The position numbers and the translations under genes are program-made. From positions 128,001-192,000 of the IMG/VR virus record IMGVR_UViG_3300045988_179268: DNA of 64,000 nt. One strand, written 5' to 3'. The notes below the pieces were generated by a model. That model did not search any database. It saw only the letters and a program-made list of their open reading frames with translations, and was not told the origin of the DNA. This stretch comes from a virus. Positions 1 through 64,000 of this stretch are shown one piece after another. How positions within the stretch are numbered: position 1 is the stretch's first letter; each line of letters begins with the position of its first letter.

Positions 1-45
1 CTACACGAAGAAGCCATTCATCGGCAAAAAGAAAGGTGCGCCTAA
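1..45 (+). CDS. 3' end of an upstream ORF (partial)
   Basis: Frame 1 is open from the window edge to TAA at 43-45, 3 nt before the next ATG (coupled layout). Confidence 0.3.
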   Translation, partial: LHEEAIHRQKERCA

Positions 46-48
46 GAA

Positions 49-1284
49 ATGAGTCCCGAAGTCTACCGCCACGGTCAGCCAATGACAATTGGCATTAATG
101 AACGCGCCGCCATTCCCGTCTTTTTCGACCTTCACTCAGCAAATAGGAATGACGAACCGCCCGTCACGCTATTTACAGGGAAACCAGGTAGCGGTAAAAC
201 TTTTAGTATTCTCTGGACGTTATCTCTCGCCGCCCTCCAAGGTGCCGCCGTGGTAGGTATCGACTGGAAAGGCGACCTCCTGAAAATCCTCAATATCGAG
301 GAAGTCTTAGGTGTCCCCACTAACGTCAAAACTATTGACGCAACCAAGGAAGAGAACATTGGTATTCTCGACCCCTTCGTCATCTTCGATAACCATGACA
401 ACGAAAAAGAAGCCGCCGCTGACATTCAAACAGCTGTAAACGCACTCATTCACGCACTTATGCCGGGCGCACTTGCGGATGGGGAAATTAAGCCTTGGGT
501 TGCGGCAACAATCAGCGACGTTATCAAAGCATACCCCAAAGAAAAAAGCATGAACGTGTTCTTTAACATGCTTCTAGACGTAGCTAGTGCCAATGGCAAC
601 CAGAAACTCAAAGGTTTTGCACTCAGCCTCCAAAACACCCTTAACGAAGGTGCCGGAGTTATCCTGTGCGCCGAACCTGACCGAAAACCAGCACGCTACT
701 TTGACTTCACACCTGGCGCTACCGTCATCGACCTATCCCGCCTACACGAGCTACCGAAGACAGTAGAAGACCTCAACGACCCTAGCAAAGCAGTCGGACA
801 AGCAATCCTAACAATGGTCACACTACTCGTCCGCCAAAGTATGCTAAGAATGCCTAAGAACATTAAAAAAGTTCTCGCAATTGACGAAGCATGGGCAATT
901 CTCGGCAACGAATCCGGCATGTCCCTAGTTAAATCAACCTCAAAACTAGGACGCTCCATGAACCTAGCAGTCATACTAGGTAGCCAGAGCTACAAAGACG
1001 TTTTCAACAACACAACAGGTCTTGACACCTCCCTAGCAAGCACACATTTCGCCTTCGCCAACTCACGCCAAGACGCAGAAATAGGTGCCCTCGCAATGGG
1101 GCTACAAGGAGACGACGCAGAACAGGTCATTAGTGCTATAACTCAATTACAGCAGGGACACTGCATCATGCAGGACATCCGCAAACGTCGAGGACACGTA
1201 CACATGATTGTGTGGCTAGAAGAACTAGTCAAAGCGTTCAGCACTAACCCATTCGACGAAACCCACCAACAGCAAGAAATTTAG
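49..1284 (+). CDS. P-loop ATPase, VirB4/TraC-like (AAA_10/DUF87-type) conjugation ATPase domain protein
   Basis: 411-aa ORF with Walker A GKPGSGKT, Walker B-like VLAIDEAWAIL and a later GSQS motif as in T4SS VirB4/TraC-type ATPases. GAAAGG RBS upstream. Only ATPase-domain sized, because the upstream ORF stops at 43-45. Confidence 0.7.
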   Translation: MSPEVYRHGQPMTIGINERAAIPVFFDLHSANRNDEPPVTLFTGKPGSGKTFSILWTLSLAALQGAAVVGIDWKGDLLKILNIEEVLGVPTNVKTIDATKEENIGILDPFVIFDNHDNEKEAAADIQTAVNALIHALMPGALADGEIKPWVAATISDVIKAYPKEKSMNVFFNMLLDVASANGNQKLKGFALSLQNTLNEGAGVILCAEPDRKPARYFDFTPGATVIDLSRLHELPKTVEDLNDPSKAVGQAILTMVTLLVRQSMLRMPKNIKKVLAIDEAWAILGNESGMSLVKSTSKLGRSMNLAVILGSQSYKDVFNNTTGLDTSLASTHFAFANSRQDAEIGALAMGLQGDDAEQVISAITQLQQGHCIMQDIRKRRGHVHMIVWLEELVKAFSTNPFDETHQQQEI

Positions 1285-1306
1285 CAACTAACCAAGGAGA
1301 ACACCT

Positions 1307-3061
1307 ATGGCACAGGACTCAACGTTAAGCCGTAAAAAGCGCTACCTGCCGCCAAACATTGTCTATGTTTCAGGCACAGAACAGTTTAATAAGTTGCAGA
1401 ACCCTAATAAGCCCCTTAAATCCGAGGCTATAGAAGGTGTTTATGATGCGGCTTTCTACCGCGAGTTCCTGAAATACCTCATGCCGCCCATCACCCCCGG
1501 CGAGGGTCCACGCATCCCAACTAAAGACTCCACAAGCATCTACGGCGTAACCGAAGATGAAGTGAACGAACTGTTATTCCCTGAAATTATTGGCATCTGC
1601 CCAACCATCGAATACCTATGGAATGACATCACCTCAGACCTGCCGTCCATCCCTAACACAATGGACGCTATCGTAGTACACTCAGACTACTATGCGGAAC
1701 TGCGCCGCAATAGCTTGAGGAACCCTCAGCAGGTACCTAACGTACTGCGAATCATGACTACCATCATGGAGACTACGCCCATCTTCGTCCTTGAAGATGC
1801 AAAAGATGCGCTGGAACACAGCCAATATCAGGCTATCCAAGTGGAGATGCAGAACCTACTGTTCACTAAGCAACTGCCGTACACCACTTACAACATTGAA
1901 ATCACCCGCATGGTGCCCAATAACCCCGAAGCGCCTTGGGATACCCTGCCGGAAAACTTCATTGCCTTACAGTTTTACGAAAAAATTCAGCTATTTCTTG
2001 CAAACCCGCCTGAATTTGGCGACCCGGTATTATCGTTCAGAGGCACACTAGAGTCGCGTGTAGACCCTGAGCTTGCCGCAATTCAAGAGGACATCGACCC
2101 TGACGCTACGCATATCAACGGTTCACCGTACCTTGGGCGCGTCATCACAGTAACATCTAAAAAAGGTGGTACTGGTAAGACAACAACCTCGCTAGGTATC
2201 GCACACGCACTCACCACATGGGGTAAAGAAGCTGTGGCGTACAACTATGCAGAGCACGCACTGAAAGTTATTGTGGTAGACCTTGACCTGCAAGACGGTC
2301 AGGTTGGTCTTAACACTAGCGACCAAAGCAAAACTGTTATCGGTATTTTCAACGATTTTCGTGAGTCTACCATCACTAGTGGGCATCGTGTGCTAGGTGA
2401 AGATAAGAAAAAAGACTGGGGCATTATTGAAAAGTACATTATCCGTAACGACCGAGTAGGTTACGACACGCTTCTTGCACCAGAAGACCCGCGTGACTTG
2501 AACGACCTAGACCCTCACTTCTATCGAGCTATAATCAGCACCTTACGTGAGCACTACGACGTAATCATTATTGACACGTCTGTTCAATTAACAGACCCAT
2601 ACATGGTGTTCTGCGCATACCCACTTACCTACAAACTGTATTATGTTGCTGAGCCTTACCCCGGTCCTTTGGACACTATGAAACGACAGTTTAACTATGG
2701 GTTAGGGTCTACACGCAACGGCGGTGGCGGCATGAACCCTCAGCGTATCAGCATCTTTGTAAACAAGATGGAACCTGACCATATCGTTAAGAAAGGCTCC
2801 GCTTTTGCGTTCTGGGACGTTGCAGACTACTCCGTCGGCGGAATCCCAGTGCTTACGGGTGTACCTTATTTACATGAAGCCGCACTAGACGCGGTGAATG
2901 TCAGCTTACCAGGCGGATTCAACTACCTACTGAATAACAAAGGCTACTCCGAAGGCATGTCCCTGTTAGCATACGACATTGTACGCGGCACAGGATATAA
3001 CCTGTTCAGCCCTGAACAGACAAACGATTTGGAAGACTATTTCGCCATGTCAAACCTATAA
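1307..3061 (+). CDS. ParA/MinD-superfamily ATPase (CpaE/TadZ-like) with long N-terminal extension
   Basis: 584-aa ORF with deviant Walker A VTSKKGGTGKTTTS, Walker A' VVDLDLQ and Walker B-like VIIIDTS. AAGGAG RBS 7 nt upstream. Confidence 0.7.
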   Translation: MAQDSTLSRKKRYLPPNIVYVSGTEQFNKLQNPNKPLKSEAIEGVYDAAFYREFLKYLMPPITPGEGPRIPTKDSTSIYGVTEDEVNELLFPEIIGICPTIEYLWNDITSDLPSIPNTMDAIVVHSDYYAELRRNSLRNPQQVPNVLRIMTTIMETTPIFVLEDAKDALEHSQYQAIQVEMQNLLFTKQLPYTTYNIEITRMVPNNPEAPWDTLPENFIALQFYEKIQLFLANPPEFGDPVLSFRGTLESRVDPELAAIQEDIDPDATHINGSPYLGRVITVTSKKGGTGKTTTSLGIAHALTTWGKEAVAYNYAEHALKVIVVDLDLQDGQVGLNTSDQSKTVIGIFNDFRESTITSGHRVLGEDKKKDWGIIEKYIIRNDRVGYDTLLAPEDPRDLNDLDPHFYRAIISTLREHYDVIIIDTSVQLTDPYMVFCAYPLTYKLYYVAEPYPGPLDTMKRQFNYGLGSTRNGGGGMNPQRISIFVNKMEPDHIVKKGSAFAFWDVADYSVGGIPVLTGVPYLHEAALDAVNVSLPGGFNYLLNNKGYSEGMSLLAYDIVRGTGYNLFSPEQTNDLEDYFAMSNL

Positions 3062-3507
3062 TTTGCGGGCAAGGGAACAGTCTTCTCCAACCCGTCATAA
3101 AGAAGTGGGACGGTAGGTTCAGTATCTACAGTATCAACTTTATCTGACACGGGTTTAATAACGGATTTAGAAGGTTTAGATTTAACGCTCTTCACCTTAC
3201 CAGACGGTTTCTTAGCCCCGCCAGGAGGTACGTTCACTTCTTCGGCGGGGCTAAACCATAATCCAATCACAACCATCAAGAAAGAAACCGTAAAAATAGC
3301 TACACTAAGCCCACCAAAAGAATCCCATAAGCCAATCATCCCAGCAAAACCAGCTAAACGACCGACCACACCTATGATTAAAGCCGCACCAAAGCCTACA
3401 AAAAGACCCAACCTAGCAACATAACCAGCCCAACCCTCACCATTTTTACGCACAAAAAATAGGGCACCCGAACGCACCCACCATAGCCCTAAAAACTTCT
3501 TCAACAT
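3037..3507 (-). CDS. membrane protein with Lys/Ser/Pro-rich tail
   Basis: 156-aa ORF with 3-4 hydrophobic helices followed by a KKPSGKVKSVKSKPSK tail. Convergent with the previous gene, 25-nt overlap. Confidence 0.45.
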   Translation of the reverse strand: MLKKFLGLWWVRSGALFFVRKNGEGWAGYVARLGLFVGFGAALIIGVVGRLAGFAGMIGLWDSFGGLSVAIFTVSFLMVVIGLWFSPAEEVNVPPGGAKKPSGKVKSVKSKPSKSVIKPVSDKVDTVDTEPTVPLLYDGLEKTVPLPANYRFDMAK

Positions 3508-3625
3508 AACCTCAAAACACCTGCAAAATCAAGGGAAAACATACATAAAAGGCATAGCGCAAAACGCGCACAGCTATACAGTACTTAGACCTAAAATAAC
3601 CGCCCCTATTCGAAGGAAATCTGAT

Positions 3626-5191
3626 ATGCCTGCCGGACTGTCACTATCAGCGCTCAAACAGAACAACCACAACCCTGCCAGCCGTGAAAAAGACGAAGAA
3701 AACCGACTAAAAAACCTCAGCGCAAGCATCACCCAATACGCAGAAGACCAGCTTCCACCACCGGCACCTGAGCCTGACGTAGCGGAAGCTGAGCCGCCCG
3801 TGCCTGCCATTGACCAAGAAGCGTTAATGGCAGAAATTCTGCGTCAAGTACGAGAAGAACACAATAAAGCATCTGTCCCGCAAACGGCAGTCGTCACCAG
3901 TGACGACCTTGCCGCCGCATCAAAAGAAAAATACGGCTCCGTGGAACCAGCAGGGGAGTACAGCGCCCTCCGTAAATCCACACCCACCAGCCTCATAGAA
4001 CCCGACAACTTCCCGCTCAGTAGCATCATCACAGACGCATACGACATGGGAGCAAGCGACGTTTACATCCAACCCGAAACACCTATTCGATTCAAGGTGG
4101 GTGGCGGCTTAGCGCCCTACTACCAGCAACCTACACCTACCCGCAACGATGTTTCACGTCTACTTGAAAAAGTTACTCAGACTACCTCTTCTACAACGTT
4201 CCGCGCTGAAAAAGAACTAGACATTTCCTACACCATCCCTAAAGGAAAATACGCTGGCAGAAGGTGCCGTCTTAACGTAACATACGTTTCACCGGGTCTG
4301 TCGAACATCAATATGGTGTTCCGACTACTCGCTACCGACATTCAAGACCCATCCTACTACAACGTACCCAAAGCTTTCATTGATGCACTTCATCAAAAAG
4401 CAGGGCTTATCGTAGTCGCAGGCGTTACAGGTAGCGGTAAAACAACCACCATCGCATCAGGTCTATACTACGCGCAATGCAACGTCACAACACCACACCC
4501 CGTCACCGGCGAACCAATGGGCGTAACTATCGTCACCATCGAACAGCCAATCGAGTACCTATTCGACAACAACAACCCCAACTCAAACGGTAGCCTATTC
4601 ATCCAGCGAGAAGTGAACACCGACACACGCTCATTCCTCAACGGCATCAAATCAGCGCTACGCCAAAACCCGAACATTATGCTTATCGGTGAGGTGCGTA
4701 ACGAGCTGGAAATCCAAGCCGCGTTACGCGCCGCTGAAACAGGTCACCTTACCCTAACCACCGTCCACGCACAGGACTGTGCAGGCATCATTGAACGCTT
4801 AGCGACCAATGATGACGGTACGCTACGCGCAAATTCATTAGCTTCCATCGCATCTAGCGGGCGCGTATTCATGACGCAGGCACTAGTCAAGCGCATGGAT
4901 GGCGGGCTAATTCCTGCACATGAAGTCTTAGAGATTAGGCAATCGGACAGAGTGCTTATTGAAGACATCAAAACAGGCAATATTTCCGACATTCGCCAAC
5001 GCCTACAAGATGAAGGCGAAGACATGTGCTCCACTCTTATGAATTTGTGCCGTGCTGAAACGGGTCCCTGTTACGTTAAGGATGCGCTAGAACACGCGCC
5101 TGACCCGCACAGGTTCCTCACCCTTATCCGCACAGCCGAGGCAAACGGCGAACAGTTCAACTACCACCCAGACGAACTAAAAAACATTTAG
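3626..5191 (+). CDS. PilT/VirB11/GspE-family (T2SSE) secretion ATPase with Pro/Glu-rich N-terminal extension
   Basis: Walker A GVTGSGKTTT, Asp-box TIEQPIEY, Walker B IMLIGEVRN, His-box TGHLTLTTVHA. GAAGGA RBS. Confidence 0.8.
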   Translation: MPAGLSLSALKQNNHNPASREKDEENRLKNLSASITQYAEDQLPPPAPEPDVAEAEPPVPAIDQEALMAEILRQVREEHNKASVPQTAVVTSDDLAAASKEKYGSVEPAGEYSALRKSTPTSLIEPDNFPLSSIITDAYDMGASDVYIQPETPIRFKVGGGLAPYYQQPTPTRNDVSRLLEKVTQTTSSTTFRAEKELDISYTIPKGKYAGRRCRLNVTYVSPGLSNINMVFRLLATDIQDPSYYNVPKAFIDALHQKAGLIVVAGVTGSGKTTTIASGLYYAQCNVTTPHPVTGEPMGVTIVTIEQPIEYLFDNNNPNSNGSLFIQREVNTDTRSFLNGIKSALRQNPNIMLIGEVRNELEIQAALRAAETGHLTLTTVHAQDCAGIIERLATNDDGTLRANSLASIASSGRVFMTQALVKRMDGGLIPAHEVLEIRQSDRVLIEDIKTGNISDIRQRLQDEGEDMCSTLMNLCRAETGPCYVKDALEHAPDPHRFLTLIRTAEANGEQFNYHPDELKNI

Positions 5192-5400
5192 TTAGCATTA
5201 AAAAGTGCTAAAATGTTCCGCAAAAAGTTTGGAAAATCAGACCTGGAAATACGTCCCACAAGCGGCGTAAACTCTAGGCGCTTGATATATAACTACACAG
5301 ATAAATAAAAACCTCTCCAGCACCCCATACGCGGGCACATAGGGCAAGGAAGTCGAGCGCCAAGCCCTATAAAATCAGAGAGACTAACGGAAACAAAATG

Positions 5401-5440
5401 GTAAGCCCCTAACCTTTTATTATGAAGGTTAGGGGCTTAC
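5401..5440. terminator. bidirectional rho-independent terminator
   Basis: Perfect 16-bp stem gtaagcccctaacctt / aaggttaggggcttac with an 8-nt loop, T-runs on both sides. Marks the left border of the skewed domain. Confidence 0.85.
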
Positions 5441-5458
5441 CATTTTTAGTCCCAAAAA

Positions 5459-7102
5459 CTAAAACTCAAAAGCTGAAACGCCATCAAAAACAGACCCATC
5501 AGGGCGACACAAACGAATAGCGCGGATACGGTCATCACAACCATTCGCCAACGCCCACTCATTCACCTTACGCATCATACGGTCACCAGTACACAACCAC
5601 AATACCTGACCAAACACGCTCCTATCATCCTTATACTGCCCCAAAATAGTCTCCAAACGACCAGGCTTCTTACCGAAGCCACGCTCAATCTCAACAGCAA
5701 CACTGCGAGGCTCCCCATCCTCGCCACGCGGAACCATGCACACAATATCCGGCACATGGTACTTCGTCTCAGACGCACCACTCATTACCGCCCACATCCA
5801 CTCATTACCGCCGTAACACTCAGGAGAAACCCCAACACCACCAGCCGCACGCCAACTACGCAACACCTCACCACGGCGCGCAATCAAAACATCGCGCACG
5901 TCAAACCCAGCACGACCCCTAAACATTCCATGAATAGCGCCATTAATCACACGGTCAGGAATCACACTGAAACCACGAGCAACCTGCCCACCAACAACAC
6001 GACCACCAGATACTAAACCACCCAACCCCAAAACATCAACCGCACCATTCACCAACATCGCCCCCACATAATGAATAAGAGTACGATGCTGAAACTCGCT
6101 ATTACCCAGCGTCTTACGCGACACAGTAGCCCCACCAACACCAAACTCATCCAAACCCACACGTGTACCAACCCATACCGTATGACGCAAACCAGGAATG
6201 TCCACCGCCTCCAAACAGCCACGCCCCTGCAACCCCTTCAAATACTTCAACGCCGTAACCCTAGTAGAAACCCCCAACAACAACATCACAGCACGCACAT
6301 CAACCCAGCCAAACAGCCCAACAAACCCCATAATCTCAACCTCACGGCGCGAACCCATCAAACGCGGCGCAACACCACCATCCCCCTTGGAAGCCCTACG
6401 CACACGCTTCAAGCGCTCAGCCACAACATCCGGCGACTCACCAACCAACGGCGGAGACACAACATCAACCTCCCCAACACGAGACAGCCAATAAGAAGCC
6501 TGCTCCAACGCCAAACCATTAGAAACCTCAGTAGAACTCATACGCGAACCTCTCCCATCGTAATCAAAACGAAAACATGACAACTCACCAACACCAGCAC
6601 CTAGCCCCAAACCTCCCGGCGGCGCAACCAACCCACCTAACTCAACACCAACAGCATCACCTAAAGCCTCAACCCCCACACCAGACGCAGGAACAACAAA
6701 CCCATCCTGAATCGCCTCAAAATCAACACCATTCACGCCACCAAAAGACCACCTAGCGCGCGGAGTAACACCAAAAGAAAACCCGCCATGCACAAAAACA
6801 CCACCAACCGTAGAAACAACAGACCCATCCCAAACATACCCAGCACACTCCGCCGCAAAAGACCTAAACGCAACAGGAACCTGCGAAAAATCACGCACAC
6901 CCCGCGCACGCTCCAACACAGACCCATCCTCAACCGCAACACCAGACCCCAACACAAAACCATTCACCAAATGCCCAACACTGAACCCCGCATCACCCAA
7001 CTCACGAATAGACCCAGACCCAGAAAAAACATCCGGCGCTAAACCCTCAACAACCTTACGACCAACATTAACAACAGCCGAAGAAACAGACCCATCAACC
7101 AT
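5459..7102 (-). CDS. Replic_Relax-like (replication-relaxation family) protein with Gly/Val-rich N-terminal half
   Basis: wHTH-like segment (VSTRVTALKYLKGLQGRGCLE), then FQHRTL, then a PD-(D/E)xK-like core YHVPDIVCMV..VAVEIERGFGKKPGRLETILGQY. The start was moved to ATG 7102 (MVDGS), which has a GGAGG RBS 7 nt upstream. The track start at 7204 abuts the divergent gene's promoter region. Confidence 0.6.
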   Translation of the reverse strand: MVDGSVSSAVVNVGRKVVEGLAPDVFSGSGSIRELGDAGFSVGHLVNGFVLGSGVAVEDGSVLERARGVRDFSQVPVAFRSFAAECAGYVWDGSVVSTVGGVFVHGGFSFGVTPRARWSFGGVNGVDFEAIQDGFVVPASGVGVEALGDAVGVELGGLVAPPGGLGLGAGVGELSCFRFDYDGRGSRMSSTEVSNGLALEQASYWLSRVGEVDVVSPPLVGESPDVVAERLKRVRRASKGDGGVAPRLMGSRREVEIMGFVGLFGWVDVRAVMLLLGVSTRVTALKYLKGLQGRGCLEAVDIPGLRHTVWVGTRVGLDEFGVGGATVSRKTLGNSEFQHRTLIHYVGAMLVNGAVDVLGLGGLVSGGRVVGGQVARGFSVIPDRVINGAIHGMFRGRAGFDVRDVLIARRGEVLRSWRAAGGVGVSPECYGGNEWMWAVMSGASETKYHVPDIVCMVPRGEDGEPRSVAVEIERGFGKKPGRLETILGQYKDDRSVFGQVLWLCTGDRMMRKVNEWALANGCDDRIRAIRLCRPDGSVFDGVSAFEF

Positions 7103-7165
7103 CAGGAAACCTCCAAAACTTATAAAGAAACTCGCAATCCACATAGCCGAAAACCCACGGCAATG

Positions 7166-7176
7166 TGTGATACAAT
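7166..7176 (+). promoter_or_regulatory. SigA-type promoter, extended -10
   Basis: TGTGATACAAT, 41 nt upstream of ATG 7217. Confidence 0.6.
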
Positions 7177-7216
7177 CATACCAACCAAACCCCCACCACA
7201 TCAAAGGAAAATCCCC

Positions 7217-7429
7217 ATGAAGAAGCTGTACAACATCGCAGGACTCACCTTAATCGCCACGCTTACCCTCACCGGATGCGGCAATAGTGAGAACACCCAA
7301 AAACCAGATACCACCAAGACATCCCAATCCGAAACAGACAGCCCACGCCGCGTAGTGAAACCCTGCGGGGCAGACACCACCGGCGACATTGAAATGGGTC
7401 AGGGACTCTGCGACCACGAAGAAAGGTAA
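7217..7429 (+). CDS. small lipoprotein
   Basis: MKKLYNIAGLTLIATLTLTGC has a signal peptide and lipobox LTGC. AAGGA RBS. The track ORF begins 54 nt further upstream, inside the promoter. Confidence 0.6.
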   Translation: MKKLYNIAGLTLIATLTLTGCGNSENTQKPDTTKTSQSETDSPRRVVKPCGADTTGDIEMGQGLCDHEER

Positions 7430-7441
7430 CGAACAAACACT

Positions 7442-7720
7442 ATGGAATCATTCATCTACGGAGTTGTTAAAGTAACTCTCGAATACCACACGTACCCCAA
7501 TAACCCGGAAAAGAACCATATTGAAACCCGTGCATGGTACCTAGACGATAATAACAACAAAATTAAAACTGTCAGCACTAGTGACAACCCCCAAATGGAA
7601 GTAGTTCACGCCCTCTCAGAACACAACAAGCCAGTATACCAGAACGGTTTAGTGGGTGAGATGCTAGTCATTAATACAAATGACTACTCAATCTTCGAAA
7701 CCAAATACATTACCCACTAA
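7442..7720 (+). CDS. hypothetical protein
   Basis: 92-aa ORF of ordinary (non-skewed) composition, followed by a strong terminator. No clear RBS. Confidence 0.5.
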   Translation: MESFIYGVVKVTLEYHTYPNNPEKNHIETRAWYLDDNNNKIKTVSTSDNPQMEVVHALSEHNKPVYQNGLVGEMLVINTNDYSIFETKYITH

Positions 7721-7723
7721 CAA

Positions 7724-7772
7724 AAAAGTATCCCTTAAACTCTCTACAGAGAAGAGTTTAAGGGATACTTTT
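7724..7772. terminator. rho-independent terminator
   Basis: 20-bp stem aaaagtatcccttaaactct / agagtttaagggatactttt. The A-run and T-run are part of the stem. Confidence 0.85.
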
Positions 7773-7787
7773 TGCCCTATATTTTAA

Positions 7788-8588
7788 CTAACGCCAAGAC
7801 TCCGCGTGGTTCAAATCGCCTTCACAATACGCATAAACAACATCAAACATCTCAGGATACTGCTTAATAAACTCCGCCGGACTCATGCCAGCATACGCCA
7901 AACTAGGACCACCAATCAAAAGCGCCGTCTGAGTCGAACTAAAAGCATCGGAAGACCCATACACCCCCAAAAGCTTCACAATATCCTCCCTCACAGAACC
8001 GCCCTCAAACTGGAAACCAGGGTACCCCATGACACCCACCCACGCCGGATGCTTCGAAAAATCGGACAAAGGGAACCTAAGCACACGATTACTCTTAACC
8101 ATCTCCTCCAACTCACCCGAAGTCACACCCAAATACTCACAGACAGCACGCTCCGTATAGACACCCTGCAAATCTTCACCAAACACCGACTCCACGGCAG
8201 TAAGACCCCTTGAACCCTTGGCGACGGCAGTGTCAATCCCCTCACAAATGTAAGAAGTAAGCTTCTCCCCGTCACCCTCAGCGACATCAAGATACCCCGC
8301 CTCGCACAAGTCATCAACAGCCTTGCAAAGCATCTCCTTAACCCCCTCAACAGTTAGCGGGAACTTGCCTCTACCACCATAAGCAGAATAATAAGGCTGA
8401 GAACCCTCACGTTCACGAAGCATAAACAGCCCAACAGCCGCACAACAATGAAACAGCAAAACACGTTGAAGAGACTCAGTAATCACAACATCACCAGAGC
8501 CAACCTTCACATCAACATACTCACAAACCTCCTGCTTCACACCAGCAAGAACCTCAGCCTGCGCACTAGAAATAACACGAGAAGACAT
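7788..8588 (-). CDS. HTH plus DUF2384-like (Xre/MbcA/ParS-antitoxin-like C-terminal domain) protein, paralog family 2
   Basis: 266 aa. HTH-like YTERAVCEYLGVTSGELEEMV, then YPGFQFEGGSV, then MSPAEFIK. G/T-ending codons. Confidence 0.6.
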   Translation of the reverse strand: MSSRVISSAQAEVLAGVKQEVCEYVDVKVGSGDVVITESLQRVLLFHCCAAVGLFMLREREGSQPYYSAYGGRGKFPLTVEGVKEMLCKAVDDLCEAGYLDVAEGDGEKLTSYICEGIDTAVAKGSRGLTAVESVFGEDLQGVYTERAVCEYLGVTSGELEEMVKSNRVLRFPLSDFSKHPAWVGVMGYPGFQFEGGSVREDIVKLLGVYGSSDAFSSTQTALLIGGPSLAYAGMSPAEFIKQYPEMFDVVYAYCEGDLNHAESWR

Positions 8589-8629
8589 TAAGCAACCCCC
8601 ACAATAGAAAGAAAAATAAGTGCAAAACT

Positions 8630-8638
8630 ATGATACCA
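8630..8638 (-). promoter_or_regulatory. SigA-type promoter, extended -10
   Basis: TGGTATCAT on the minus strand, about 42 nt upstream of ATG 8588. Confidence 0.45.
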
Positions 8639-8663
8639 AACAAGGCAACACAAACACTAAAAA

Positions 8664-8700
8664 CTGGGAGGGGTGAAACAAAAAACTTCACCCCTCCCAG
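8664..8700 (-). terminator. rho-independent terminator
   Basis: 14-bp perfect stem ctgggaggggtgaa / ttcacccctcccag. T-run on the minus strand, downstream of the stop of 8714..9910. Confidence 0.85.
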
Positions 8701-8713
8701 CACCTACAAACGG

Positions 8714-9910
8714 CTACCCGCAATACCGCACAACCGCAAGAACCGCATCCACATACTCATCACCAAGACGCGCATACTCAACAGGCGCAACCAACCCAAA
8801 CCACGGCGACGGACTCTCCAAAAACTCAACAATACGGTCATCACCCCAACCCCAATCACGCAACTCACCCACAAGACGCACAGACCCAGAGAAAAACACC
8901 CAATCAATCACTAACCCATCATCCCCATAAACAGGCATCAGATGCACACCCTCAACAATATAATCGCCATCCCCATACTTCCCCGCCAGCAACTCGCCAG
9001 ACTCACACATACCCGCCACTACATCCTCAGGAACCCCCAACCCCTTAGCTACCTTGTGGGGTGGCAAACCAGCCCAACGGACACCATTAGAACGCTCATC
9101 AATACTAGCGAAACGGTGAACCAAAACACCCCACGGGACACGCAAAACCTCAGCCAAAGCCCCCAAATCAGCCAAAGAACCGCCACCCACAGACGGAACA
9201 ACACCTGCCACCGTCAAAGCAACAACATTCCCCGGCACTGGAACATTACCCACACCAGCACGCCCCCACGCACGCCCAACAACCTCAGCGCGCCGCCCCA
9301 ACGCACATTCACGCGCATCATCCAACACAAGAGCAACCAGAGCCTCATCACCCGACATCAACAACTCAGCCGCCGACAAAAACCCATACTCAAACGACGG
9401 CGTGAACAAAAAATCATCAGTAATATGAGGCTTCACACCAACAGCCCTGAACATCTTCACACACTCAAAAAACTCAGGGTTAAACCTCAAAGCGCCCTCA
9501 CCAGACACACTCCAAACTCCCTTACCGGCACCACCCCAAAACTGGGCACGAGTAAACAGCAAAGCACCCTCCCAGATGCCACCATTAAGGTAACCCTCCT
9601 CATACAGGCGCATCACCTCAGTGCCCGGCAACCCCTTATCCTCCAGCTCAGCCAAAGACAACCCGTCACCCCACTCACAATAAATACCCCACCCGGCAGA
9701 ACCGCCTCCAAACGCTTCCTCCAAACGCTCATACATGAACTCAGTAGAGACACCAAGAACACTAGAAACTAGCTCAAAATGCTCATTCTCCCAATCATAA
9801 GTAGACTTGGGAAGCCCTAAAGAACGAACCCTCAACACATCCTCAGCAGAGAAAAACTTGAAGCCAGGGTACTCATCAAAAACATTGTGCAACATGGAAG
9901 TAGCCTCCAA
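8714..9910 (-). CDS. DUF2384-like domain protein, paralog family 2 (larger member)
   Basis: 398 aa. C-terminal LMPVYGDDGLV..FLESPSPWFGLVAPVEYARLGD. GGAGG RBS 8 nt upstream of the ATG. Third codon positions are almost all G/T. Confidence 0.6.
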   Translation of the reverse strand: MEATSMLHNVFDEYPGFKFFSAEDVLRVRSLGLPKSTYDWENEHFELVSSVLGVSTEFMYERLEEAFGGGSAGWGIYCEWGDGLSLAELEDKGLPGTEVMRLYEEGYLNGGIWEGALLFTRAQFWGGAGKGVWSVSGEGALRFNPEFFECVKMFRAVGVKPHITDDFLFTPSFEYGFLSAAELLMSGDEALVALVLDDARECALGRRAEVVGRAWGRAGVGNVPVPGNVVALTVAGVVPSVGGGSLADLGALAEVLRVPWGVLVHRFASIDERSNGVRWAGLPPHKVAKGLGVPEDVVAGMCESGELLAGKYGDGDYIVEGVHLMPVYGDDGLVIDWVFFSGSVRLVGELRDWGWGDDRIVEFLESPSPWFGLVAPVEYARLGDEYVDAVLAVVRYCG

Positions 9911-10054
9911 AAGAAAAACAAAAATACTTGCACTCCCTATAATACCCCCCCCCTCAAAAAATCAAGAAAACACGCCGGTAAACATCTCTAGATACAATAC
10001 ATCCCACGCATAGAAGAGAATTAGAACACCCCTAAAGAGCATCCATCGCAAATA

Positions 10055-10065
10055 TGTGGTACAAT
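10055..10065 (+). promoter_or_regulatory. SigA-type promoter, extended -10
   Basis: TGTGGTACAAT, followed by leader hairpin ggttgagg/cctcaacc at 10078-10097. Confidence 0.6.
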
Positions 10066-10178
10066 CTAAACATGAAAGGTTGAGGTGAGCCTCAACCCAC
10101 CACCCCACCCTAACCATACAGGGAACCCAAAAAAGGGGCGAACACCCAATCATTAAACACAGAAAGAGAGCATCAACA

Positions 10179-11000
10179 ATGCGAAACATCACCCCCTTCC
10201 TCTACTGGGAAACCCTCAACACCAACGACGGTATCCTCCTCATCCCCACCGACAACACCACCAACGACCGCATGGCAATCTACACCATCGACCAGGTAAC
10301 CAACACCGACCACGCCACCGCACGCCTGCGCCACGCAAGCTTCAACGCACCCAAGACCATCACCCTCACCCGCACCAACGGACAGCTCACCACCAACGAC
10401 CTACCAGACCTCAAAGCCGTAAACATCGGCACCCGAGGCGACGCTATCGAACCCACCTACTACGCCGTCGAAAACGACGACAACATCACCATCTGGTACA
10501 GCACCGAACACTACAACGACATCGCCATCGCACACACCCTCAAAGCCAACGGAGAAACCCGCGTAATCTTCCACGAACCCGACGAATACGATACCCCCGA
10601 AGGCGGGTACAACATCTGGACAGTCCTCCAAGCAACCGAAAACTACGAAGACACCGACACCCTCCCCGAAACCTTCAACATCCCAGAAGCCAACACCGCA
10701 CCTCTCACCCCCGAAACCGCACTAGCACTCCACGACACCCTCAACCACCCCGAATACCACACCCTCAACGACAAAGAAACCCTCGAAGAAGAACTAATCT
10801 CCCTCTGGCAAAACATCTCAGACTACTACGCAATCCCTGGCGAAATGCACTGGGTATCCGACACTGAAATCCTCTGGCGCGCCAAAGACTACCTCACCAC
10901 CGTACACGACATCGCAATCAAAGAAGGACGCGCCAACCTAGCCAACCAAACCCTCCACCACATCAACACCATCACCACCCACACCAACTACGAAGAATAA
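10179..11000 (+). CDS. acidic hypothetical protein (Thr/Asn/His/Asp/Glu-rich)
   Basis: 273-aa ORF with an ATG start and its own promoter. Third codon positions are almost exclusively C or A, the mirror image of its minus-strand neighbours. Confidence 0.6.
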   Translation: MRNITPFLYWETLNTNDGILLIPTDNTTNDRMAIYTIDQVTNTDHATARLRHASFNAPKTITLTRTNGQLTTNDLPDLKAVNIGTRGDAIEPTYYAVENDDNITIWYSTEHYNDIAIAHTLKANGETRVIFHEPDEYDTPEGGYNIWTVLQATENYEDTDTLPETFNIPEANTAPLTPETALALHDTLNHPEYHTLNDKETLEEELISLWQNISDYYAIPGEMHWVSDTEILWRAKDYLTTVHDIAIKEGRANLANQTLHHINTITTHTNYEE

Positions 11001-11021
11001 CCCCCAAAACACCAAAAGATA

Positions 11022-11057
11022 CCCCTGGCAACCCGCACAAACACGGGAAACCAGGGG
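11022..11057. terminator. terminator hairpin between convergent genes
   Basis: cccctgg/ccagggg outer stem plus cccg/cggg inner stem. The minus-strand side is followed by tatcttttggtgtttt. Confidence 0.6.
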
Positions 11058-11083
11058 CATCTTCCTATACCACCAACAACACA

Positions 11084-13360
11084 CTAACCACCCAAAACCG
11101 ACACAACCTCACCCACCGAAACACCCAACCCCAACACCGGCGAACCAACCGGCACATCAACCCAACCACCAGAAACACCCCAACCAGAACGACCAAACAA
11201 CCCAGCAGACCCACCACCACCAGAAACAACCCCCACCGGCGAACCAAACCCCTCACTACCAGCCACAAACCCCAAACCCAACCCACCATCCAAACCACCA
11301 CGCCCAGAAACAACCGAACCAACAACACCAGACAAAACACGCCCACCAACAGACCCCAAAACACCATCCAAACCACCACGCAACAACCCCCACAAAACAC
11401 CAGAACCCAAACCCGCAACCCTACCAAACACCGGACAAACCCCCGACAACCCCAAACCACCACCAACACCAGACACCACATCAACCAACCCCACCACAGA
11501 CGAAACACCCCTCAAACCACCAACCAAAGAACCCACCGGCGACCCACCAGGCAAAACACCACCACCAAACACACCCGACAAACCCCCAACACCCCACAAA
11601 CCAGACACACCATCAACCACACCACCACAAGAACCAGCAACCCCCACCGACAAAACACCACCACCAAACACCGACCCAAACCCCACAGGAACAAGCCCCG
11701 CCCCAAACACAAGAGAACGCCACAACCACCCATCAACATCAACCACAGCCCCAACACCCCCATCAACAAAACCACCATCAACATCAAAACCCTCAACAGC
11801 ACCAACAACACCAGACACACCCGGCACAAAACCACCAGCCCCAACACCCCAAACACCAACCCTACGCCCAAAACCAGCCCCAACACCACCACCACCCAAA
11901 ACACCCAAACCAGCAGACGACAAACCCCAAGAACAAGACAACCCGCCAACACCAGAAACACCCCCACCAACCGGCAACCCAAAAACCCCAACAACACCCG
12001 ACAAATCAACACCAAACCCCGAAACAGAACCCAAACCAGCCAACGCATCCAACCCAGACACCCCCGACACCAACCACGGCACAGCAACCCCAACACCACC
12101 AGAAACCCCACCAACATCCGCCGCACCAGCACCCACACCACCAAACCCAGCAGAGCCAACCCCACCAAAATCAACCCCACCGACAAAATCACCAACGGGC
12201 AAACCAATCGGCAAACCGCACACCCCAGACCCCATAAACAACCCCACTGGCGAACAACCCAACATGCCCAATAACCCATCAACCCCACCAGCCACAGAAC
12301 CACCAAACCCAGACGAAGAACCAAACCTCACGCCAGAACCACCCACAACACCAAACAAACCCGAACCTCTAGAAGCCCCCACAGACCTATTAAAACTAGT
12401 AGAAGGTAAAACAGTACCGCCAATAGACAAAACACCCTCAGAAGCCCCCTCAAGCCCCGTAGAAACCCCCTCTATAGTAACCCCATCAGTAGCAGGCTCA
12501 GAAAACTCCTCGCCACCACCCCAAAAACCCTCAACAAAACCGCCACCAACACCAACCCCCACAAAACCCCCAACACCATCCACAACACCAGACGAGCCCC
12601 ACCCCACCGACACACCAACCCCCACAGGCTCAACAAAACCGGCACCACGAAGCGAACCACCCCAAACACCAACCCGCCCATCAACCCCCAACAACCCAAC
12701 AACACCAGAATCAACGCCCCACAACTCAACACCAACCCCACCCGGAACAAACACCCCACACACACCACCAGACAACCCATCCCCCAACAACCCAGAACCC
12801 AAACCACCAACACCAACACCAGACTCCAAAACACCACGCCCAACAACCACAACAACCACACTCCAAAAAAGAAAAAACAAAAAAATAGTACACCACAAAC
12901 ATAGCCACAAAAACACCCCCACCCAGACAACCCCCAAAAAACAAAACCCCCAACACCCACCCAACAAACAAAAACCCCACAAAAACACCCCCACAACAAA
13001 AAAAACCAAACCAACCACCCCAAGCAAACCCCAAAAAACAACGCACCACAAACCCAAAACCACACAAAGAACTTGGGCAACACTAAAAATAAACACCAAA
13101 AACACGAATAACCAAGACACAAGACACAAGAGAAAAGGAAAAAGCAACAAGACATAACAGACACAGACACGCAAAGAGGAAAGCAATAACACTACAAAGA
13201 AAGAAGTACCCAGGATAAACAGATACACAAAATAAACACCAATACACGACAGACATAGAGGATAAGCGCAGACACATACACCATAAACAGAAAGAAGCAC
13301 AGGCACACAATACGCAAGCACAGAAAAACACGAAGGCAACAACAGATACAAGAGACACAC
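11084..13360 (-). CDS. low-complexity Gly/Val/Ser-rich ORF (coding strand and true start uncertain)
   Basis: 758-aa ORF ending 26 nt before a terminator that works best on the minus strand. The rare bases show 3-nt periodicity. All six frames are nearly stop-free here, and a Pro/Thr-rich + frame (open 11088-13157, first ATG at 12264) shares the same wobble position. Confidence 0.3.
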   Translation of the reverse strand: MCLLYLLLPSCFSVLAYCVPVLLSVYGVCVCAYPLCLSCIGVYFVYLFILGTSFFVVLLLSSLRVCVCYVLLLFPFLLCLVSWLFVFLVFIFSVAQVLCVVLGLWCVVFWGLLGVVGLVFFVVGVFLWGFCLLGGCWGFCFLGVVWVGVFLWLCLWCTIFLFFLFWSVVVVVVGRGVLESGVGVGGLGSGLLGDGLSGGVCGVFVPGGVGVELWGVDSGVVGLLGVDGRVGVWGGSLRGAGFVEPVGVGVSVGWGSSGVVDGVGGFVGVGVGGGFVEGFWGGGEEFSEPATDGVTIEGVSTGLEGASEGVLSIGGTVLPSTSFNRSVGASRGSGLFGVVGGSGVRFGSSSGFGGSVAGGVDGLLGMLGCSPVGLFMGSGVCGLPIGLPVGDFVGGVDFGGVGSAGFGGVGAGAADVGGVSGGVGVAVPWLVSGVSGLDALAGLGSVSGFGVDLSGVVGVFGLPVGGGVSGVGGLSCSWGLSSAGLGVLGGGGVGAGFGRRVGVWGVGAGGFVPGVSGVVGAVEGFDVDGGFVDGGVGAVVDVDGWLWRSLVFGAGLVPVGFGSVFGGGVLSVGVAGSCGGVVDGVSGLWGVGGLSGVFGGGVLPGGSPVGSLVGGLRGVSSVVGLVDVVSGVGGGLGLSGVCPVFGRVAGLGSGVLWGLLRGGLDGVLGSVGGRVLSGVVGSVVSGRGGLDGGLGLGFVAGSEGFGSPVGVVSGGGGSAGLFGRSGWGVSGGWVDVPVGSPVLGLGVSVGEVVSVLGG

Positions 13361-13709
13361 AAAAGAAGATAAGAGGCAACACAGTACGTATACACAAGAA
13401 AGGCAAAAGAAGCATAAAGAGAGGACATAAGAGCGGAAGGCACATATATGCTAGAAACACATAGGGATACACGCAGACTAAGTAATACACGACAGGTATA
13501 GAGAGGGTAGGTAGATAGGGTAAGCACGCATAGGATGGCACACGGTATATACGGAGGGGCTAGAAACGGTTAGTGGGTGTGAGTGGTGGTAGGTTGGGCA
13601 GGGTGGAAGGTGGTGTGGTGGTTGGGTGTGGTGTGGGTCATATTGCTCACGCGGTTGGTTGCTCTTTCCCTTTTTTCTTTCTCCTTTTCTTGTGTTTTTG
13701 GTAGCGTGC

Positions 13710-13772
13710 TGTGGCGCGGGGTATTTTTGGGTGTTTCGGTATGTGGGGGAATGTATCATTTGCCCTAGTCAG
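13710..13772 (+). repeat. 63-bp perfect direct repeat, copy 1
   Basis: tgtggcgcggggtatttttgggtgtttcggtatgtgggggaatgtatcatttgccctagtcag, identical to 13955-14017. Confidence 0.95.
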
Positions 13773-13811
13773 GACGTTTTTGCGTTTTGGGTGACAGGGC
13801 TGTAGTAGTGG

Positions 13812-13843
13812 CTTAAAATCAACCTGTAGAAGTTGATTTTAAG
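13812..13843. repeat. AT-rich hairpin 1 (cttaaaatcaac / gttgattttaag)
   Basis: 12-bp perfect stem, 8-nt loop. Shares the AAAATCAAC..GTTGATTTT core with hairpin 2. Confidence 0.9.
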
Positions 13844-13954
13844 GTGTTTTATATAGATTTTTGAGGTGAATTGGGTTGTCTGCGTCTTTGGCGCAGGGGT
13901 TTTGGTGGTAATTATGACGTTTTTTAGGTTTTTTGGGTGGGTTTTTGTGTGCAT

Positions 13955-14017
13955 TGTGGCGCGGGGTATTTTTGGGTGTTTCGGTATGTGGGGGAATGTA
14001 TCATTTGCCCTAGTCAG
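13955..14017 (+). repeat. 63-bp perfect direct repeat, copy 2
   Basis: Identical to 13710-13772, offset by 245 bp. Confidence 0.95.
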
Positions 14018-14058
14018 CGCGTTATGCACTTTGGTACAGATTCTCATTTTCAGGGGTT

Positions 14059-14086
14059 AAAAATCAACCTCCAGGGGTTGATTTTT
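14059..14086. repeat. AT-rich hairpin 2 (aaaaatcaacc / ggttgattttt)
   Basis: 11-bp perfect stem, 6-nt loop. Sits in the same position relative to DR copy 2 as hairpin 1 does to copy 1. Confidence 0.9.
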
Positions 14087-14220
14087 GGTAAGCGCATGGT
14101 GCGAGCGCGATTTTAAGCCTTGGTGCCGGGGTGTCGAAGGATGGTTTTTATTGCTTTGCGGGTGCCAGGTGTGGTAGGTTGCGCCATTGTGTATCACAAG
14201 CTTGCGTGTCGTCTATTTTC

Positions 14221-14231
14221 TGTGGTATAGT
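14221..14231 (+). promoter_or_regulatory. SigA-type promoter, extended -10
   Basis: TGTGGTATAGT with TTGCGT about 17 nt upstream. Leader hairpin at 14249-14269. Confidence 0.6.
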
Positions 14232-14307
14232 TATAGGGTAATCATATGGCGGGTAATCGTTACCTGCCGTTATTCTTCATCTTGTTCCTATGGAGGGATT
14301 GTTAGTT

Positions 14308-14661
14308 ATGGCTTTTAGTGTTGAGATTCAGGTTAGGGCTAAGAACACTTATGCCCGGTTGGTGTGTTCTTTGTCTGAGATTGGTGCGCTGTTCTCTACG
14401 GGCAGTTTTGTGAAGGCGGCGGTTTTGAATTTGGCGATGTTTGATGCGAGCGCTTCGTCTGCTAATCCTAGTGTGTGGGATGGGGTGGATGAGAAAGAGC
14501 GTCGCTTGCAGTGGTCGTACAATGAGTTGCGTAACCTTGCGTCTTCTTTTGCCCCCGATTGGGCTGAGGCTGTTGCTAAGGATGATGAGGCGCTGGCTTT
14601 GGAGATTTTGAACGCTGTGGATGATGTGGTTTCTTATGCGCGTGAGCGTGTATTTGGTTAG
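14308..14661 (+). CDS. hypothetical protein
   Basis: 117 aa counted from ATG 14308, which has GGAGGG 10 nt upstream. The track start is 14290. G/T-ending codons. Confidence 0.55.
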   Translation: MAFSVEIQVRAKNTYARLVCSLSEIGALFSTGSFVKAAVLNLAMFDASASSANPSVWDGVDEKERRLQWSYNELRNLASSFAPDWAEAVAKDDEALALEILNAVDDVVSYARERVFG

Positions 14662-14675
14662 CACTGTCTTGTGTT

Positions 14676-14714
14676 AGCGAAGGGGCGGGTTCCTGTTTGG
14701 GTTCCCGCCTCGCT
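14676..14714 (+). terminator. rho-independent terminator
   Basis: agcga..ggcggg / cccgcc..tcgct stem, followed by a T-rich tract. Confidence 0.6.
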
Positions 14715-14830
14715 TCTCTACTTTTGGTTTTCTGCTTGGGTGAGTGTGTGCTTGCTTGGGTGGCATGTTTTGTTTTTGTGGGTGGGTGTTCTGCCTGCTT
14801 CATTGAGTTTATTGAAAGGGAGTTTTGTTG

Positions 14831-15916
14831 ATGTCTGTTTTTCCTGGTGATGTTGTGTCTACTGTTGTGGGTGTTCTGCATGTGCAGACTATTGTTATGG
14901 AGCGTTCGCGTGAGGATGTGTCTTTCGCGGTGTCTGGTGTTGATGGTGGGGGTGTGGTTCACTCGAACATTCCTATTGGTGAGGGTGTGGTTCCGTTGGC
15001 TGTTGATGTGCCTGAGTCTGAGGCGTTGGTGTGGTTTGACCGTGAGCGTCGCTTGAAGCGTTTGGGGGATGCTGTGTTTAGTCCTGGTGATGGTGTTAGG
15101 GCTTTGGGTAAGCTGATGGAGGGGCAGGGTGTTGAATTGTCGTTGTCTGACTGTGAACCTGCTGAGGCTGTTGTTAGGTGGCTGGGTGAGGTTGAGGCTT
15201 CTCTGGTTGGGGCGAGGGCGTGGGTTACAGGGAAGCGTATGGAGTGCCTGCGTGCGTTTGAGGATTTTCATGCGGGCTGGTTGAAGTATCATAGTCGCCC
15301 TTGGGGTGAGCCGTCTTTGGGTGAGCGTTGTGATGTGCGACCTGGTATTGGGTTTAGGTCTGGTGGTGTGTATCGGTTCCGACGTGAGGGTGCGCCTATT
15401 GAGGATGGGTATGAGTATTTCAAGGTTGTTCGTACTGTCGGTCAGCCTGAGATTGTTATTTATGGTGCGTCTACTGAGGTAAGTGAGTGTCTGGGTTTTA
15501 TTCATGGTGTTAAGTATGGTCCTAACTATGATTATCTTCTCCTGCTGGCTGAGGTTGGCGGTAAGAAGATTTCGATGCTGGCGGATACTGTGAAGCTTCT
15601 GCCTATTGGTTCTTTTGAGGATATTGAGTCTTACCTTGAGTTGAGTGAGTATGAGGACGTTTCTCTTCCTGGCGCATTGCGCAACATTTTCCTTGACCTG
15701 TTTGCCGCTGGTGACGGTAAGCCTAAGTGCCTGCCCTCCCGTGAAGAGCTTAACGGTGGCTACTACGGTTGGGGTGATGACTACGGTAAGCGTTGTGGTG
15801 AGTTGATGGAGGCAAGTGCTGACATTCTGTTCGATATTGAGAAGAGTATCGGGTATGTCCGGTGGTTGCGTGAACAGCTGGTAGGCTTCTATCGTGAGCT
15901 AGGGTTCACTATCTAG
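14831..15916 (+). CDS. paralog family 1 protein (PGDVV beta-domain plus helical modules)
   Basis: 361 aa from ATG 14831 (AAGGGAG RBS). C-terminal GDGKPKCLPS..FDIEKSIGYVRWLREQL aligns with 28347..29120. The ARAWVTGKRMEC motif is shared with two paralogs. Confidence 0.7.
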   Translation: MSVFPGDVVSTVVGVLHVQTIVMERSREDVSFAVSGVDGGGVVHSNIPIGEGVVPLAVDVPESEALVWFDRERRLKRLGDAVFSPGDGVRALGKLMEGQGVELSLSDCEPAEAVVRWLGEVEASLVGARAWVTGKRMECLRAFEDFHAGWLKYHSRPWGEPSLGERCDVRPGIGFRSGGVYRFRREGAPIEDGYEYFKVVRTVGQPEIVIYGASTEVSECLGFIHGVKYGPNYDYLLLLAEVGGKKISMLADTVKLLPIGSFEDIESYLELSEYEDVSLPGALRNIFLDLFAAGDGKPKCLPSREELNGGYYGWGDDYGKRCGELMEASADILFDIEKSIGYVRWLREQLVGFYRELGFTI

Positions 15917-16161
15917 GGGGGTCGCCGCCTAGGGAGGGGTGGCGTATGGGAGCCGCTGAATCCTCCGGCTACTAGGTTTGGGTGACCGCTCTTGTAGTTG
16001 ATGGCGAGCGCTCTCTTGGGCGGCTATGTCTTAGTGGTGGTTGTTTGCTGGTTGCTTCGCTAAGTGTGGTGATGGGTGTGAGTGCTTGAAGGGTGCTCAT
16101 GCCCATCATTTGTTTCTGCTGGGGTGAGCCACACACTATAGCTTGCGCCCCCGTCTGAATC

Positions 16162-16172
16162 TGTGGTATAAT
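16162..16172 (+). promoter_or_regulatory. SigA-type promoter, extended -10
   Basis: AATCTGTGGTATAAT, 70 nt upstream of ATG 16242. Confidence 0.65.
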
Positions 16173-16241
16173 TAAATTGTTCAATCGGGGGTGTTTCCCG
16201 TAAAGCCAATGACCAATACGCATGTTTGAGGAGTCACACAA

Positions 16242-16640
16242 ATGTCCTGCGCTGTTAAGATGATGAAGCCCTACACTTACACCACCCTTCCCTTTACCGC
16301 TACCAGCACTGCCCACATGGGCGATGTTGAGTCATGGGTTTCTTCTAAGATGACTCTTGAGTTCGTATCCTGGGATTCAGGTGAGGAGGCTCACGTTACT
16401 TATGGGGTGCAGGCGACTAACCCGGCTAAAGAGCCTGGCGATGACGGCTGGTTGATTGGTCGTGTGACTATGAGTGTTGATGTTGAGGGTGAGGTTGCTC
16501 TGAGTGATGCTCTTATGCGTCGTATGGTGGAAGACTTTAAGGTTGTGATGCGTAATCGTGTAGCGCAGGGTCAGGCTCTTGTGGACTTTGAGGGTGGGGT
16601 TCCGGTCTTTAAGCAGACTGTGACGTTCGCTACCGTGTAG
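16242..16640 (+). CDS. hypothetical protein
   Basis: 132-aa ORF with GAGGAG RBS 8 nt upstream. Confidence 0.6.
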   Translation: MSCAVKMMKPYTYTTLPFTATSTAHMGDVESWVSSKMTLEFVSWDSGEEAHVTYGVQATNPAKEPGDDGWLIGRVTMSVDVEGEVALSDALMRRMVEDFKVVMRNRVAQGQALVDFEGGVPVFKQTVTFATV

Positions 16641-16775
16641 TAGGTGGCATGTGTTAGCTTTAAGCCGTGGGGTGGCTTCCTGTACAGGGGTTGCTTTGCG
16701 GCTTTATTTATGTTTCCTGTGACTTATATGTGGTTGTGGTGTTTCCACCTCGTAGGTTGCCTCAATGTTTCACTG

Positions 16776-16786
16776 TGTGAGATAAT
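16776..16786 (+). promoter_or_regulatory. SigA-type promoter, extended -10
   Basis: TGTGAGATAAT. Part of a ~55-bp module also present in diverged form at about 16064-16119. Confidence 0.5.
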
Positions 16787-16855
16787 GGGTATGAGTACTT
16801 AGGAGGGTGCTCATGTTAATTATTTATTTTCTTGTGAAAGGAAGGTGTGCCTGTT

Positions 16856-17032
16856 ATGGGTGTTGTGAAGGGTGGTCGCTCTTTGGTTCGTGAGTCTGGT
16901 GTGGTTCGTTGGGATGATGGTTCGCGCCTGTTTGGTGAACGGTTTGCGAGCGCCAACTATAAGGTCACTATCGGGCGCGTTAATGTTGGTACTGCTGAGG
17001 TTGGCATTGGGTCGTCTGAGGGGCGGAGGTAA
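16856..17032 (+). CDS. small hypothetical protein
   Basis: 58 aa from ATG 16856 (GAAAGGAAGG RBS). Its stop lies 3 nt before the next small ORF. Confidence 0.4.
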   Translation: MGVVKGGRSLVRESGVVRWDDGSRLFGERFASANYKVTIGRVNVGTAEVGIGSSEGRR

Positions 17033-17035
17033 GGC

Positions 17036-17209
17036 GTGCCTATTTGGGTTATTGCTTTAGAATCCTATGTCCTAATTATGGTTCTAGTTTTCAGTCTTGG
17101 CATTGCTCTTGATGTGAACATGAGGAGTCTTGTTGAGATGCTTGCAGTGATTCATATACCTGTTCTTATTGCCGCCGGTGTAGCTCACTTTGGGCTACAC
17201 ATAATCTAG
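17036..17209 (+). CDS. small membrane protein (57 aa, not in ORF track)
   Basis: GTG start with GGAGG 6 nt upstream. Two hydrophobic helices (PIWVIALESYVLIMVLVFSLGIAL..IPVLIAAGVAHFGL). Confidence 0.45.
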   Translation: MPIWVIALESYVLIMVLVFSLGIALDVNMRSLVEMLAVIHIPVLIAAGVAHFGLHII

Positions 17210-17247
17210 GTGACTTTCGATTGCCACTTATAACAGGAAGGTGAAGT

Positions 17248-17409
17248 ATGGGTCTGCTGATTATTGTCTTGGTTTTTGTTTTGATTGAGGCTTTACTTTC
17301 TCTTGTTGGGGTGTGTCTTGGTTGGGGTGCCTATGAGTACTTAATGATACATGTTGTACTGTATGGCGTTACGTTTGTTGTGGCAGGTTCCAGTATGACC
17401 TCTGTGTAG
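17248..17409 (+). CDS. small membrane protein (53 aa, not in ORF track)
   Basis: ATG with AGGAAGG RBS 6 nt upstream. MGLLIIVLVFVLIEALLSLVGVCLGWG.. has two helices. Confidence 0.5.
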   Translation: MGLLIIVLVFVLIEALLSLVGVCLGWGAYEYLMIHVVLYGVTFVVAGSSMTSV

Positions 17410-17503
17410 ATGACGGCTAGGTGTTGTACGTGGTGTGCGGCTAACTAATATAGTTCTTTGTGTCCCACTTCACACATATTTGGCTTGCATACAGTTTTAA
17501 ATC

Positions 17504-17514
17504 TGTGATAGACT
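17504..17514 (+). promoter_or_regulatory. SigA-type promoter, extended -10 with -35 TTGCAT
   Basis: AAATCTGTGATAGACT. TTGCAT at 17485-17490 with an 18-nt spacer. Confidence 0.75.
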
Positions 17515-17586
17515 ATAAATATAAGGCAAGCGGGAAAGAAACCCGAAAGCCACGAAGCATCAACCAACTACCGAAGGGTGGCAACC

Positions 17587-17901
17587 ATGTCCGTCGCAAC
17601 TTTCAACTTTGAGCTTTCCGCTGAGGAACTTGCAGAGCTTGCACCCCACGCAAACTACGAGTACTCCAACTGCTGTGAAGTCAAGGTAGACCACATCGAC
17701 ATTAACGACTACGATAACACCATCACCCTTACTCTAGGAAATGACCACGGTGCGCATGAGGTGGATGCTACCCCTGAGTCTGCTGAGGACTTCGAGGCAC
17801 TTACCTCTCGTTACGAGGGAGACGAGATTGCCGGGTACCGTCTCGACAAGGCTATCTACAGCCTCGACCCCGAAGATGGAGAGGTTGAAATCAACATCTA
17901 A
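17587..17901 (+). CDS. small very acidic protein (family 4, N-terminal TFNFEL motif)
   Basis: 104 aa from ATG 17587 (CTACCGAAGGG leader). About 30% Asp+Glu. Ends ..EVEINI. Confidence 0.7.
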   Translation: MSVATFNFELSAEELAELAPHANYEYSNCCEVKVDHIDINDYDNTITLTLGNDHGAHEVDATPESAEDFEALTSRYEGDEIAGYRLDKAIYSLDPEDGEVEINI

Positions 17902-17907
17902 ACATTG

Positions 17908-17946
17908 ACAAACCCCCTATGGAGTTAGTACCCATAGGGGGTTTGT
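17908..17946 (+). terminator. rho-independent terminator
   Basis: 15-bp perfect stem acaaaccccctatgg / ccatagggggtttgt. Confidence 0.85.
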
Positions 17947-18024
17947 GTTATATGCTTGTCTTAGCGGTGGAACGGCATTCTCTGTGGCATAGTTAGATAA
18001 TCTTCATAGTGAACCTTTGGCGCG

Positions 18025-18033
18025 TGTTACAAT
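18025..18033 (+). promoter_or_regulatory. SigA-type promoter, extended -10
   Basis: TGTTACAAT, 68 nt upstream of ATG 18101. Confidence 0.55.
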
Positions 18034-18100
18034 TGTTGTGTATGGGTTGGGTAGTCCGCCTAGCCGCATAATCCACATTTATTAGCTGGAGAGGGATACT

Positions 18101-18853
18101 ATGACTGAGAATAGCCACAAGGAAGCGCCCGCATGGGTGGAGGTCACTCCTGATACTGTTACTGCGCCCGCTGACTTGTTGCGTGTGGCTAACGTTGTGT
18201 TCGACCTGTTGAGGGCGTTTCGTGTTGATGAAGACCCGGACTTGAAGGAAGCTATTGAGAGGGCTTTAGATTGGGATACGAACGCGGCTAAGGGTAAGGT
18301 GCCCTATCATATTCTGGAGCCTCTAAAGGCTTTGCCTAGCCGTGAGGTCATTGATGCCCGCATTGACTATTATAGGCATGAGATGCAGGCGGGGCGTGTA
18401 GATAACATGTGCGGTATTCCTGCGTTCCTTAGTGGTTCTATGCTTACGGCTGATGAGGTGTCCCGCAATACTGGAATCCCGGAAGATGAGCTTCTACGTG
18501 AAGCGGATTCGTTTGCTTCACGGTTTGTTACAGACCTTGAGTATGAGGATGCTGATGGTAATGAGTCGCCGCGTTTCTACTCAGAACAATTTAAGCCGGA
18601 TGGGACGCTTGATGACCGTAAAGCTGACTATATTTCTGCGGCTGGGAATTACTTTAACGATGCGCCGGGGTTCTTCCATGACGTGTTTTCACCTCAGCTG
18701 ATTTTGGGTTATGTTAGCCCGGTGGCTTATGCCGCTTTGAGCGATGAGCATCTGGAGGCGTGCAAAGAGACGAACCGCCTGTACATGGAGTGCTGGGACA
18801 TCACCGCTGACGACGACATCGAAGACCTAATGTTCCCCTACGAAGAAGAGTAG
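18101..18853 (+). CDS. HTH plus DUF2384-like protein, paralog family 2
   Basis: 250 aa. GIPAFLSGSMLTADEVSRNTGIPEDELL (HTH-like), RFYSEQFKPDGTL, ILGYVSPVAYAALSDEHLE. Clear homolog of 32140..32961. Confidence 0.7.
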   Translation: MTENSHKEAPAWVEVTPDTVTAPADLLRVANVVFDLLRAFRVDEDPDLKEAIERALDWDTNAAKGKVPYHILEPLKALPSREVIDARIDYYRHEMQAGRVDNMCGIPAFLSGSMLTADEVSRNTGIPEDELLREADSFASRFVTDLEYEDADGNESPRFYSEQFKPDGTLDDRKADYISAAGNYFNDAPGFFHDVFSPQLILGYVSPVAYAALSDEHLEACKETNRLYMECWDITADDDIEDLMFPYEEE

Positions 18854-18899
18854 CTGTTTGCACCCTGCATCAACATTCCAATATAGAGTGACTTTAAGG

Positions 18900-18908
18900 T
18901 GTTATACT
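18900..18908 (+). promoter_or_regulatory. SigA-type promoter, extended -10
   Basis: TGTTATACT, 40 nt upstream of ATG 18948. Confidence 0.5.
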
Positions 18909-18947
18909 GGTTAGCACGTTTCTCGATATTGCTAGGAGTGGCACGTA

Positions 18948-19142
18948 ATGACTTTCCATATTGATAGTTCGGTACTGTCCGTGCTTTGTGCATGTTCCCT
19001 TGTGCTTTGCCTTTTTGGATTTTTTCGCGCAATGTCTAAGTTTATAGGCGCTACGGATGCGCGTGAAGCTCCCGTTTGGGTTCTTTGGATGGGTGTTTGC
19101 GCGGTTGGTGTTATCCTATCTGTGATGTCCATGATTCTCTAG
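18948..19142 (+). CDS. small membrane protein
   Basis: 64 aa, two hydrophobic helices, AGGAG RBS 9 nt upstream. Confidence 0.5.
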   Translation: MTFHIDSSVLSVLCACSLVLCLFGFFRAMSKFIGATDAREAPVWVLWMGVCAVGVILSVMSMIL

Positions 19143-19338
19143 CGCATGGGGTTATATCCGCCATCTTTGGGGGCTAATGTTGCCGTGTCTACTTTCACCA
19201 CTGTGGCGGCTATCTATGTGGTGATGTGGTAAAGAAAAGAGTAGAACGGCGTTAAGTTCACACGTTACACCACAGCTACATTCACCTCTTCAAGCCATTG
19301 CCGCCGTTTATCCGCTAATTTCTTTTTAGGAGTAATCT

Positions 19339-19629
19339 ATGTACATAAATATGGATGCCGTGGTTCATTCAGCAATTTTCTTAGCGTTTGCAGGAGTTGG
19401 TGCAATGATGGTGTACCAGGGGTTTGTGACTATCGGGCAAGCTAAGAATAAATTCCAAGCCTTTATAGGGTTCCTTACTGGTATTGTCGGTATCTTCACG
19501 GTGTGTTGGGGTTTGGCGAACGCATTTCCGCATAACCCGAACGCGGGTACACTTCCAGCTAGTACAGGTGACACTAGTTCAGTGAATACTAATAACAGCG
19601 GTGGCGGCGACATCATTAATGGGTTGTAG
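19339..19629 (+). CDS. small membrane protein with Ser/Asn/Gly tail
   Basis: 96 aa, two to three helices, AGGAG RBS. Confidence 0.6.
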   Translation: MYINMDAVVHSAIFLAFAGVGAMMVYQGFVTIGQAKNKFQAFIGFLTGIVGIFTVCWGLANAFPHNPNAGTLPASTGDTSSVNTNNSGGGDIINGL

Positions 19630-19635
19630 TGCGCC

Positions 19636-19857
19636 ATGTTGGAGGTAGCTGTTACGGGGGCTAATATTGCTTCCGTGTTCCATGTGGTATTTTTCTTGCT
19701 AATTGCGGGCATTGGTCTGTTGTTGGTGATGTTGGCTGTCGGGGTTACTTCATCTCCTCTTGATACTGCAATGGACGCTATTCTAGGTGTAGCTATTGGC
19801 GTTATTGGGATAAGCATGTTCTGCTTTGGGGTGCAGATGGTGTTTCCGCTTAATTAG
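19636..19857 (+). CDS. small membrane protein
   Basis: 73 aa, two helices. Starts 6 nt after the previous stop. Confidence 0.5.
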   Translation: MLEVAVTGANIASVFHVVFFLLIAGIGLLLVMLAVGVTSSPLDTAMDAILGVAIGVIGISMFCFGVQMVFPLN

Positions 19858-20022
19858 AGTTTGGGCACGATTCCCGCTAGTGGGGGGGGTGGTAGTTCGG
19901 TGAGTGTTGAGTTGATGGTGGTTGCTTCGCAATGGTTTGCAACTTATTTGTTGCTTGACAGCGCCACGGCATCCTGTATATTCTAGATACTAATCATTGT
20001 TTTCTATAGGAGTGTGCTTATC

Positions 20023-20445
20023 ATGTTTTTTAGTTCTGTCGCCACTGACTCTTTGTTGCTTTTTGCGATGTTTGGTAGCTTTTTCACGGTATTACCTGGA
20101 ATTGTTCTACAGCTGTTCGCGCTAATGGATGAAGATGAGGAGCCATTCGGTAAGCGACAGTATTTCAACTTGGCAAAAATGACGTTTATGACCGGGGTGC
20201 TGTTTGCTGGCATTGCGGTCTGTATTCATATCTTTGCCCCGGATAATGTGGTTCCTAATAGAAGCTCTGTGCCTGAGTTGTGGGCGATGTTGTGGGTCGC
20301 GCCGGTCATGTCCCTTGTATTATGCTTTGTCACTACTGGGCTAACTGCTTTGGTCGCGGTTCTGTGGCGTGTTCTTGATGCGCTGTTGAAGTACCCTGTC
20401 GGTTGGTGGTGCGCACTAATGGGGCGTACTGGCGACAGTGAATAG
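20023..20445 (+). CDS. membrane protein
   Basis: 140 aa from ATG 20023 (AGGAG RBS 10 nt upstream), four hydrophobic segments. Confidence 0.55.
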   Translation: MFFSSVATDSLLLFAMFGSFFTVLPGIVLQLFALMDEDEEPFGKRQYFNLAKMTFMTGVLFAGIAVCIHIFAPDNVVPNRSSVPELWAMLWVAPVMSLVLCFVTTGLTALVAVLWRVLDALLKYPVGWWCALMGRTGDSE

Positions 20446-20478
20446 TTGCATAACTCGCGATTGATGTCGCGGTAAATT

Positions 20479-20489
20479 TGTGGTACACT
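20479..20489 (+). promoter_or_regulatory. SigA-type promoter, extended -10
   Basis: TGTGGTACACT with TTGATG about 17 nt upstream. Confidence 0.7.
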
Positions 20490-20550
20490 ATTTTTAAATA
20501 CGAGGCGTTAAGTATCACGCCCAACACATCAACCCCTAAGGGAGTCCCCC

Positions 20551-20946
20551 ATGCGTTTCACGTCTAACTTCAAGTTCAAGGCTGTCACTCCTAGTCCCGA
20601 TAAGCTTGCCGACTTTTGGTGGCATGACGAGTTCGCCGTCGAGAATGTCGAGATTAAGCAGGCGAACGACCCGCAGGAACAAGGCAACTATGTCGTAAAG
20701 TTCACTATTGAAGAGCCTTTCTATCTCCCCTCTAATGATGAGGATGATGACTATGTGCCGGATAACTGGGAACCTTCCAAGATGACTTTTATGCAGTGCG
20801 AACCCGTTCCCTACGGTTTGGCTGTACGCATTAAGGATGAAATTATCCGAATGACGGCAAACGGATATATTGACGCGCCTGACGTTATTAATGGCATGGA
20901 TATGTACGACTTGGAGATTGCCTACGGCGGCATCTCTGGCATGTAG
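20551..20946 (+). CDS. small acidic protein (family 4, N-terminal TSNFKF motif)
   Basis: 131 aa, AAGGGAG RBS, acidic stretch NDEDDDYVPDNWE. Confidence 0.7.
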   Translation: MRFTSNFKFKAVTPSPDKLADFWWHDEFAVENVEIKQANDPQEQGNYVVKFTIEEPFYLPSNDEDDDYVPDNWEPSKMTFMQCEPVPYGLAVRIKDEIIRMTANGYIDAPDVINGMDMYDLEIAYGGISGM

Positions 20947-20995
20947 CATCCCGTGGGCACCCAATACCCAACCAACACCCCTAGAAGGAGGAATC

Positions 20996-22063
20996 ATGGA
21001 TATTTCTGCTGTAAATCGAGGCGACATCCTCATTGATGAACCATACGTCTACCGCGTCCTGACTGTAACGACTGATGGTAAGGCGCGACTACTGCGACCT
21101 AATGGCGACATTGGAACCGCAACCATTACCCCTGATGAGCCTTGGGAGCATGTGCCTAATGCCACGGCTGAGGATTGGCTGTTGTACTGCGCTAAGAGTC
21201 GCGCCGCCCAGCAAATCATCACGAACCTTAGCGGTACTGACCTTAAAGACCCTATTAGCGCATACAACGCCGAACATGGGGCGCTAGGCGTGGAAGTAGG
21301 TCTACAGCTGACCCAACAGCAGAAGCAGGCTATCTGCAAGCGCCTAGACGAATACGCTGAGGCGGTAAGTGAGGCGCGCGCCTGGGTTGCAAAGCAACGC
21401 ATCCGATACAGTGAAGCGACCGCAACGCTGTTTGAGAAGATGCCCGAAGATACCTACAGTATCGCGGAGCCTCGTTACTTCGAGTCACTAACCCACCCTC
21501 AGGTGGAATTGAGGGGTGCAACTCTCGCTGTCGGGCGCGTCTACCGATTCAACTGCAAGAAGAGCAGTAACTCTGCTGGGCGTTCGCGAGGCTATTTCCG
21601 TGTAGACAGCATCAAGGGGAAGAAGGCACATGTAACCCTAGATGACGGTACTACCGGCTACATGTGCATTTCAGACTGGAACGCATGGGAATACCCCCTA
21701 CAGCTAGTAACCAGCACCGAAACCTACGACTGCTCAAACAGGTTCTCGCCTGTAAATGTAGATGACCCCACGGAGGGTTTCGCATACGCCAAATATCTGG
21801 GAACGATGCGTCACCTCGGCGTGGAAGCCGCTAAAGCATACCAGAACCTATTTGAGAAGCCGGAACGTCCCGCAATGCTAACCGGACTGTTCCGTAAAGA
21901 TTTCTACTCGCCTCTCTACACGGGTTCACGCCGCAACCCCAACAACATTCAGGAAGCATACAAGGCGGCTAACCAGGAAATTGAGCAGGTCTATGACCGC
22001 CTCGCAGATACTGAACACGAACTGCGTGACACGCGGGAACTTGTGAGCTTCCTAACAGTGTGA
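20996..22063 (+). CDS. paralog family 1 protein
   Basis: 355 aa from ATG 20996 (AGGAGG RBS; the track start at 20870 overlaps the previous gene). N-terminal RGDILIDEPYVYRV, EARAWVAKQRIRY motif, second beta-module GRVYRFN..YFRVDSI..WEY. Confidence 0.7.
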   Translation: MDISAVNRGDILIDEPYVYRVLTVTTDGKARLLRPNGDIGTATITPDEPWEHVPNATAEDWLLYCAKSRAAQQIITNLSGTDLKDPISAYNAEHGALGVEVGLQLTQQQKQAICKRLDEYAEAVSEARAWVAKQRIRYSEATATLFEKMPEDTYSIAEPRYFESLTHPQVELRGATLAVGRVYRFNCKKSSNSAGRSRGYFRVDSIKGKKAHVTLDDGTTGYMCISDWNAWEYPLQLVTSTETYDCSNRFSPVNVDDPTEGFAYAKYLGTMRHLGVEAAKAYQNLFEKPERPAMLTGLFRKDFYSPLYTGSRRNPNNIQEAYKAANQEIEQVYDRLADTEHELRDTRELVSFLTV

Positions 22064-22133
22064 ACCGAAGCGAAAAAGTTGCTTTTAGTATCAACGCCTG
22101 ATATACTGTAAGCATCAGACGCACCATAGTGTG

Positions 22134-22178
22134 AAATACCCCCAAGCCTATAGGGACAGGTTTGGGGGTATTTTTTTT
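22134..22178 (+). terminator. rho-independent terminator
   Basis: 12-bp stem aaatacccccaa / ttgggggtattt followed by T8. Confidence 0.85.
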
Positions 22179-22652
22179 GTTTGCTTGCAGGTTTCCCAGA
22201 GGTTTGCGACAGTAAGCAACGATGCAACGTGTCGCATTTATCCTCATCTTATTTTCTTAGTTTGCCAATTGTCGCCGTCTCGCAACACTATTATTGCAGT
22301 CGGTTACTCTATAACTCCCTTATGTTGCTTGTAGGTACTGGCTTCTACGCGGTTTTCATGCCAGGTGTTTGCCCCAGGCATTGTTCAGGTGAATACCCCA
22401 GGCATCACGCCCTAGAATTGTGCAGGCGTAGTTCGCGGTTAGTTCATAGTTTATGTCAAGCAATATTCATCTCACCCCGCAAAGGCGACCTTTTGAGCTG
22501 TTCTAGATTGCGATATACGGGTTACATGCATTGCTGAAATGGTGCATGTGAAATATACTCCCGCTATCCCCATGCTGGTTGCCTAGCACTCATAATGGCA
22601 TGGCGTTACCAATTGCTGATAGTGGGAACAATAGAATAGGAGGAACCTACAT

Positions 22653-23831
22653 ATGGTTTCTATTAAATCGTTTGTTGCGCGTGCAAGCGCAGGTGTTCGC
22701 TCTGACATTCTTTCCCTGAGTAACGAGTGTAAGATGCTACTCCCGGATGGGGCTACTTTACGTAGTGCTAAGTACGAGATTTTGACTACCGATAAGCATA
22801 GTGTCGCTATTGGCGACACAAGGTATTATCGTATTCGTGCTTTGCGTAGGATTGAGCGTCCGTTTGGGTTGCCGCCGGTTGAGCCGGGTGACCTTGGCGG
22901 GTATGTTACTTTTGATACTGGAAACTCGCTTTCTAACGAAGGTGATTGCTGGGTCGCTGATGAAGCGTTTGTGTCAGGTTATGTTTCGGGTGATTCTCAG
23001 GTGACTGGTCACGCCCATGTTGGTTACCCATCTACAGTTAGCGGTAAGTCGCTCATTTCTGATTTTGCGCAGGTGATTGACGGTGCCCATGTGGATGAAT
23101 CGTTAGTTACTGGTTTTGCACAGGTGGTTGGTCGTAATTTTGAGGGGCTATACCTTGAAGAGCCTTCGCTTGAACTTCTTGGTGAACAGACGCAGGTGGT
23201 CAATCACTCGTGGGTTTCGGGTCGTGCCCGTGTTTCTGATGGTGCGTATGTGCATAGGTTTAGTTCTATTAAGGGTTCATCTGTTGTGTCTGGTCCCATC
23301 TTTTTGACGAATGGCTCAAGTGTTGCGGGTGTTGTGCTTACAAGCGAGTGTGACATGGTGCTTATTCGTGGTGAGTTTATTGATGAGCCTATGAACATGT
23401 GGGGTTGCCCGAAGGGTATTGTTGTCCACGAGGGTGATGGTAAGATTGAGACTTTGCAGGCGCTTGGTGACATTGACCGTGGAGCTGTCTTACCTTACTT
23501 TGGCGGGGACTATTTACGTTGTGCTAGGACTCCTAAAGAGATAGGTAAGATTTACGGCATTGAGGAACTTGAGTTTCACGATACTGGCAATGGGACATGG
23601 GCAAGCTCTTTTGACAAGAGTATCGAAGCGCCACGCAAGATACTCGTTTCTTCTGCGACTGGCATCGAGTATTTCGAGCCTGCATCCAAAGAGGAAAAGG
23701 CAGAGTATCGCGATAAGATGGTCGAGAAAGCTGAAAGTATGCGTGAGGTTCTTAAAGGGCAACGAGACATAAGGGATACTATTCAGTCTGATGAACGAGC
23801 GGCTTGGCACGCCGAACACCCGGAAGAGTAA
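22653..23831 (+). CDS. left-handed beta-helix (hexapeptide-like repeat, YdcK-like) protein
   Basis: 392 aa with AGGAGG RBS. Repeating a-V-x-G-x-a-x-V periodicity (FVSGYVSGDSQVTGHAHVGYPSTVSGKSLISDFAQVIDGAHVDESLVTGFAQVVG..). Confidence 0.65.
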   Translation: MVSIKSFVARASAGVRSDILSLSNECKMLLPDGATLRSAKYEILTTDKHSVAIGDTRYYRIRALRRIERPFGLPPVEPGDLGGYVTFDTGNSLSNEGDCWVADEAFVSGYVSGDSQVTGHAHVGYPSTVSGKSLISDFAQVIDGAHVDESLVTGFAQVVGRNFEGLYLEEPSLELLGEQTQVVNHSWVSGRARVSDGAYVHRFSSIKGSSVVSGPIFLTNGSSVAGVVLTSECDMVLIRGEFIDEPMNMWGCPKGIVVHEGDGKIETLQALGDIDRGAVLPYFGGDYLRCARTPKEIGKIYGIEELEFHDTGNGTWASSFDKSIEAPRKILVSSATGIEYFEPASKEEKAEYRDKMVEKAESMREVLKGQRDIRDTIQSDERAAWHAEHPEE

Positions 23832-23919
23832 GGAATACTAGCATATAAGAGAAGAATGCATCTATGGTAGTATGGATGTTCCACCTCGCCTATATTTGCT
23901 TTGCGCATGGTTTAGAATC

Positions 23920-23930
23920 TGTGATAGACT
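23920..23930 (+). promoter_or_regulatory. SigA-type promoter, extended -10
   Basis: GAATCTGTGATAGACT with TTGCGC 18 nt upstream. Confidence 0.75.
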
Positions 23931-24001
23931 ATAGGTGTAGCAAGGAAGATGATTTCCAATGAAAAGCTACAGCCACTTTCCTAGACTGAGAGGTTGTCGT
24001 T

Positions 24002-24325
24002 ATGCAGACCATTTACAACACTGACCGCCACTTCATTTCCTCTGTGGACATTGCACTTACTGAGGGTGCCATTACTAACGTGGATGAACTGATTGCCGGT
24101 ATTAAGGGCTTCAAGCGTGCCGCCGATGGCTCTGTTGTCTACGGTCCGTATATTGTTCAGAGTGACACGGTGCGCGTTGAGCTTGATGCAGGTATCGAGG
24201 CAACCCTTATTCTTAGCGAGAATGCTGTAGAGATTTCTGCTATTGACCTCGAAGATGGATTTGCTGTTGATATGGTAACGACTCCTGAGGCGAAGGAGTT
24301 GATGGAGTACTTCGAAACTATCTAG
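24002..24325 (+). CDS. small acidic protein
   Basis: 107 aa, ends ..YFETI, own promoter and terminator. Confidence 0.7.
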   Translation: MQTIYNTDRHFISSVDIALTEGAITNVDELIAGIKGFKRAADGSVVYGPYIVQSDTVRVELDAGIEATLILSENAVEISAIDLEDGFAVDMVTTPEAKELMEYFETI

Positions 24326-24335
24326 TGCTTAAATA

Positions 24336-24380
24336 CATAAACCCCCTTATTGCAGAGGGCTTGCAACGAGGGGGTTTATG
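24336..24380 (+). terminator. rho-independent terminator
   Basis: 12-bp stem cataaaccccct / agggggtttatg. Confidence 0.8.
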
Positions 24381-24530
24381 TGCGCCTACTACGGCGTATG
24401 CTCAGTGAATTACTATAAATGGACGTGTTACCCACTATGGATTTTCGCACTACACATGCGGCGTATCATTGGCAAAGCTTCATCGCCTGTAACCTATTGA
24501 AAAAAGGGGGTGTACAAGAAGCTGACATTA

Positions 24531-24539
24531 TGCTATGAT
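24531..24539 (+). promoter_or_regulatory. SigA-type promoter, extended -10
   Basis: TGCTATGAT with TGTACA 17 nt upstream. Drives the short unit ending at the 24577-24614 terminator. Confidence 0.5.
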
Positions 24540-24545
24540 TGTAAC

Positions 24546-24614
24546 AACGTTGAATCCTGGGGAGGATGGGACGTTGAAGAGCCTTAGGGTGGGTACCCTA
24601 AGGCTCTTCTTTTT
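24546..24614 (+). ncRNA. candidate small RNA (~70 nt): hairpin plus intrinsic terminator
   Basis: Hairpin caacgt/acgttg, then a 14-bp perfect stem aagagccttagggt / accctaaggctctt followed by a T-rich tract (cttttt, five consecutive T). No ORF with an RBS. Confidence 0.5.
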
Positions 24615-24659
24615 GCCCACTCAGGCATAGTAAGTCAATGTTCGCTACATGTTTATTTC

Positions 24660-24670
24660 TGTGGTACACT
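24660..24670 (+). promoter_or_regulatory. SigA-type promoter, extended -10
   Basis: TGTGGTACACT, 38 nt upstream of ATG 24708. Confidence 0.7.
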
Positions 24671-24707
24671 TGGTTTAATAAGTTTTCTACCGAAAGGGGT
24701 TCACATC

Positions 24708-25136
24708 ATGGCACAGGTTATCAACATCATCAACTTCATGGGCCGCCAGCTTCTTGAAGAGGTCGAGGAAGGTCGCTTCAAGCTTGGTGAAATGACTGAG
24801 CTTAACCGTCAGGCAACCCTCAATGCACTTACTGAGAACGAAATTGCTAAGGTTGAGGCGATTGAGGAAAATGAAGATGGCACCTTCCTGCTGGCTCTGG
24901 AAGGGCGAGAGATTAGCGCGTTGATGGGCAACTACTTTGCAGACTATGGACCCCTAGTTGCAACCATCAGGGAGCCTAGTAACTTCCTCTTTAAGGCTAA
25001 TGACTATCTTCTCTTCGCTACCGTAAAGGCTGACGGTGAGCTTGCCGATAAGTTCCGGGAGATGGTAGAAAGCGATTGGTCTTACTCAACCTACGTGGAT
25101 GAGTTCGACGACCGGGAGGGCACCCTTACCATCTAA
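24708..25136 (+). CDS. small acidic protein
   Basis: 142 aa, CTACCGAAAGG leader, ends ..GTLTI. Confidence 0.7.
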   Translation: MAQVINIINFMGRQLLEEVEEGRFKLGEMTELNRQATLNALTENEIAKVEAIEENEDGTFLLALEGREISALMGNYFADYGPLVATIREPSNFLFKANDYLLFATVKADGELADKFREMVESDWSYSTYVDEFDDREGTLTI

Positions 25137-25145
25137 CGACATGCT

Positions 25146-25178
25146 GAAAGCCCCTCAGTAATAAGCTGAGGGGCTTTC
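25146..25178 (+). terminator. rho-independent terminator
   Basis: 13-bp perfect stem gaaagcccctcag / ctgaggggctttc. Confidence 0.85.
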
Positions 25179-25230
25179 TCTATTCCTTAAAGGTGTGACA
25201 GATTCCGTTTCGGGTGTATGACGCTAAATC

Positions 25231-25241
25231 TGTGATAGAAT
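25231..25241 (+). promoter_or_regulatory. SigA-type promoter, extended -10
   Basis: AAATCTGTGATAGAAT. Confidence 0.7.
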
Positions 25242-25307
25242 ATATGTGTAGGGCAAGCAGATTGGAAACCTGATGTCCATTTAAACCCACTGAAAGGATT
25301 GTTAATC

Positions 25308-25700
25308 ATGGCAACCCCGTTCCTAACCTTTGCAAACGAACAGAATTTGACTATCGAGTTCATGTTCGACTCTTGGGAGAAACTTCGTTACGTTGCGGAA
25401 AATAAGCCGCCGGTCTTACTCAAAGGTTATATGCACACTGAATCGGAAGACCACGGCGGCGGATTCGTAAGCCATATCGCCACAATCGACCCCGACGTTG
25501 CATTTATTACCGGCGACAACAAAGTTAGCTACGGCACTGCCGTAAAGAAGAAGACTAATCATTTCATGATGCACCTTTTAGCCGGTGGCTCAGCCGCAAA
25601 GCTCTACATTAAGGATTACACCATTGAAGTGGACGAAGAAGAGGGCGGTATTACACTAAGGTTCACTGAGCTTTTCCAGGAAAACCCTTACGAGTGCTAG
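25308..25700 (+). CDS. small hypothetical protein
   Basis: 130 aa from ATG 25308 (GAAAGGA RBS). The track start at 25299 is a TTG. Confidence 0.65.
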   Translation: MATPFLTFANEQNLTIEFMFDSWEKLRYVAENKPPVLLKGYMHTESEDHGGGFVSHIATIDPDVAFITGDNKVSYGTAVKKKTNHFMMHLLAGGSAAKLYIKDYTIEVDEEEGGITLRFTELFQENPYEC

Positions 25701-25759
25701 ATTGATAGTAATATAGGTTCAGCTTGTGGGTTTTATGGCAATTAGCGGGATGTGTAGCA

Positions 25760-25939
25760 ATGCGGAAGAAGTACGTTATAGCTTCCCTGTCGGTATTCTT
25801 ACTCGCTGGCGCTTATTCTGGGCTATGGGTTGCAAGCGTTTCTGACGGATATGTTCGCCTGTGGTGGTTCGCTCTTTCGGTAGTAATGGGGAGTATTGGC
25901 GGTATATTTTCCGTGTGGTCAGATTCTCTACGCAGGTAG
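25760..25939 (+). CDS. small membrane protein
   Basis: 59 aa from ATG 25760 (MRKKYVIASLSVFLLAG..), two helices. Confidence 0.4.
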   Translation: MRKKYVIASLSVFLLAGAYSGLWVASVSDGYVRLWWFALSVVMGSIGGIFSVWSDSLRR

Positions 25940-26022
25940 TTGGCTTACTTGCGCAACGGTCACCATAAAAGGCATCTACTTTCGATGTAGTAGATGCCCT
26001 TGCCTGCATTTTGGAGTTAATT

Positions 26023-26223
26023 ATGATGTTCTTAAAAGCTGTCGTAGCTGTCATTCCATTCATCATTTCGGTGTTTATGGGGATAGGCGGTGCCCTCATC
26101 ATTGAGGAATGCCAGGACAAGGGCAAACCTGGTTCACCTTTGGGGCATATGCTTATAGCGGTGGGCATGATTGGCGTTGTAGTAACACCCGCGTTAGCTA
26201 TCCTATGGTTGCGACATTACTGA
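26023..26223 (+). CDS. small membrane protein
   Basis: 66 aa from ATG 26023 (GGAG 6 nt upstream), two helices. Confidence 0.5.
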   Translation: MMFLKAVVAVIPFIISVFMGIGGALIIEECQDKGKPGSPLGHMLIAVGMIGVVVTPALAILWLRHY

Positions 26224-26325
26224 GTGTGCGACTACGCAGGCGGCGCATCTGGCTACACACCCTGACCTAACTACCTTACAGTGATGCGGCACATACCGCT
26301 TTAATAATTCCCCCGTTATCGCTAG

Positions 26326-26334
26326 TGGTAGAAT
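26326..26334 (+). promoter_or_regulatory. SigA-type promoter, extended -10
   Basis: TGGTAGAAT, 67 nt upstream of ATG 26401. Confidence 0.55.
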
Positions 26335-26400
26335 GGTAGAGATACTATCTGTTCTTGTGGCGCGCAACGTCACACGCAAACTCTCTACAGGAAGGTTCTC

Positions 26401-27264
26401 ATGATTGCCCCATACACGTTCTTAATTCCGCTAGTTGTCGGCGGTATTGGTATCCTCGCCTCAGTCTGGCTATTTAAGACGTTTGTCAGTAATGATGCTG
26501 ACGGCGGCGATTCTCGCCACTGGTGGATGAATTGCACCCATGTAGGTGTCTGGGTCGTACTGCTACTGTCCCTGCTGATTGTTGGTGTGGTAACCAAGCC
26601 TGGAGAGGCGGCATTCGGGAACCTGCTGACTGGTTGGGGTGTTGGAGGGTTTATCGCCCTTGTCGTTAGCGTGCTTCTCCTGATGCTATTTGATGCTTTC
26701 GATGAGGATGACGGGTTGTGGGCTGGTCGTGTGCTTCGCACCTGGTCTACCGTAGGTCTGCTTCTCCTGACGCAAGGCTTGTGGAGTGCTAGTGCTTCAC
26801 CGTCCAGGTTTGGTTCAAACCCGGTGTCGCTAGAGTATGCGGTTGCCGCCGATGGCTCCAAAACATCTGTGGTGTCTGAAAAATATCAGCTAGTGAAAGG
26901 TGAATCTGAGACGTGGGTTTCTGTAGGTAAAGAAGACCGTGGTAGTAAAGAACCTGTTCAGGTATATTCATGGGTTGAGGCTCGTGAACTATCCTCCTCA
27001 GGCGAGGTGCTGGTTGCCTCTAAGGTAATCTATAAGTCGGATGAGGATGAGGTTGCCGTGATTGATGATGTCCCAGCAAACGGCAAAGCCTGGGTTGAGT
27101 ACAGAGACATGTTCTACCTCGCCCCCGCCGGTCTCCTAGATTCTTCCCGCCCAGACCCCCTACAGGGTAAGCTGTGCGTACAGGGTCGAGATAGCGGATG
27201 CGCGGTGAACGCGAAGCCCGCATACAAGAAGATTATGATTCACGTACCAATGGGCGGAAAGTAG
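26401..27264 (+). CDS. membrane protein, paralog family 3 (distal member)
   Basis: 287 aa with N-terminal TM helices. The C-terminal domain has LCVQGRDSGCAVNAKPAYKKIMIHVPMGG, matching ICTRYHSDRSNCSVNAKGAGSKATIHIPEGS of 49180..50097. Confidence 0.65.
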   Translation: MIAPYTFLIPLVVGGIGILASVWLFKTFVSNDADGGDSRHWWMNCTHVGVWVVLLLSLLIVGVVTKPGEAAFGNLLTGWGVGGFIALVVSVLLLMLFDAFDEDDGLWAGRVLRTWSTVGLLLLTQGLWSASASPSRFGSNPVSLEYAVAADGSKTSVVSEKYQLVKGESETWVSVGKEDRGSKEPVQVYSWVEARELSSSGEVLVASKVIYKSDEDEVAVIDDVPANGKAWVEYRDMFYLAPAGLLDSSRPDPLQGKLCVQGRDSGCAVNAKPAYKKIMIHVPMGGK

Positions 27265-27363
27265 GGCACTATGGCTAACTTCTTTGTAGGTCTGTTTCTA
27301 CTATTGGTTTTATTGTTCTTCTGATCGCGGACTTTTTGGCTCATTGTTGCCTGGTTCGCAGGA

Positions 27364-27561
27364 ATGTTCTTATGGGTAAGCGCCTTTGGTTATGCCCTAT
27401 CCTTAATGTTTAGTGATTCATCGGCAACCCCGTATGTGTGGGGCGCTATCCTGGGCATACCCCTGTGGTGTATCGGCAGTCTCTTCTACTCGACATTTGA
27501 GTTTTGCGGGGAAAGCCGTGATTCGCAGTGGGAACCACATTACCCACGTTATAGGCGTTGA
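27364..27561 (+). CDS. small membrane protein
   Basis: 65 aa, two helices. Confidence 0.4.
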   Translation: MFLWVSAFGYALSLMFSDSSATPYVWGAILGIPLWCIGSLFYSTFEFCGESRDSQWEPHYPRYRR

Positions 27562-27598
27562 GCTGTCGTATGGCTATTCGTTGCTTGGAAAGGTGTAA

Positions 27599-27913
27599 GT
27601 GTTGCCTGATTCACATTTTATACTTAGTGTATTGGCGTTCATCGTGATTGCTTGGGTCTGGAGCACGCTCTGGTTCTCACCCTTTAAAAAAGGTTGGCGC
27701 GGCTTCGTTGAGTGCGCTGGTTGGTCCGGGTTTGCGGCAATGTTCCTGAGCCTCTTTATGCTTTTTGCGGCGCAGATGATAAATCGCCCCATCCGTGATG
27801 GCGAGTTTCTGACTGTAGCTCTGATTGAACTAGTGGTGTTCGTCATATCCACCGTGTGCATATGTATCCCCGATTGGTTGCCTGCCGGTAATGATGTGAA
27901 CGATGCAGAATAG
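27599..27913 (+). CDS. small membrane protein
   Basis: 104 aa, GTG start with GAAAGG 5 nt upstream, three helices. Confidence 0.5.
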   Translation: MLPDSHFILSVLAFIVIAWVWSTLWFSPFKKGWRGFVECAGWSGFAAMFLSLFMLFAAQMINRPIRDGEFLTVALIELVVFVISTVCICIPDWLPAGNDVNDAE

Positions 27914-27975
27914 CGGTATGATAGAAAGCGTAGGGTAACTCTACCTCACTATCTCATTCCATTTAGGAGGCACAT

Positions 27976-28095
27976 ATGGCTTACAATGCTTCACGCGGTT
28001 TCTTGCGTTCTTTCGGAATTTCCACGGCAGGTTATTTTATGGGGTTCGCTTTGGCTGACCTAATTTTCACCTTTATCTCTAGAGGTGGCTTCTAG
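27976..28095 (+). CDS. tiny membrane protein (39 aa, not in ORF track)
   Basis: AGGAGG RBS 6 nt upstream of the ATG. One helix (GYFMGFALADLIFTFI). Followed by a terminator. Confidence 0.5.
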   Translation: MAYNASRGFLRSFGISTAGYFMGFALADLIFTFISRGGF

Positions 28096-28158
28096 AGGTA
28101 CGAAATAGCCCTGCTGACCAGTGAGTAATTACTGCTCGATACAAGCACGTATTGAATG

Positions 28159-28198
28159 AAGAGCCTTCTAAGTGTAGAAATGCAGTTAGAAGGCTCTT
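28159..28198 (+). terminator. rho-independent terminator
   Basis: 12-bp perfect stem aagagccttcta / tagaaggctctt. Confidence 0.8.
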
Positions 28199-28279
28199 TG
28201 TGTACCTGCCGCTACAGCTGTCCGCGCTTCAACACTGCGTTTCAGTAAGAGCATTAATCCCATAAGCAACCCTGAAATA

Positions 28280-28290
28280 TGTGGTAAACT
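28280..28290 (+). promoter_or_regulatory. SigA-type promoter, extended -10
   Basis: TGTGGTAAACT. Confidence 0.65.
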
Positions 28291-28346
28291 ATGAATAGTC
28301 AATAAGTCCTGTGTTCACAATGACCACCTATAGAAAGGTTGCAAAT

Positions 28347-29120
28347 ATGCCTGTTTCTCCCCGCGATATTATTTATATTCACTCTCCCTTTTACGTTCAC
28401 GCCGTAAAGTCGGAAAAGAATCTTGACGGTGAATTTCTCACCGTGTCCGGTGTAGAATATGATGGCGAATATTGGAGGGACTTTCCGGTTCAGGAAGGCA
28501 ATTATGTCACCCTGGCAGAAAATGCCTCTGAGTGTGATGTTTGCAAGTGGTTTGACTATGCGCACCGCCTCCACAGCATCACCCGCGCTATCTTCGTTCC
28601 CCGCGAAGATGAGGGGGCGGCTTACCGTAACTACTGCCAGAACAGCGATATACCTCGATACCATCTGTGTTTGTCGCTGACTGACCGTAACCCCGCCAAT
28701 ACCGTCTCTAAACTCTTGCTTGATGCTAAGGATGCTCTTGCTGAGGCGCGCGATTGGGTACTGAAAAAGCGCCGCGAGTGTCTAGATGTTTTTGCTGAGC
28801 GCTACGCTGATTATCAGAAAGAACCCTCTGATGAGCCTCTTAATGAGGTGTTAGGTAGTGTCTATGCTGAAATGTTCAGCTTCGGGGGAGGTAAGCCTCT
28901 ATGCCTCCCCTCCCCGGCTGAGGGATACGTTATCTATGGCAAGACCTATGACGAATGCGCCGCCCGGTTGATGGAGGTCACCTTCGAAATGATGTTCGAT
29001 ATTAGTAAGAGCATTAGCTATATCGAGTGGGTGCATAGTGAGCTTGATTCCCTCTATAATGAACTGGCGCGTAAGTTCGACCCTGCCTGCTGGGAAGTAG
29101 TAGAGAAGCTTTCCATCTAA
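28347..29120 (+). CDS. paralog family 1 protein (short member)
   Basis: 257 aa from ATG 28347 (GAAAGG RBS 8 nt upstream). SPRDIIYIHSPFYV, EARDWVLKKRREC, GGGKPLCLPS..FDISKSISYIEWVHSEL. Confidence 0.7.
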   Translation: MPVSPRDIIYIHSPFYVHAVKSEKNLDGEFLTVSGVEYDGEYWRDFPVQEGNYVTLAENASECDVCKWFDYAHRLHSITRAIFVPREDEGAAYRNYCQNSDIPRYHLCLSLTDRNPANTVSKLLLDAKDALAEARDWVLKKRRECLDVFAERYADYQKEPSDEPLNEVLGSVYAEMFSFGGGKPLCLPSPAEGYVIYGKTYDECAARLMEVTFEMMFDISKSISYIEWVHSELDSLYNELARKFDPACWEVVEKLSI

Positions 29121-29189
29121 TAATCGCGTTGCCTCTTAGCCATATGCTTTAGCTGAGGGGCAACGCAATGTTTAGATGACGGTGTTGAT

Positions 29190-29438
29190 ATGGATTTTTA
29201 TTTTGCTGAGTTAGGGAACGTACTCCTTGCTGTGCTGGTTGTGGTTGCACTCGCGATACACAGCATCCTCTTTCTGGTAGGATTTGCTACTATTATCGCT
29301 CTGTCTTGCCGTGTGGCAAATTTTATCCTTGTAGACCTTTCACCTGGTAAGCGTAAGCTGGCTTTGACGGCGCTTATTACCGTCGATATTGTTTTAGTTA
29401 TTGCCGCGATAGCGGCGACAGTATCCCTAATGCGTTGA
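29190..29438 (+). CDS. small membrane protein
   Basis: 82 aa, three helices. Confidence 0.45.
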   Translation: MDFYFAELGNVLLAVLVVVALAIHSILFLVGFATIIALSCRVANFILVDLSPGKRKLALTALITVDIVLVIAAIAATVSLMR

Positions 29439-29485
29439 GGCGTATCCCTGCTGTACGTCAAGCTTAATTTGTTAGGTAGTGTTTT

Positions 29486-29731
29486 ATGACTCCTTATGCT
29501 TCCTATGTCGCAATGGCTATTATGAACTCTTTGTCACTTGCGATTAATGGCTTTCTCATTGGTTTTGCAGGGTATATTTTAGTTGTGCGTTTTTCAAGTA
29601 GTGTGACTAAGGTGCTTGGATGCTTGCTTATGGTTGGCGGGTTCATTGTGACTCTTCTGGGTATCTTTTTGACGCTTTCGCCGCATGTACCGGAAAGTTC
29701 AACGTTTACAATTTCTGGTTATAGCAAGTAG
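29486..29731 (+). CDS. small membrane protein
   Basis: 81 aa, two to three helices. Confidence 0.5.
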   Translation: MTPYASYVAMAIMNSLSLAINGFLIGFAGYILVVRFSSSVTKVLGCLLMVGGFIVTLLGIFLTLSPHVPESSTFTISGYSK

Positions 29732-29757
29732 TTACAATTTGCGTACTGTCTAAAATA

Positions 29758-29768
29758 TGTGCTACACT
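29758..29768 (+). promoter_or_regulatory. SigA-type promoter, extended -10
   Basis: TGTGCTACACT followed by the conserved GTAAATGTAGCGAGG leader. Confidence 0.7.
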
Positions 29769-29842
29769 GTAAATGTAGCGAGGAAGAAGGCTTCTAGAAA
29801 AGCTACAGACCATCCACTGCTTACCGAAAGGCTATCTCCATC

Positions 29843-30232
29843 ATGTGTGAATCCATTCTCAACTTCCAGGGCGAAACCCAGACCTTCAAGGCATACATCG
29901 ACCCCATCGACAGCTTCACCGCCGACAGCCTTGCAGGAACCCTTAACGAGAAGGCACGCACCATCTCCATTGCTTGCGGTGAAGGTGACACGGAGGCAAC
30001 CCTCTACTTCTTTGATGAAGACCAGCGCGCAATCGAAGTTGAGGACGAAGACGGCAACATTTCGACCGTAACCGCAACCGTAGACTTGAGCCGCCTCGAA
30101 TACGACGACAAGCTCATCCTACAGCTCATGGGCGCGCGTGACTTGCTGGGCGAACAGGTGTCCATCTTCCAGGGCATTAACTTTATTGATGTGTCCATTG
30201 AGGAGGCTGTGTCTAACCAGCTTGGAATCTAG
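29843..30232 (+). CDS. small very acidic protein (family 4, N-terminal SILNFQG motif)
   Basis: 129 aa, TTACCGAAAGG leader, C-ending codons, ends ..NQLGI. Confidence 0.7.
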   Translation: MCESILNFQGETQTFKAYIDPIDSFTADSLAGTLNEKARTISIACGEGDTEATLYFFDEDQRAIEVEDEDGNISTVTATVDLSRLEYDDKLILQLMGARDLLGEQVSIFQGINFIDVSIEEAVSNQLGI

Positions 30233-30252
30233 CTAACACCCGGAGAGGTGGT

Positions 30253-30282
30253 CGCCCGCGTATCGCCAAGGACACGCGGGCG
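30253..30282 (+). terminator. terminator-like hairpin
   Basis: 9-bp GC-rich stem cgcccgcgt / acgcgggcg. No clear T-run. Confidence 0.5.
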
Positions 30283-30703
30283 GTTCCATACCCAATACAT
30301 CCCAGCAATATGCGGGGCAACTATCTGGTGCCACCATCATTAATTAGGACAAGTTGCTTTTCTATCGGCGTGAAGACATGATGCTCCCTATATTCTTCTT
30401 CCAGATGATAACCCCTTAGTGGATGAGGTCTATACCCCATCTCAGTAAGGGGTTATCTCTATACCGATGTCCCCCGCTAGTCGTTGGCGCGGCTATTGCC
30501 AGGCTGGGTCTGTCTCTAAGGGCGTCCTCACTGAATGATGCGCGCCCTTAAGATTCTCCCCTGAGAGATTGAAGATACTCTCAACAATGAAGCACTGATT
30601 GTCGAGAGTATCGGTGTCACCAAGAAACTTTCCCAGTCCCTTAAGCTGGTTGCCGAATAAGGCTTTCATTGCATCAAGAAGAGCCGCCCATCAGTAAGAG
30701 ATA

Positions 30704-30712
30704 TTGTACAAT
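30704..30712 (+). promoter_or_regulatory. promoter of structured RNA copy A
   Basis: TTGTACAAT within the palindrome ATATTGTACAATAT. Aligns with TGGTATAAT and TGATACAAT of copies B and C. Confidence 0.5.
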
Positions 30713-30719
30713 ATAAATA

Positions 30720-30912
30720 ACACCTCGCCTGTGAGAGATGGGAGAGGTGTTGAATCTAAACGGATAGGTGACTCTGGTTGCCTGTCAAGACCAGGATAGC
30801 TGGCTCAGGTCGGCTTGAGGGTCACCGTTAGGGAGAATCCCTGACCCACCCAGACATGGAAGAGTAGATATATTATCATGTCTTCTCTTGCGTGTTTTGA
30901 GGTGGCTCTACG
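30720..30912 (+). ncRNA. structured RNA family, copy A (~190 nt, unknown class)
   Basis: Shares CACCTCGCCTGTGAGAGAYGGGAGAGGT, AAAYAAACGGA, GTCAAGACCAGGA, GTYAGGGAGAATCCCTGACCCACCCAG and GAGGTGGCTCTA with copies B and C. Helices are kept despite sequence change. Confidence 0.7.
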
Positions 30913-31061
30913 AAAAAATTGTGTTGCACGTACCTGCTGGAACCACAAAGTAAAAGGTGCCCTGCTGATATTTATCCTCTAACCGTGGGCGCGTATCGTA
31001 GATAGTGTGGCTAAAGCCGCTCAGGTTTGCGAGGGCTGGCAGTTGTGCCACCTATTAAAGT

Positions 31062-31072
31062 TGTGATAGAAT
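31062..31072 (+). promoter_or_regulatory. SigA-type promoter, extended -10
   Basis: TGTGATAGAAT. The ATG of track ORF 31071 lies inside this -10. Confidence 0.6.
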
Positions 31073-31078
31073 GGATTT

Positions 31079-31182
31079 GTCCTCCTTAAGGGGTGGATGT
31101 CATTGTGGATGGGGCTCCCCGGCAATTCACTATGTGACCTGCGGATGTTTGGTCATATGGCGGCTTGCCGGGGTGTTTCTTT
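31079..31182 (+). ncRNA. candidate small RNA (~100 nt)
   Basis: Promoter, then a long hairpin with outer stem ccccggcaa / ttgccgggg (31117-31173) and inner stem atgtgacc / ggtcatat, then tgtttcttt. Confidence 0.45.
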
Positions 31183-31526
31183 ATGCTCGGCAATATCTTT
31201 ATTACATAACGGTTGCCTGCATTATAATTGCTATGGGTGACGGAATGGTTTCCTTGGTTGATGTGGGCGTGTCGCTTGCAAAATTACACGTTGCTGTGTT
31301 ATATTTAGAAATGACTGCCTCCTGTTGGCAATTCTTTCTTTCTGGGTGACCCCAAGTTTCATTATGCGGATTCTGCTTACTCGCGTAATGGGGCTTGGGG
31401 TTTCTTCTTTGTAGGCATCTCCCTTATAGACAATATGGCATTAGGTTCGAAACCCCTGCCTGGGCAAGCGGGCGACCCCCTTATTTGCGCCGCCTGCATC
31501 CCTAACTCGCAGATAGTTAAAAGATA

Positions 31527-31535
31527 TGGTATAAT
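31527..31535 (+). promoter_or_regulatory. promoter of structured RNA copy B
   Basis: TGGTATAAT. The upstream CGCAGATAGTTAAAAGATA is shared with copy C. Confidence 0.65.
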
Positions 31536-31542
31536 CCAAGTA

Positions 31543-31752
31543 TTACCTCGCCTGTGAGAGACGGGAGAGGTCGTTAAAATAAACGGACACTACTAAGCTC
31601 AGATGGGTTACGGTGGTGTCAAGACCAGGAGGGCTGACCCTTTGTTGGGTTGGCTTGAGGGTTACCGTCAGGGAGAATCCCTGACCCACCCAGCCGTTGG
31701 GAGAGTAGGCATACCATCATGCCTTTTCTCGCGTGTTTTGAGGTGGCTCTAC
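31543..31752 (+). ncRNA. structured RNA family, copy B (~210 nt; may extend to the 31781-31811 terminator)
   Basis: Same conserved blocks as A and C. Helix GACACTAC/GTGGTGTC replaces GATAGG/CCTGTC of copy A. Confidence 0.7.
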
Positions 31753-31780
31753 TTTGAGAGCATCTAGCCCCTAGTTACGT

Positions 31781-31811
31781 AAACCCCCTACAGGAAGCCC
31801 ATAGGGGGTTT
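31781..31811 (+). terminator. rho-independent terminator
   Basis: 10-bp stem aaacccccta / tagggggttt. Confidence 0.75.
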
Positions 31812-31994
31812 ATTGGTATTCACTATCACCTTATCGCGCTTCTTTTCAGCCTTGAAAGCCCCTCAGTCGCCACGTAAGCCAGGAAAACCAATGATTACTA
31901 AAATCCCCCATAGTACACAGTAAAAGGTGTTAGAATCGCTTTCAACGGCTTTCTAGGCGTGTCGCCACACCATTTGCGTAACCCGTAATCTTTA

Positions 31995-32003
31995 TGCTAA
32001 ACT
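31995..32003 (+). promoter_or_regulatory. SigA-type promoter, extended -10
   Basis: TGCTAAACT, 137 nt upstream of ATG 32140. The leader contains a 12-bp hairpin. Confidence 0.5.
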
Positions 32004-32139
32004 AGGCTTATCCTCCTTTGAGGGATTGGTTGATTACTGTTGGGATTCCCCTGGCGACCTGTTGCGTGGCGTTAAATCATATTTAGCACGATGGGTTGCC
32101 AGGGGTTTCCTGCACTCTAGACAGAAAGAATAATCCACT

Positions 32140-32961
32140 ATGGAAACTTTGCATACTTTGGCAGGCAGTATGCCACTGGCATACATTACGGCAACACTTG
32201 ATACAGTAACTCCACCCGAATCTCTTATCACTCTATTTGATGAGTACTTTCAGTATTTCGCGCGTAAGGGTCATGTTGAACCGTCGGACGCTGAGCAAGT
32301 ACGCCCCATTCTAGACCTCATCAACTATGATTACTCACTGCCGAGTGGTGATAATGGGTTGCCAGGCGCAAACAATAATGTATCTCTGCTGGATAGCATT
32401 GCTGGGTTGCCGCCTGTAGCAACTCTAGCCGCCCGATACAGGTTCATGCAGGAAGTTTACGGCAATAATCCACAGAAAGATGGAATCCCGGCGGCATTGA
32501 CGGGCGAAATGCTTACCAGCGAGGCAGTGGCAGAAGCTCTAGAAGTTACTGAACGACACTTAGCGGAACGCCTTGACGTAAATGAAGGCGGCGGTGTCCT
32601 TAGCGTAGACACTCCGGGCGGCGTTCGGTATCCAGCAAAGCAGTTTAATGCTGATGGCTCGGTGAATAGGCTTGTGGCGACGCTGATTCGATGGCTACCA
32701 CGCAGGCTTATCGAGGGGCAGGAATGGGTAAAGCTTTTCATCCCCCATGTCGCCCTTGGGTACGTATCCCCGGTGGAGTATGCGAAGATTAGTGATGACC
32801 ATAGGGAATCTCTTGCTTTTGCGTATTCGCGCTGTGAGGAATGGGTAGATGACGCGGCTCACATGGAAGCATACATGAGTGGCGATTTTGAAAATAGCCC
32901 CTATTGGGATGACTATGCCGATAGATTGGAGGAGTGGGTTGTTGAAGATGGTTTAGCGTGA
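32140..32961 (+). CDS. HTH plus DUF2384-like protein, paralog family 2
   Basis: 273 aa. GIPAALTGEMLTSEAVAEALEVTERHL, VRYPAKQFNADGSV, ALGYVSPVEYAKISDDHRE. Confidence 0.7.
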   Translation: METLHTLAGSMPLAYITATLDTVTPPESLITLFDEYFQYFARKGHVEPSDAEQVRPILDLINYDYSLPSGDNGLPGANNNVSLLDSIAGLPPVATLAARYRFMQEVYGNNPQKDGIPAALTGEMLTSEAVAEALEVTERHLAERLDVNEGGGVLSVDTPGGVRYPAKQFNADGSVNRLVATLIRWLPRRLIEGQEWVKLFIPHVALGYVSPVEYAKISDDHRESLAFAYSRCEEWVDDAAHMEAYMSGDFENSPYWDDYADRLEEWVVEDGLA

Positions 32962-33063
32962 GTATTGCGCGTGAAGCCCCTTGGGAAAAACTCTTCAAAA
33001 ATCGTCCCCACTAAGTTGCATACGGTTTCAAGGCATTCCTGCCCCGCAGACAGTTAAAAGATA

Positions 33064-33072
33064 TGATACAAT
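33064..33072 (+). promoter_or_regulatory. promoter of structured RNA copy C
   Basis: TGATACAAT with the shared upstream CGCAGACAGTTAAAAGATA. Confidence 0.65.
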
Positions 33073-33078
33073 CCAAGT

Positions 33079-33270
33079 ATCACCTCGCCTGTGAGAGACG
33101 GGAGAGGTACCTAAAATAAACGGACATTACCAACCCCAATAGCAATTGGGTGAAGATGGTGTCAAGACCAGGAAGGCTGGCGATAGCCAGCTGGAGGGTT
33201 ACCGTCAGGGCTAAGCCTTGACCCGCCTAACCGCGTAGAGGTATTTCCTTATGCGCGGGGGTGGCTCTAA
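33079..33270 (+). ncRNA. structured RNA family, copy C (~190 nt)
   Basis: Conserved blocks plus compensatory changes (GTCAGGGC-taa-GCCTTGAC; gctggc-gata-gccagc). No terminator before the CDS at 33353, so it may also act as its leader. Confidence 0.7.
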
Positions 33271-33352
33271 GAGATGGCACATTGCAAAATGAGCACCCTA
33301 ACCTCAGGTGTAAACAGGTATAACTCATCCAGTAATTAAGAGAGAGGCACCC

Positions 33353-33835
33353 ATGTCATCCGAGAAGCACCCCTACGTACAGCGCGAGAACTTCGACTCT
33401 GGAGAACTCTACAAGTTCTTTAAGGATAACCTTATCGGTCGCAAAATCACCAAGATTACCCATGAAAGCATCAAGCTTGATAACGGTTATGTTGTCAAGA
33501 TTCACCCTAACTATGGTTGCGACTGTGGCAAGGGCAACTCATTTATTGACTTCCCCTCTGCCAAGGGCGCCTTAGATGCCGCCATCATGAACATTGAGTA
33601 TGAGGAGACGGAGTATGACGAGAAGTTCGGTGAGCCTGGCTTCAAAATCTTCATCCTCATGAAAAACAACAAGATTTGCTTCGAAGGCAACGACGCATCC
33701 GATGGTGAGCCTTACTATGGCTCCGGCTTCTGGGTGGACGCGACCATGCCCGCAGACCGCGAACGCGAAGCCGAGGAAGCTAAGCGTAGGGAAGAGGCGC
33801 GCCGCGCCCGCAATGGCGGTATCCTCTGGTGGTAA
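33353..33835 (+). CDS. hypothetical protein with Arg/Glu-rich C-terminal tail
   Basis: 160-aa ORF with a purine-rich RBS. Contains CDCGKGN and a REREAEEAKRREEARRAR tail. Confidence 0.65.
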   Translation: MSSEKHPYVQRENFDSGELYKFFKDNLIGRKITKITHESIKLDNGYVVKIHPNYGCDCGKGNSFIDFPSAKGALDAAIMNIEYEETEYDEKFGEPGFKIFILMKNNKICFEGNDASDGEPYYGSGFWVDATMPADREREAEEAKRREEARRARNGGILWW

Positions 33836-34251
33836 GCAGTCTCATAGACGGTCATAACGAAAGAGGAATTACTAATACTTACTCCGCCAGAGCCACATGC
33901 AACGCATAAGTAATGCCTGTGTGTGGCTCAAGGATTACCTACTGCAAGGCACTCAAGCTATGCACCCTGGAACCCCAAACACTTGAGGTCAAAGCGGAAT
34001 GTCTGCCATAGGGAGGGGTGGCTTTCCGTTGGTTACCATTGGGCTTACACCCCTTGAGTGTTTGATGCTGACCGTTGGGTCGTGCAGGGCTGGCATCTCG
34101 TTACATAACACCCCGCGCTAGGTAAATTCATGCTGTGGTGTGCGGTTGTAGTATGAGCTGTATAAGGCTTCCGCATAAGAGTGTCTAGAAGTATCTGGAG
34201 CGCCCCTCTGGAGGCTTTTGGGCACCCTTGGGTAAAAACTGTATACGGGGA

Positions 34252-34297
34252 CACAGTTCACCCCCTCTCAGGGCTTTCTGGGAGGGGGTGAACTGTG
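34252..34297. terminator. bidirectional rho-independent terminator
   Basis: 16-bp perfect stem cacagttcaccccctc / gagggggtgaactgtg. Confidence 0.85.
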
Positions 34298-34317
34298 TGT
34301 TATGTGTGTTTGTCAGC

Positions 34318-35493
34318 TTACAGTCCGTATGCCCTGTTGGTGAGGCGTTCAGCTTCCAGGAGGAAGTCGCTCTTGCACTGTTCTAGTTCACGCTGGGTCT
34401 TCTGTGCGCTGTTTACGAAGTCCTGAATGTGGGCGATGTTGTCGGACAGGACATAGGTGGAGGGCGGGCGGCGGCGGGCGATGTTTGCGAAGTCGGTTAC
34501 GCGGGAGCAGTCAGCTTCCTCAATCATGCTCTGCATCTTGCGGTAGTGTTCTTCCATGATTTCCTGTACCTCGTCGGTGAGCTTGTCGAGCTTGACCATT
34601 TCGGCGGGGGTGGAAGCCGGGTAGGTTACGTATTCCCACTTGTTGCGGCGGCGCTTATCTTCGGTGGGTGCGTTCTTGATGGTGACCTTTATGCCGTCAG
34701 TTTTGCTGGAGCTAATGTATCCGGCTTCTTCTCCGTTGATGTCGGTAATGTATGCGCGGGTAGTAGATACGCGGGTGATGGTGTACGGCTCACCTTCACG
34801 CATGATGGAGGTTCCGACGCGGAAAGTGCGGGGCGTGCAGTAGGGCGCTTCGGTGGTGAGGGTCACCACTTCGGGGCTGTACACATACTTGATGTCAGCT
34901 TCCTGTACCAGTTCCATAATCTGAGAGTAGACCTTGCTAGACTCTTCGCGGATAGATTCAAGGAGAGTGGCTTCCTTAGCTGACTCCTTGTCGTACATGT
35001 CGCGTACACCTTCTAGTATTTCACGCATCATGTTGTAGCCTGCGGCAACGTTTGATACATAGCTATTGATGTCCTTGTCGATAGCGTAAGCTTTTGCGTA
35101 GAACTTTTCGATGAACTGGTCTACAGGGCGAGGAGTTAGGGTGTCGAGGCGGGTGGATAGGTGTCGTCCCAGCAGGCGCTCAGCCTGGATTCGTTCACTC
35201 ATGCGCTTTTCACTGGCTTCTGCATGTGACATCTGGAATACCTCACAAGTGGTTGCAGTGGCATTGCCAGACATGGGGGCGATGGTGGTCTGACCGTCTG
35301 CGGAAGTGGTGAGTAGGTTTGCTGTGCCGTTACTAGTGTCAGCAAGTACAGCGGTCAGGTTCTCAGTATCTACAGACTGAACAACATAGAGGCTGGTAGA
35401 CATACCCAGGTCACCAATATTGCGCCACTTCGTCTTAGGTACGGTCAGTACAATGTCGCCAATGTTCAGGGTTTCAAAGTTGAGGGACTGCAT
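34318..35493 (-). CDS. paralog family 1-like protein
   Basis: 391 aa with N-terminal LNIGDIVLTV beta-module, a helical region, a second module FRVGTSIMREGEPYTITRV and NKWEY. Assignment rests on architecture only. Own promoter and terminator. Confidence 0.65.
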   Translation of the reverse strand: MQSLNFETLNIGDIVLTVPKTKWRNIGDLGMSTSLYVVQSVDTENLTAVLADTSNGTANLLTTSADGQTTIAPMSGNATATTCEVFQMSHAEASEKRMSERIQAERLLGRHLSTRLDTLTPRPVDQFIEKFYAKAYAIDKDINSYVSNVAAGYNMMREILEGVRDMYDKESAKEATLLESIREESSKVYSQIMELVQEADIKYVYSPEVVTLTTEAPYCTPRTFRVGTSIMREGEPYTITRVSTTRAYITDINGEEAGYISSSKTDGIKVTIKNAPTEDKRRRNKWEYVTYPASTPAEMVKLDKLTDEVQEIMEEHYRKMQSMIEEADCSRVTDFANIARRRPPSTYVLSDNIAHIQDFVNSAQKTQRELEQCKSDFLLEAERLTNRAYGL

Positions 35494-35556
35494 GGGGTAA
35501 GTTCCTTTCAGGGGATGATTTGATGGTGTTTGCGGGGTTTACCCACCTATAAGATA

Positions 35557-35567
35557 AGTGTACCACA
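35557..35567 (-). promoter_or_regulatory. SigA-type promoter, extended -10 with -35 TTGCAT
   Basis: The minus strand reads TTGCAT-N18-TACACT with AAAATCTGTGGTACACT. Confidence 0.75.
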
Positions 35568-35640
35568 GATTTTATGAGCAATGCAACCACCTGTTTTAAA
35601 GGGTGGCAATATGGCTACCTCTTGTGCCGCCCGGCAAATA

Positions 35641-35651
35641 TGTGATACAAT
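35641..35651 (+). promoter_or_regulatory. SigA-type promoter, extended -10
   Basis: TGTGATACAAT. Divergent from the promoter at 35557. Confidence 0.7.
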
Positions 35652-35725
35652 GGATATGTAAGCGGTCGGGTAGATACCCCACCTTGTAAAAATAACAAAC
35701 ACTCAACCTTTGGAGGGTAATCATC

Positions 35726-36757
35726 ATGTCACGCACTCTCACTACTGAAAAGCGCGTATTTACTACCGAGGACGCGGAACGATTCAAGGCACAGCGCCGA
35801 AAGATGAATACCCGAGCAAATGAAGGTGACATCTCCTCTGTAGAGTTTTTCTGCAATGAAATGGACGCTCTTGCGGAAGCAGGCGTAGAACTATTCTTTA
35901 TCACCCGCCCCGACAGCAATAACCCCACCATTGTCACTGAATCCCTTGCCGCTATCCCTGGCATCAATGCGGATAACCCTGACAAGACCCGCCTCCCTGC
36001 CGGTTCAAGCGAGATTTTCACCGAGGGTTCAACCACCTTCATCATGGGTAACGCTGTGCTGGATATGCGACCTTTCCGCCCTCGCAAGGGTGTGGGTACC
36101 CGCCTGAGCAACCTCAACTTTTTCAAGGGTACCGGCAATACCTCCGTGGTCTTCTCAGGTTCGTTTAATAGTACCGTTATTAAGACGGACAGCCCTCTCA
36201 ATAACGGCATCTTTGACGATGTTATTATTGACGTTACTGCATCAAGCTTTGACGGTGTAACCGCGATGTTTGCCACCCTAATTAGCGGCACCTTTAAGAG
36301 TGCCGGTAAGTTCGCTCTTGCGCGCATCGGTCTGGTTGGCGACATTACTATGGACGTAGATGAAGAGATGGGCGGCGCTCCCTTTGTGGAAAATCGTAGC
36401 GGCTTCATCACCTCTGCTGGTGCGGACTGGGTGAGCACTGCGGAAAAGGCAACTGGCGAGGGCGGCATGGAAGGCTGGTCGCTAGATATGCAGGAAATTA
36501 TGCGCGCAAACGTCGAAGCTGGCGACCTTCCGCGTTTCAATAATTTCTGCGTCAGCCCCGCTACCGATGTTATTGACTGTGACTGTGCAACCTGGCTATT
36601 TTTCCGCGATACCAATAAGAAGAAGAAGCGCCGCGTATGGGTTTGGCGTAATTTTGAGCTGGGCAACCCGGTAGACCCCGAGGAACTTCGCGGCATCAAC
36701 ATTGGTGCTGTTAAGCGTGCCTGGCAGAAGAATGTCGCTAAGACCTGTGTCGAATAA
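35726..36757 (+). CDS. hypothetical protein
   Basis: 343-aa ORF with GGAGGG RBS, typical C-ending codon usage, promoter and terminator. Confidence 0.7.
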   Translation: MSRTLTTEKRVFTTEDAERFKAQRRKMNTRANEGDISSVEFFCNEMDALAEAGVELFFITRPDSNNPTIVTESLAAIPGINADNPDKTRLPAGSSEIFTEGSTTFIMGNAVLDMRPFRPRKGVGTRLSNLNFFKGTGNTSVVFSGSFNSTVIKTDSPLNNGIFDDVIIDVTASSFDGVTAMFATLISGTFKSAGKFALARIGLVGDITMDVDEEMGGAPFVENRSGFITSAGADWVSTAEKATGEGGMEGWSLDMQEIMRANVEAGDLPRFNNFCVSPATDVIDCDCATWLFFRDTNKKKKRRVWVWRNFELGNPVDPEELRGINIGAVKRAWQKNVAKTCVE

Positions 36758-36762
36758 TTAGT

Positions 36763-36802
36763 AGTAAGCCGGGTGTCCCGTAAGAGGGGTGCCCGGCTTA
36801 CT
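36763..36802 (+). terminator. rho-independent terminator
   Basis: 11-bp stem agtaagccggg / cccggcttact. Confidence 0.8.
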
Positions 36803-36849
36803 ATATTTAAGATGCAAATGAACGTCGAGACTTCCACTCATGAAGAATA

Positions 36850-36860
36850 TGTGGTACACT
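36850..36860 (+). promoter_or_regulatory. SigA-type promoter, extended -10
   Basis: TGTGGTACACT. Confidence 0.7.
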
Positions 36861-36904
36861 ATTATTACTAGTTGAAGAACCAGCCCTGAAAGGATGATTG
36901 ACGC

Positions 36905-37390
36905 ATGTACACGCGCAAATATTACACCCCCGGTAGCTATGAGTGGATGCCGCATGGCGATGAAGACGAAATCTGGGAACTTTCCCGCCTCATGCACCTA
37001 GAGTACTGGCATGTCTGCAACATGCTAGGCGAACTTGAAGCGGGGCTAATCGACCGTATGCAGGATGTTCGTTACCATATCCAGCGCAAGGACTGGGATA
37101 CTAAAGCAAGTCGCGAATACCTTGAAGCTATTGAAGGTGCCATTGGCAACCTCTCTCAGGGTACGCTCAACTTGTTCTTCATGGACGGCGCATACTACGG
37201 AACCGAACTTTACGGCGGTCGCGCATGGGTCGTGCCCAATGAGAAGATTCAAGCCACTGAATCGGCACTGAAAGAAGTGGACGATTACATTGTCACGGCT
37301 ATCGACACCTACAACGAGTACCACGAAGAAGCTAAGGAACTGCTTGCACGGGAAAAGGCTCCGCGCCGCCGCACCTGGGTTAAGCCCTAG
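36905..37390 (+). CDS. hypothetical protein
   Basis: 161-aa ORF with GAAAGGA RBS. Confidence 0.65.
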   Translation: MYTRKYYTPGSYEWMPHGDEDEIWELSRLMHLEYWHVCNMLGELEAGLIDRMQDVRYHIQRKDWDTKASREYLEAIEGAIGNLSQGTLNLFFMDGAYYGTELYGGRAWVVPNEKIQATESALKEVDDYIVTAIDTYNEYHEEAKELLAREKAPRRRTWVKP

Positions 37391-37427
37391 CAAGATTTTG
37401 TAGTCCAACCCACCAATAGGAATAATA

Positions 37428-37535
37428 ATGAGTAGTAATCGAAACGATAACCCTGACCGAAACATCACTATCGGGTTGTGCGCTATGGCGTTTTTCATTG
37501 TCCTTGGAGCAATCTCCACAATGCTACCGTTCTAG
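37428..37535 (+). CDS. tiny membrane protein (35 aa, not in ORF track)
   Basis: AGGAA RBS 5 nt upstream. MSSNRNDNPDRNITIGLCAMAFFIVLGAISTMLPF. Confidence 0.4.
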   Translation: MSSNRNDNPDRNITIGLCAMAFFIVLGAISTMLPF

Positions 37536-37560
37536 ACGTTCCCGCAATAGATTGAAGCCG

Positions 37561-37569
37561 TGCTAGAAT
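37561..37569 (+). promoter_or_regulatory. SigA-type promoter, extended -10
   Basis: TGCTAGAAT, 45 nt upstream of ATG 37614. Confidence 0.55.
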
Positions 37570-37613
37570 AGGCACACATATAGAGTTATTTTTAGATACG
37601 GAAGATAGACCAA

Positions 37614-38606
37614 ATGAGCGTAGATATTCGCGTAAGGCGCTTCGCGCAGAGCGACGCAGAACGCACCCTAATGCACACCACTGATGAACGAAACCGCGCA
37701 CCCCTCACGGACGCTCTAAACAAATACTACAAGAAGCTTAAAGCTGACGAAAAGAGCGTCACCAAGGAAGACCTCGAAGAATTGCTCCGTGTCGCCTTCT
37801 ATGTGAGTACGCGACAGTCCAATCGCAACCTAGACATCATCGACCAGTACAAGGCATTTAAAGGAAAGCACCTGTATAACATGCGTGAAACCCACCCCAA
37901 TACCGCAACCCTCAAGCATCTACATGCCCAAGCGCGACAGGAATTAGGCGAAGTCGCGGAGCCTCACGGTAACCTCCAGAACCTACTGGCAAGCTACCAG
38001 AGTGAGTATGACACGCTAACCCGTCAAATTGACAACTACGGTGGCGAACTGGATGACCCGGAAGTTATCGAAAAGGCGGCGCGTCATACCTTCCTCGAAG
38101 GCTCCATTGAGCACATTAAGAAGAGCCTCAGCGACATCAAGGGGCACATGCAGGCGCTTGATGCGAACATTACCCCCGCAACCGCAGAACAGGTAGCAGA
38201 AAACTTCCGACACGCTTACGCAGAGTGCAAACAGTACGCAGACTACACCAAGGTGCTCAAGGATAAGTTCGAACAACACCTCAACGACAAGCTGGAAGCC
38301 AGCTTGCCTAATGCGGCATTTATTGACAAGGCGGCAAAGCGTAAGCGTGAGGTGGATGTAACCAAGTCTCGCGTACACTCTGAGTTGAACACCAAGCGAA
38401 ATGAACTGCTATTCATCGCTAAGTACGGCGAACGACTGAACCGACTCTACGAAGCAATGACTAAAACCCTTATTGATGAAGGTCTGTGCATCACCCGCCT
38501 AGAAGAAGCTCACGTTAAGGCACTCCAGCTCAAGCTAAACGAATATCGCAAGGAATACGAAGACCTCAAGCGAGCAATCGGCGTAAACTGCGACGATAAG
38601 AAGTAG
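37614..38606 (+). CDS. coiled-coil-rich hypothetical protein
   Basis: 330 aa, Lys/Glu/Leu-rich heptad-like stretches, GGAAG RBS. Confidence 0.65.
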   Translation: MSVDIRVRRFAQSDAERTLMHTTDERNRAPLTDALNKYYKKLKADEKSVTKEDLEELLRVAFYVSTRQSNRNLDIIDQYKAFKGKHLYNMRETHPNTATLKHLHAQARQELGEVAEPHGNLQNLLASYQSEYDTLTRQIDNYGGELDDPEVIEKAARHTFLEGSIEHIKKSLSDIKGHMQALDANITPATAEQVAENFRHAYAECKQYADYTKVLKDKFEQHLNDKLEASLPNAAFIDKAAKRKREVDVTKSRVHSELNTKRNELLFIAKYGERLNRLYEAMTKTLIDEGLCITRLEEAHVKALQLKLNEYRKEYEDLKRAIGVNCDDKK

Positions 38607-38617
38607 CCCACCCCCAC

Positions 38618-38643
38618 CCCCTAGCTAAGAACCAAGCTAGGGG
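38618..38643 (+). terminator. terminator hairpin
   Basis: 9-bp stem cccctagct / agctagggg. Confidence 0.6.
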
Positions 38644-38875
38644 TGAAGTAGTGAGCTATTGAACACACCATAAGTTAGCAGAAACCACTGCCCACCCTGA
38701 AACTTGTCTATAATTAGAGAGTAAAGGCACCCTGTAGGCAACATGTGTCCACTCATAAAGAGGTGGGAAAAATGCGAAAAACAAGTAGGTAGCCAGCTTT
38801 AACTGTCACCAAGCCAAGATACCAAACTCTGTAAAGAAATCACCCCCGACCCCTTCTATGTAAGATTGACCCCCA

Positions 38876-39757
38876 ATGCTCGAAATAACACTTGATAGAA
38901 TTAACAACCCAAGCTACGGTACGCCAACCCTCAGCGGCAGGAAACTGCAACGATACATCACCCCTGAAATTGGGTGGTTACTAACCCGCATGGATAACCG
39001 GGCGGAAATACTCAAAATGACAGCAAATAGTGAGCACTTCCTCATCAAGGAAGTACTCACTATTCAGGGGCGTGTTATCGGAACTATTGCCCAAAAGGGA
39101 AATGCCGCCCGCGCCCTGCGCCGCCAAAAGAAGCGAGAATACTACGACGAACTTGCAAACCTTGCCGTCAATCTAGAAATTCTAGGCGACGTACCTCAAA
39201 GCAAGAACGTCATCAATGCTGACATAAAACCCCGCGAGAAAAGGATTGAACAAGTGCGTGAAGACCGTAAACTCAACAAGACATTAGCTGAAACCCGCAA
39301 AGCAAACGGCATCAACATTGCGCTACTTTGGCAAGCAGAAAATTCTCTCGCCGTCAGCCGTAATGACCTGCAAACGCTTACAGCATCAATTCGCCGCGAC
39401 CATGCGGAAGGTAAGCCCGTCAAGCCCGAAGCAATTAGAGCCGCGAACACTCTAGAAAACCGCACCATCAAAGCACAGGAAGATGTCGTGAAGCACCTAC
39501 AGGAACTCGTTCGAACTGGTAAGGATGCAGAGAGTAAGCTTATTGATAAGCTACAGAACGAACGCCTAGCCAAAGCAACTAAGGCAATGCTTAACAACGT
39601 GAAACAGGTTAAGTCAATTGCTGACATTGACGGGGCAGAAAGTTCCCTTAGCCTCGAAACACTTAAAGCATACAACCATGAGGTAGACCCCCATAGCCAG
39701 ATGCAGGAGATTGACGACGAAATCTATCTTAAGAAGCTACTCAACAAGAACTACTAA
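38876..39757 (+). CDS. coiled-coil-rich hypothetical protein
   Basis: 293-aa ORF. No clear RBS, so the start is uncertain. Confidence 0.55.
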   Translation: MLEITLDRINNPSYGTPTLSGRKLQRYITPEIGWLLTRMDNRAEILKMTANSEHFLIKEVLTIQGRVIGTIAQKGNAARALRRQKKREYYDELANLAVNLEILGDVPQSKNVINADIKPREKRIEQVREDRKLNKTLAETRKANGINIALLWQAENSLAVSRNDLQTLTASIRRDHAEGKPVKPEAIRAANTLENRTIKAQEDVVKHLQELVRTGKDAESKLIDKLQNERLAKATKAMLNNVKQVKSIADIDGAESSLSLETLKAYNHEVDPHSQMQEIDDEIYLKKLLNKNY

Positions 39758-39788
39758 AAACATACCAAGAAAGGAGGCGGTAAACCTC

Positions 39789-40337
39789 ATGAAACTAACC
39801 GACCATGAGCTTCTAGAAGCCGCCATTATCGAGAGAAATAAAGACCTTTATCTGAATCAGTACAGCACGCTGTTGGCAACCCCTAATGCCACCTCCAGGG
39901 AACCCATCTACTATGAATGGGGTGGCGAGGCAGATTCCGCTATCAAATCAGATGCTGAACTAGCATTATTGCCTGTCGCCTCACCTATTGGGTATATTAT
40001 TGCCTCCACTGCGGTATATGCGACCGGGCGACTGACTGGGTACTGCAATGGGCGGTCTGCAATAACTGACGAAGAGCGTCCCCATTTCGCATATGCTGAG
40101 GTGTTATACTTTATAGTTTTTACACTTTTACATATTGTCATTACGGGATTTGTAACAGTTCTTTTGATGGCTTTTATGAATGGCACTTTTAACTTTACTC
40201 TAGCGTTTCATTATTTTTGCGATGTTTCATTATTATTAAACGTTGTCGCGGGAGTTTGGCTACTTACACGCGAGGTAATTAGCCTTGTGAGGATGTTTAA
40301 GTATTTGAAATCGCACGACTCAGAGATGATTCACTAA
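39789..40337 (+). CDS. membrane protein
   Basis: 182 aa from ATG 39789 (AAGGAGG RBS). The track start at 39711 overlaps the previous gene. Confidence 0.6.
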   Translation: MKLTDHELLEAAIIERNKDLYLNQYSTLLATPNATSREPIYYEWGGEADSAIKSDAELALLPVASPIGYIIASTAVYATGRLTGYCNGRSAITDEERPHFAYAEVLYFIVFTLLHIVITGFVTVLLMAFMNGTFNFTLAFHYFCDVSLLLNVVAGVWLLTREVISLVRMFKYLKSHDSEMIH

Positions 40338-40356
40338 GGGAGGGGTAAGTAAAGCT

Positions 40357-40863
40357 ATGGATACGACCATTCAGGATGCCTCTATGCGCACATGCGACTT
40401 TTTTGGTGATAAAAGGCATTCTTCGCTTTCGCTTATTGGGTTGCTGTGCTTGGTTTTCTTTGCGCCGGTGGGCGTACTTACTATCGCTGGATTGGTTAAT
40501 TTGGCACGTATTTTAGGATGGAAGGGTGGACACAGGTCTACCTTGGTGGCATGTAAAGATAATAACGTCCTTTCTCGGGAATCTATGTTGCAGTGGGTAA
40601 CCTTTGTTGGCATTGGCACAGTTCTTAATGTTATGTTGGCGGCTATTGTGCCGCTCTTGTTTATCCCAAGCCCTAGCTATATTCCGGCTAGTGGATTACT
40701 GACAGTTGATGAGATTTTTGGCTTTAAAGTTGCTTTCTTTTGGGGTGTAAACGCCACTGGCGGCTTGTTGCTACTGATTTTCGAGTTGGTTAGCGCCCGT
40801 AAAGCGCAAGCTACCTTGCAAGCACAGTATGAAAAGGGCAGTATGTGGCGAGTTTCTAAGTAG
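40357..40863 (+). CDS. membrane protein
   Basis: 168 aa, four helices, GGGAGGGG RBS. Confidence 0.6.
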   Translation: MDTTIQDASMRTCDFFGDKRHSSLSLIGLLCLVFFAPVGVLTIAGLVNLARILGWKGGHRSTLVACKDNNVLSRESMLQWVTFVGIGTVLNVMLAAIVPLLFIPSPSYIPASGLLTVDEIFGFKVAFFWGVNATGGLLLLIFELVSARKAQATLQAQYEKGSMWRVSK

Positions 40864-40867
40864 AGAC

Positions 40868-40904
40868 GGGGTGGAGTGTTTTGGTATGTGAAGCACTTCA
40901 CCCC
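40868..40904 (+). terminator. terminator-like hairpin
   Basis: 11-bp stem ggggtggagtg / cacttcacccc (one G-U). Weak T-run. Confidence 0.5.
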
Positions 40905-40931
40905 CTACTGGGTTGCATAGCCTTCAAAATC

Positions 40932-40942
40932 TGTGGTAGACT
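40932..40942 (+). promoter_or_regulatory. SigA-type promoter, extended -10 with -35 TTGCAT
   Basis: TTGCAT-N18-TAGACT with AAAATCTGTGGTAGACT. Confidence 0.75.
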
Positions 40943-41000
40943 ATAGGTGTAACGAGGTGAACACCTCAAGATTCTAGTTTTCTACCGAAAGGTTCTCATC

Positions 41001-41414
41001 ATGGCTATCCGCGTTGGCTTCATTGACAAGAAGGCTTACGACTTCATTGGCAAGTCCACTGCAATCGACGCTAAGCATGTCATCCTGAGCGGCTACTTCC
41101 TGGAAATGCTCAACAAGGCAAAGAAGACCAATAAGGTAGCGCCTGAGCACTTCCTCTTTGAAGGCTACACCTGGCATGAAGCGCTCAAAGACCTCACCAA
41201 GACCCACAACCTCGAAGAAGCAAACCTCTTCGCAAAGGAAGTCAGCCGAACCCGAACCTACGCCCGCGTAGCAGTCTTCCTGGACGAAGAATGCACTCAG
41301 GAAGCCGAATTTGAGTTCCGAATCAAGCGGAAATACTCATTCAAGGGCATCAAGCGCGTGGCAACCATTACTGCACACCAGTCAGCCATTTCCTTTATCG
41401 TCCAGGACATCTAG
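41001..41414 (+). CDS. small hypothetical protein
   Basis: 137 aa, CTACCGAAAGG leader, ends ..IVQDI. Confidence 0.7.
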   Translation: MAIRVGFIDKKAYDFIGKSTAIDAKHVILSGYFLEMLNKAKKTNKVAPEHFLFEGYTWHEALKDLTKTHNLEEANLFAKEVSRTRTYARVAVFLDEECTQEAEFEFRIKRKYSFKGIKRVATITAHQSAISFIVQDI

Positions 41415-41503
41415 TTCTTATCATCAATATCCCCGGCAAGAATCCCCCTTGTCGGGGATACCCGCACCCCACCACTTAACCCACTACAGAAGGAAACAAT
41501 CTC

Positions 41504-42724
41504 ATGCTCGCTGTAACCCCCGGCGACGCAATCGTCACCCAGACCACCCAGCACGCCGAATCTCATAAGGTTTACAACTACGCCCCATACATCATTACTG
41601 GAATGTCCGGCGACATGGCAATCCTCAACAATGGCACCCATGCCCTGATGCCCGCCACTGGCAAGGATGGCGCATACACCATTCAGAAGCTCATCACCAG
41701 TTTCAAACAGCGCATTGAAATAACCGCACCTTATATGGCTGACGTTACCACCTGGCAGGTGGACATTATTAAAACCTTCACTGGTAACACTGCAAAAGCT
41801 GATGCACACAACTATTCAAAGCTACTCAATAAGGCACGCAATCTACTCAAAGGTGTAGCGGACGCATCAGACCTACAATGCGCACCTCACGCCATCACCA
41901 GCGACATGGTAGAAGATGTGGTGGGACTTGCGGGTAAGCATATCCAGCGGGGCGTTAATTCCACTCTGGAAGTCCTAACGTTTATCCGTGACGAAATGGA
42001 TAAGCTCGCCTCAGCTGATGCGAAAATGCGCGCCAAGTATAACGCCACTACCACCAGCGGCAAGCTACACATTCTCGCCAACAAGGATGGTGAGCTAACC
42101 AGCTATGGCTTCCTGGAGGGAGTCATCATTGAAATTGAGAGTCGTTACAACATCTCCACCTTGCAGGTAAGCGGCGGCGATAACACCACTATCCACCTAA
42201 CCAATGATATTGGCAAGGCGGCAGGAATCATCACCCTACAGCGAGAACACCTGGAACACGCCGGAGGCATGGCTATCCGCGACCTATACGGCGACTATGA
42301 GGAAGATGAGGTGTGCCACCAGTGCGACGACCCGGAATGGCAAGTTGATGTACCAATGTTCACCGCCACCGGCGGCAAGCCCGAACCTATTGAGGAATAC
42401 TCTATCAATGGCAATCTGAGCTTTGAACAAGAATCAGCTTACCGAGAGCTACAGGCATGGCAGGAATCAGCGCTACGCAACCTCTACGACATCGCCAATG
42501 AAGTTATCAACGAATACCTACAGTACGGCTTCTACGCCGCCCACGATACCGCAGAACACATCTACGACCTGATGGTAGACCGTAGCGACATTGCCCGCAT
42601 TCAGCGCCGTAGCACTGCACTAAAAGATGCTCTAGATAAGGCTGTTCTGGACACCGAATATGTCGGCAAAGAATACGTTGCAAAGGTCAAGAAGACCCTG
42701 GAAGACCTAACCACTGCCCACTAG
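41504..42724 (+). CDS. paralog family 1-like protein
   Basis: 406 aa with N-terminal TPGDAIVTQ beta-module, a helical region and a second beta-module. Assignment rests on architecture only. C-ending codons. Confidence 0.65.
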   Translation: MLAVTPGDAIVTQTTQHAESHKVYNYAPYIITGMSGDMAILNNGTHALMPATGKDGAYTIQKLITSFKQRIEITAPYMADVTTWQVDIIKTFTGNTAKADAHNYSKLLNKARNLLKGVADASDLQCAPHAITSDMVEDVVGLAGKHIQRGVNSTLEVLTFIRDEMDKLASADAKMRAKYNATTTSGKLHILANKDGELTSYGFLEGVIIEIESRYNISTLQVSGGDNTTIHLTNDIGKAAGIITLQREHLEHAGGMAIRDLYGDYEEDEVCHQCDDPEWQVDVPMFTATGGKPEPIEEYSINGNLSFEQESAYRELQAWQESALRNLYDIANEVINEYLQYGFYAAHDTAEHIYDLMVDRSDIARIQRRSTALKDALDKAVLDTEYVGKEYVAKVKKTLEDLTTAH

Positions 42725-42753
42725 ATTAAAAGGTACAGCAAGCAGGAGCCACC

Positions 42754-42804
42754 AATAAAGAAGCCCCTAACCTCAAAATTACTGAGGTTAGGGGCTTCTT
42801 TATT
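42754..42804. terminator. bidirectional rho-independent terminator
   Basis: 22-bp perfect stem aataaagaagcccctaacctca / tgaggttaggggcttctttatt. Confidence 0.9.
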
Positions 42805-42812
42805 CCGTTTAA

Positions 42813-43250
42813 CTAGTGGTTCGCAGTGAACAGTGCAAGGTGACGTTGAAACTCAACCCAGCCGACAGCCAGCCCTGAGATAGTTTCAATTGCCAAGGAT
42901 TCCAAGGCGCGCGCTTCCTTCATCACGCTACTTTCGGATTCAAAAGCGTTCAGAGACAACCCGCCAACAGCAAGAACAGCAAGGCGGAGGCGAATCTCAG
43001 ATTCCGCCACGTAAGCGTCATTAGCCAACTCAGATGATTTCTGTAGCAGAGTGAACATCTTCGCATTCATGGGCTTGGAGGCAATATCGCCGCCCTCGAT
43101 AGCATCAATACTCTGATACAGGTCACAGGACTGCTTATTGATAAACGCCTGCGACTGAGCGCGAATAAACGCAATGGTATTCAGGTGACTCTTTGCGCAC
43201 TCCAGAATGATGGGGAGGTCGTCGTGCTTATAGGGGGTAACCGTAGCCAT
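42813..43250 (-). CDS. hypothetical helical protein
   Basis: 145-aa ORF convergent on the shared terminator. Confidence 0.6.
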   Translation of the reverse strand: MATVTPYKHDDLPIILECAKSHLNTIAFIRAQSQAFINKQSCDLYQSIDAIEGGDIASKPMNAKMFTLLQKSSELANDAYVAESEIRLRLAVLAVGGLSLNAFESESSVMKEARALESLAIETISGLAVGWVEFQRHLALFTANH

Positions 43251-43436
43251 GTGGCGTATTCCTTTCGGTGTGGGTGTTCGGCTTCACTAGATACGCGCTG
43301 TATCAGGTTGCCGTTTGTCGGGTACGTAACCATACTCTCACCGAATCGGCGCTACCGCATCTCATTTGGTCATTCACGAGTAGTCAATAACGCGGAGCAA
43401 TAAAACTAGGTAATGATTTGAGGGCGCGCCGTAAAA

Positions 43437-43447
43437 TGTGGTACACT
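43437..43447 (+). promoter_or_regulatory. SigA-type promoter, extended -10
   Basis: TGTGGTACACT. It lies inside track ORF 43418, so the real start is downstream. Confidence 0.7.
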
Positions 43448-43498
43448 TTATGTAGTTGTAAATTTTACCCCAAGAGAAAGACAGGGAACGGAATCATC

Positions 43499-44062
43499 AT
43501 GTATAAAACTAAGCCCATCATGGATGCCCTAAATGCACTACCCGAAGATGACGAAAAGCTTCAAGAAGCATTTAAGTACCTGCGCACACAAGACGTTGAG
43601 ACGCAAGTATATGTGCTGGAGTCATTTACTCGCACGCCCAATAAAGCGGGAGGCTATAGCGACCGATACACTCATGTTTTCCATCACCTCGCACTGTATT
43701 GGATTGCGCCCGATGGCGAAGTACTGGATGCCGCGCTAGTGATGAATAAATACCTTGAAGGTGAGGAGGTTGATGCGCAACTACTGGACGCTTTTAATGC
43801 GGCACATGAAGCAGGTATCTTTGCTATCTCTGTTGAACATGAAATTCCTGAACAATATGAACATGAGCGGGAGTTTGCGAACGCCTACCTCGACAAGGCG
43901 ATTTCGTTCCTGTTGCGCCGCTGGACTGCTAAGCTTATGCGTTTCCCTCTGACCTACAGTGATGCCAAGTTCATCTATCAACACATGAGTGAAGGGGGCG
44001 GAGCTGTTATTAGTTATTGGCATACGTCGGAAGATGACTTCAAAAGCGTGCACGGTAGCTAG
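43499..44062 (+). CDS. hypothetical acidic protein
   Basis: 187 aa from ATG 43499 (MYKTKPIMDAL..), the first ATG after the promoter. Confidence 0.65.
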   Translation: MYKTKPIMDALNALPEDDEKLQEAFKYLRTQDVETQVYVLESFTRTPNKAGGYSDRYTHVFHHLALYWIAPDGEVLDAALVMNKYLEGEEVDAQLLDAFNAAHEAGIFAISVEHEIPEQYEHEREFANAYLDKAISFLLRRWTAKLMRFPLTYSDAKFIYQHMSEGGGAVISYWHTSEDDFKSVHGS

Positions 44063-44160
44063 ATGTCATCATGACACCAGCCCTACCCTTCTCGTCTAGC
44101 GAGCATCTAAAGAGGTGTATACAGTCACTCACCTGTTTCCCTGTAAATCTACCGCCGGTT

Positions 44161-44171
44161 TGTGGTATAGT
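44161..44171 (+). promoter_or_regulatory. SigA-type promoter, extended -10, bracketed by an 11-bp inverted repeat
   Basis: TGTGGTATAGT, with tttccctgtaa (44136-44146) and ttacagggaaa (44171-44181) flanking it. Confidence 0.6.
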
Positions 44172-44214
44172 TACAGGGAAATATTGTTTTAAATTGTTAT
44201 AGGTGCGATAAGTA

Positions 44215-44661
44215 ATGGCGCAGGCACTCAATGTTATACTTTTCTGGGTAGCTTACATTGTGGCATTTATTGTTCAATGTAAGTGGTACCGAAACCTTGA
44301 GCTGATTGATGAGATTAAGTCGTCAGATGGCAGGGAATACGCGGAATGGTATAGACGCGCATTACCTTGGCTTATTGGTAGCTGGGCATTAATTGCGACA
44401 GAAATGCTTTTCTTTGCACCTTCTCCATTAGGTGCATACGATGGTGTTATTACCGCCGGTGCCACCGCAATGTCCTTCATGTGGAATATCTACACATGGG
44501 GTTCTGATATGTCGGGCGACGCATCACAGTCACCTAGTGCTCATGCTTCACGTTTCTGTAGCAATCTCATGTTTGCAAGCGTTGGGGTCATGGTCATTTT
44601 TGGTGTTATATGTGCTTTGCGACTCTGTGGTTTATTAACATTTAACATCCCTACTATGTAA
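44215..44661 (+). CDS. membrane protein
   Basis: 148 aa, four helices. Confidence 0.6.
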   Translation: MAQALNVILFWVAYIVAFIVQCKWYRNLELIDEIKSSDGREYAEWYRRALPWLIGSWALIATEMLFFAPSPLGAYDGVITAGATAMSFMWNIYTWGSDMSGDASQSPSAHASRFCSNLMFASVGVMVIFGVICALRLCGLLTFNIPTM

Positions 44662-44698
44662 TTCAAATAAGAGGCGGCACACATAGCTTCCACAGCAA

Positions 44699-44741
44699 CC
44701 CCTTGTGCGTCACGAAAAGCGTTGCACAAGGGGCTGTTTTT
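44699..44741 (+). terminator. rho-independent terminator
   Basis: 10-bp stem ccccttgtgc / gcacaagggg followed by ctgttttt. Confidence 0.85.
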
Positions 44742-44751
44742 GTGCTACACT
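44741..44751 (+). promoter_or_regulatory. SigA-type promoter, extended -10
   Basis: TGTGCTACACT followed by the ATAAATGTAGTCGGG leader. Confidence 0.7.
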
Positions 44752-44825
44752 ATAAATGTAGTCGGGTGAGAACCTTGCATACCGCTACAGACAAAACACT
44801 CTACACTACCGAAAGGTTTGCCACA

Positions 44826-45404
44826 ATGTTTATTGCCAAGTCTTCCCGCCGTACCGCAGTAGCCACCGCACTGCTGGTTGCCGCATCCCTCACCGCTTGC
44901 GCCACCTCACGCACCGCCCCTGCAAACGCAGAAACCCCCACCCAGACGGTTACCGTGACCACAACCCCGACCGCAAGCCCGACCCCCACGGTAACCGCAA
45001 CCCCCAAGGTGGAACAGTACGTTGTTATCAGTGCATCCATGAGCAACCGCGCCTACACTGACGCAACCCTGCACCCCTACCGCTTTCAGCCCGGCGACAC
45101 CATGCAGGAATACGATAACGGTCGAGTCATTGAGCACTACCACGGGCTTGTAACCTCCGAAGGCGAAGCTCACACCCGCTACGACGTAACTGTCACCTAC
45201 ACTCTGCGTGGCGTTGATGGTGAAATTATCACCAAGACCGTACCGCGTGACAAGATTCGAGTCGTCACCGTAGATAAGGACTACACCCTCGCATTTGGTA
45301 CTAAGGAACAGGTAGCTAATGGTGAAGTTACCTTTGAGGTTCCCCTTAATGCTGTAAGCAACAAGGATGGCAACGCCGTAAACCTGCGAGAAGTAGCGGG
45401 ATAA
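44826..45404 (+). CDS. lipoprotein with Thr/Pro-rich linker
   Basis: 192 aa from ATG 44826 (CTACCGAAAGG leader). Signal peptide and lipobox SLTAC. TPTQTVTVTTTPTASPTPTVTATP linker. Confidence 0.7.
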   Translation: MFIAKSSRRTAVATALLVAASLTACATSRTAPANAETPTQTVTVTTTPTASPTPTVTATPKVEQYVVISASMSNRAYTDATLHPYRFQPGDTMQEYDNGRVIEHYHGLVTSEGEAHTRYDVTVTYTLRGVDGEIITKTVPRDKIRVVTVDKDYTLAFGTKEQVANGEVTFEVPLNAVSNKDGNAVNLREVAG

Positions 45405-45418
45405 GTAAACAAACTCCA

Positions 45419-45454
45419 ACCCCCTCTGATTGAGATAACTCAGCTAGAGGGGGT
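45419..45454 (+). terminator. rho-independent terminator
   Basis: 9-bp stem accccctct / agagggggt. Confidence 0.7.
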
Positions 45455-45673
45455 AAATCAGCAGTTTCAGATAATGTAGAAAAACAATGAAATTAACCTG
45501 GGAATAGCGAGTATCGTTTCGCGATTTTTGTTATTCCCAGTTACGGTTGAAGTTTATGCATGTGGATAGATGTTTGAAGCCTGCGACACAGAATAAAAGA
45601 AAATGGTTGTCACTTCTTGGTATTATTTTGCTATTATTTATAGATAATATTTTGTCGTAGGAAGGATTTTTAG

Positions 45674-46396
45674 GTGAGTGCACGTAACCCCTATCTGAAT
45701 GGTCGCATGAAGGACATTCAGGGCTTGAGTGGTGCTATCACTGAGCCACTAACCACTAGTAGTGTTATCTCCAAGACGGGCTTCTCGTTTGCGGTCTTAC
45801 TTCTTGGCGGCATTGTTGGCTGGCACACGCCCATGCTTGCTTTACCGGCGGCGCTTATTGCGTTTGTGCTTGGTCTTGTGCTTGCTTTCAAGAGTGGCGG
45901 CAACATTCCTGCCTGGGCTGTGCTGTTATACGCTGGCATTGAAGGTGTAGCTCTTGGTGCTGTGACTATGTGGGCGCAGACCCAGTATCCCGGCATCGCT
46001 GTGACGGCTGTGCTAGGAACGCTTATTGCGTTTATGACGGTGTTTGCGGCATACATGTTCGGTGCTAGGTCGAATCCGAAGCTAACGCGCATCGTCCTTA
46101 TTGGCATGGTCGCATACATTATCTATCTGTTTGCTTCTATTGTGATACAGGCGTTCACTGGTTTCAGTATCGGTAGTACCGTCGTTTTCGGTCTGCCTCT
46201 TGGCGCTATTCTTGGTGTGCTTGCCGTCGGCATGGGTGTCTACTGCCTCCTTATGGACTTTACTGAAATTGGTGAGGCTGTAGATGCTGGTGTGCCAGAT
46301 GCTTTTGGTTGGACTCTAGCGTTCGGGTTGATGCTGTCTATCATTTGGGTGTACCTAGAGATTCTGAGACTTCTAGAGTACGTCTATAAGAGGTAA
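45674..46396 (+). CDS. Bax inhibitor-1/YccA-like integral membrane protein
   Basis: 240 aa with a GTG start (GGAAGGA RBS). About 7 TM helices after an N-terminal NPYLNGR..KTGFSF segment typical of actinobacterial BI-1 family proteins. AT-rich upstream region unlike its neighbours. Confidence 0.55.
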   Translation: MSARNPYLNGRMKDIQGLSGAITEPLTTSSVISKTGFSFAVLLLGGIVGWHTPMLALPAALIAFVLGLVLAFKSGGNIPAWAVLLYAGIEGVALGAVTMWAQTQYPGIAVTAVLGTLIAFMTVFAAYMFGARSNPKLTRIVLIGMVAYIIYLFASIVIQAFTGFSIGSTVVFGLPLGAILGVLAVGMGVYCLLMDFTEIGEAVDAGVPDAFGWTLAFGLMLSIIWVYLEILRLLEYVYKR

Positions 46397-46435
46397 CGCA
46401 AGATAACCCTAACCCTATAGGTTCTCAGTAAGCAA

Positions 46436-46480
46436 AAAGCCGTCCCACCTACCTTTTAACACGGTAGGTGGGACGGCTTT
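46436..46480. terminator. bidirectional rho-independent terminator
   Basis: 18-bp perfect stem aaagccgtcccacctacc / ggtaggtgggacggcttt. Confidence 0.9.
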
Positions 46481-46502
46481 CATCATGCCTTACAGGTCTG
46501 TT

Positions 46503-46988
46503 TTATCCCGCGAAGCAGGCGATTACAGCACACAGCGCACCGAAGAACACAAGCATGAAGGATAACGTCAGCGCCGCTACAACAGCAGGTATCTGATGGA
46601 GCTTGCCGCCGCCAGGGAACTTAGGCATAGTACCATCAGGTTTCGGTACAGCACCTAACGAACAAACACCCATGACCTTAATCTCTTCTTCGTCATCAGA
46701 GACATTTACCGGCATATAGTACCCCAAGGCAACATATGAGAGTAGCATCCATAGCGCCATTGCCGCCACAGCAAATGAACCATTCAGTACCGCCGCTACA
46801 GCCGCAACCAGAAGCGCCGCCGCCCCAAGCTTATGAGCCACCGAATAGAGGTTATAATAATCATTACCCTCTGGCTGTTCACCCCTGCGAATCAGATAAT
46901 ACCTGGCAATAAAAGAAAACCCAATAACAATGAACACGCCTGCAAAAATTGAGGTGAGCATGGGCGTGGAAAACATGGGGGTAACCAT
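46503..46988 (-). CDS. membrane protein
   Basis: 161 aa, four helices, AAGGAG RBS. Candidate TATAAT -10 at 47028-47033 (minus strand). Confidence 0.6.
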   Translation of the reverse strand: MVTPMFSTPMLTSIFAGVFIVIGFSFIARYYLIRRGEQPEGNDYYNLYSVAHKLGAAALLVAAVAAVLNGSFAVAAMALWMLLSYVALGYYMPVNVSDDEEEIKVMGVCSLGAVPKPDGTMPKFPGGGKLHQIPAVVAALTLSFMLVFFGALCAVIACFAG

Positions 46989-47074
46989 TAAATCTCCTTG
47001 TATGGTTTAGGAATAACTAACGTAACCATTATATCCATGCAAGGCAATAAAATCTATGCGGTCACAGTCGTCTA

Positions 47075-47118
47075 CACATTATGCCAGGTAAACCATGTAG
47101 GCAACCTGGCATAATGTG
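47075..47118 (-). terminator. rho-independent terminator
   Basis: 15-bp perfect stem cacattatgccaggt / acctggcataatgtg, downstream of 47134..47517. Confidence 0.8.
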
Positions 47119-47133
47119 GTAATTGTTCTATGC

Positions 47134-47517
47134 TTAGAAAGCAAATTCACCTTCAAAGAAACGCTCACCGTTTACGCAATCAACGTAAAGCTCGATACCG
47201 TGAAGCCTGTTGTAGGCAAGGGAGCCTTCCACGTACTCTGCCTGCTCAGCGGTGATAGGCTCGGTTGCGGTGAAGGTTGCGGTTCGAAGGGTTGCACCCT
47301 CTACGGGGTTCTCCCACTCGTCAAGGTCGTGGGTCTGAGTTTCGATAATGGTTACGGTCATGCGCTTCATGCCGTTACCTGCATCCTCAGCCTTGTAGGA
47401 GTCAATGTAGAACTCATCGTTATCATCCCAGATGGTAGTTTCTTCGCCGCGTGCGTCAGCCTTAGTGTCGGTGACGGCAATGAGGTCGAACTTGAGGTTG
47501 AGGGTGGTGAACCCCAT
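47134..47517 (-). CDS. small very acidic protein (family 4, N-terminal TTLNLKF motif)
   Basis: 127 aa, own promoter and terminator. Confidence 0.7.
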   Translation of the reverse strand: MGFTTLNLKFDLIAVTDTKADARGEETTIWDDNDEFYIDSYKAEDAGNGMKRMTVTIIETQTHDLDEWENPVEGATLRTATFTATEPITAEQAEYVEGSLAYNRLHGIELYVDCVNGERFFEGEFAF

Positions 47518-47555
47518 GATTACACTTCCTATCTAGAAGAACTTTCTATACATAT

Positions 47556-47566
47556 AGTGTAGCACA
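47556..47566 (-). promoter_or_regulatory. SigA-type promoter, extended -10 with -35 TTGCAT
   Basis: The minus strand reads TTGCAT-N17-TACACT with AAAATCTGTGCTACACT. Confidence 0.75.
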
Positions 47567-47606
47567 GATTTTTCATATATGCAACACTGAGTTTTGAGGC
47601 AAAGAG

Positions 47607-47649
47607 AATGTGCCTGCAAGTCACCATTTCAGTAACTCACAGGCACATT
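47607..47649 (-). terminator. terminator hairpin
   Basis: 10-bp stem aatgtgcctg / caggcacatt, downstream of 47660..47983. Confidence 0.6.
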
Positions 47650-47659
47650 TGAAGCTCCC

Positions 47660-47983
47660 TTAGTCCCTATTTAGGCTGGCGCTAAAGCCGCCACCAATAA
47701 CAAGGGCAACATATGAAGCCAGGATTAGGTACTGGTCGGTATAACCCCACAAACCAAGCCACCAAGGGTAGTTGAAGAACAGAACAATAGTTCCAGCAAT
47801 GCAACCCACAGGGATAATGATGCTACTCAAAAAGTCAGACATCCAATCCCAATCCAAAGCATTGCCAATCAGATACAGAATGAATGAAGCTAAAAATGAA
47901 GCGCCAATCACAATAAGCCCCGGCAAAAACAATCCAAGGAACAGCCACTTAATAACCTCAATGGCATCAAAAACATTAATCAT
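47660..47983 (-). CDS. small membrane protein
   Basis: 107 aa from ATG 47983 (MINVFDAIEV.., AGGAAG RBS). The track start at 48034 lies inside the promoter. Confidence 0.6.
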   Translation of the reverse strand: MINVFDAIEVIKWLFLGLFLPGLIVIGASFLASFILYLIGNALDWDWMSDFLSSIIIPVGCIAGTIVLFFNYPWWLGLWGYTDQYLILASYVALVIGGGFSASLNRD

Positions 47984-48022
47984 CGCAAACTTCCTAAACA
48001 TTAAAGGGAAACTGACATCTAT

Positions 48023-48033
48023 AGTGTACCACA
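48023..48033 (-). promoter_or_regulatory. SigA-type promoter, extended -10
   Basis: The minus strand reads TGTGGTACACT. Confidence 0.7.
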
Positions 48034-48117
48034 AGATAGTTTAAGCAGGGTGCTTCGCCATAGGTTCTGTCTAACGCAGGCAATTAGAACCCACCTACCT
48101 CATCCCACGTAAAGTGG

Positions 48118-49167
48118 TTATGACTGATTCAGAATCCACTGATTATAAGAACCTCGCGGGATATGCATAACAGCTTCATCCCCCTTACTCCAGGCGTTAC
48201 GGTCAGAACAAAGCGCAGTCGAAAAGTCAGACGTGCTACGCCCAGTACAAACCTCACTGTCAGCATACCCATTCAACACATTAAACGTATGATAATGAAT
48301 AACATAAGGAGCTTCACCCTCACCCAGGTCATCCATGAAACGAACCTGCTTAGCCGTATCGCTCTGATGGTAGGAGTCATAGGTGCGCTTCACGTTATTC
48401 GAATCAACCTCCGCCCAAGAATAATTAACATCATCCAAACCTCGTTTAGACACCGTACCATCCAGCCGCATCTTAGCCGGTTCACCAACACCATATGTGC
48501 CATCTGCCTGCTTCGCAAGTTTCACGGTGTGGGTCTGCGCAACCCAGCCCGGCGGCGGGTTAGTGGTAGCCGCCGCAGATACGGGAATCAGTATCGCGGC
48601 AACTATGGCGGCGACGGCAATATTTGCGGGGATATGCCACAGCCACGTAGGTCCGTATTCAGAATCACTATCAAAAATGAAGAAGCCTGTCGCAAATAAG
48701 AATGCGAAGAAAGCAAGAATAGCCACACCCCATAGCCCCGCCACCATCAGCATCAGCAGTAGAAGAGCCACCAAAATGAAACCAGTCATAAAATACATGT
48801 TGTGAATAAACGACAGGTTCTCATACTTGCGGGTTTCAGCGGCGGACAGCTCATCCCCTATATACTTTGTAGGGTTAGCTTCATAGTCATCCCACATCTG
48901 CACGTTCTTATCCCAGATAGCTTGCTTATCTGGGTAATCCGCATCAAGGTACTCCTTATGGTACTTATGGCTACGTGTCCAAAGGCGACTCTCAGCCTTA
49001 TCCCTAGCCTCGCGAACGCGGTCAAGGGCGGCTTCAATTTCCTTAGCGTCACCACGATAACGCACCCAAAAATACAGCGACGAAACAAGCGCCACAGCAC
49101 TCAAAACCAAGAACACAATAATCGGGTACGTGTACACCCCATCAGCCACAGTCATCATCAAGACCAT
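48118..49167 (-). CDS. membrane protein, paralog family 3 (tandem member 3)
   Basis: 349 aa with AGGAGG RBS. TM helices plus a C-terminal domain with GEGEAPYVIHYHTFNV, two Cys and MHIPRGSYNQW. Confidence 0.7.
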   Translation of the reverse strand: MVLMMTVADGVYTYPIIVFLVLSAVALVSSLYFWVRYRGDAKEIEAALDRVREARDKAESRLWTRSHKYHKEYLDADYPDKQAIWDKNVQMWDDYEANPTKYIGDELSAAETRKYENLSFIHNMYFMTGFILVALLLLMLMVAGLWGVAILAFFAFLFATGFFIFDSDSEYGPTWLWHIPANIAVAAIVAAILIPVSAAATTNPPPGWVAQTHTVKLAKQADGTYGVGEPAKMRLDGTVSKRGLDDVNYSWAEVDSNNVKRTYDSYHQSDTAKQVRFMDDLGEGEAPYVIHYHTFNVLNGYADSEVCTGRSTSDFSTALCSDRNAWSKGDEAVMHIPRGSYNQWILNQS

Positions 49168-49179
49168 ACCGACTACCTC

Positions 49180-50097
49180 CTAAGAAGAAACTTTCACATA
49201 TTCGTTATAGGAACCCTCCGGGATATGGATAGTTGCTTTTGACCCAGCACCCTTGGCGTTCACAGAACAATTACTCCGGTCAGAATGATACCTAGTACAT
49301 ATTGGAGCGTTACCATCATATGATTTGGGTACCTCGAAACTAATATGATGCACCACATACGGTGCCTCACCAGGCTTCAAATCATAAACCACTTCAACAT
49401 CACCCACCCGAGTATTAACCGGGGTTTCATCCGTACTATCTAACAGGAGGTACGCCCCAAAATCAGACCTGGGCTTCCTGTACATAGTGCGAACCTCACC
49501 ATCACCAGTTCGCTCAACCCACTCATAAGCAGGGTCGCTCGCCTTCGCATATCTGCCGGAGGTCTCCACATTCACAGTACCAACTAGCGGATTCTTCACC
49601 TCACTCTCTAGCGGACTATACCCGTCACCGCGATAAAAGGTGACCACTTTAGTGCCGTCAGCACTATAGAAGAAGACCTTCGGCAAAGATGGCGCAAACA
49701 TCGTTAAGAAAACACCCAGCAGGACGGCGTTCACCGATAGAAAGATAGCCCAAGCACGTAGATTGGCGAACCCTTGAAGTTCATCACTATCATCCTTAGA
49801 TGGGGCACCATCCGCATAGATAACAGCCGCAAAGATGGCGGCAAAGGTGATACCGATAGCCGTAAGGGGAATGAGTAAGCTGTTCGACAAAATGACCGTA
49901 ACAATCATAGAAGCAAGCCCGCCAGCCAAGAAATACAGCATGGAGATAATACCGAAAAGGTCAGCTTTACCACTTGCCGCATCCACGTCCTCAATCCGCT
50001 TCACATGGAAAGACATAACCAATGCAACAACAGCACATACAGTCAGCCCAGCAATATACAATATGACGGGCCATGTAGTATCAAAATTAGGAATCAT
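49180..50097 (-). CDS. membrane protein, paralog family 3 (tandem member 2)
   Basis: 305 aa from ATG 50097 (AGAGG 6 nt upstream). KPGEAPYVVHHISFEV, CSVNAKGAGSKATIHIPEGSYNEY. Confidence 0.7.
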   Translation of the reverse strand: MIPNFDTTWPVILYIAGLTVCAVVALVMSFHVKRIEDVDAASGKADLFGIISMLYFLAGGLASMIVTVILSNSLLIPLTAIGITFAAIFAAVIYADGAPSKDDSDELQGFANLRAWAIFLSVNAVLLGVFLTMFAPSLPKVFFYSADGTKVVTFYRGDGYSPLESEVKNPLVGTVNVETSGRYAKASDPAYEWVERTGDGEVRTMYRKPRSDFGAYLLLDSTDETPVNTRVGDVEVVYDLKPGEAPYVVHHISFEVPKSYDGNAPICTRYHSDRSNCSVNAKGAGSKATIHIPEGSYNEYVKVSS

Positions 50098-50121
50098 TAA
50101 CATCCTCTACTTCACTAAACC

Positions 50122-51024
50122 TTAACTACCCACTGGGTTAGAAATGACATACTTATCACGTTCACCAGATGGAACATGAATGATGCTGACAGCACTAGCT
50201 TTACCTGCATCAAGCTCATCATGGCTACGGCTACAAAACAATGTATTCACGTTGTCCTGAACAGGGCAAAGAGTAGTACGGGCGGAAACGCCTAAATGCT
50301 CGCCCACATCAATTTTACGAACAACATACGGAGCTTCACCAGGACTCAAATCCTCAACAACCTCAACACGCCTCAACGCATCTACAGTATCGCCAGCATT
50401 AGGCATCACAATATTACCACCCTGAGTATTCTGCTCACCCCACTGATATTCAACCACCCCATCATCCTTACGGCTCTCAATAACCTTACCCACAAGAAGG
50501 TTGCGCTGAACAGAGTCATGGTAGCCGCCAGAAGCATCTTGATAATAGGTAGTTGCAGGAATCGGCTGGTTCATGAAATATGCATCCACGCCAACAGGGA
50601 CAGCAACAGAACCGAGGATGATAGCTGATAGTAAATAGTTACACTTGTCGGAACGCGACAAAAGCCCATCTTTACTTTTTGATAAGAAGAACTTAACTAC
50701 TGGGAGCAAAATAAGCACCGCAGGCATAGATAAGAGCCACATCAAAGACCCACTAAAGGCACCCAGAATATTAACCAAGAAAAGCACCGTAAAAGCCAAC
50801 GTAAACGCGACCTCAGAGTCGGCAAGCTCTCCCTTAAACTCACCCCACCAGCCAGCACCACCTTCAGCATTAGCATTGTCAGCGTTTTCAGGTGAACGTC
50901 CCTGCTGACGCTTGAGTAGGCAATATGGTGCCACCGTAGCAACTCCAGCCACCACCACAAGAAACGTAATGACAGCATAATAAATATTCATCAGTCCAAC
51001 AGGTAATAACGGATAATGGAACAT
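50122..51024 (-). CDS. membrane protein, paralog family 3 (tandem member 1)
   Basis: 300 aa. SPGEAPYVVRKIDVGE, IIHVPSGERDKY. Confidence 0.65.
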   Translation of the reverse strand: MFHYPLLPVGLMNIYYAVITFLVVVAGVATVAPYCLLKRQQGRSPENADNANAEGGAGWWGEFKGELADSEVAFTLAFTVLFLVNILGAFSGSLMWLLSMPAVLILLPVVKFFLSKSKDGLLSRSDKCNYLLSAIILGSVAVPVGVDAYFMNQPIPATTYYQDASGGYHDSVQRNLLVGKVIESRKDDGVVEYQWGEQNTQGGNIVMPNAGDTVDALRRVEVVEDLSPGEAPYVVRKIDVGEHLGVSARTTLCPVQDNVNTLFCSRSHDELDAGKASAVSIIHVPSGERDKYVISNPVGS

Positions 51025-51121
51025 GGTGGTACTTTCTTGAGATATATTACATCACCTATCAGGATACCATTATCGGCATCTCGCGCCCCTTCTAAATCTG
51101 TAGAGCCTATGAAATGTGGTG

Positions 51122-51130
51122 AGTGTAACA
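51122..51130 (-). promoter_or_regulatory. SigA-type promoter, extended -10 (operon 51024-48118)
   Basis: The minus strand reads TGTTACACT. Back-to-back with the + promoter at 51174. Confidence 0.5.
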
Positions 51131-51173
51131 GTATGACCAGCGCCCCCAGAACTCGCCCCATAAGCCGCAAATC

Positions 51174-51184
51174 TGTGCTACACT
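51174..51184 (+). promoter_or_regulatory. SigA-type promoter, extended -10
   Basis: AAATCTGTGCTACACT. It lies inside track ORF 51016. Confidence 0.7.
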
Positions 51185-51234
51185 TTAGCTATAAAGTACT
51201 TACAACATCCCACAAGAAAGGTGGGCATCATACC

Positions 51235-51507
51235 ATGTCCAATCGTGACGGCAAATACAACCACTGGCATTGGAAAGGTGGCAAGCGGTACACCTTAGAG
51301 GAAAACGAGAAACGCAAGGTGTATTACCCGTGGCGCAACGGCGAAGACCTTGCCAATATCGCTAAGGCATACAATACGACTGGCGCAGTTGATGAGGACT
51401 ATGAAGACCGCGCATCACGCCGCCACCGCCGCCCCCACCCAGAAGGGTGCGAATCCAAGTCATGCGACTCTTGCTGGGTTATCGTAATGGATAAACACCT
51501 CCTCTAA
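51235..51507 (+). CDS. small basic/His-Trp-rich hypothetical protein
   Basis: 90 aa from ATG 51235 (GAAAGGTGG RBS). MSNRDGKYNHWHWKGGKRY.., C-terminal CESKSCDSC. Confidence 0.6.
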   Translation: MSNRDGKYNHWHWKGGKRYTLEENEKRKVYYPWRNGEDLANIAKAYNTTGAVDEDYEDRASRRHRRPHPEGCESKSCDSCWVIVMDKHLL

Positions 51508-51536
51508 CATTGAGAGAGAGGGGCTGGATGCACCAA

Positions 51537-51577
51537 GGGCACTGAGTGAAAGTTACAGGTTCACCCAGTGCCCTTTT
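51537..51577 (+). terminator. rho-independent terminator
   Basis: gggcactg / cagtgccc plus inner gtgaa / ttcac, followed by tttt. Confidence 0.75.
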
Positions 51578-51702
51578 CTTGTGCCTACTTGTGAATGGCT
51601 TACGAGCATCGCCGCTACAGCCACTCACGGTATAATTAACCTTTAATCCAATTTGTGTAAAATTGTAGTTTCCTGTAGCCCATTGTTGATGCATACTCAC
51701 CT

Positions 51703-51713
51703 TGTGGTACAAT
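51703..51713 (+). promoter_or_regulatory. SigA-type promoter, extended -10 (drives tnpB)
   Basis: TGTGGTACAAT with TTGATG 16 nt upstream. The track start ATG 51712 is inside the -10. Confidence 0.65.
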
Positions 51714-51738
51714 GAGCATAAATGAAAGGAGGAACCTG

Positions 51739-53010
51739 ATGCAACTGACGGAGAGGCACCTTGTTAAGCCGAACCATGAGCTTTATGCGACCCTGGATGA
51801 CTTAACGTTCAAGGCTAAGAACCTTTACAATCATGGGCTATATCTGTACCGTCAGTCGTATTTTGAACACAAAAAGAGCCCTGATGCGCCGGTCTTAACC
51901 TGGGTGGATATTGATAAGAGCCTGCGTAAACAGGGGCACGATGATATTCGTGCTTTGCCGTCTAAAGTCGCTAATGCTGTGCTAAAAAACTTAGGCGAAA
52001 ACATCACGTCGTTTTGGAAATTAGTGCGCCTAAAAAATAGTGGTAAGCTGGCACAAAAGCCTAAGCTCCCTCATTATCTTCATAAGACTGATGGGCGTTA
52101 CGCTGTGTCTTTTAATTATCAGACTTTTGGCAATAAACGTGGCGCTAACGGGGAGCTATTCTTATGCCCAAAGGGTATTAATCTCCCCATTCCTACTAAG
52201 ATTGCTAATCCTAAGCAGGTTCGTATTGTTCCCAACCTCAATAATTTTATTATTGAGGTTATTTATGACGCGGAAGAAAGTGCGCCTAAAAGCACGTCTA
52301 AATATGCTGGTATTGATTTAGGAGTAGATAATTTTGCTACCATCACATTCTCCACCCAAAACCAACCCCTCATTATTAAGGGTCTTGAATTAAAGTCCAT
52401 CAATCAGGGCTATAACCGTCTTATCGCCAAGGCACAGTCTTTGCTTCCAGGTTCCCAGAAGACAAGTCAGTCCATCCACCGTCTTTGGTCACGTCGCTCG
52501 TGGATTCTTCGCACGAAAATCCATCAGATGACAGCGTTCCTAGCTACTCTTTTTGACGAGATGCAGATTGAAAAAGTCTTCATTGGGAAAAATACTGGCT
52601 GGAAGCAGAACCTGCCTTTCGGCAAGAAGGTTAAACAGCGATTCGCATTTCTACCTTATGAAACTTTTATTGAGCAATTGCAGTATAAATGCCAATTGCG
52701 AGGAATTACTGTCATTACCCAGGAAGAATCCTACACATCTAAGGCGAGCTTCCTAGATAATGATGATATTCCTGTTTACGGTGAGACAGAGAATCCAAAG
52801 TTTTCTGGACGCAGGATTAAGCGAGGACTTTACAAAACCAGTGATGGGCGACTAATCAATGCTGACGTTAATGGGTCATATAACATTATGCGAAAAGGAC
52901 TGATGAACAATAATCAGTCCTTACGTGTGGACAACCCATTAATTCATCCCCTTGTCGTCAAGGGAATTGGGCAGGAATCTAACGATAAGTTGGTTCAACT
53001 ATACATGTAA
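51739..53010 (+). CDS. tnpB: TnpB (IS200/IS605-family OrfB, RuvC-like RNA-guided nuclease family)
   Basis: 423 aa from ATG 51739 (AGGAGG RBS). RuvC motifs GIDLGVDNFATI, QEESYTSKASFLD and NADVNGSYNIMRKG, plus GKNTGWKQN. No CxxC zinc-finger pairs. No adjacent tnpA. Confidence 0.8.
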   Translation: MQLTERHLVKPNHELYATLDDLTFKAKNLYNHGLYLYRQSYFEHKKSPDAPVLTWVDIDKSLRKQGHDDIRALPSKVANAVLKNLGENITSFWKLVRLKNSGKLAQKPKLPHYLHKTDGRYAVSFNYQTFGNKRGANGELFLCPKGINLPIPTKIANPKQVRIVPNLNNFIIEVIYDAEESAPKSTSKYAGIDLGVDNFATITFSTQNQPLIIKGLELKSINQGYNRLIAKAQSLLPGSQKTSQSIHRLWSRRSWILRTKIHQMTAFLATLFDEMQIEKVFIGKNTGWKQNLPFGKKVKQRFAFLPYETFIEQLQYKCQLRGITVITQEESYTSKASFLDNDDIPVYGETENPKFSGRRIKRGLYKTSDGRLINADVNGSYNIMRKGLMNNNQSLRVDNPLIHPLVVKGIGQESNDKLVQLYM

Positions 53011-53073
53011 CCCTAAACATTTTTTTGTGAGGGGGTAGAGGTGCTGTAGGGTGCCTATAACAGGCTCTACCTG
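51739..53073 (+). mobile_element. IS200/IS605-like remnant (tnpB only; ends not defined)
   Basis: Solo tnpB followed by an imperfect hairpin ggtagag..ctctacc at 53046-53072. No Y1 transposase gene and no recognisable left-end hairpins. Confidence 0.35.
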
Positions 53074-53451
53074 TTATGAATTAAATGTAAACAGATTGTT
53101 GTTTTTGCAACGCTTCGATACACCATTTAAACCTATCTGTTCGGGTGTTGCGCCTAGTTGCTGGGCACCCGGCGTAGCTTGAATAGCTTCAACTATTTCA
53201 TCAACCTCAACGGTAGACACATTCAGCATGGGGTTATTCTTACCAATATCGTCAATAACCTCATGTACCGCTTCTGCGTTCATGTAGTCCACATTGAAAA
53301 AGGGTAAGGTGTTCCACATGTCTTTCCCTAGTGTGGGTTCACAGCTTACGGTGAGCGCTACAATGACGTCGCGCATGAACGCATCTAGCATGACGTTGCG
53401 CTGTACCTTCTCAGGGTTGCGGTTTCTGAACCACCCTAGCGGATTAAACAT
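53074..53451 (-). CDS. hypothetical protein
   Basis: 125-aa ORF convergent with tnpB. Confidence 0.55.
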   Translation of the reverse strand: MFNPLGWFRNRNPEKVQRNVMLDAFMRDVIVALTVSCEPTLGKDMWNTLPFFNVDYMNAEAVHEVIDDIGKNNPMLNVSTVEVDEIVEAIQATPGAQQLGATPEQIGLNGVSKRCKNNNLFTFNS

Positions 53452-53547
53452 CTAAAAAGTTCCTTCCAGCAGTAGTTAGGTGATGTTACGAAATATTCTA
53501 CAGCATCAATGCCGCTAAACAGCTATCTGTACATAAAACAGGCAATA

Positions 53548-53558
53548 TGTGGTACAAT
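53548..53558 (+). promoter_or_regulatory. SigA-type promoter, extended -10
   Basis: TGTGGTACAAT. Confidence 0.7.
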
Positions 53559-53598
53559 ACTTCCTGTAAGGAACTTTATTAACTAGGAGAAAATCATC

Positions 53599-54021
53599 AT
53601 GACCACGACTGACGTATTTACTCGTAAGTACACTTCGGAAGAGGCACGCGCCATCAAGGAAGTGGGCTATGGGCTTCACTCCACTACACCGGAAACCGCG
53701 AAGAAGTACCTCAACACAGGAGGTATCCTCGCCCTCCAGTGGAACCACAGCAACAGCATGTACTACTCAGAGCATGACGAAACCTACGTACCCGTCTGTG
53801 TACTAAAGCTTGTAGCCTTCAACATTGAAGACGACACAGTAACCCGTGAATATGACCTACGCGATGAGAGGGATACCCTCGAAATTGACACAGACGTACT
53901 GCTACTCAGCTCAGCTATTAACGCCGAAGACCCTGAACCGTACAAGTCACTAGAAGATGTCATGCTAAAGGTTGCTGGGCTGACCCGCAACGACCTCGTA
54001 GGCATCATCAACTATCTTTAA
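53599..54021 (+). CDS. small acidic protein
   Basis: 140 aa, AGGAG RBS. Confidence 0.65.
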   Translation: MTTTDVFTRKYTSEEARAIKEVGYGLHSTTPETAKKYLNTGGILALQWNHSNSMYYSEHDETYVPVCVLKLVAFNIEDDTVTREYDLRDERDTLEIDTDVLLLSSAINAEDPEPYKSLEDVMLKVAGLTRNDLVGIINYL

Positions 54022-54058
54022 CAATACCTCTATCCAACCCCGCCGAAAGGAACCACAG

Positions 54059-54724
54059 ATGAACAACGTTAGCGACTACCGCGAAAAGCACGCAGAAACC
54101 GCTGAGAAATGCCTCAACGCCATCCAGAAAGAAGTTACCGATGCAACCACGCTACATGCCACTAGCATCAATAAGGTAAATAACGCAGGTGAGGCACACC
54201 ACATCGCCCGCGACATGTTCCGCCATGCACAGCGCCTCCGCCGCCTGGCAGACACCCTCACCCTAATCTCTGTACACCAGATGAGCATGAATCACCTAGT
54301 GCTGGCTGGCGAGCCTCAGGAAAATATTGAGGCAATTGACCGTAAATATTACTGGGAACTACATGGCGACATTGAGCCGCCTCTGCTTAACTACGACGCT
54401 CCCGCATCCCGCATCCAGATTGAAATGCTTATCAAGCTGTCCGACTCTGACGCGGTAAAGATTTTCGACACGCCCCGCCACCTTGTAGATGTCACCTTCC
54501 GACAGGCGAGCACTGGTGCATTCTATGTTGATTTCAAGTGTGGTGCTGAGGACGTTATTACCGCATCATCGGCTTTGGGGATGGATTCTCTAACCCGTGA
54601 GATTGTTGCTAATGCGGCTTTGAACCATTTGCGCGGCTTGGCGTGGGCTGTAACCCCTGTCGATAACTCAGGCACCTACAAGCTTAACGCTACGATTGAG
54701 GTTGCCGTCGCACCCGCGCTGTAA
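54059..54724 (+). CDS. hypothetical protein
   Basis: 221 aa, GCCGAAAGGA RBS. Confidence 0.65.
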   Translation: MNNVSDYREKHAETAEKCLNAIQKEVTDATTLHATSINKVNNAGEAHHIARDMFRHAQRLRRLADTLTLISVHQMSMNHLVLAGEPQENIEAIDRKYYWELHGDIEPPLLNYDAPASRIQIEMLIKLSDSDAVKIFDTPRHLVDVTFRQASTGAFYVDFKCGAEDVITASSALGMDSLTREIVANAALNHLRGLAWAVTPVDNSGTYKLNATIEVAVAPAL

Positions 54725-54742
54725 GACTCCATAGAGTAATAA

Positions 54743-54779
54743 ACGCAAGGGGGCGAGGAAATACCTTGCTCCCTTGCGT
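54743..54779 (+). terminator. rho-independent terminator
   Basis: 9-bp stem acgcaaggg / cccttgcgt. Overlaps the 5' end of track ORF 54774. Confidence 0.7.
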
Positions 54780-54833
54780 ACTTGCAGGCAGACCAGCTTC
54801 AAAGACATCTACATATATGAGAAGAGATATTCT

Positions 54834-55493
54834 ATGTTCAACATTCCTCCGCTAATTGTTGTTGAGAACCCTTGGTGGTTTGTCCTTATTGCGCCAGCCT
54901 TTGCTGGAGTCCTTATCGGCATCATCTTGTGGATTATCAACACCTTAGACAGGCTGTCCGCCACCCAAGGATGGTTTGGGGTGGAGAAAATCACGGCAGA
55001 GGAATACAGTAAGCGTTGGAAAGCCAGTAGGGAAAATCTGGTAGCTGAGGTTGAATCTGGCAAGCCGCTTCACGAGATTGACGTAGCAGAAATTAGCCCT
55101 CAGACCCTAATCCTGAGGCGACTGCATATGGTTAGCTACATCCCCGTCCTATTGATTATTTGGAACGCCGCCCATAATGCACATGTTGGTGACTGGCAGA
55201 TTATTGGTATGACCCTAGCCGCTGTTGTATCACATGTGCTCATTGGTCTAGGCATCGCATACCTGACCCTCCAGATACTTAACATCCTAACCTACATCAT
55301 CATGACACCTGTTGTCTTCATCAAGGTTGCCATCAATTTTGATGAGTATTCTGAGAAGTACCATGAGGAGAAGAAACGTGCATCTGCTACAGAGGAAGCT
55401 AATGCCACTGATGTGAATAAAGATGATGAATTATACTCTAAGAAGCTGTCTAAGCGCCGACACCGAAACAATTCAGAGGAAAGGTTTGAGTAG
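54834..55493 (+). CDS. membrane protein with Lys/Glu-rich tail
   Basis: 219 aa from ATG 54834 (MFNIPPLIVV..), which follows the terminator. Confidence 0.6.
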   Translation: MFNIPPLIVVENPWWFVLIAPAFAGVLIGIILWIINTLDRLSATQGWFGVEKITAEEYSKRWKASRENLVAEVESGKPLHEIDVAEISPQTLILRRLHMVSYIPVLLIIWNAAHNAHVGDWQIIGMTLAAVVSHVLIGLGIAYLTLQILNILTYIIMTPVVFIKVAINFDEYSEKYHEEKKRASATEEANATDVNKDDELYSKKLSKRRHRNNSEERFE

Positions 55494-56038
55494 TGCATTC
55501 TCTCATTCATGATTACCCCGCACTATTCCCCATTTTAGGAGGAGTATTCTTCGCTGTTGGCTTTGGCGTAATGCTGGGGCTGATAGTGGTGCAAGATGAG
55601 TCCAACAATCTCTTACGAAACACTGCTCTGGAATATAAGAGCATCTTCTATTTCATTGGTTCAGTACTTGCGGTAGGAACAATTCTTCATGCAGGTATTA
55701 CCGCCCCAACTGGAGGCTTCACGGACTCGCTTACCAATGCGGGCGGCACAGCGGTAGGCATCGCTGTCTACTTCCTGCTGGCACCTATCATCATGGCGGT
55801 AGTTAGCGGCATAGTTCAGCTACTTGTTATCACACCTGTCTGCTGGCTGTATCGGGTCTGCAAAGAAGCCGTACAGGACGAAAAGAGGGTGAAGCCTCTT
55901 GCAGGTAAGCTTACAGAACCACGGAAGCCCCTAATGGAGACACGGGTCGGAAACATTGTGCGGGGTGTGTTGAAAGCCGTTTCTGCGTTTTGTAGTTTCA
56001 CTTACAAATGCATGACATTCAATATTAACCGCCGATAA
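55493..56038 (+). CDS. membrane protein
   Basis: 181 aa. The GTG start overlaps the previous stop by 1 nt (taGTG). Confidence 0.55.
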   Translation: MHSLIHDYPALFPILGGVFFAVGFGVMLGLIVVQDESNNLLRNTALEYKSIFYFIGSVLAVGTILHAGITAPTGGFTDSLTNAGGTAVGIAVYFLLAPIIMAVVSGIVQLLVITPVCWLYRVCKEAVQDEKRVKPLAGKLTEPRKPLMETRVGNIVRGVLKAVSAFCSFTYKCMTFNINRR

Positions 56039-56050
56039 TAGTTGAACCCA

Positions 56051-56059
56051 TGTTACAAT
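56051..56059 (+). promoter_or_regulatory. extended -10 promoter-like element directly upstream of a terminator hairpin
   Basis: TGTTACAAT, 1 nt before the hairpin at 56061-56100. Confidence 0.4.
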
Positions 56060-56060
56060 T

Positions 56061-56111
56061 GGGGTGAATGAAGAACTGACCAATGTCCTCCATTCACCCC
56101 AATTATTTTTT
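56061..56111 (+). terminator. rho-independent terminator / possible attenuator
   Basis: 10-bp perfect stem ggggtgaatg / cattcacccc, followed by aattattttttc. Confidence 0.8.
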
Positions 56112-56131
56112 CACTTTAAGGAGCAAAACCT

Positions 56132-56602
56132 ATGGGAAATATCCCCAATATTGGTGAAAGCTACACCAGCCGCGCAGACGCTTGCGCAAAATACATTGAA
56201 AAGAAGCTCAGGTCACACGGAAACACCCGCAACGACCTTAAAGAGTACCTTAGCAAAGATGGCTGGACTCACGACATCGAAGTAGCGAACAATGTGTACC
56301 GTCACCCGCAAGCGCACGCAGAGTTTGACGGCAACGAAACTCTTGCCGCCGCACACAAAGCTTTTGAAACCACCGACATTATCGGCAAACTTGACGAGTA
56401 CCTTGCCCGCAATAACGACACGCTAAGCGAGAATAGTTTGGCGATACTTGCAACCCATTTCGCGTACTCCATTGTTGGTGCTATTGACCGGGTAGACAAT
56501 AAGCGGTACGGGGCACTGTTTAACGGCGCACCTAATAATGACAACAATCAGCATATAAGGAAGCCAGGCAAAGGATTCTTCTCCCGCATTTTCGGGTTTT
56601 AA
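56132..56602 (+). CDS. hypothetical protein
   Basis: 156 aa, AAGGAG RBS. Confidence 0.65.
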   Translation: MGNIPNIGESYTSRADACAKYIEKKLRSHGNTRNDLKEYLSKDGWTHDIEVANNVYRHPQAHAEFDGNETLAAAHKAFETTDIIGKLDEYLARNNDTLSENSLAILATHFAYSIVGAIDRVDNKRYGALFNGAPNNDNNQHIRKPGKGFFSRIFGF

Positions 56603-56678
56603 TGGAGATGGTCGGCATGTATCTATCAGCATCATGTAGAGGTGGTGTTAAACTTGTAGAACATAAAGGAGAAATAAG

Positions 56679-57242
56679 ATGCTTAAATCTGAGAATTATG
56701 ATGAGCTACAGATAATTTTAGAGAACCACGGGCTAGACAATCTTTTCGTTCGTATCAAAGATGGTGTAGATGATTCACCGCCAACCTTAATCTTTAATGT
56801 GCCCTCATCCATTACTGTAAGCTATTTTGAGCGACTTTTGAAGCACTATCTACCTGACAACACTATTCAAGTTATTTCCGGGTTTAACGCCGTAGAATCG
56901 GTTCAAACGTTTACCCGGCGCGAGAAGCAGAAATGGCGTGATGTTCTGTGTGCCGTACTTCCTGACGGTGATAAATGCTTCTTCGGCATTCACAGCCAAA
57001 ACACATCCGGTAGACGCAACCTGAGTATATTCCGGGATGAATCTTGCAATCCGAAGATACCTACTGGTCTTCACTACAGCTCAAGCGGCTATGCCGTTGC
57101 GTTTCTTGAGAGCGATATAGGGCACGGAATCCTCAATGCCATATCTGCCGCCGAAGATATTATCGACGTACCTAACGCACCTCGTTCACTTGAACAAGTT
57201 TGGGATGCCGCTATCAATGATTGGCTCAACATCCAGCATTAA
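56679..57242 (+). CDS. hypothetical protein
   Basis: 187 aa, AAAGGAG RBS. Confidence 0.65.
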   Translation: MLKSENYDELQIILENHGLDNLFVRIKDGVDDSPPTLIFNVPSSITVSYFERLLKHYLPDNTIQVISGFNAVESVQTFTRREKQKWRDVLCAVLPDGDKCFFGIHSQNTSGRRNLSIFRDESCNPKIPTGLHYSSSGYAVAFLESDIGHGILNAISAAEDIIDVPNAPRSLEQVWDAAINDWLNIQH

Positions 57243-57297
57243 TTCCACCAACATTTCCCAATAAAGACCAGGCACATCCTTAAGGAGAGCTACTTAC

Positions 57298-58257
57298 ATG
57301 AAAAACTATGAAGAGTTTACGCCAACTTACATTTTTATCCCGAAAGAAGAGGGGGATGAGTCAGGGGTTTTCGGTATTGGTCTAAATCCCAGCCCCGTTG
57401 AACCTGAGGAAGATGGCGGTAACTCGAAAGACGAAGAATCTTTTACTGAACTCATTAAAAGCTGTTTGAAGAAGGTATCGTTTTGGAAGAAAGAAGAGAG
57501 TGACATAGCGGAGCCTCAGCATAACGAAGATACCGGGAAAATCACTGTTCTTAATAAGAGCGGTGATAACATTACGGCTATCTATGTGCACACTTCCAAT
57601 CCCCCGAAAAATTCAGATGTAATGAATGCGCCACTAACACCAATGGCGCTCCTCATGGGCACTGGAGCAAGCAAATACCACCCTACCCCACTGGTAGATT
57701 TAACACCGCCTATCTCGGATGAGGAACGGGCGGCTATCGAGGCTGAGAAGCAGGAGAAGGCGCGTCTACACGAAGACTCTGCCAAGCTATCTGGTATCCC
57801 TATCACGGAAGAAGAAGCCGAGGCGTATATTCAGAGGCGATGGAACCCAGACCTTGTAAGAAGCTTTGACCACGGAGGCGGCAAAGGCAAAGAGTACTAT
57901 GTCTCCGTATGGGTCCATTGCCACCCGAGTAAGCGTTTCGGCAAGAAAGGTTTCACGAGGGCACTTGAAGCACTCAACCCTGACCTGTTCCACGAAATCA
58001 TTATTGATGACGAAGATGGTTATTGGGGTTGGGATGATACCCGCATCTACTTTAAGGGCGCATCTGGTACACTCTTTGAAGTAACCTGCTATAAGGTTAG
58101 GCGCGGCGACTTCTACATAGACATGGGAGCCGGATTACACGGCGGTGAAACCCCTATTACGGCAGAAAACTTTGCAGAACTAGAAGCTGTGATTGAAGTA
58201 TTCAAATATTTCAATTCGTTGCCGCCAACCCTACTTAGCGATGATGATGACGAATAG
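57298..58257 (+). CDS. hypothetical acidic protein
   Basis: 319 aa, AAGGAG RBS, ends DDDDE. Confidence 0.65.
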   Translation: MKNYEEFTPTYIFIPKEEGDESGVFGIGLNPSPVEPEEDGGNSKDEESFTELIKSCLKKVSFWKKEESDIAEPQHNEDTGKITVLNKSGDNITAIYVHTSNPPKNSDVMNAPLTPMALLMGTGASKYHPTPLVDLTPPISDEERAAIEAEKQEKARLHEDSAKLSGIPITEEEAEAYIQRRWNPDLVRSFDHGGGKGKEYYVSVWVHCHPSKRFGKKGFTRALEALNPDLFHEIIIDDEDGYWGWDDTRIYFKGASGTLFEVTCYKVRRGDFYIDMGAGLHGGETPITAENFAELEAVIEVFKYFNSLPPTLLSDDDDE

Positions 58258-58310
58258 TTGTGCGACCGGCTACTCGACATACAGGTAGCAGGTCACTGGC
58301 AAAACTTTTT

Positions 58311-58356
58311 ATAATCCCCCTATATGTCCACTAGTTGTGACACATAGGGGGATTAT
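58311..58356 (+). terminator. rho-independent terminator
   Basis: 13-bp perfect stem ataatccccctat / atagggggattat. Confidence 0.8.
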
Positions 58357-58377
58357 GCGGTATGATTAACCTTGACA

Positions 58378-58386
58378 TGCTATGTC
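58378..58386 (+). promoter_or_regulatory. candidate extended -10 promoter
   Basis: TGCTATGTC, 42 nt upstream of ATG 58428. Confidence 0.35.
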
Positions 58387-58427
58387 ACATAACATTTCAC
58401 AGCCAACAAACCATAAGGAAATCACAC

Positions 58428-59720
58428 ATGAACCCTGCCCCCTCACCCCATAATGACCTCTCAGAGGTTCAGGAAGCCGCACAGAACGCACTAGACACAT
58501 GGAACGACCAATCAGCAACCATTGACAAGAACCCACACCCTAACAGGCTTCTAAAGGCTATTGCTACTGCTGGTGCTGGCGCATTGATTATCTCTGGCTG
58601 TAGCGTACCCGAGGCTAATACTCAGCCTACCCCTAGTGAGACACCTTTCAGTACCCAGGGTATTGAGTATGTTCGTGTGTGCCAGAAGGTTGAAGATGGC
58701 ACCCGCGCTGAGGATACTAGCTGTGAAGCTACCGAGTCAGCTTCGCCTTCCCCGTCGCCTTCTACGTCTGAGTCTGCAACCGCGAGTGCATCACCCAGTG
58801 AGTCTACTAGCGCAAGCCCCTCACCCTCACCTACTGGTAGCCCCACCAATAATGGTGGTGGTACGAATATCAACATCAATAATGGTGGCAATAGTGGCGG
58901 CGGTAGTGGTGATACCCATAGTGGTAACAGTGGGACTAATATGTTCATCTGGTATTACATCGGGTACATGATGGGTCAGAACGGCTCCGGTGGTACTACC
59001 TACATCAATAATGGCAATAATGGTAACGTGCCCGCTGTAGGTGCGCCCCTGCATGGTGGTAGCACTAGCACGCCCAGTAAGGGTACTGTCTATCAGGGTT
59101 TGCCTTCTAGTGGTGGTTCTTTTGCTGACTCGTACCGTGCCGCTAAAGCTAAGGCTGGCATGAAGGACGGTAAAGTTGCAACCATTGAGCGCTACAACTA
59201 TAAGTCGAACTCTAGTAATGGCAGTAAGTCGAATACTACTACCGGCAATAGTAGTAGCTCAAACTCTAGCAACGGCAATAGTGGTTCCACCGCTAACAAC
59301 AATAGTGGCGGCAACTCAGCGGCGGCGGCTGGTGCAGGTGCGGCGGCGGGAGCGGCGGCTGGTGCTGTAGCCGCCAACAAGAGTGGGTCTACCGGCAACA
59401 CTGGCAACAGCAACTCCAAGGACTCTAATACTTCCAAGAATGGCTCTAATGGCGATTCTAGCAACTCTAAGTCCAATGGTGGCAATACTTCCTCTAATAG
59501 TGGTAACACTAACGGAAATAACAGTAACTCCAGTAGCTCTAACAGTGGAAACAAGTCCAGCAACTCCGGCAATAGTAGCGGCGGCAACTCTAGCTCCAAG
59601 TCTGGGGGTAATAGCGGCGGTTCTTCCGGTGGGTCTAAGTCCGGTGGTTCATCGTCATCTGGCGGCTCCAAAGGTGGCTTTGGCGGCGGCTCCAAGTCTG
59701 GTGGTTCTTCCGGTGGGTAG
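58428..59720 (+). CDS. lipoprotein with long Ser/Asn/Gly-rich low-complexity region
   Basis: 430 aa from ATG 58428 (AAGGA RBS). Lipobox IISGC. SPSPSPST linker, then about 250 aa of S/N/G repeats (GNSSSSNSSNGNSG.., GGSKSGGSS). Confidence 0.65.
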   Translation: MNPAPSPHNDLSEVQEAAQNALDTWNDQSATIDKNPHPNRLLKAIATAGAGALIISGCSVPEANTQPTPSETPFSTQGIEYVRVCQKVEDGTRAEDTSCEATESASPSPSPSTSESATASASPSESTSASPSPSPTGSPTNNGGGTNININNGGNSGGGSGDTHSGNSGTNMFIWYYIGYMMGQNGSGGTTYINNGNNGNVPAVGAPLHGGSTSTPSKGTVYQGLPSSGGSFADSYRAAKAKAGMKDGKVATIERYNYKSNSSNGSKSNTTTGNSSSSNSSNGNSGSTANNNSGGNSAAAAGAGAAAGAAAGAVAANKSGSTGNTGNSNSKDSNTSKNGSNGDSSNSKSNGGNTSSNSGNTNGNNSNSSSSNSGNKSSNSGNSSGGNSSSKSGGNSGGSSGGSKSGGSSSSGGSKGGFGGGSKSGGSSGG

Positions 59721-60039
59721 TGGGCAGGAAGCGCTGATACTCACTGCATAGTAAATAAAATATCCCTACATCTTCTTCATGCGTCTTGATGGGCATTGAA
59801 GAGAATGGTGGGGGTATTTTATTATGGCTAAGGCGTGCTTAACCCCCTTTATTGATTGGCGCTAGTTAGTAACTATGCCTGAGTAAAAGTAGTACCAATG
59901 TGTGAAAAATCCCCTGTGATATATCCAAAATTGGTACTATTTTCTTCTAAAATTTAATAATTGCCACCCGGTACCGCCGTAAACGTATTGCAGGCGTGTC
60001 GCTCAATGCGCCTACTTCACTTGCGTATGGATTAAAACC

Positions 60040-60050
60040 TGTGGTAGACT
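60040..60050 (+). promoter_or_regulatory. SigA-type promoter, extended -10 with -35 TTGCGT
   Basis: TTGCGT-N18-TAGACT with AACCTGTGGTAGACT. Confidence 0.75.
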
Positions 60051-60120
60051 ATAGATATACCCGAGGGGTTGAGCAACTTCTCAGGCGCACTCCAACCGCA
60101 TAGTGAAAGGTAAAACCTTA

Positions 60121-60492
60121 ATGGCACGCTTCGACGCAATCCTCATTGGCCCCGACTGCAACGCACCGGAAAACGCCGACAAGCCCGCAAGCGAAATCTT
60201 CAACAAAGTCTACCTTGAAAAGTATGAAGCGGCAACTGGTCACAATAACTGGAAACCCCGCGTACTTGTAAACATCATCAGTGAGAACTCCACCAACCTC
60301 TACTGGGAGGGACAGATTCAGTTCGGTTGGGAAGACCAAGACCCCTACGAGGGTTTTAAGATGGCAGGTCACGTACCCGCCGACAGTGCAGAGGCGAAGT
60401 TCCTCAAGAAGAAGAACGACTACAGCATCACCCCATCCGGCATTAACGGTGACACCGTGAGCCGCGCAATGCACTTCACCATCAACATCTAG
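60121..60492 (+). CDS. small hypothetical protein
   Basis: 123 aa from ATG 60121 (GAAAGG RBS 10 nt upstream), ends ..HFTINI. Confidence 0.7.
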   Translation: MARFDAILIGPDCNAPENADKPASEIFNKVYLEKYEAATGHNNWKPRVLVNIISENSTNLYWEGQIQFGWEDQDPYEGFKMAGHVPADSAEAKFLKKKNDYSITPSGINGDTVSRAMHFTINI

Positions 60493-60496
60493 CAAA

Positions 60497-60538
60497 CAAA
60501 GCCCCTACCACCCAACACTCCGGGAGGCAGGGGCTTTG
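60497..60538 (+). terminator. rho-independent terminator
   Basis: 10-bp stem caaagcccct / aggggctttg. Confidence 0.8.
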
Positions 60539-60556
60539 CCATGCACCGAAATCATA

Positions 60557-60565
60557 TGCTACACT
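60557..60565 (+). promoter_or_regulatory. SigA-type promoter, extended -10
   Basis: TGCTACACT, about 178 nt upstream of the next start codon (long leader). Confidence 0.55.
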
Positions 60566-60742
60566 AGGGGTGTGTTACGCGGGTAATGCCGCACACTCTC
60601 CCCATGAGGGGTGGAGGGAGAATAAAGTCCCGTGACTATAAAAGGTTGCGGGGACTACGACGTGTGACTTGCGCCTACATAATGGTGCGGCATGTCACCC
60701 CTCACTGGCGGATTTGTCTGCTAGATATTTGAAAGGTTAATA

Positions 60743-62107
60743 TTGGTGGTTACGTCAAAGAAAAAGGGCAAGTCTGAGACTGGCTTGTCACTACCTGGAG
60801 ATGGTTCGCTGTACGACGCGCTAACTAAGCCGCTCATGAAGCCTGCACCTAGTAGGGGTATGTGGTTCCTTGCAGGGCTGGCATGTCTGCTTATTGGTTC
60901 TGGCATGGCGCTTATCTTGTTCACCACGTTTAAGCCGCATGGTGGCTTGGATTATACTCTCAGCCTGTTTCTCCTGGCTTACGCGATGTATACTTTCTTG
61001 CGCGGCATCACTAGTGTAGCAAAGGGATTCTTCAAGGGTGCTAATGAGCCAACACTGCATTACGGTAAGAGGTTCGATGAGGAGTACGAACTTATTCCTC
61101 AGCCTGACACACGTGAAGATGCGCCATATGCGGAACGCTACTTTAAGCGCGACGGCAACACCCTTTATGTACGCATCAAGGGTGACGCTGGCGGGTTTTA
61201 TGACCTCCCCATCTCTTGCTTCTTCGCCAAGGAGCCACTGGATAAGGCAGACAGTATTCGCACTGTCTACGATGGTCTAGATGGGTTCCCGCCGCACATT
61301 AGAATCACTTCTAGCAAGTGGTTTGCTGACAGGCGCTTCCTGCATTACGAGCTTCATGCCCCGAAGTCTGAGAAGCCCGACATTAAGAAACTCATCCACG
61401 AGGTTAATAGTGCCACCTACGGCGAACTTTACACTGAGGCGGCAAGCTCTTTCGATGAGAGTGCTGTAGCTAAGCTGATTGATGAGCCTGTGCGATACCC
61501 TGGCGTGGGTAATCTAGTGGAGGCAATCGACAACATCCTTGAGGATGATGACGACAATGAGGCTGTAGAGGCAACTGTTGAGGAAGCGTACAGTTTTGCG
61601 GCACGCAGTGTGGGTCTGTTCTTCTTGCATCTAGTCACATTTGTGCTTCTTGCGGTTGTAAACTGGCAGATGCACTTTGGTGGCGGCATACAGGCAGTGC
61701 CCCCGGCATTAGTGTCAGTGACACTGTTCCTTGTAGCGCTATCAGCGGTTTCTTCGGTTGCATCCGCAAGGAGCCTAGCTAAGGCTGAAAATAAGTTTGT
61801 TGAGGTTTGGGAGTACGACGACCTACAGTTCGATATGCTCCCCTTCACAAGCACTAATCATGCTGGCGCTAAGGCGGAGGATTACTTCGCTGAGCATAAC
61901 GGTGAGAAGTATGTGCTGTTGCGTGAAGTTGAATACGGAATTATCGGCACCTACAAGATTCCGGCTAACGCGAGGGTTCACTATTCGCTTGATGATGATG
62001 AAACCCCCGGCTGTAACATTGTCGGAAAGGAAGGTGTTCTCAAGGAATTTGTTATTCTGTTCCCGAAGAAGCTTTCCCCATCAGCTACCCCGGCAAGTGA
62101 AGAGTAA
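60743..62107 (+). CDS. membrane protein (two TM clusters separating two soluble modules)
   Basis: 454 aa with a TTG or GTG start (60743 or 60746) after a GAAAGG RBS. TM pairs near residues 40-95 and 300-345. Confidence 0.65.
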   Translation: MVVTSKKKGKSETGLSLPGDGSLYDALTKPLMKPAPSRGMWFLAGLACLLIGSGMALILFTTFKPHGGLDYTLSLFLLAYAMYTFLRGITSVAKGFFKGANEPTLHYGKRFDEEYELIPQPDTREDAPYAERYFKRDGNTLYVRIKGDAGGFYDLPISCFFAKEPLDKADSIRTVYDGLDGFPPHIRITSSKWFADRRFLHYELHAPKSEKPDIKKLIHEVNSATYGELYTEAASSFDESAVAKLIDEPVRYPGVGNLVEAIDNILEDDDDNEAVEATVEEAYSFAARSVGLFFLHLVTFVLLAVVNWQMHFGGGIQAVPPALVSVTLFLVALSAVSSVASARSLAKAENKFVEVWEYDDLQFDMLPFTSTNHAGAKAEDYFAEHNGEKYVLLREVEYGIIGTYKIPANARVHYSLDDDETPGCNIVGKEGVLKEFVILFPKKLSPSATPASEE

Positions 62108-62141
62108 ACACTAGCCCGCTATCACAGCGGCTAACCTTGCA

Positions 62142-62187
62142 GTAAATGCCTCACACCTAGATTAACGTCTAGGTGTGAGGCATTTAC
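62142..62187 (+). terminator. rho-independent terminator
   Basis: 19-bp perfect stem gtaaatgcctcacacctag / ctaggtgtgaggcatttac. Confidence 0.9.
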
Positions 62188-62208
62188 CATACCTGGCACA
62201 GGTTTGCG

Positions 62209-62217
62209 TGCTACAAT
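62209..62217 (+). promoter_or_regulatory. SigA-type promoter, extended -10
   Basis: TGCTACAAT, 45 nt upstream of ATG 62262. Confidence 0.6.
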
Positions 62218-62261
62218 GGAATAACTTTGACGAATCTAAATAAACACAATGGAGGGGCGAT

Positions 62262-63017
62262 ATGGCAATCCATATCCATAACAAAACCACATCAGACACC
62301 ACACCCAAGAAAAGAGGGCGTTCCTCACAGAAACAGGCAACAGCTGTTAGTTCGTGGCGCACACAAGAACTAACAGTCCATCCTCTCGCGTTGAACCACC
62401 CAAAACAGACACATACCCCATGTGAGAACGAAATTCAGGTCGATACCTGCAACCACCTCAAAGAAATGTCTCATAGTGAGTCGCCATTTATTGCAGAGTG
62501 GCTGGCAAACAACAGGATTGCCAAAGCCCTGCGGAAGAATAAGCGGTCACGGTCAAAAAAGTGGGAAACCATCAACCTTCTCTACGACCACTCCTTCAAC
62601 TTCATTGCAATGGACGAGATATATCACCACCCGAATGACAGGCTCCCACGCCTACAAGAGTACGCCGACCCCATGCATGAGCACCTTGAAGAAGCAGACG
62701 AATGGTTCACTAACCGAAGGGAGCTTGGCGATGATAACGGACTAATTGACGTAGAGTTTGATTCAGTAACCGAGTTATTGTCAGAGCTTACTCTAATGAT
62801 GGGGCGAAACCTCTACTTTTGGGATGCTGAATCTGTAGCACATGCTGAGAGTGAGCGACGTAAAGCAGAGGGGGTGAGCCTACTAGGAGGGATACACCTT
62901 CTTAAGAAAGGTGTCAGTGTTGATGACTTTATGATGGTATTACGCCCAGTTGCCGGAGTCATCATGCATTGGGTAGAGAGCGACGGGAACTGGGAGGCAG
63001 AATGCACTGATGTGTGA
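62262..63017 (+). CDS. hypothetical protein
   Basis: 251 aa, GGAGGGG RBS. Confidence 0.65.
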   Translation: MAIHIHNKTTSDTTPKKRGRSSQKQATAVSSWRTQELTVHPLALNHPKQTHTPCENEIQVDTCNHLKEMSHSESPFIAEWLANNRIAKALRKNKRSRSKKWETINLLYDHSFNFIAMDEIYHHPNDRLPRLQEYADPMHEHLEEADEWFTNRRELGDDNGLIDVEFDSVTELLSELTLMMGRNLYFWDAESVAHAESERRKAEGVSLLGGIHLLKKGVSVDDFMMVLRPVAGVIMHWVESDGNWEAECTDV

Positions 63018-63062
63018 CGCATCTTCACCCCCGCTTTCTAAATCATTTAGGAGAACAATAAA

Positions 63063-63626
63063 GTGACTACAATTCAGGCGACGTGGCGTAATGAACGCCC
63101 ATCAGTGTATCTCTACAACTACCAGGAAGCTGGTAGCGACAATGCTGTTGTGACCCGCAATGCGATTTACCCCAAACGCAAGCGACAGGAGCGCACTATA
63201 ACATCAGCAGACGTGGAGAAATATTACCACAGTGGCGATGAGGCATACTCGATTATTAAAAAACAGGTTATTCAAGGGCTGGCGAAGACCTATAGTGGTA
63301 GGCGCAACCTGAGAGATGTTATTGGTTTAGCAACAAGTGACCTTTTGGATAAGAACCCGTTATGCATTCCTTATGATAAGTTGGAAGAGTTCTTGGGTGA
63401 GCTAGACGCATTGCAGAAACCTTTGCGTCTAGATGGGTACCGCCACATTTTCTTAGGTATCCCCGACAGGGCGGTTTGGCATAAAGCTCTTTATGCAGAG
63501 GATACCTATAATCAGCGCCTCTCCAATATCTGCAAGAAGCTAAGTAATGGGCGCGTGTACTTTTGCACGATTGACGGCGGGCGCTTTGGGGAGCCGAATT
63601 TCAAAGCGACAACCCGAGATGTGTAA
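63063..63626 (+). CDS. hypothetical protein
   Basis: 187 aa, GTG start with AGGAG RBS. Confidence 0.6.
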   Translation: MTTIQATWRNERPSVYLYNYQEAGSDNAVVTRNAIYPKRKRQERTITSADVEKYYHSGDEAYSIIKKQVIQGLAKTYSGRRNLRDVIGLATSDLLDKNPLCIPYDKLEEFLGELDALQKPLRLDGYRHIFLGIPDRAVWHKALYAEDTYNQRLSNICKKLSNGRVYFCTIDGGRFGEPNFKATTRDV

Positions 63627-63639
63627 TTATACCTAAATC

Positions 63640-63650
63640 TGTGGTACACT
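63640..63650 (+). promoter_or_regulatory. SigA-type promoter, extended -10
   Basis: AAATCTGTGGTACACT. Confidence 0.7.
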
Positions 63651-63689
63651 TTAGATAAGTAATTGTCTTCCCCTAAGGAGTGCCCAACC

Positions 63690-63983
63690 ATGCAGAGCAA
63701 CAACCACAAGAACGACGAAATCATCAAGCGCCACATTGAGAACATCCTCAGTAAGAAGCATTCCTGGGAATATGGCGGCGAAGACTTCGGGAAGCCTGGC
63801 GATGTTATCATTGAATCTCTGACATACAACTCCAAAGGTGAGCCTGTGGTAGAAGCTATTCTCTCCTACGACAATAATCGCGGCTCCGCCTGGCAGACCG
63901 TCTGGGCGGTAACCATGCACAGCGCCACCGAATACACAGCAATTGAGGACGAATATTCCCGTGAAGAGTTCAGCTATCTATAA
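63690..63983 (+). CDS. small hypothetical protein
   Basis: 97 aa from ATG 63690 (AAGGAG RBS 9 nt upstream). The track start at 63663 is a TTG. Confidence 0.65.
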   Translation: MQSNNHKNDEIIKRHIENILSKKHSWEYGGEDFGKPGDVIIESLTYNSKGEPVVEAILSYDNNRGSAWQTVWAVTMHSATEYTAIEDEYSREEFSYL

Positions 63984-64000
63984 GTCCCTGGCTAATGTAA

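Follow-up and report, generated by a model that had tools for sequence, protein, structure and literature searches.

A conserved two-armed domain of extreme keto/amino strand asymmetry around a non-coding pivot in a large ORFan-rich element

The 64,000-nt stretch of DNA analysed here (the window) carries a two-armed domain in which the strand running 5' to 3' outward from a pivot near 13.5 kb is keto-rich (G+T) on both sides, at an amplitude that far exceeds ordinary replication or transcription skew. This bias is a property of the DNA strand, of neither codons nor proteins, and it is position-dependent, conserved and stationary. As its likeliest cause, at a little short of an even chance, we propose that the outward strand is chronically unpaired by processes that start at the pivot, namely divergent transcription and/or replication; selection for two-letter strands is a serious rival.

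In 500-nt windows, the G+T fraction of the + strand is 0.21-0.36 at 5501-11000 and 0.08-0.18 at 11001-13000 (where GC skew is -0.70 and AT skew +0.84), then 0.59-0.74 at 13501-17500 and 0.56-0.64 up to 20500, except for an unskewed island at 17.5-18.0 kb, compared with a mean of 0.50 (sd 0.07) in the rest of the window. Against the 22-64 kb background, 1-kb windows of the domain deviate by up to 7 sd, so the enormous asymmetry described in an initial annotation of this DNA is real; its six 60-nt hand counts (A+C 56/60, 49/60 and 41/60; G+T 46/60, 44/60 and 43/60) were all reproduced, and the sequence it quoted for 13541-13600 matches. It had placed the switch within about 50 bp, yet the sign of G-C changes at ~13360 and that of T-A at ~13566, with a purine-rich tract of ~200 bp between. 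Cumulative keto-minus-amino reaches its minimum at 13494 and the window's cumulative GC skew is likewise lowest at the pivot, bearing out the bidirectional-origin polarity that had been claimed. Of the limits first proposed for the domain (5459-17450), the left one holds, at the terminator at 5397-5444, but the right one does not, the skew being visible to 20.5 kb. Beyond the arms the sign persists in a weaker skew for at least 12 kb leftward and ~20 kb rightward, and past ~34 kb it is patchy.

The left arm contains the following features:
5397-5444, both strands: bidirectional intrinsic terminator with a 20-bp stem, from a terminator scan, at the left edge of the skew domain
5459-7204, - strand: g581, outward gene, position 3 91% G+T
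7788-8588, - strand: g266, outward ORFan gene, position 3 87% G+T, variably present or absent among strains
8714-9910, - strand: g398, outward ORFan gene, position 3 88% G+T
10179-11000, + strand: g273, inward-facing gene, coding strand A+C-rich, position 3 93% A+C
11084-12850, - strand: extreme block, outward gene for a low-complexity protein of ~588 aa rich in Gly, Val, Ser and Leu, position 3 91-100% G+T

From its likely start g581 would encode 547 aa, ending at 7102, with a winged-helix domain and an invariant H..PD...ExE....K motif resembling that of a PD-(D/E)xK nuclease; its fold matches were to MarR-type wHTH only, with a low-confidence predicted model. Its homologues, at 99% down to 32% identity, are located on 200-370 kb contigs, and the g398 family (97% to 34% identity) lies nearly entirely on contigs of up to 383 kb. 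The inward-facing g273 belongs to a conserved protein cluster with strong base-use differences among codon positions, and its position 3 is 92-95% A+C across 16 loci, though position 3 does not exceed positions 1 and 2 in variability.

Several observations identify the extreme block at 11.1-12.85 kb as a genuine outward gene, whose low-complexity product is rich in Gly and Val. Three-base periodicity runs in a single register over exactly 11084-12850, the related loci L012 and L013 retain both the GGAG Shine-Dalgarno (12861-12864) and the GTG start (12850), and 9 of 11 indels are multiples of three. The antisense Pro/Thr-rich frame lacks a start codon before 12264. Position 3 of the gene is 98-99% keto in L008, L012 and L013, and the length of the protein differs between strains. 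The region is not a non-coding one: the arms hold conserved genes on both strands and the extreme block is itself a gene. The earlier claim that stop codons vanish in all six frames is correct for ~10.9-13.5 kb only; elsewhere in the arms the genes are clearly delimited.

Codon position 3 is the most strongly biased, at 85-93% keto on the outward strand in right-arm genes within ~2 kb of the pivot and in the entire left arm. At four-fold sites of the left arm the outward strand holds A at 1.8% and C at 5.2% (the other A vs C comparison giving 4.2% vs 8.7%). Skews at four-fold sites are ~0.79 for GC and ~0.93 for TA. Inward-facing genes from the window, L008, L012 and L013, including ones with a Peptidase_M78 domain, mostly have an outward DNA strand that is 80-94% keto (two weaker ones, 66-71%), and their outward-facing neighbours 78-99%; g273 carries the same DNA-strand bias as the genes beside it. 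A cause at the level of codons or proteins is excluded by this bias being shared between inward and outward genes. Trivial or artefactual origins (chimeric assembly, protein or codon preference among co-oriented genes, low-complexity repetition) could appeal to the outward orientation of the majority of arm genes and to the low complexity of the extreme block, but they have next to no probability and we regard them as refuted. The junction is crossed by 20 independently assembled contigs from different metagenome projects, ruling out the chimera that had been named for checking, inward genes share the bias, synonymous sites show it most strongly, and we found neither a plasmid or phage match nor a tandem-repeat structure that would account for it.

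The right arm differs from the left in how its bias is distributed:
14290-14661, + strand: g123, outward ORFan, position-3 G+T 0.88
14825-15916, + strand: g363, outward ORFan, position-3 G+T 0.85
16242-16640, + strand: g132, outward ORFan, position-3 G+T 0.76
16068-16110 and 16662-16704, right arm: strong terminator-like hairpins
16641-20500, + strand: decaying tail, G+T 0.56-0.69
17578-17901, inside the tail: unskewed island, position-3 G+T 0.42
18101-18853, + strand: g250, in the tail, position-3 G+T 0.70

Here the bias is set by distance from the pivot and not by gene identity, as position-3 keto content in the g132 family is 0.95-0.96 at ~1 kb from the pivot and 0.71-0.77 at 2.9 kb, and in the g363 family 0.83-0.87 at 1.9 kb and 0.62-0.68 farther out (L012 at roughly 3-5 kb, L025 at 9.5 kb). 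Steps in the right-arm skew coincide with the terminator-like hairpins. On the left the bias is flat for 8 kb and then stops abruptly at the bidirectional terminator, across which position-3 G+T on the outward strand falls from 0.86-0.87 to 0.55-0.72. An IS605/TnpB element inserted strain-specifically into the L044 left arm is unskewed, as is the 17578-17901 island, indicating that the bias is acquired in place over time. The same architecture recurs in every fetched related contig that covers the pivot, down to 39% g398 identity, and is unchanged in relatives with 39-67% protein identity.

The pivot itself is a non-coding region of ~1.4 kb (12.85-14.29 kb) with divergent promoter-like elements, outward G-cluster tracts and one to three small hairpin modules:
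12851-13100, - strand: non-coding leader, outward-strand G-runs (GGGG/GGGGG) spaced by T-runs
13100-13566, no strand assigned: switch zone, A-rich and purine-rich on the + strand, containing both sign changes
13556-13640, + strand: G-cluster tract on the rightward outward strand, terminating in conserved GGTGTGGTGTGGGTCA..TTGCTCACGCGG
13710-14095, + strand: two tandem 245-bp units, each with a 69-nt repeat, a -10-like hexamer and an ~85-nt module
14221-14231, + strand: extended -10 promoter-like TGTGGTATAGT, 5' of the first right-arm gene, conserved in L013
14246-14270, + strand: 5'-UTR hairpin, 5' of the first right-arm gene, conserved in L013

The leader lacks three-base periodicity; ahead of the Gly/Val-rich gene it carries GGCTATG..TGTACT, a conserved motif. 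Purines make up 69% of the + strand at 13001-13500, and the AC to AG to GT succession of the switch zone is repeated in L012 and L013. Each ~85-nt module consists of GCCCTWGTCAGNGCGTTATGCAC with a 5-bp hairpin, followed by a AAAATCAACC/GGTTGATTTT hairpin and a T-run (the copy at 13750-13850 being degenerate), making these modules candidate outward small RNAs. Among relatives we collected 26 copies, 22 of them distinct, at 1-3 per locus, in which the stem changes are all one-sided wobble with no compensatory pairs; comparison with Rfam gave no match, and no known origin RNA was found.

The sign of the skew is that of replication-associated and of transcription-associated asymmetries alike. At replication origins the leading strand has G>C and T>A and the origin sits at the cumulative-skew minimum, with bacterial chromosome skews typically at 0.05-0.3. 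The domain resembles bacterial, plasmid and phage origins in the keto-rich strand leaving the switch point on both sides, in the GC-skew minimum at the pivot and in its weaker same-sign flanks of 12-20 kb; it differs in its far larger amplitude at four-fold sites, its confinement to ~8 + 7 kb and its abrupt terminator edge, and a search for typical origin features (an initiator gene, a DnaA-box cluster, iterons) found none. The patchy sign of the weak skew past ~34 kb does not fit a simple replichore, and the abrupt left edge fits a transcription unit better than a gradient of replication distance.

In mammals, the transcription-associated effect amounts to a few percent, whereas synonymous sites in the domain are 85-99% keto. 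Human CpG islands share with the domain a keto excess leaving a point with divergent promoters and possibly an origin, GC and TA skews that are both positive, and bounds at transcription-unit ends (PMC2817419), but the domain belongs to a prokaryotic mobile element and has genes on both strands inside it. A further likeness is to R-loop-prone regions such as immunoglobulin switch regions and the R-loop-primed origins of ColE1, phage T4 and mitochondria, in that G-clusters lie just outward of the pivot on both putative non-template strands, followed by kilobases of G-dense sequence; on the other hand, T is as abundant as G on the domain's strands, rU:dA hybrids are weak, and the domain, in which an R-loop is putative, is protein-coding and longer than known origin R-loops.

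Our favoured explanation makes three inferences: unpairing of the outward strand, initiation of transcription or replication at the pivot, and mutation rather than selection as the driver of the bias. In this reading strong divergent transcription, halted on the left at the 5397-5444 terminator and weakening in steps on the right, would leave the outward strand chronically unpaired as its non-template strand; the same strand may also be the lagging-strand template for forks that are primed at the pivot, as at R-loop-type origins. On each side nearly all sites free to change have gone to G+T on the outward strand, regardless of gene direction, which a strand-specific substitution bias from amino to keto, run to a stationary state, would explain. 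The initial annotation had listed this reading (unpairing by divergent transcription or R-loops and/or origin firing) among its candidate causes; the reality and polarity of the asymmetry that it described are supported, its deamination and transfer proposals are not.

For deamination, vertebrate mtDNA is the natural comparison, where C->T and A->G changes accrue on the strand displaced in strand-displacement replication, and where AT skew is moderate. Both systems have comparable synonymous-site GC skew, act on the DNA strand and vary in amplitude with position, but the mitochondrial asymmetry is genome-wide whereas the domain is bipolar and local, with a TA skew as extreme as its GC skew. 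Spontaneous deamination is expected to deplete C far more than A, and the greater rarity of A at four-fold sites is opposite to such kinetics. Among 15 close strains, with pairwise divergence of 1.45% in the flank and 1.62% in g581 (equal genealogical depth), the arm shows no rise in transitions per position-3 site (0.099 vs 0.132 in the flank), and outward-strand G<->T transversions are over-represented ~3x (26 vs ~9 expected); position 3 of the Gly/Val-rich gene has 22 G/T changes and 6 transitions. A simple deamination signature, as first suggested, is therefore not supported.

Flux among these strains is balanced. At position 3 of g581 the minor allele is amino at 33 sites and keto at 29, corresponding to 29/49 polymorphic amino-majority sites and 33/499 keto-majority sites, a ~9-fold per-site asymmetry that agrees with the composition. 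Polarised substitutions show no clear amino-to-keto excess, with parsimony bias and recombination as confounders.

These patterns bear on the rival reading in which selection, or a fixation process resembling biased conversion, favours two-letter strands, each outward A or C being mildly costly. Such selection might prevent the A+C strand, while single-stranded, from forming secondary structure or containing palindromes, leaving designed hairpins as the only folds, or render the region first expressed after entry invisible to restriction enzymes and hairpin nucleases. We consider it unlikely on balance, though serious, since much is in its favour: transitions, which always swap keto and amino, are under-represented relative to keto-preserving G<->T changes, A is depleted as strongly as C, and amino alleles are marginally enriched in position-3 singletons (Fisher p = 0.04), albeit mostly from one divergent strain, L051. 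Moreover, DNA-word selection on the element is intense (in 64 kb, GATC 1 observed vs 248 expected, GGCC 3 vs 227), the arms' A+C strand is predicted to fold weakly (-6 to -22 kcal/mol per 150 nt vs ~-39 elsewhere), and the pivot's only conserved self-complementary elements are short hairpins with invariant stems. It has also been speculated that conjugative leading regions have to avoid structure save at ssDNA promoters (PMC13478746). Against this, palindrome density in the coding arms is merely ~40% lower than in the rest of the window, so little restriction evasion is gained; the polarity flip and the right-arm decay with distance are not obviously explained; unskewed insertions are tolerated; and per-site coefficients must act effectively across thousands of synonymous sites.

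The roughly equal depletion of A and C could alternatively come from a low-fidelity or non-proofreading polymerase that makes the first few kb of the outward nascent (leading) strand, adding G and T through G.T/T.G mispairs, comparable to the copying of the initial ColE1 kilobases by Pol I. This would also account for decay over a few kb and for a local domain on top of weaker replicon-wide skew, and the preferred account of the bidirectional asymmetries seen at human CpG-island origins likewise invokes polymerases with different error spectra (PMC2817419). We nonetheless find it improbable, given that an origin at the pivot is itself hypothetical, that the left arm stays flat for 8 kb and ends at a terminator, that close strains lack raised transition density, and that a scan of ~50 window ORFs gave no polymerase-family match.

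Directly left of the domain lie AAA_10, ParA/TadZ-like and T2SSE ATPase genes, of kinds found in T4SS or Tad pilus systems, and the arms consist of fast-evolving ORFans whose complement is hypervariable, with Peptidase_M78 genes in some strains. They recall conjugative leading regions, early-expressed anti-defence islands that enter as ssDNA and likewise set hypervariable small ORFans beside secretion-type ATPase genes, with conserved hairpins and a structure-poor strand (PMC13478746). Single-strandedness during transfer, or during rolling-circle replication, is nevertheless a very improbable source of the signature and is already disfavoured by the polarity flip, as a displaced or transferred strand is continuous through the nick site and predicts a single polarity. 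No relaxase or Rep family was detected and no oriT found, the genes are not uniformly oriented, two of these ~300-410 kb elements, both bearing the pivot motif, are filed in IMG/VR as viral genomes, and the leading-region study reports only higher GC-skew variance, far below the domain's amplitude (PMC13478746).

The host molecule is best explained as an uncharacterised, ORFan-rich element of ~300-410 kb, with the skew domain as its conserved two-armed early or control region. Sample labels of the source metagenomes look like human cohorts. Restriction-site avoidance is extraordinary throughout the window, with 26 of the 64 hexamer palindromes missing from the 64 kb.

Using 500-nt windows, we found that the + strand G+T fraction is 0.21-0.36 over 5501-11000, falls to 0.08-0.18 over 11001-13000 (with T down to 2-6%), rises to 0.59-0.74 over 13501-17500, and stays at 0.56-0.64 up to 20.5 kb except in an unskewed island at 17.5-18.0 kb, compared with a mean of 0.50 (sd 0.07) in the remainder of the window. 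The initial annotation had described a domain of extreme strand asymmetry from hand counts of six 60-nt lines, and these counts, together with the pivot sequence it quoted, proved exact on recount; 1-kb windows lie up to 7 sd off the background elsewhere in the window, and over 11-13 kb the GC skew is -0.70 and the AT skew +0.84. The reported change of polarity at ~13.56 kb also stands, but not its completion within ~50 bp: G-C turns at ~13360 and T-A at ~13566, with a 200-bp purine-rich tract between them. Cumulative skew, computed over the 64-kb window and a further 10 kb of the 320-kb replicon, switches from falling to rising at minima in the window of 13360 (G-C), 13566 (T-A) and 13494 (keto, or G+T, minus amino, or A+C). 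An assembly chimera at the junction is ruled out, as it is spanned by 20 independently assembled contigs from ENA, JGI and NCBI WGS projects.

Weaker skew of the same sign continues for at least 12 kb left of the domain (+ strand G+T at the third codon position, hereafter position 3, of 0.31-0.45) and to ~33 kb on the right (0.56-0.72); in the part of the replicon seen, this sign holds without change between -12 kb and about +20 kb relative to the pivot but becomes patchy past 34 kb. Farther right, + genes at 37.6-42.7 kb (37614-42724) have A+C-rich third positions (0.38-0.40 keto), and the coding strands of - genes at 48.1-51.0 kb (48118-51024) are keto-rich (0.69-0.73); the element may contain further, weaker strand-bias domains or inverted segments.

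The genes of the domain flank the pivot, a non-coding control region, in two arms, and are termed outward where they point away from it and inward where they point toward it.

Features of the domain, in window coordinates
5397-5444, both strands: bidirectional intrinsic terminator with a 20-bp stem; left edge of the domain
5459-7204, - strand: g581, outward, left arm
7788-8588, - strand: g266, outward, left arm; present or absent between strains
8714-9910, - strand: g398, outward, left arm
10179-11000, + strand: g273, inward, left arm; apparently replaced in the related locus L008
11084 to ~12850, - strand: extreme block, Gly/Val-rich gene; GGAG Shine-Dalgarno, GTG start at 12850
12851-14289: non-coding DNA, in order G-run leader (-), purine-rich switch zone, G-cluster tract (+), two 245-bp units, extended -10, hairpin
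Right side of the pivot, ahead of g123: extended -10-like TGTGGTATAGT, then a 5'-UTR hairpin
Right arm: g123, g363 and g132, then smaller genes
16068-16110 and 16662-16704, right arm: strong terminator-like hairpins

The bias is strongest at position 3, where outward genes of the window are 85-91% G+T and the inward gene g273 is 93% A+C. Among related loci on other metagenome contigs, we examined inward arm genes in L012 (five, one with a Peptidase_M78 domain), L013 (four) and L008 (two), whose outward strands have a position-3 G+T mostly of 0.80-0.94, with two weaker at 0.66-0.71; the outward genes interleaved with them reach 0.78-0.99. Because the coding strands of inward genes are A+C-rich (66-94% at position 3, most 80-94%), the bias follows the DNA strand and not the gene. 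Skew driven by codon usage or amino-acid content was rejected on this basis, since the bias does not sit on the coding strand, and we consider codon or protein causes, along with artefacts, to be excluded for all practical purposes. On the outward strand, four-fold sites are close to saturation: 93% of them are G+T overall, and some stretches of one gene reach 100%.

Base composition at four-fold sites with a conserved amino acid
Left arm, outward strand: A 1.8%, C 5.2%, G 43.6%, T 49.4%
Right arm, outward strand: A 4.2%, C 8.7%, G 19.5%, T 67.7%
Flanking genes: A 24.8%, C 16.6%, G 28.1%, T 30.4%

The strand pressure is strong enough to reshape proteins, with outward genes rich in Gly, Val, Leu, Phe and Trp and inward genes rich in Thr, Asn, His and Pro; a Gly/Val-rich protein of 590 aa is a further product of this pressure.

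Several observations speak against the earlier view that the extreme block might be non-coding. The block has a strict three-base periodicity in a single register from 11084 to ~12850, with zero G or T at the third position across ~800 nt; an outward ORF with a GGAG Shine-Dalgarno and a GTG start (12850) coincides with the periodic span and keeps both signals in L012 and L013; and indels between strains are multiples of three in 9/11 cases, compared with mostly 1-2-nt indels in the adjoining non-coding DNA. Periodicity, conserved start signals and in-frame indels together indicate that the block encodes a protein, which by prediction is of low complexity, about 588 aa long and rich in Gly, Val, Ser and Leu. 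Its length as called ranges from 547 to 745 aa between strains, nearly all of its codons consist of G and T only, and the gene always lies beside the pivot. We rejected the Pro/Thr-rich + frame of the same block, which has no start codon before 12264, as the - frame has a Shine-Dalgarno, a start and boundaries that match the periodicity; the third positions of this antisense frame are in common with those of the Gly/Val-rich frame. The block is prone to mis-annotation by gene callers, which are misled because six frames are open.

Within 13710-14095, two 245-bp tandem units each carry a -10-like hexamer and a module of ~85 nt, which in the window consists of a 5-bp hairpin, a AAAATCAACC/GGTTGATTTT hairpin and a T-run. 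One to three tandem copies of this module are kept just right of the pivot in all relatives (window 13710-14095; L013:5832-6179; L012:6428-6528; three copies in L025 between 10832 and 13610), with a common layout of -10-like hexamer, GCCCTWGTCAGNGCGTTATGCAC with the 5-bp hairpin, a hairpin whose stem is invariant (AATCAACC/GGTTGATT) and whose loop varies, and a T-run. We regard the modules as candidate small RNAs or protein-binding hairpins; a search of them for compensatory covariation and for Rfam matches returned neither. The 245-bp repeats look like transcription modules rather than iterons. We also considered GCGAGCGC, which has four copies in the window (14101, 14446, 16004 and 16946), all on the + strand of the right arm, and is enriched 7-10-fold on outward arm strands in four lineages, and dropped it as a meaningful motif given that its copies have no consistent context.

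All related loci spanning the pivot share one G+T profile (0.22-0.34 in the left arm, 0.09-0.13 in the extreme block, a flip, then 0.6-0.75 in a right arm that decays over ~5 kb), and the layout is the same even in lineages whose g398 is only 39-67% identical. Homologues of right-arm genes occur at different distances from the pivot, with g132 at 0.95-0.96 when ~1 kb away (L012, L025) and 0.71-0.77 at 2.9 kb (14 loci), and g363 at 0.83-0.87 at 1.9 kb and 0.62-0.68 at roughly 3-5 kb (L012) and 9.5 kb (L025). Right-arm bias is set by distance from the pivot, not by gene identity. This grading is confined to the right arm; the left arm keeps to 0.83-0.95 right through its final 600 nt, with no gradient, and then takes a single step down to 0.55-0.72 across the terminator. 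A low-fidelity polymerase working close to an origin would account for the gradient and for an equal loss of A and C, and we judge this explanation to be improbable.

An IS605/TnpB copy found in L044 alone, at ~7.43 kb in the left arm (L044:17900-19600; window ~7433-7439), is 86% identical to the window copy at 51.7-53.0 kb (51712-53010) and has a position-3 G+T of 0.62; the island at 17578-17901 is likewise unskewed. Being unskewed, the L044 insertion provides a natural marker of recent arrival: skew is acquired in place, and DNA that arrived recently, such as this insertion and the island, does not carry it. Gene content is hypervariable between strains in the arms and to the right of them (7400-10200 and 17500-34000; loci L001-L008, L015-L026 and L044-L053), with Peptidase_M78 genes in some strains. 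Arm proteins evolve fast, with a ratio of polymorphisms at positions 1+2 to those at position 3 of 37:46, compared with 6:79 in the flanking ATPase genes.

For the analysis of substitutions we compared 15 close strains at equal depth (mean pairwise divergence 1.45% in the flank and 1.62% in g581). The minor allele at g581 position 3 is amino at 33 sites and keto at 29; given that 29/49 amino-majority sites are polymorphic versus 33/499 keto-majority sites, the per-site asymmetry is roughly 9-fold, equal to the composition ratio, and the position-3 state is stationary. Transitions per position-3 site are not raised (0.099 in g581 vs. 0.132 in the flank), and G<->T transversions on the outward strand of g581 number 26 compared with ~9 expected from the flank rate, i.e., ~3 times over-represented, while position 3 of the Gly/Val-rich gene has 22 G/T changes versus 6 transitions. 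Transitions always swap keto and amino, and G<->T changes stay keto, so that few transitions combined with many G<->T changes look as if keto identity were constrained. Deeper coalescence and fast reversal of amino states could mimic such constraint in the inner domain; we therefore rejected the G<->T excess as proof of selection and kept only the equal-depth comparison of g581 with the flank.

The data do not bear out the deamination signature (C->T and A->G) that the domain resembled according to the initial annotation: A is depleted more than C in both arms, and close strains have no excess of transitions. An amplitude that follows position and not gene identity, as graded exposure would produce, does hold in the right arm. 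Polarisation of substitutions, meant to show whether C->T and A->G dominate on the outward strands, gave an excess of keto-to-amino changes each time when performed by singletons, by Fitch parsimony on neighbour-joining trees at four-fold sites, and with L051 as outgroup. We treat these polarised counts as unreliable because of parsimony bias (a known artefact under skewed composition), saturation among distant lineages, and L051 itself, a divergent and recombinant strain that is the source of 47/78 singletons. Amino alleles are marginally enriched among singletons (p = 0.04).

The anomalies of the spectrum keep alive an explanation by selection for a two-letter strand unable to fold or to carry palindromes. 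Folding predictions give almost no structure for the A+C strand of the arms, and the element is visibly shaped by selection on DNA words: across the window GATC occurs once vs. 248 expected and GGCC 3 times vs. 227 expected, and hexamer palindromes total 423 observed vs. 990 expected, with 26/64 absent (each expected about 14-16 times) and 30 occurring at most twice. Also absent are GCWGC (GCAGC/GCTGC), CTGAAG, GAGACC and 6-mers containing GGACC, several of which are asymmetric sites. This avoidance is a trait of the whole element and not of the domain, the arms being only ~40% poorer in palindromes than the rest. Selection of this kind strikes us as a serious contender, albeit an unlikely one. 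A second notable feature of the element, its almost complete loss of restriction sites, merits its own study.

Set against known kinds, the domain is a strand compositional asymmetry around a divergence point, with the polarity that an origin or a divergent promoter would give. Such asymmetry is usually a weak statistical trace used to guess origins; compared with the databases and papers searched, the present case differs in its near-saturated synonymous sites, its extreme GC and TA components, its local bipolar form and its deep conservation, and we know of no report of comparable amplitude outside organelles. The skew switches from falling to rising at the pivot, as at an origin. We found no DnaA-box cluster, no Rfam family and no iterons (the repeats being 245-bp units), and family searches among the arm proteins returned no Rep, primase or helicase families; with no boxes and no initiator, the domain is not a canonical origin by these tests. 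Genes left of the domain point toward the pivot. Promoter-like elements, a Shine-Dalgarno with start codon, G-clusters and terminators are conserved and lie where a putative transcription or R-loop zone would need them; inward genes, on the other hand, lie inside the arms.

Exposure as single-stranded DNA during transfer, proposed earlier, is contradicted by the flip at the pivot, the lack of any relaxase family among those found, and genes on both strands. A conjugative leading region was rejected as it needs a single polarity, an oriT/relaxase and uniform gene orientation, none of which fits, and single-strandedness arising from conjugation or rolling-circle replication, which predicts no flip, is in our estimation very unlikely as a cause. 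We also rejected a diversity-generating retroelement or templated hypermutation: about 50 ORFs scanned gave no match to a reverse-transcriptase family, a scan of the pivot region 12800-14400 gave no template/variable repeat pair, and the bias, far from being adenine-specific, extends to all synonymous sites over 15 kb.

What is needed is a long-acting force that singles out one strand, varies with position, ignores gene orientation and has its centre in a non-coding region bearing divergent promoter-like elements. Outward transcription would leave the outward strand as its non-template strand, and outward forks would use it as their lagging-strand template; to our knowledge replication and transcription enrich G and T on that strand in every system studied (as in bacterial replication skew). 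In mammals, the asymmetries linked to transcription and to CpG islands also favour G and T on this strand (PMC2817419). Since both processes enrich G+T on the outward strand, we favour chronic unpairing of this strand as the cause, tentatively and with confidence a little short of even. That transcription units form the frame for such unpairing is suggested by the terminator-bounded left arm, the stepwise right arm and the G-clusters just outside the pivot on either side. The unpairing could possibly be coupled to R-loop-type initiation of replication, by analogy with ColE1, T4 or mitochondria.

A more far-reaching and rather doubtful proposal is that a dedicated mechanism maintains two arms of two-letter DNA, one on each side of a bidirectional control/origin region. 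In a mutator version, programmed, long-lived unpairing of the outward strand (by R-loop or strand-displacement initiation) would act as a strand-specific mutator on a fast-evolving early or anti-defence cassette; in a selection version, the A+C-only strand would be unfoldable and palindrome-free, such that only designed hairpins act. Either version, if true, would be a new principle of mobile-element genome organisation.

Irrespective of its cause, the bias is local, bipolar, orientation-independent, deeply conserved and near saturation, in an abundant and uncharacterised family of giant elements, and being saturated, local and conserved it lends itself to telling mutation and selection apart as sources of skew. 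It could show whether one strand is exposed by transcription, by R-loops, by the firing of an origin or by an asymmetry of polymerases, and it opens the question of whether a two-letter strand is used or tolerated by a mobile element. Such domains also break short-read assemblies.

The CpaF-like and AAA_10 proteins of the window have exact matches in 331 and 476 blocks, respectively, of the assembly index, with contigs of up to 412 kb, and the look of the sample labels suggests that the sources are human cohorts; IMG/VR files contigs with the pivot motif of 360,643 and 306,861 bp as viral genomes. ORFans make up nearly the whole protein set; the window departs from this only in AAA_10, a ParA/TadZ-like ATPase, a T2SSE ATPase, a Bax-inhibitor-like protein, a TnpB and the ORF at 22653-23831, which matches PHROG families of unknown function. 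No close relatives were found in GTDB genomes, PLSDB, INPHARED or E. coli, and the phage, plasmid and E. coli collections gave no megablast match. The nearest GTDB matches to the CpaF-like protein are 28% identical and from Patescibacteria, and tblastn of TnpB and CpaF returned distant matches only. Identity with Inocles was rejected, as these have 32% GC, unlike the element; the lack of a PLSDB or GTDB species-representative match argues, indirectly, against Segatella large extrachromosomal elements. Neither Neisseria DUS nor Haemophilus USS sequences were found in the window.

Sequence searches of Pfam, PHROGs, NCBIfam and PDB gave no match for the arm proteins, and AlphaFold models are weak (pLDDT 46 for g581 and 58 for g132), with a MarR-like wHTH as the sole recognisable fold. 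The slowest-evolving arm protein is g581, in which this MarR-like winged helix is joined by an invariant H..PD...ExE....K motif at the C-terminal end, reminiscent of a PD-(D/E)xK nuclease; more distant homologues of 930 aa (P0113 and P0114) were also recovered. The block upstream of the domain (window 1-5191 and L044:1-10000) is highly conserved, diverging by 0.5-1% between strains, and has all its genes pointing toward the pivot; their products are a DEAD/Helicase_C protein of 908 aa, a YdjM-like protein and three ATPases, namely AAA_10 (411 aa), ParA/TadZ-like (584 aa) and T2SSE (CpaF/VirB11-like; 521 aa). Finally, the most distant g398 homologue, at 34% identity, lies on a different element with only moderate skew (L014; ERZ505017 NODE_145, 34 kb), where its neighbours encode TraG/VirD4-like, DnaG primase, LigA and Rpf-like transglycosylase/LysM proteins, a gene content that hints at an actinobacterial-type conjugative relative.

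Follow-up and report, generated by a model that had tools for sequence, protein, structure and literature searches.

Introduction

Strand asymmetry of base composition is normally weak and genome-wide, and it is used to find replication origins. The general pattern of replication-associated asymmetry has been reviewed (PMC3269012), and the DNA strand has been reported to determine codon usage in Lawsonia intracellularis and the plasmids it carries (PMC2671203). In vertebrate mitochondrial DNA, C>T and A>G changes accumulate on the strand that is left single-stranded, with a positional gradient, and spontaneous deamination is far faster for C than for A (PMC3269012). For ColE1 DNA polymerase I, a strand-specific mutation load peaks at the start of the leading strand and declines as the main replicase takes over (PMC3167613). 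Only a higher GC content and a more variable GC skew have been reported for the leading regions of conjugative plasmids (PMC13478746), and in the leading-region literature that we searched nothing of the amplitude described below is reported. Our literature search likewise returned no earlier account of a local skew this extreme, or of the elements that carry it, which does not in itself prove newness.

The DNA analysed here is a stretch of 64,000 nucleotides (the window), for which a preliminary description had noted mirror-image saturation of third codon positions in two oppositely oriented neighbouring genes, 8714-9910 (minus) and 10179-11000 (plus). This saturation is real and was understated; + strand A+C at four-fold degenerate sites is 0.87 in the former and 0.95 in the latter. 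The strand asymmetry in this region is local, near saturation and conserved family-wide, and protein composition is dragged along with it. The explanation that we favour, which stands at about an even chance of being right, is long-term strand-asymmetric mutation pressure around a point at ~13.50-13.56 kb where bidirectional replication starts.

Strand Composition of the Window

Between 5.46 and 13.4 kb, four-fold degenerate sites are 87-95% A+C on the + strand, both in minus-strand genes and in 10179-11000, which lies on the plus strand, and after the flip at ~13.50-13.56 kb the + strand is 88% G+T at these sites. Values of + strand A+C at four-fold sites for the individual genes are as follows.

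5459-7204, minus strand: 0.91
7788-8588, minus strand: 0.88
8714-9910, minus strand: 0.87
10179-11000, plus strand: 0.95 (121/128 sites)
11084-13360, minus strand: 0.95
14290-14661, plus strand: 0.12
14825-15916, plus strand: 0.12
16242-16640, plus strand: 0.24

Farther right, values of 0.21-0.38 continue out to 23.8 kb, and genes past ~24 kb have values of 0.3-0.75. Tabulated gene by gene, the silent-site bias is thus consistent by strand, as the preliminary description had anticipated, and two arms can be delimited.

5459-13495, no strand: left skew arm, with five large genes in both orientations, four-fold A+C of 0.87-0.95 and keto skew of -0.45 to -0.73
13560-17200, no strand: right skew arm, G+T-rich on the + strand, with a weaker tail to ~24 kb

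On the + strand, GC skew is -0.42 to -0.74 and AT skew +0.39 to +0.92 at 8-13.2 kb, versus +0.25 to +0.53 and -0.35 to -0.54, respectively, at 13.6-15.2 kb; the AT skew is no weaker than the GC skew. Keto skew reaches 0.8 and four-fold sites have an 87-100% two-letter composition, an amplitude far above that usual in bacterial DNA. The skew does not extend along a whole replichore but fades within 6-20 kb of the switch. The left arm ends at a convergent gene junction (5.2-5.46 kb), where the four-fold skew falls not smoothly but in a step, from 0.91 to 0.63 over 270 nt.

A codon-level preference for pyrimidines at third positions is superimposed on the strand effect. Codon positions 1 and 2 are also shifted, with coding-strand G+T at position 1 of 0.72-0.90 in the minus-strand genes versus 0.40 in the plus-strand gene, and G, V, F, L, W and C together make up 47-74% of residues in the minus-strand proteins. 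The earlier proposal that purifying selection holds positions 1 and 2 is therefore only partly sustained: gene 10179-11000 keeps G/T at 0.40 and 0.32 at these positions versus 0.07 at the third, but the positions are pushed as well, and dN/dS is 0.32-0.46 against close relatives, versus 0.00-0.04 for neighbouring ATPase genes.

Neither transcription nor codon choice sets the bias, which tracks the DNA strand: oppositely oriented genes in the window and in its relatives are biased alike. Inside the window this independence of orientation is carried by one good plus-strand gene, 10179-11000, and the related loci supply many more, in runs of 5-10 opposite-strand genes. In locus L020, five consecutive minus-strand genes have + strand four-fold G+T of 0.81-0.94 beside plus-strand genes at 0.85-0.99; in L019, the corresponding values are 0.69-0.98 for ten minus-strand genes, including those for the T2SSE, AAA_31 and AAA_10 ATPases; and in L038 the primase gene, also in the opposite orientation, is biased in the same way. 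Together, L019 and L020 contribute at least 15 opposite-strand genes, among them conserved ATPase genes of a kind known from type IV secretion systems, and these bear out the earlier conclusion that the bias follows the DNA strand and not the direction of transcription or translation, and the same runs also uphold the earlier argument against codon selection and simple import of foreign DNA.

This evidence also bears on whether the asymmetry could arise where long transcripts diverge from promoters at the switch, their non-template strand being damaged in association with transcription or R-loops. Most genes of both arms do face away from the switch with the G+T-rich strand as coding strand, the left arm does stop in a step at a convergent gene junction, and promoter-like sites and conserved repeats are present at the switch. 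However, opposite-orientation genes have the same bias at 81-100% of four-fold sites (the 273-aa gene 10179-11000 in all lineages, the five genes of L020, the ten of L019 and the L038 primase gene), so that antisense transcription would have to dominate across >10 kb of conserved genes, and we regard this explanation as very unlikely.

Switch Point and Adjoining Non-coding Module

Two features define the centre of the mirrored profile.

13495-13560, no strand: switch point, with a composition flip within ~200 nt and the cumulative keto-skew minimum at 13,495
13710-14085, plus strand: conserved non-coding module to the right of the switch, with two 69-nt direct repeats, each followed by a hairpin with a 12-bp stem

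By eye, in direct reading of the sequence, the flip is complete by 13,560, and neighbouring 200-nt bins at the switch change from A63 C79 G25 T33 to A17 C43 G40 T100 (counts on the reverse-complement strand). The direct repeats lie at 13710-13778 and 13955-14023 and are 97% identical, and the hairpins lie at 13812-13843 and 14060-14085. The module is 80-98% conserved between two deep lineages whose 393-aa proteins, encoded in the left arm, share only ~40% identity. A modest, conserved dip in GC content, to 0.38-0.47 versus ~0.56 on the flank, extends over ~800 nt at the switch.

We infer that this switch is a replication origin and that the cause of the skew is mutational rather than selective. 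The origin reading is supported by the sharpness of the flip (<200 nt) and by its polarity, which is that of a bacterial origin: on both sides, and in all 15 loci compared, the strand that leaves the switch in the 5'->3' direction, the equivalent of the leading strand, carries the G+T excess. It is further supported by the profile of skew against distance, which is near-identical in these 15 loci from several lineages (-0.50 at -1 kb; between +0.68 and +0.77 over the first 2 kb; level at 0.39-0.50 as far as 8 kb; ~0.2 beyond), and perhaps by the modest conserved GC dip, a possible AT-rich unwinding region, beside the repeat and hairpin module. However, several observations weaken it. Among the genes flanking the switch, no replication initiator gene (Rep, DnaA or other) was found by family match in Pfam, PHROGs or NCBIfam; there is no cluster of DnaA boxes, with 22 matches in the window versus 15.3 expected and none at the switch; and no iteron array was found there, only the two 69-nt repeats with their hairpins. 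An Rfam search returned nothing at the switch. The initiator may belong to an undescribed family. The origin reading is also weakened by the fading of the skew within 6-20 kb, by a switch of opposite polarity only 57-67 kb away in an element of ~260-410 kb, by the stepwise four-fold drop, and by two unskewed genes at the switch in the L019 lineage.

Genes of the Skew Zone

The genes of the skew zone have no significant Pfam, PHROGs or NCBIfam family match, and the following features were characterized.

5459-7102, minus strand: gene for a conserved 547-aa protein, strongly skewed and slowly evolving (dS 0.074, dN/dS 0.04)
7217-7429, plus strand: small lipoprotein gene, with a lipobox in its translation and the same skew direction as 10179-11000
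7442-7720, plus strand: 92-aa gene, coding-strand four-fold G+T 0.35 (n=34), a weaker skew in this lineage
7788-8588, minus strand: 266-aa ORFan gene of the left arm, coding-strand four-fold G+T 0.88-0.92 in four loci
8714-9895, minus strand: gene for a 393-aa protein, with the called start at ATG 9895 and GGAGG upstream
10179-11000, plus strand: gene for a 273-aa protein, coding-strand G+T by codon position 0.40/0.32/0.07
11084-13321, minus strand: low-complexity ORF with a G/V/L-rich translation
14290-15916, plus strand: genes of 123 aa and 361 aa that open the right arm, coding-strand four-fold G+T 0.88 in both

The gene models of the preliminary description hold, except that the minus-strand focal gene is called from the ATG at 9895, position 9910 being an upstream TTG. 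This 393-aa gene, with coding-strand third-position G+T of 0.88 and dN/dS of 0.32-0.40, is followed by a 17-bp terminator hairpin (8701-8663). Both focal ORFs are conserved as proteins, as had been supposed: the 393-aa protein has 30 homologs with identities down to 34%, and orthologs of the 273-aa protein are 72-100% identical across two deep lineages. The AlphaFold2 model of the former (pLDDT 83) has Rv2175c as its best PDB fold match (E 0.056), with further matches to HTH proteins of the MerR/Xis/BldC type, and the modelled fold suggests that the protein is probably DNA-binding, with two winged-helix-like modules. For the 273-aa protein, searches of Pfam, PHROGs and NCBIfam gave no significant match and one sub-threshold Pfam match, to Big_10; coding-strand four-fold G+T of its gene is 0.05, and 0.00-0.03 in the seven orthologs checked.

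In the low-complexity ORF, substitutions show third-position periodicity (19/24/69) only in 11084-12199, with 1-2-nt indels elsewhere, and in relatives the ORF encodes between 588 and 745 aa; judged from these substitutions, only the C-terminal third looks constrained. In the 547-aa protein, the C-terminal half probably contains a winged-helix domain; the structural model is of low confidence (pLDDT 48) and matches only MarR-type winged helices. The 266-aa gene (dN/dS 0.37) is missing from L009, L011, L012 and L013. Most orthologs of the 123-aa and 361-aa genes have four-fold G+T of 0.88-0.93, and the L020 ortholog of the latter has 0.66.

The lipoprotein gene does behave like 10179-11000, as had been stated, with coding-strand four-fold G+T of 0.17 (0.03-0.15 in relatives). 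The 92-aa gene, which had been described as compositionally ordinary and possibly a recent insertion, is ordinary only in having a weaker skew here; in the L020 lineage its four-fold G+T is 0.07-0.12, a strong skew. It is not a recent insertion, as it is present in nearly all relatives (18 other fetched loci, with no match in L012), including a deep lineage at 48-56% identity.

Related Loci and the Whole Element

The mirrored profile is present in every fetched related locus that spans the switch, all from human-metagenome contigs of ~260-410 kb; distant segments of two related contigs are unskewed. These plasmid-like elements are common in human microbiome assemblies, where one protein of the family occurs with identical sequence in 331 data blocks, and they are almost entirely unannotated. 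Plasmid and phage records gave no near match, and for the T2SSE and AAA_10 proteins all matches to known plasmids are below 33% identity. A scan of species-representative genomes with the 393-aa family and an IS605-family TnpB gave no match. The only hints of a host, all indirect, point to the Actinomycetota: a LigA with 62.9% identity to an Arthrobacter record, the presence of a transglycosylase of the Rpf type and the Rv2175c-like fold of the 393-aa protein. Identity with Inocles, giant extrachromosomal elements of oral streptococci, was considered and rejected, as the window has a GC content of 44-56%, above the Inocle averages of 32% or 24% (PMC12340149).

Composition is set by genomic context and not by the gene, because two genes differ strongly between lineages: silent-site composition of the AAA_31 gene is 0.50 in the window versus 0.02 in L019, and the L019 ortholog of the 547-aa gene (47.6% identity) is unskewed, at 0.41 versus 0.91 in the window. 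An assembly artefact, or recent import of compositionally foreign DNA, might be suspected from the ORFan nature of the skew-zone genes, from their greater divergence (82-92% identity versus 98% for the flanks) and from the mosaic relatedness of the loci. However, the same pattern recurs in independent assemblies, several cohorts and three data sources, and foreign DNA would give neither complementary bias in opposite neighbours nor a composition change in the middle of an ORF, such as occurs at the second switch. This reading is effectively refuted and has next to no chance of being correct.

At the second, oppositely polarized switch, the skew peaks as well, and an 890-aa ORF located there has no family match. 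Between the two switches lie genes for AAA_10 (VirB4-like), T2SSE, a coupling protein with TraG-D_C, a DnaG-type primase and a DEAD helicase, and a paralog of the winged-helix 393-aa protein lies 4-6 kb inside each switch. Accordingly, the switches might be transfer-related nick or termination sites bracketing a conjugation module, with deamination, during a single-stranded phase, of either the strand that is transferred or the one left behind in the donor. The gene content between the switches and the placement of the paralogs favour such a transfer-based cause, as do the Rpf-LysM and LigA genes past the second switch, whose orientation relative to the departing strand is the usual one for leading regions, and the strongly skewed arm, which consists largely of genes without family match. 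It is nevertheless unlikely, since a single physical strand moves and an oriT should therefore keep the sign of the skew, whereas the flip is sharp at both points; in addition, neither the window nor the scanned loci gave a match to a relaxase family, and a decay length of 6-10 kb is short for a transfer of ~320 kb.

The near-two-letter composition might instead be selected in itself, in that a duplex with one strand of only A and C can hold no palindromes, and the single strand cannot fold; such stretches would go unseen by restriction enzymes that recognise palindromes and would lack secondary structure. The near-two-letter strands would then be an adaptation at both borders of the conjugation module, protecting or streamlining the DNA at entry into or establishment in a new host; we hold it improbable that the composition is selected at all, and the adaptation so specified improbable to the same degree. 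Across the element, six-base palindromes occur at 0.38-0.53 of the expectation from dinucleotide shuffling (z -5.5 to -7.4), and the skew zone has the lowest absolute density, with 3.6 per kb (1.5 per kb at 11-13 kb) versus 7-8 per kb elsewhere and 15.7 per kb in unskewed DNA of the same GC content. The saturation of 98-100% at four-fold sites in some genes and the equal strength of AT and GC skews also speak for selection. However, skew-zone palindromes are no rarer than composition predicts (observed/expected 0.62 versus 0.38-0.53 in controls), the effect on any one silent site would be minute, and avoidance of palindromes needs neither one sign over many kilobases nor a flip of origin polarity kept in every lineage. 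A self-reinforcing variant, in which more skew keeps the initiation zone single-stranded for longer, is possible.

Substitutions and Proposed Mutational Mechanism

Polarised substitutions per site in the left arm are 0.035 for G>A versus 0.014 for A>G and 0.026 for T>C versus 0.012 for C>T, and in the right arm 0.157 for A>G versus 0.068 for G>A and 0.183 for C>T versus 0.089 for T>C. Transitions thus have an asymmetry of ~2.1-2.6-fold per site that is mirrored across the switch, and forward and backward substitution counts are nearly balanced, as at compositional equilibrium. The strand-specific mutational process that was originally proposed gains from this mirrored asymmetry, which nonetheless does not separate mutation pressure from selection for composition.

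A mutational cause is supported by the mirrored asymmetry, by the independence of gene orientation, by the dependence of composition on context, by the mid-ORF change at the second switch, and by precedents in the mitochondrial strand-displacement gradient (PMC3269012) and the decaying polymerase footprint (PMC3167613). It is weakened by the young variants, among which, in three polarised counts, skew-eroding changes lean to excess over skew-building ones. This could reflect selection, as expected if eroding variants are later purged, but ancestral states misassigned under strong mutation bias, and also recombination, confound the counts and could each produce the excess, and mosaicism is seen. 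Synonymous sites frozen by the composition are also the reason that dN/dS reaches or exceeds 1 in deep comparison, where pS is below pN, and dN/dS is therefore usable for close pairs only.

Under mutation pressure at a replication start, the strand running 5'->3' away from the fixed point would accumulate C>T and A>G over a long time on both sides, and silent sites would end as G or T on the outgoing strand and as A or C on its partner, whatever the orientation of the gene. Because protein constraint would restrain codon positions 1 and 2 incompletely, amino-acid composition would drift as well. Such pressure could take two forms. In one, the displaced (lagging-template) strands would stay single-stranded for long before lagging-strand synthesis, as does the vertebrate mitochondrial H strand. 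In the other, the first kilobases of both leading strands would be synthesized by an error-prone process biased towards G.T mispairs, as with Pol I at ColE1 origins. Two observations count against the favoured explanation: an AT skew that at least equals the GC skew, unlike in spontaneous deamination, and C>T changes that have no preference for a TC or CC deaminase-like context (n=58).

Implications and Comparison with Known Systems

If mutational, the pattern would be a natural bacterial counterpart of the mitochondrial single-strand gradient, and it would mark where and on which strand DNA is exposed or inaccurately copied, so that the start and end of replication or transfer could be read from the sequence. 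If selective, it would be a novel means by which a mobile element escapes restriction. In either case, stop codons are nearly absent from both strands of such DNA, and gene callers consequently yield spurious long ORFs, while frozen synonymous sites make dN/dS misleading.

Overall, the locus shares features with each of the systems described at the outset, but there are also differences. As in bacterial replication skew, the sign flips at a point, the equivalent of the leading strand is G+T-rich and codon usage follows the DNA strand; however, the amplitude is far larger, AT skew equals GC skew in strength, and the asymmetry occupies 6-20 kb around the point, with a switch of opposite polarity 57-67 kb away, instead of filling a replichore. 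Conjugative-plasmid leading regions resemble it in that the zone adjoins type IV secretion genes, contains many small genes without family match and belongs to a palindrome-avoiding element, but no oriT or relaxase was identified here and a sign flip is not predicted for a single transferred strand. The ColE1 polymerase I footprint is unidirectional, spans 1-3 kb and was obtained with an engineered error-prone polymerase, whereas the pattern here is natural, bidirectional, extends over 6-10 kb or more and is at compositional equilibrium. Vertebrate mitochondrial DNA has in common with it C>T and A>G on the same strand, a gradient, near-saturation of silent sites and amino-acid shifts, and the skew here is indeed stronger at four-fold sites than at positions 1 and 2, mirrored in its rates and graded with distance. 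Unlike the mitochondrial case, it is mirrored about one point in a large bacterial plasmid-like element, and A>G is not weaker than C>T, a strength that is atypical of the mitochondrial type.

Strand composition of the window

Between about 5.4 and 13.5 kb the + strand is strongly enriched in A+C, with a GC skew minimum of -0.74 and an AT skew maximum of +0.92; beyond this stretch it is G+T-rich. The cumulative skew has its minimum at window position 13,495, and the flip at this switch (~13.50-13.56 kb) is sharp: neighbouring 200-nt bins pass from A63 C79 G25 T33 to A17 C43 G40 T100 (counted on the reverse-complement strand), and a modest GC dip is present. Taken gene by gene, A or C occupies the following share of four-fold degenerate sites on the + strand: 0.91, 0.88, 0.87 and 0.95 for the four large genes on the minus strand in the left arm (5459..13495); 0.95 (121/128 sites) for 10179-11000, on the plus strand; 0.12 for the first pair of genes right of the switch; and mostly 0.3-0.75 in the rest of the window. 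The left-arm skew stops stepwise, from 0.91 to 0.63 across 270 nt, and no consistent skew was seen at 37-64 kb or in four distant segments of two related contigs.

Features of the window
0-5.2 kb: AAA_10 ATPase, ParA/CpaE-like ATPase and T2SSE ATPase (family matches)
5459-7102, minus: 547-aa gene
7217-7429, plus: lipoprotein gene
7442-7720, plus: short, less skewed gene
8714-9895, minus: focal gene, 393-aa protein
10179-11000, plus: focal gene, 273-aa protein
11084-13321, minus: low-complexity ORF, G/V/L-rich
13710-13778 and 13955-14023: two 69-nt direct repeats
13812-13843 and 14060-14085: hairpins with a 12-bp stem, AAAATCAACC...GGTTGATTTT, one after each repeat
45674-46396, plus: BaxI_1 (Bax-inhibitor-1-like) membrane protein, E 2.5e-48
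51712-53010, plus: TnpB, IS605-family (OrfB_IS605 and Cas12f1-like TNB domain)

The mirrored silent-site saturation noted in the preliminary description is therefore real (0.87 in 8714-9910, minus; 0.95 in 10179-11000, plus) and is found family-wide; tabulated per gene, the bias flips at the switch and has the same sign on both gene orientations. A smaller codon-level effect is added to the strand bias: of the two bases allowed, the pyrimidine is favoured at the third position, so that minus-strand genes prefer T and the plus-strand gene prefers C.

Focal genes and their neighbours

An ORF in this region is no evidence of a gene, since no stop codon can be written without both T and A. At 11-13.5 kb, long ORFs occupy several frames of either strand, and those overlapping on both strands at 11084-13321 are explained by the lack of stop codons in two-letter DNA; the low-complexity ORF there has 588-745 aa among relatives and shows coding-type evolution only in its C-terminal third. 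Both focal ORFs are real genes, conserved as proteins: the 393-aa protein has 30 homologs with identities down to 34%, orthologs of the 273-aa protein in two deep lineages have 72-100% identity, and the third codon position has lost G/T (A/C for the other strand) while the first two have kept it. The 273-aa gene has 95-100% A/C at four-fold sites in 8/8 loci checked. The model of the 393-aa protein (pLDDT 83) apparently comprises two similar modules, and its top structural matches, Rv2175c and MerR/Xis/BldC-type helix-turn-helix proteins, suggest that it is probably DNA-binding.

The lipoprotein gene is skewed in the same way as 10179-11000, as first described. The neighbouring 7442-7720 is indeed less skewed in the window lineage (coding-strand G+T 0.35, from only 34 four-fold sites); its proposed recent insertion is ruled out by its presence in almost all relatives, including a deep lineage at 48-56% identity with G+T of 0.07-0.12. 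Among the fetched loci spanning the position, a match is missing only from L012.

Right of the switch, the repeat-hairpin module is 80-98% identical across two deep lineages whose 393-aa proteins share only ~40%. Conservation so much better than that of the neighbouring proteins indicates, at the level of sequence, a functional non-coding element, for which Rfam gave no match.

Strand rather than gene

Relatives probed with the 393-aa family, from several lineages and three data sources, place the A+C to G+T switch 2-4 kb upstream of the 393-aa gene in every orthologous locus spanning the site. In 15 loci the profile of skew against distance is nearly superimposable: a value of -0.50 at -1 kb that has faded by -6 kb, and +0.68 to +0.77 in the first 2 kb, followed by a plateau of 0.39-0.50 to 8 kb and then ~0.2. 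The window itself offers one good opposite-strand gene, and the relatives offer many. Locus L020 has five consecutive minus-strand genes with + strand four-fold G+T of 0.81-0.94, flanked by plus-strand genes at 0.85-0.99, and locus L019 has ten minus-strand genes over 10 kb at 0.69-0.98, including the T2SSE, AAA_31 and AAA_10 ATPase genes. In the AAA_31 gene, A/C takes 98% of four-fold sites in L019; for its window counterpart, 48% identical as a protein, the figure is 50%. Since opposite-strand genes agree and orthologs follow their context, the bias is a property of position and DNA strand, not of gene, direction or codon preferences, which bears out the earlier reading against codon selection. 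Damage linked to transcription or R-loops might be considered, given that the genes are arranged divergently and the skew step falls at a convergent junction; however, at least 15 genes of opposite orientation are strongly skewed, which contradicts this cause.

In L019, two genes exactly at the switch (6009-9613) have ordinary composition (four-fold G+T 0.36 and 0.41), as do switch-site genes in L054, L056, L058-L060 and L063, which form one deep lineage with L019. One is the ortholog of window 5459-7102, and the other is distant kin, in its C-terminal part, of relatives' orthologs of the low-complexity ORF; elsewhere, orthologs of both reach 0.91-0.99. Recent variants at these genes in the L019 lineage lean weakly to G+T (139 vs 100).

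Substitution dynamics and constraint

Identity to ten loci encoding an identical T2SSE protein is ~98% at 1-7.4 kb, 82-92% at 8.5-13 kb and 75% at 13.0-13.5 kb. Differences between lineages are symmetric, implying that both are at the same compositional equilibrium, and in stretches left with only A and C they are mostly A<->C. When the window and its closer relative L022 were polarised with three outgroups, left-arm per-site rates were 0.035 for G>A vs 0.014 for A>G and 0.026 for T>C vs 0.012 for C>T; right-arm rates were 0.157 for A>G vs 0.068 for G>A and 0.183 for C>T vs 0.089 for T>C. The asymmetry of transition rates is thus mirrored across the switch, and forward and backward counts are near balance. 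Relatedness along window 1-20000 is mosaic, L022 having 95-98% identity at 8-13 kb and 88-91% at 3-6 kb, with L010 and L027 the reverse, which implies frequent recombination among elements.

Among close relatives, dN/dS is 0.32-0.40 for 8714-9895, 0.44-0.46 for 10179-11000, 0.00-0.01 for the neighbouring ATPase genes (49-1284, 1307-3061, 3626-5191) and 0.04 for the strongly skewed 5459-7102. These ratios overstate relaxed constraint, as synonymous sites are effectively frozen where reversible transitions cannot build up as differences; when the 273-aa gene is compared over a deep divergence, pN (0.14) exceeds pS (0.11). Protein composition is clearly pushed as well: the summed share of G, V, F, L, W and C reaches 74% in the low-complexity ORF and 47% in both the 547-aa and the 393-aa protein, vs 35% in the unskewed L019 ortholog. 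The suggested purifying selection at positions 1 and 2 is put too strongly: G/T is kept there, but protein composition is altered and dN/dS is 0.32-0.46.

The mutational process proposed earlier agrees with the mirrored rates, but skew-eroding changes are over-represented among young variants (93:56, 73:36, 235:83), and this might suggest that the two-letter composition is itself under selection. Palindromes also speak for it: the window as a whole (1-64000) has 0.38-0.53 of the six-base palindromes expected from dinucleotide-preserving shuffles (z -5.5 to -7.4) and 0.75-0.80 of the four-base ones, and their absolute density is lowest in the skew zone. However, an excess of eroding variants is also what misassigned ancestral states are known to produce when mutation bias is strong, recombination among mosaic elements has the same effect, and palindrome avoidance leaves the coherent sign and the conserved origin-type flip unexplained. 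We regard such selection as improbable.

The element and its second switch

The source of the window is a 319,371-bp metagenome contig (JGI 3300053491, positions 128,001-192,000). Locus L007 is 100% identical to the window over 20.8 kb, and an independent ENA assembly (319,425 bp) shares 13.6 kb without a difference but has another break point, which suggests a circular element of ~319 kb. Very few of the window's proteins have family matches. Searches found no tRNA genes or Rfam RNAs in the window, no near relative of the element among deposited plasmids and phages, no close relative of its TnpB in species-representative genomes, and, in the literature searched, no description of these elements or of local skew this strong. 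The identical T2SSE ATPase sequence occurs in 331 data blocks, on contigs up to 412 kb with human-cohort labels. Two related contigs, IMGVR_UViG_3300045988_174371 and _174689 (361 kb and 307 kb; loci L065-L072), are catalogued among viral genomes. The gene content (coupling protein, VirB4-like ATPase, primase, ligase) is of conjugative-plasmid type.

A paralog of the 393-aa gene is present in each element ~57 kb away, near a second switch of opposite polarity, 57-67 kb from the first (~-53 kb in window coordinates); the paralog lies ~5 kb inside it. In L038, four-fold G+T of the + strand climbs gradually from 0.52 to 0.83 over ~15 kb toward the second switch, which falls inside an 890-aa ORF (L038:14625-17297) with no family match: third-position G+T is 0.80 in its first ~500 codons and ~0.45 after, and the four-fold value is 0.26 in the next two genes. 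The second switch is also seen in L037, L040, L050-L052, L057, L061, L062, L064, L067 and L068. The interval bounded by the two switches holds the ATPase genes together with a DEAD helicase, a DnaG-type primase and a coupling protein that has a TraG-D_C domain; genes just past the second encode a LysM-containing Rpf-type transglycosylase and an NAD-dependent ligase (L038:17538-20862). The transglycosylase and the ligase, which matches an Arthrobacter record best (62.9%), are indirect hints that the host belongs to Actinomycetota, possibly to Micrococcales; a further hint at the phylum is the Rv2175c-like fold of the 393-aa protein.

Cause of the skew

Polarity, sharpness, independence of gene direction, context dependence of orthologs and the change within an ORF together argue for a strand-asymmetric process that acts on the DNA itself and is anchored at fixed sites. 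The switches flank the transfer module, and single-strand exposure during conjugation would fit in part; however, it does not predict the sign change at a switch. Replication initiation is the most likely anchor of the window's switch, and the signs of the skew, taken globally, agree with replication starting at 13.5 kb and ending at the second switch. On the other side, the skew is not replichore-wide, its amplitude being high only near the two switches, the GC dip is modest, the skew ends stepwise, two unskewed genes sit at the L019-lineage switch, and a search for an initiator or iteron array found none. We infer a mutational cause and an origin as the best available explanation.

The equal strength of A>G and C>T fits a G.T-mispair bias better than spontaneous deamination, and no deaminase-like sequence context was seen. 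Two routes to a replication-linked bias may be envisaged by analogy: displaced strands could remain single-stranded for long, as with the mitochondrial H strand, or early leading-strand synthesis could be inaccurate and G.T-mispair-biased, as in the ColE1 Pol I footprint.

Follow-up and report, generated by a model that had tools for sequence, protein, structure and literature searches.

Iteron-type plasmid origins, the class to which P1, F, pSC101 and RK2 belong, are one kind of system with which a repeat-bearing origin can be compared. A second kind comprises transcription-primed origins, i.e., the two tandem promoters at the primary origin of phage T7, ColE1 RNA II, and the light-strand promoter of mitochondria, accompanied by conserved sequence blocks. 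In mitochondria, the keto-rich (G+T) strand bias is attributed to deamination of single-stranded DNA.

Transfer origins and large oral elements provide further points of reference. PF13814 (Replic_Relax) is the domain of the MOBC relaxases (PMC5357655, Table 1), and TraX of pAD1, which has an N-terminal winged helix, binds five direct repeats located 70-120 bp from the nic site (PMC12857230, section 17). Inocles are giant oral extrachromosomal elements with a GC content of 24-32% and a marker protein, InoC (PF13814, ~454 aa) (PMC12340149).

Here, we analyzed a 64-kb stretch of DNA from a record in IMG/VR (the whole stretch is hereafter termed the window), in which two copies of a repeat-plus-hairpin module lie to the right of a switch in strand polarity. 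The locus resembles several known systems, each in part. Like iteron origins, it has short direct repeats at a strand-polarity switch beside a lower-GC stretch and, in a distant relative (L064), a repeat array near a candidate initiator gene; unlike them, its 63-bp repeats are not iterons, the window carries just two boxes, and DnaA boxes and a recognized Rep family are missing. With transcription-primed origins it shares the layout only: one or two tandem promoter-like boxes point from the switch into sequence that is G-rich on the non-template strand, a hairpin and a T-run stand at the end, and the flanking strands are keto-rich (G+T). As at the MOBC oriT of pAD1, a candidate protein for which both a winged helix and a PD-(D/E)XK-like domain are predicted is encoded beside T4SS-type genes (PMC12857230, PMC5357655), and short direct repeats have inverted repeats and conserved stretches at a distance of tens to hundreds of bp; yet PF13814 membership is hinted at (E ~0.02 in 2 of 13 family members), and by our reasoning a sign change of the skew would be unexpected at an oriT. 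Intrinsic terminators and small-RNA genes likewise lie between genes and consist of a -10-like box that is followed, after ~75-80 nt, by a stem-loop with a T-run, but differ from our locus in its A/T-rich stem, invariant arms, lack of covariation, T.T mismatch in most copies, competing upstream pairing and lack of an Rfam family match. Finally, the element as a whole is similar to Inocles in its oral habitat, size, circularity, mostly unknown genes and possibly a Replic_Relax-like conserved protein, and dissimilar in its ~49% GC; no open reading frame of the window reaches the PF13814/InoC threshold, and the two are unrelated at the levels searched (PMC12340149).

Results

The modules belong to an undescribed family of plasmid-like elements of the human mouth that carry T4SS-type genes. 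The element is circular, measures ~290-375 kb and has a GC content of ~49%; members of the family occur in many independent human oral metagenome assemblies, and two of them are present in IMG/VR as putative viruses. A limited literature search yielded no description of the family, a nucleotide search of 13.0-15.0 kb against phage and plasmid collections gave no match, and scanning reference genomes with the TnpB protein in search of the host found no close relative. The T4SS-type genes of the window encode AAA_10 (VirB4-like), T2SSE and AAA_31 (ParA-like) proteins, supplemented by a weak TcpE match in relatives, and the T2SSE ATPase shares no more than 32% identity with any entry of the plasmid and phage collections. 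Identity with the Inocles was considered and rejected, because the GC content is ~49% here as opposed to 24-32%.

The strand-polarity switch is surrounded by the following features:

13150..13555, no strand assigned: A-rich, T-poor stretch left of the switch (A 49%, T 10%), with no convincing gene
13450..13458, plus strand: GCTAGAAAC box 1 at the switch, with direct RGCTAGA copies in relatives
13559..13567, plus strand: GCTAGAAAC box 2 at the switch, likewise with direct RGCTAGA copies in relatives
13624..13664, plus strand: 41-nt block GGGTGTGGTGTGGGTCATATTGCTCACGCGGTTGGTTGCTC, the best conserved sequence between the switch and module 1 in the pivot alignment of clades A and B
13665..13691, plus strand: polypyrimidine tract TTTCCCTTTTTTCTTTCTCCTTTTCTT, from the pivot alignment

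The sign of the GC skew is reversed near 13,350 and that of the AT skew near 13,580, the modules lying 150-550 bp to the right. The plus strand is 88% A+C over 11,000-13,100, and the A-rich, T-poor stretch was found with the composition that had been claimed for it. Over 13,000-13,400 the GC content drops to 0.40, compared with 0.49 for the window, and the sequence is A-rich on one strand, unlike a classical 13-mer-type unwinding element. At third codon positions, plus-strand G+T amounts to 5-13% in genes within ~8 kb left of the switch, whichever strand the gene is on, whereas the first four genes on the right-hand side reach 70-89%; the switch thus follows the DNA strand and not gene orientation. 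The replication skew known from bacterial genomes is far weaker than this asymmetry. Within roughly 3-8 kb of the switch the asymmetry fades, leaving a much weaker skew of the same sign beyond, so that the skew alone is no proof of a replichore boundary. The switch and its origin polarity were kept in every lineage examined, including relatives whose 547-aa protein (see below) is just 32-67% identical. When substitutions between close relatives were polarized, the counts were balanced, at compositional equilibrium, with transversions inflated by misalignment of low-complexity sequence.

Every clade with the module-2 anchor carries two to four direct RGCTAGA copies at irregular spacing, located 400-615 nt upstream of that anchor in two-module elements; the window has two, which by their own count are not enriched there. 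The 41-nt block begins 57 bp past the last GCTAGA box (57-105 bp downstream). In L064, 11 copies of a 9-bp repeat, TGTTATCTG, stand at the switch, several of them ~10-11 bp apart, and the homologue of the 547-aa protein is encoded 1.1 kb downstream of the array; the sequence of the repeat at the switch differs between L064 and the other lineages. Iteron-type origins are recognized by an array of at least three short (~17-22 bp), helically phased direct repeats; the only true array was found in L064, and the GCTAGA boxes and the TGTTATCTG array are better iteron candidates than the 63-bp repeats. In line with what had been noted before, there is no cluster of DnaA boxes: the 64 kb hold 22 one-mismatch matches to TTATCCACA where 15 are expected, none of them between 9.3 and 14.6 kb.

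The two modules and the sequence between and behind them are organized as follows:

13710..13772, plus strand: 63-bp repeat copy 1, the 5' part of module 1, identical to 13955-14017
13754..13759, plus strand: -10-like hexamer TATCAT of module 1, its A2 and T6 conserved over 39 copies
13759..13778, plus strand: module-1 copy of the invariant box, TTTGCCCTAGTCAGGACGTT, the consensus of the family being TTTGCCCTWGTCAGNGCGTT
13812..13843, plus strand: hairpin 1, an inverted repeat of CTTAAAATCAAC, an 8-nt loop and GTTGATTTTAAG, with a 12-bp stem
13844..13954, plus strand: T/G-rich spacer between the modules (T 48%)
13955..14017, plus strand: 63-bp repeat copy 2, the 5' part of module 2
13999..14004, plus strand: -10-like hexamer TATCAT of module 2, with the same A2/T6 conservation over 39 copies
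14004..14023, plus strand: invariant box TTTGCCCTAGTCAGCGCGTT of module 2, from the module alignment
14025..14038, plus strand: small stem of module 2 only, TGCAC-TTTG-GTACA, with a mismatch in the window copy
14059..14086, plus strand: hairpin 2, an inverted repeat AAAAATCAACC-TCCAGG-GGTTGATTTTT, with an 11-bp stem and a 6-nt loop
14101..14109, plus strand: GCGAGCGCG motif downstream of module 2, invariant in seven aligned elements of clades A and B

The repeats, the hairpins and the core that the hairpins share (AAAATCAAC/GTTGATTTT) lie exactly, to the base, where the original prediction had placed them, and the tract between the modules is T-rich as described. The two perfect 63-bp copies are 245 bp apart; their similarity stretches to 69 nt at 97% identity, while the full 245-nt units are just 55% identical to each other. 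In module 1, the 5' part runs from a G/T-rich leader through GGTGTTTCGGTATGTGGGGGA and the -10-like hexamer to the start of the invariant box, and hairpin 1 begins 50 nt past GTCAG, a spacing common to nearly all copies. Folded as single-stranded DNA, the hairpins reach -10.3 and -11.4 kcal/mol (z ~ -6; none of 200 shuffles was equally stable), and the box and hairpin patterns do not recur within the 64-kb window, where ~0 to 0.2 matches are expected by chance. L002 and L004, both close relatives, have the loop of hairpin 2 (TCCAGG) in exactly inverted form, CCTGGA, and the spacer differs from that of close relatives by an 11-nt indel. The small stem of module 2, which in relatives has GTGCA and a TTTG, TTCG or TGGG loop, does not fold in the window copy.

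We compared 39 distinct module copies from related human oral metagenome contigs of ~286-375 kb. All 39 contain one conserved unit, a TAnnnT box followed by the invariant TTTGCCCTWGTCAGNGCGTT, and all but two have the inverted repeat ATCAACC-N6-GGTTGWT and its T-run 50 nt after the box. The copies align without gaps, and in 37 of the 39 the segment that opens with GTATGTGG and closes 12 nt beyond the inverted repeat has a length of exactly 111 nt; the linker of 50 nt is fixed in length and free in sequence, and the flanks, unlike these rigid modules, are rich in indels. No run of invariant columns in the alignment is longer than the TTTGCCCTWGTCAGNGCGTT box, which is retained in the sister lineages L065 and L066. 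Two modules, spaced ~245-256 bp apart, are found in every clade that has the 117-aa gene described below, whereas L065 and the short contig L044 have a single unit and L066 has one full and one partial unit. Across the metagenomes, a scan for the box returned this locus only, besides one unrelated sequence occurring in two contigs. Module 2 shows a mean column identity of 79% over all copies, compared with ~65% between clades for the flanking 20 kb, and the modules persist in lineages whose marker protein is 61-67% identical. Taken together, the module and the switch boxes are the most conserved non-coding region in the stretches examined. The original prediction had proposed looking for the 63-mer in related replicons and had named its absence or variability in syntenic relatives as evidence against itself; the repeats are kept there.

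Within the -10-like hexamer, only A2 and T6 (alignment columns A17 and T21) are invariant over the 39 copies, the inner bases varying among seven forms: TATCAT, TAATGT, TAATAT, TATTAT, TAGCCT, CAATGT and GAGCCT. The invariant GTCAGNGCGTT follows 8 nt after TAnnnT. No -35 hexamer accompanies the site, the TGTG extension carried by other promoter-like sites of the element is missing where the spacing would call for it, and a promoter consensus scan does not report it. The repeat had also been likened to a decayed copy of the element's promoter. The resemblance of TGTGGGGGAAT to the TGTGnTAnnnT promoters is real, but the claim calls for revision: GGGGGA is near-invariant across relatives, and the TAnnnT that is conserved position by position is a different hexamer, 3 nt downstream of that resemblance (13754-13759 and 13999-14004). 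The most conserved stretch straddles the predicted start site, a placement that suits a protein-binding site at least as well as it does a promoter. Three other readings of the modules were dropped: a minus-strand promoter in the repeat (TGATACATT), which is not conserved in clade B; a SigH/ECF-type GGAAT-N-GTT site, whose spacing is wrong; and small open reading frames across the modules, which are interrupted by an 11-nt indel and by an early stop in L013.

The inverted repeat is conserved as a sequence. Both of its arms are invariant over the 39 copies and its 6-nt loop is free, no pair of positions shows a compensatory change and there is no covariation. One stem pair is a T.T mismatch in 26 of the 39 copies, the perfect 11-12-bp stems being confined to copies from the window's own clade, and the stem holds just three G-C pairs. 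The T-run is kept everywhere, whereas the A-run upstream is lost in L065 and L066. In most lineages, clade B among them, TCAACC forms a more stable pairing with an upstream GGGGTTGA than with the downstream arm, so that a simple terminator would not form in the RNA of those lineages; GGGGTTGA, TCAACC and GGTTGW make up three half-sites, of which the two in like orientation are 21 bp apart. Immediately behind the inverted repeat, conservation is lacking and there is no nic-like motif. A search of Rfam gave no match at the gathering score or at E values up to 10, and there is no tRNA. The inverted repeat is probably not a generic terminator. Searches in a purine/pyrimidine alphabet for hidden, transition-mutated module copies found nothing above shuffled controls, and complementarity between the single-stranded part of the putative RNA and the rest of the window did not exceed chance.

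Linkers of the module-1 type and of the module-2 type are each kept across clades, from which it follows that the duplication is older than the split of the two main clades. Boxes are 0.87-1.00 identical within one element, compared with 0.76-0.80 for orthologous copies between clades, in agreement with the gene conversion that had been put forward as one explanation of the perfect repeat; we attribute the 63-bp identity to conversion between the two paralogous promoter-proximal boxes. L003 carries recombinant haplotypes.

Two neighboring genes bear on the function of the locus:

14221..14231, plus strand: promoter-like site TGTGGTATAGT of the 117-aa gene, of the element-wide TGTGnTAnnnT type
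14308..14661, plus strand: 117-aa gene, the first to the right, found only in this element family
5459..7102, minus strand: gene of the 547-aa protein, family-wide and always beside secretion-ATPase (T4SS-type) genes

The 117-aa protein is predicted to be an all-helical bundle with no significant PDB match and no recognizable DNA-binding domain, and a ribbon-helix-helix DNA binder, the impression given by its sequence, was dropped on account of this model. No such gene was seen beside the module of L065. The original prediction had reported no recognizable Rep gene nearby. While no Rep family was indeed detected by Pfam or PHROG, the 547-aa protein has a predicted winged helix, with MarR-like PDB matches, and a predicted C-terminal PD..ExE..K alpha/beta (PD-(D/E)XK-like) domain, in a model of low overall quality (mean pLDDT 48). 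Of 13 family members, two match PF13814 Replic_Relax at E ~0.02, far below the Pfam threshold, and the window protein has no Pfam match. We consider the 547-aa protein a candidate initiator or MOBC-like relaxase. As the Replic_Relax family includes MOBC relaxases, a transfer origin is as live a possibility as a replication origin. In the window, 6.4 kb separate this gene from the site, compared with 1.1 kb in L064; the ParA-like gene is 11 kb from the modules.

Discussion

We tentatively read each module as a short rightward transcription or control unit flanking an origin of replication and/or transfer, with a confidence somewhat short of even. Transcription, the role of the inverted repeat and the tie to replication or transfer we infer from sequence, the origin itself being suggested by position and conservation. 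The locus holds a conserved non-coding unit of ~245-256 bp in tandem duplicate, and in this scheme RNA polymerase would start at ~13767/8 and ~14012/3. The inverted repeat 50 nt downstream would be recognized by its sequence, be it as the binding site of a protein or as an attenuator-like hairpin of RNA or single-stranded DNA, and the ~75-80-nt transcript, or its synthesis, may serve the adjacent origin as primer, activator or control RNA. The GCTAGA boxes (13450 and 13559) would then be the true short direct repeats of that origin.

In the reading suggested by the original prediction, the 63-bp repeats would be iterons bound by the replication initiator, and the hairpins and T-rich tract would form the unwinding and priming part of a plasmid origin (oriV). 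Of this layout, the switch with origin polarity stood, being conserved in all lineages examined; the repeats are also conserved and kept identical within elements, and the inverted repeats would lie on the lagging-strand template of a rightward fork. The 63-mers, however, did not hold up as iterons: there are two copies only, ~245-256 bp apart, each the 5' part of a composite unit that is single in L065 and L044, with no helical phasing and no array. The part in which they are identical is built like a promoter and not like a short binding motif in several copies; iteron-type direct repeats do occur, yet directly at the switch, and a DnaA-box cluster is lacking. Nor is the hairpin part supported: perfect stems occur in the window's clade only, the T.T mismatch is present in 26 of 39 copies, and covariation is absent. 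We regard this oriV as very improbable. A locus that forms part of a MOBC-type oriT is unlikely, too. There, the 547-aa protein would be a restriction-endonuclease-like relaxase binding the GCTAGA boxes at the switch, and the nick would fall tens to hundreds of bp away, in the 13624-13664 block or in the box or inverted repeat of a module. Such a role would suit a gene adjoining T4SS-type genes (AAA_10/VirB4-like, T2SSE and ParA-like ATPase, with a weak TcpE in relatives), the MarR-like PDB matches of the winged helix in its model, the PF13814 matches at E ~0.02 in 2 of 13 family members, and a conserved 41-nt block that begins 57 bp after the last GCTAGA box. It is at odds with Replic_Relax matches far below the Pfam threshold, a mean pLDDT of 48, the 6.4 kb between gene and site in the window's lineage, and the want of conserved sequence or a nic-like motif right after the inverted repeat; moreover, single-strand transfer should, by our reasoning, cause no sign change of the skew, unless processing of the nick exposes opposite strands on its two sides.

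The invariant arms and box, the free spacer and the rigid lengths would also be expected of sites on double-stranded DNA, where a dimeric or multimeric protein would occupy the box and the three GGTTGA/TCAACC half-sites, with no functional transcript, and would repress the rightward operon starting at 14221 or make the locus a centromere. The two like-oriented half-sites 21 bp apart and the placement of the most conserved bases across the putative start site agree with such an operator or partition site. Nevertheless, we deem it distinctly unlikely: the T-run is conserved and the symmetrical A-run is not, an asymmetry unexpected for a palindromic operator, the TAnnnT conservation pattern is a hallmark of promoters, the ParA-like gene is 11 kb away, and the 117-aa neighbor lacks a DNA-binding fold and was not seen beside the L065 module. 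Lastly, the succession of promoter, hairpin and T-run might be an ordinary leftover, i.e., two decayed promoters and weak terminators insulating the 117-aa gene, with no specific function. This is hardly credible in view of the 79% identity of module 2 against ~65% in the flanking 20 kb, the rigid length and invariant arms, and the persistence of the modules in lineages whose marker protein is 61-67% identical.

A bolder version of the transcription-unit reading, which we consider decidedly unlikely, is that the locus is a new type of origin, at which DNA on both sides stays single-stranded for long, either because initiation by a D-loop or R-loop aborts, as in the control region of mitochondria, or because a relaxase nick persists. 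The modules would then be promoters of priming or activating transcripts, whose 3' end, or the end of the primer, would be set by the inverted repeat. If so, the single-stranded DNA would account for a deamination-type gradient, with ~70-95% G+T at synonymous sites on a strand determined by the side of the switch, fading within ~3-8 kb, and the amino-acid make-up of every protein encoded there would be distorted. Should the skew reflect time spent single-stranded, it would constitute a natural record of the initiation mechanism. By virtue of their conservation, the module and the switch boxes are the best handle on the replication or transfer of this oral element, and a specific marker by which it can be sought in other data.

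A duplicated module with a promoter-like box and an inverted repeat

Just right of the strand-composition switch lie two copies of a non-coding module (module 1 left, module 2 right), each comprising a box with a -10-like hexamer, a 50-nt linker, and an inverted repeat followed by a T-run. The original prediction described a perfect 63-bp direct repeat and two hairpins, with a T-rich tract between the modules and an A-rich, T-poor stretch to their left, all of which we confirmed:

13150-13555, stretch of 49% A and 10% T
13710-13772, 63-bp repeat, copy 1
13812-13843, hairpin 1, 12-bp stem, -10.3 kcal/mol
13955-14017, 63-bp repeat, copy 2
14059-14086, hairpin 2, 11-bp stem, -11.4 kcal/mol

T makes up 48% of the spacer between the modules. 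The repeat lengthens to 69 nt at 97% identity, and the whole 245-nt units are just 55% identical. When the hairpins were folded as single-stranded DNA, 0 of 200 shuffles folded equally well. The box and hairpin patterns did not occur elsewhere within the 64-kb window, and neither a tRNA scan nor an Rfam search gave a match at the locus.

We then aligned 39 distinct copies of the module from related metagenome contigs. Of these, 37 were exactly 111 nt long, measured from GTATGTGG through 12 nt beyond the inverted repeat, with indel-rich flanks. Within the hexamer, A2 and T6 were invariant and the other bases varied (TATCAT, TAATGT, TAATAT, TATTAT, TAGCCT, CAATGT, GAGCCT). Also invariant were TTTGCCCTWGTCAGNGCGTT, a G-run, ATCAACC and, beyond a free 6-nt loop, GGTTG and TTTT. 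In every lineage and for either module type, 50 nt separated GTCAG from ATCAACC, save for two exceptions, each one base off. The hairpin itself showed no compensatory changes; one pair was a T.T mismatch in 26 of the 39 copies, and perfect stems were confined to copies of the window's clade. The T-run was always retained; the A-run was missing in the sister lineages L065 and L066. Upstream, GGGGTTGA is likewise complementary to TCAACC, making three half-sites, and in clade B (one of the two main clades) RNA pairing between GGGGTTGA and TCAACC competes with the terminator-like pairing. The proposal that the 63-mers are iterons was rejected. The module is most economically explained as a promoter-like box with, at a fixed distance, an inverted repeat that would be recognised in a sequence-specific manner.

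The upstream half of the box, GGTGTTTTGGTATGTGGGGGAGTGAATATTT, was also found once in an unrelated sequence shared by two contigs from other metagenomes (L057 at about 12158, minus strand; L061 at about 4058, plus strand), with neither the hairpin nor family genes nearby; this match may be due to chance.

In two pairs of otherwise near-identical alleles, the 6-nt loop of hairpin 2 was exactly reverse-complemented (TCCAGG/CCTGGA and TCCAGA/TCTGGA), at the following sites:

14059-14086, window
9752-9780, contig L002
module-2 hairpin, contigs L045 and L048

Such a flip/flop of the loop is a signature of template switching at a long perfect inverted repeat, and suggests that the 11-bp one here has repeatedly undergone either this or the processing of a cruciform.

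Age and concerted evolution of the duplication

Module-1-type and module-2-type linkers are each kept across clades, indicating that the duplication is older than the clade split. Boxes within one element are nonetheless more alike (identity 0.87-1.00) than boxes between clades (0.76-0.80), and contig L003 includes recombinant haplotypes, which together indicate concerted evolution, in line with the gene conversion suggested originally. L066 carries a full unit plus a partial one. A single unit is present in L065 and in L044; the latter case could reflect assembly collapse.

The strand-composition switch

The GC skew reverses sign near 13,350, the AT skew near 13,580. This skew profile was seen again in every clade, in L065 and L066, and in the distant relative L064. 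Extreme asymmetry spans 5400-16600 in the window (strongest at 11000-13100), 5000-15200 in L064 and 1-11500 in L065, and is also present in L002-L013 and L066; strand asymmetry is conserved in all lineages. Among genes on the left side and no more than about 8 kb from the switch, synonymous (third codon) positions were 5-13% G+T on the plus strand (87-95% A+C), in minus- and plus-strand genes alike, so the bias tracks the DNA strand and not the coding strand; on the right side, the four genes nearest the switch had 70-89% G+T at these positions. Protein composition is skewed accordingly, with one strand's genes G/V/L-rich and the opposite strand's single well-sampled gene T/N-rich. The very strong skew declines within roughly 3-8 kb, near the ends of co-directional gene blocks, and hence is not in itself proof of a replichore boundary.

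The plus strand of 11,000-13,100 is 88% A+C. In this DNA lies a Gly/Val/Leu/Ser-rich ORF of 745 aa (11084-13321, minus strand), whose coding status is uncertain given long open stretches in all three minus-strand frames. Across relatives the called ORF ranges from 566 to 745 aa, so the tract is hypervariable and of low complexity; it is also where several contigs from short-read assemblies terminate.

Short sequences were also found at the switch itself:

13450 and 13559, GCTAGA boxes
13624-13664, 41-nt block right of these boxes, followed by a polypyrimidine tract (pivot alignment)

Direct copies of RGCTAGA (2-4) occurred in every clade with the module-2 anchor; the L066 pivot yielded none. 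By count alone the boxes are not enriched within the window, and the weight we give them comes from their conservation across clades. In L064, 11 direct copies of TGTTATCTG (≤1 mismatch), several about 10-11 bp apart, lie exactly at the skew switch (8709-8884); a 931-aa homologue of the 547-aa protein described below is encoded 1.1 kb downstream of them. A scan of the window found no DnaA-box cluster.

The element and its neighbouring genes

Exact matches to the window's proteins came from contigs of human oral metagenomes, 286-375 kb in length. One of 319,425 bp terminates exactly on base 1 of repeat copy 1, and in another, of 319,371 bp, the locus is internal, which together imply a circular genome that assemblers are prone to break there. 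Many short-read contigs likewise break off within the modules or the A+C-only tract (the ends of L012, L014, L015, L016, L006 and L004, and position 1 of L005), so assemblies of the element are likely broken or collapsed here. IMG/VR holds two members of the family, and searches of phage and plasmid collections returned nothing similar. We ruled out an Inocle, as the element's GC content is about 49% vs 24-32% in Inocles (PMC12340149).

Profile searches left nearly all window ORFs without a family assignment. The exceptions, a VirB4-like AAA_10, a ParA-like AAA_31 and T2SSE ATPases, together with a weak TcpE match in relatives, point to a putative conjugation system of Gram-positive type. A promoter-like motif, TGTGnTAnnnT, recurs element-wide (e.g., at 14221, 16162, 25231, 31062, 44161 and 51703); it is a TRTG-extended -10, a promoter type typical of Gram-positive hosts. 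An IS605-family TnpB (51712-53010, plus strand; OrfB_IS605 and a Cas12f-like TNB domain) had no close relative among reference genomes and hence gave no host clue.

The 547-aa protein (5459-7102, minus strand), a candidate initiator or relaxase, is conserved superfamily-wide, always beside the T2SSE, AAA_31 and AAA_10 genes. Its structure model is of low overall confidence (mean pLDDT 48), with residues 250-311 at 75-88; residues about 250-311 form a predicted winged helix with MarR-like PDB matches, beyond which lies a predicted C-terminal alpha/beta domain with PD..ExE..K. Two of 13 homologues weakly matched PF13814 (Replic_Relax; E about 0.02), a family that takes in MOBC relaxases (PMC5357655). 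For the 117-aa protein, encoded by the first gene right of the modules (14308-14661, plus strand), a structure model and PDB comparison gave no functional clue. The 5' leader of this gene holds a conserved stem-loop, ATGGCGGGTAATCGTTACCTGCCGT (14246-14270), between a TGTGGTATAGT promoter-like site and a GGAGGG ribosome-binding site, which could be an attenuator or regulatory hairpin.

Possible function of the locus

The putative origin may serve replication, transfer or both. The skew sign change and the strand-based nature of the skew favour replication; the candidate 547-aa protein and the layout of direct and inverted repeats would suit a MOBC-type oriT equally well. In pAD1, TraX recognises a set of five direct repeats, and its nic site is 70-120 bp away (PMC12857230). 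As for the module, its promoter-like box and fixed-distance inverted repeat suggest a short unit of transcription or control, directed rightward, which would flank a DNA-processing origin.
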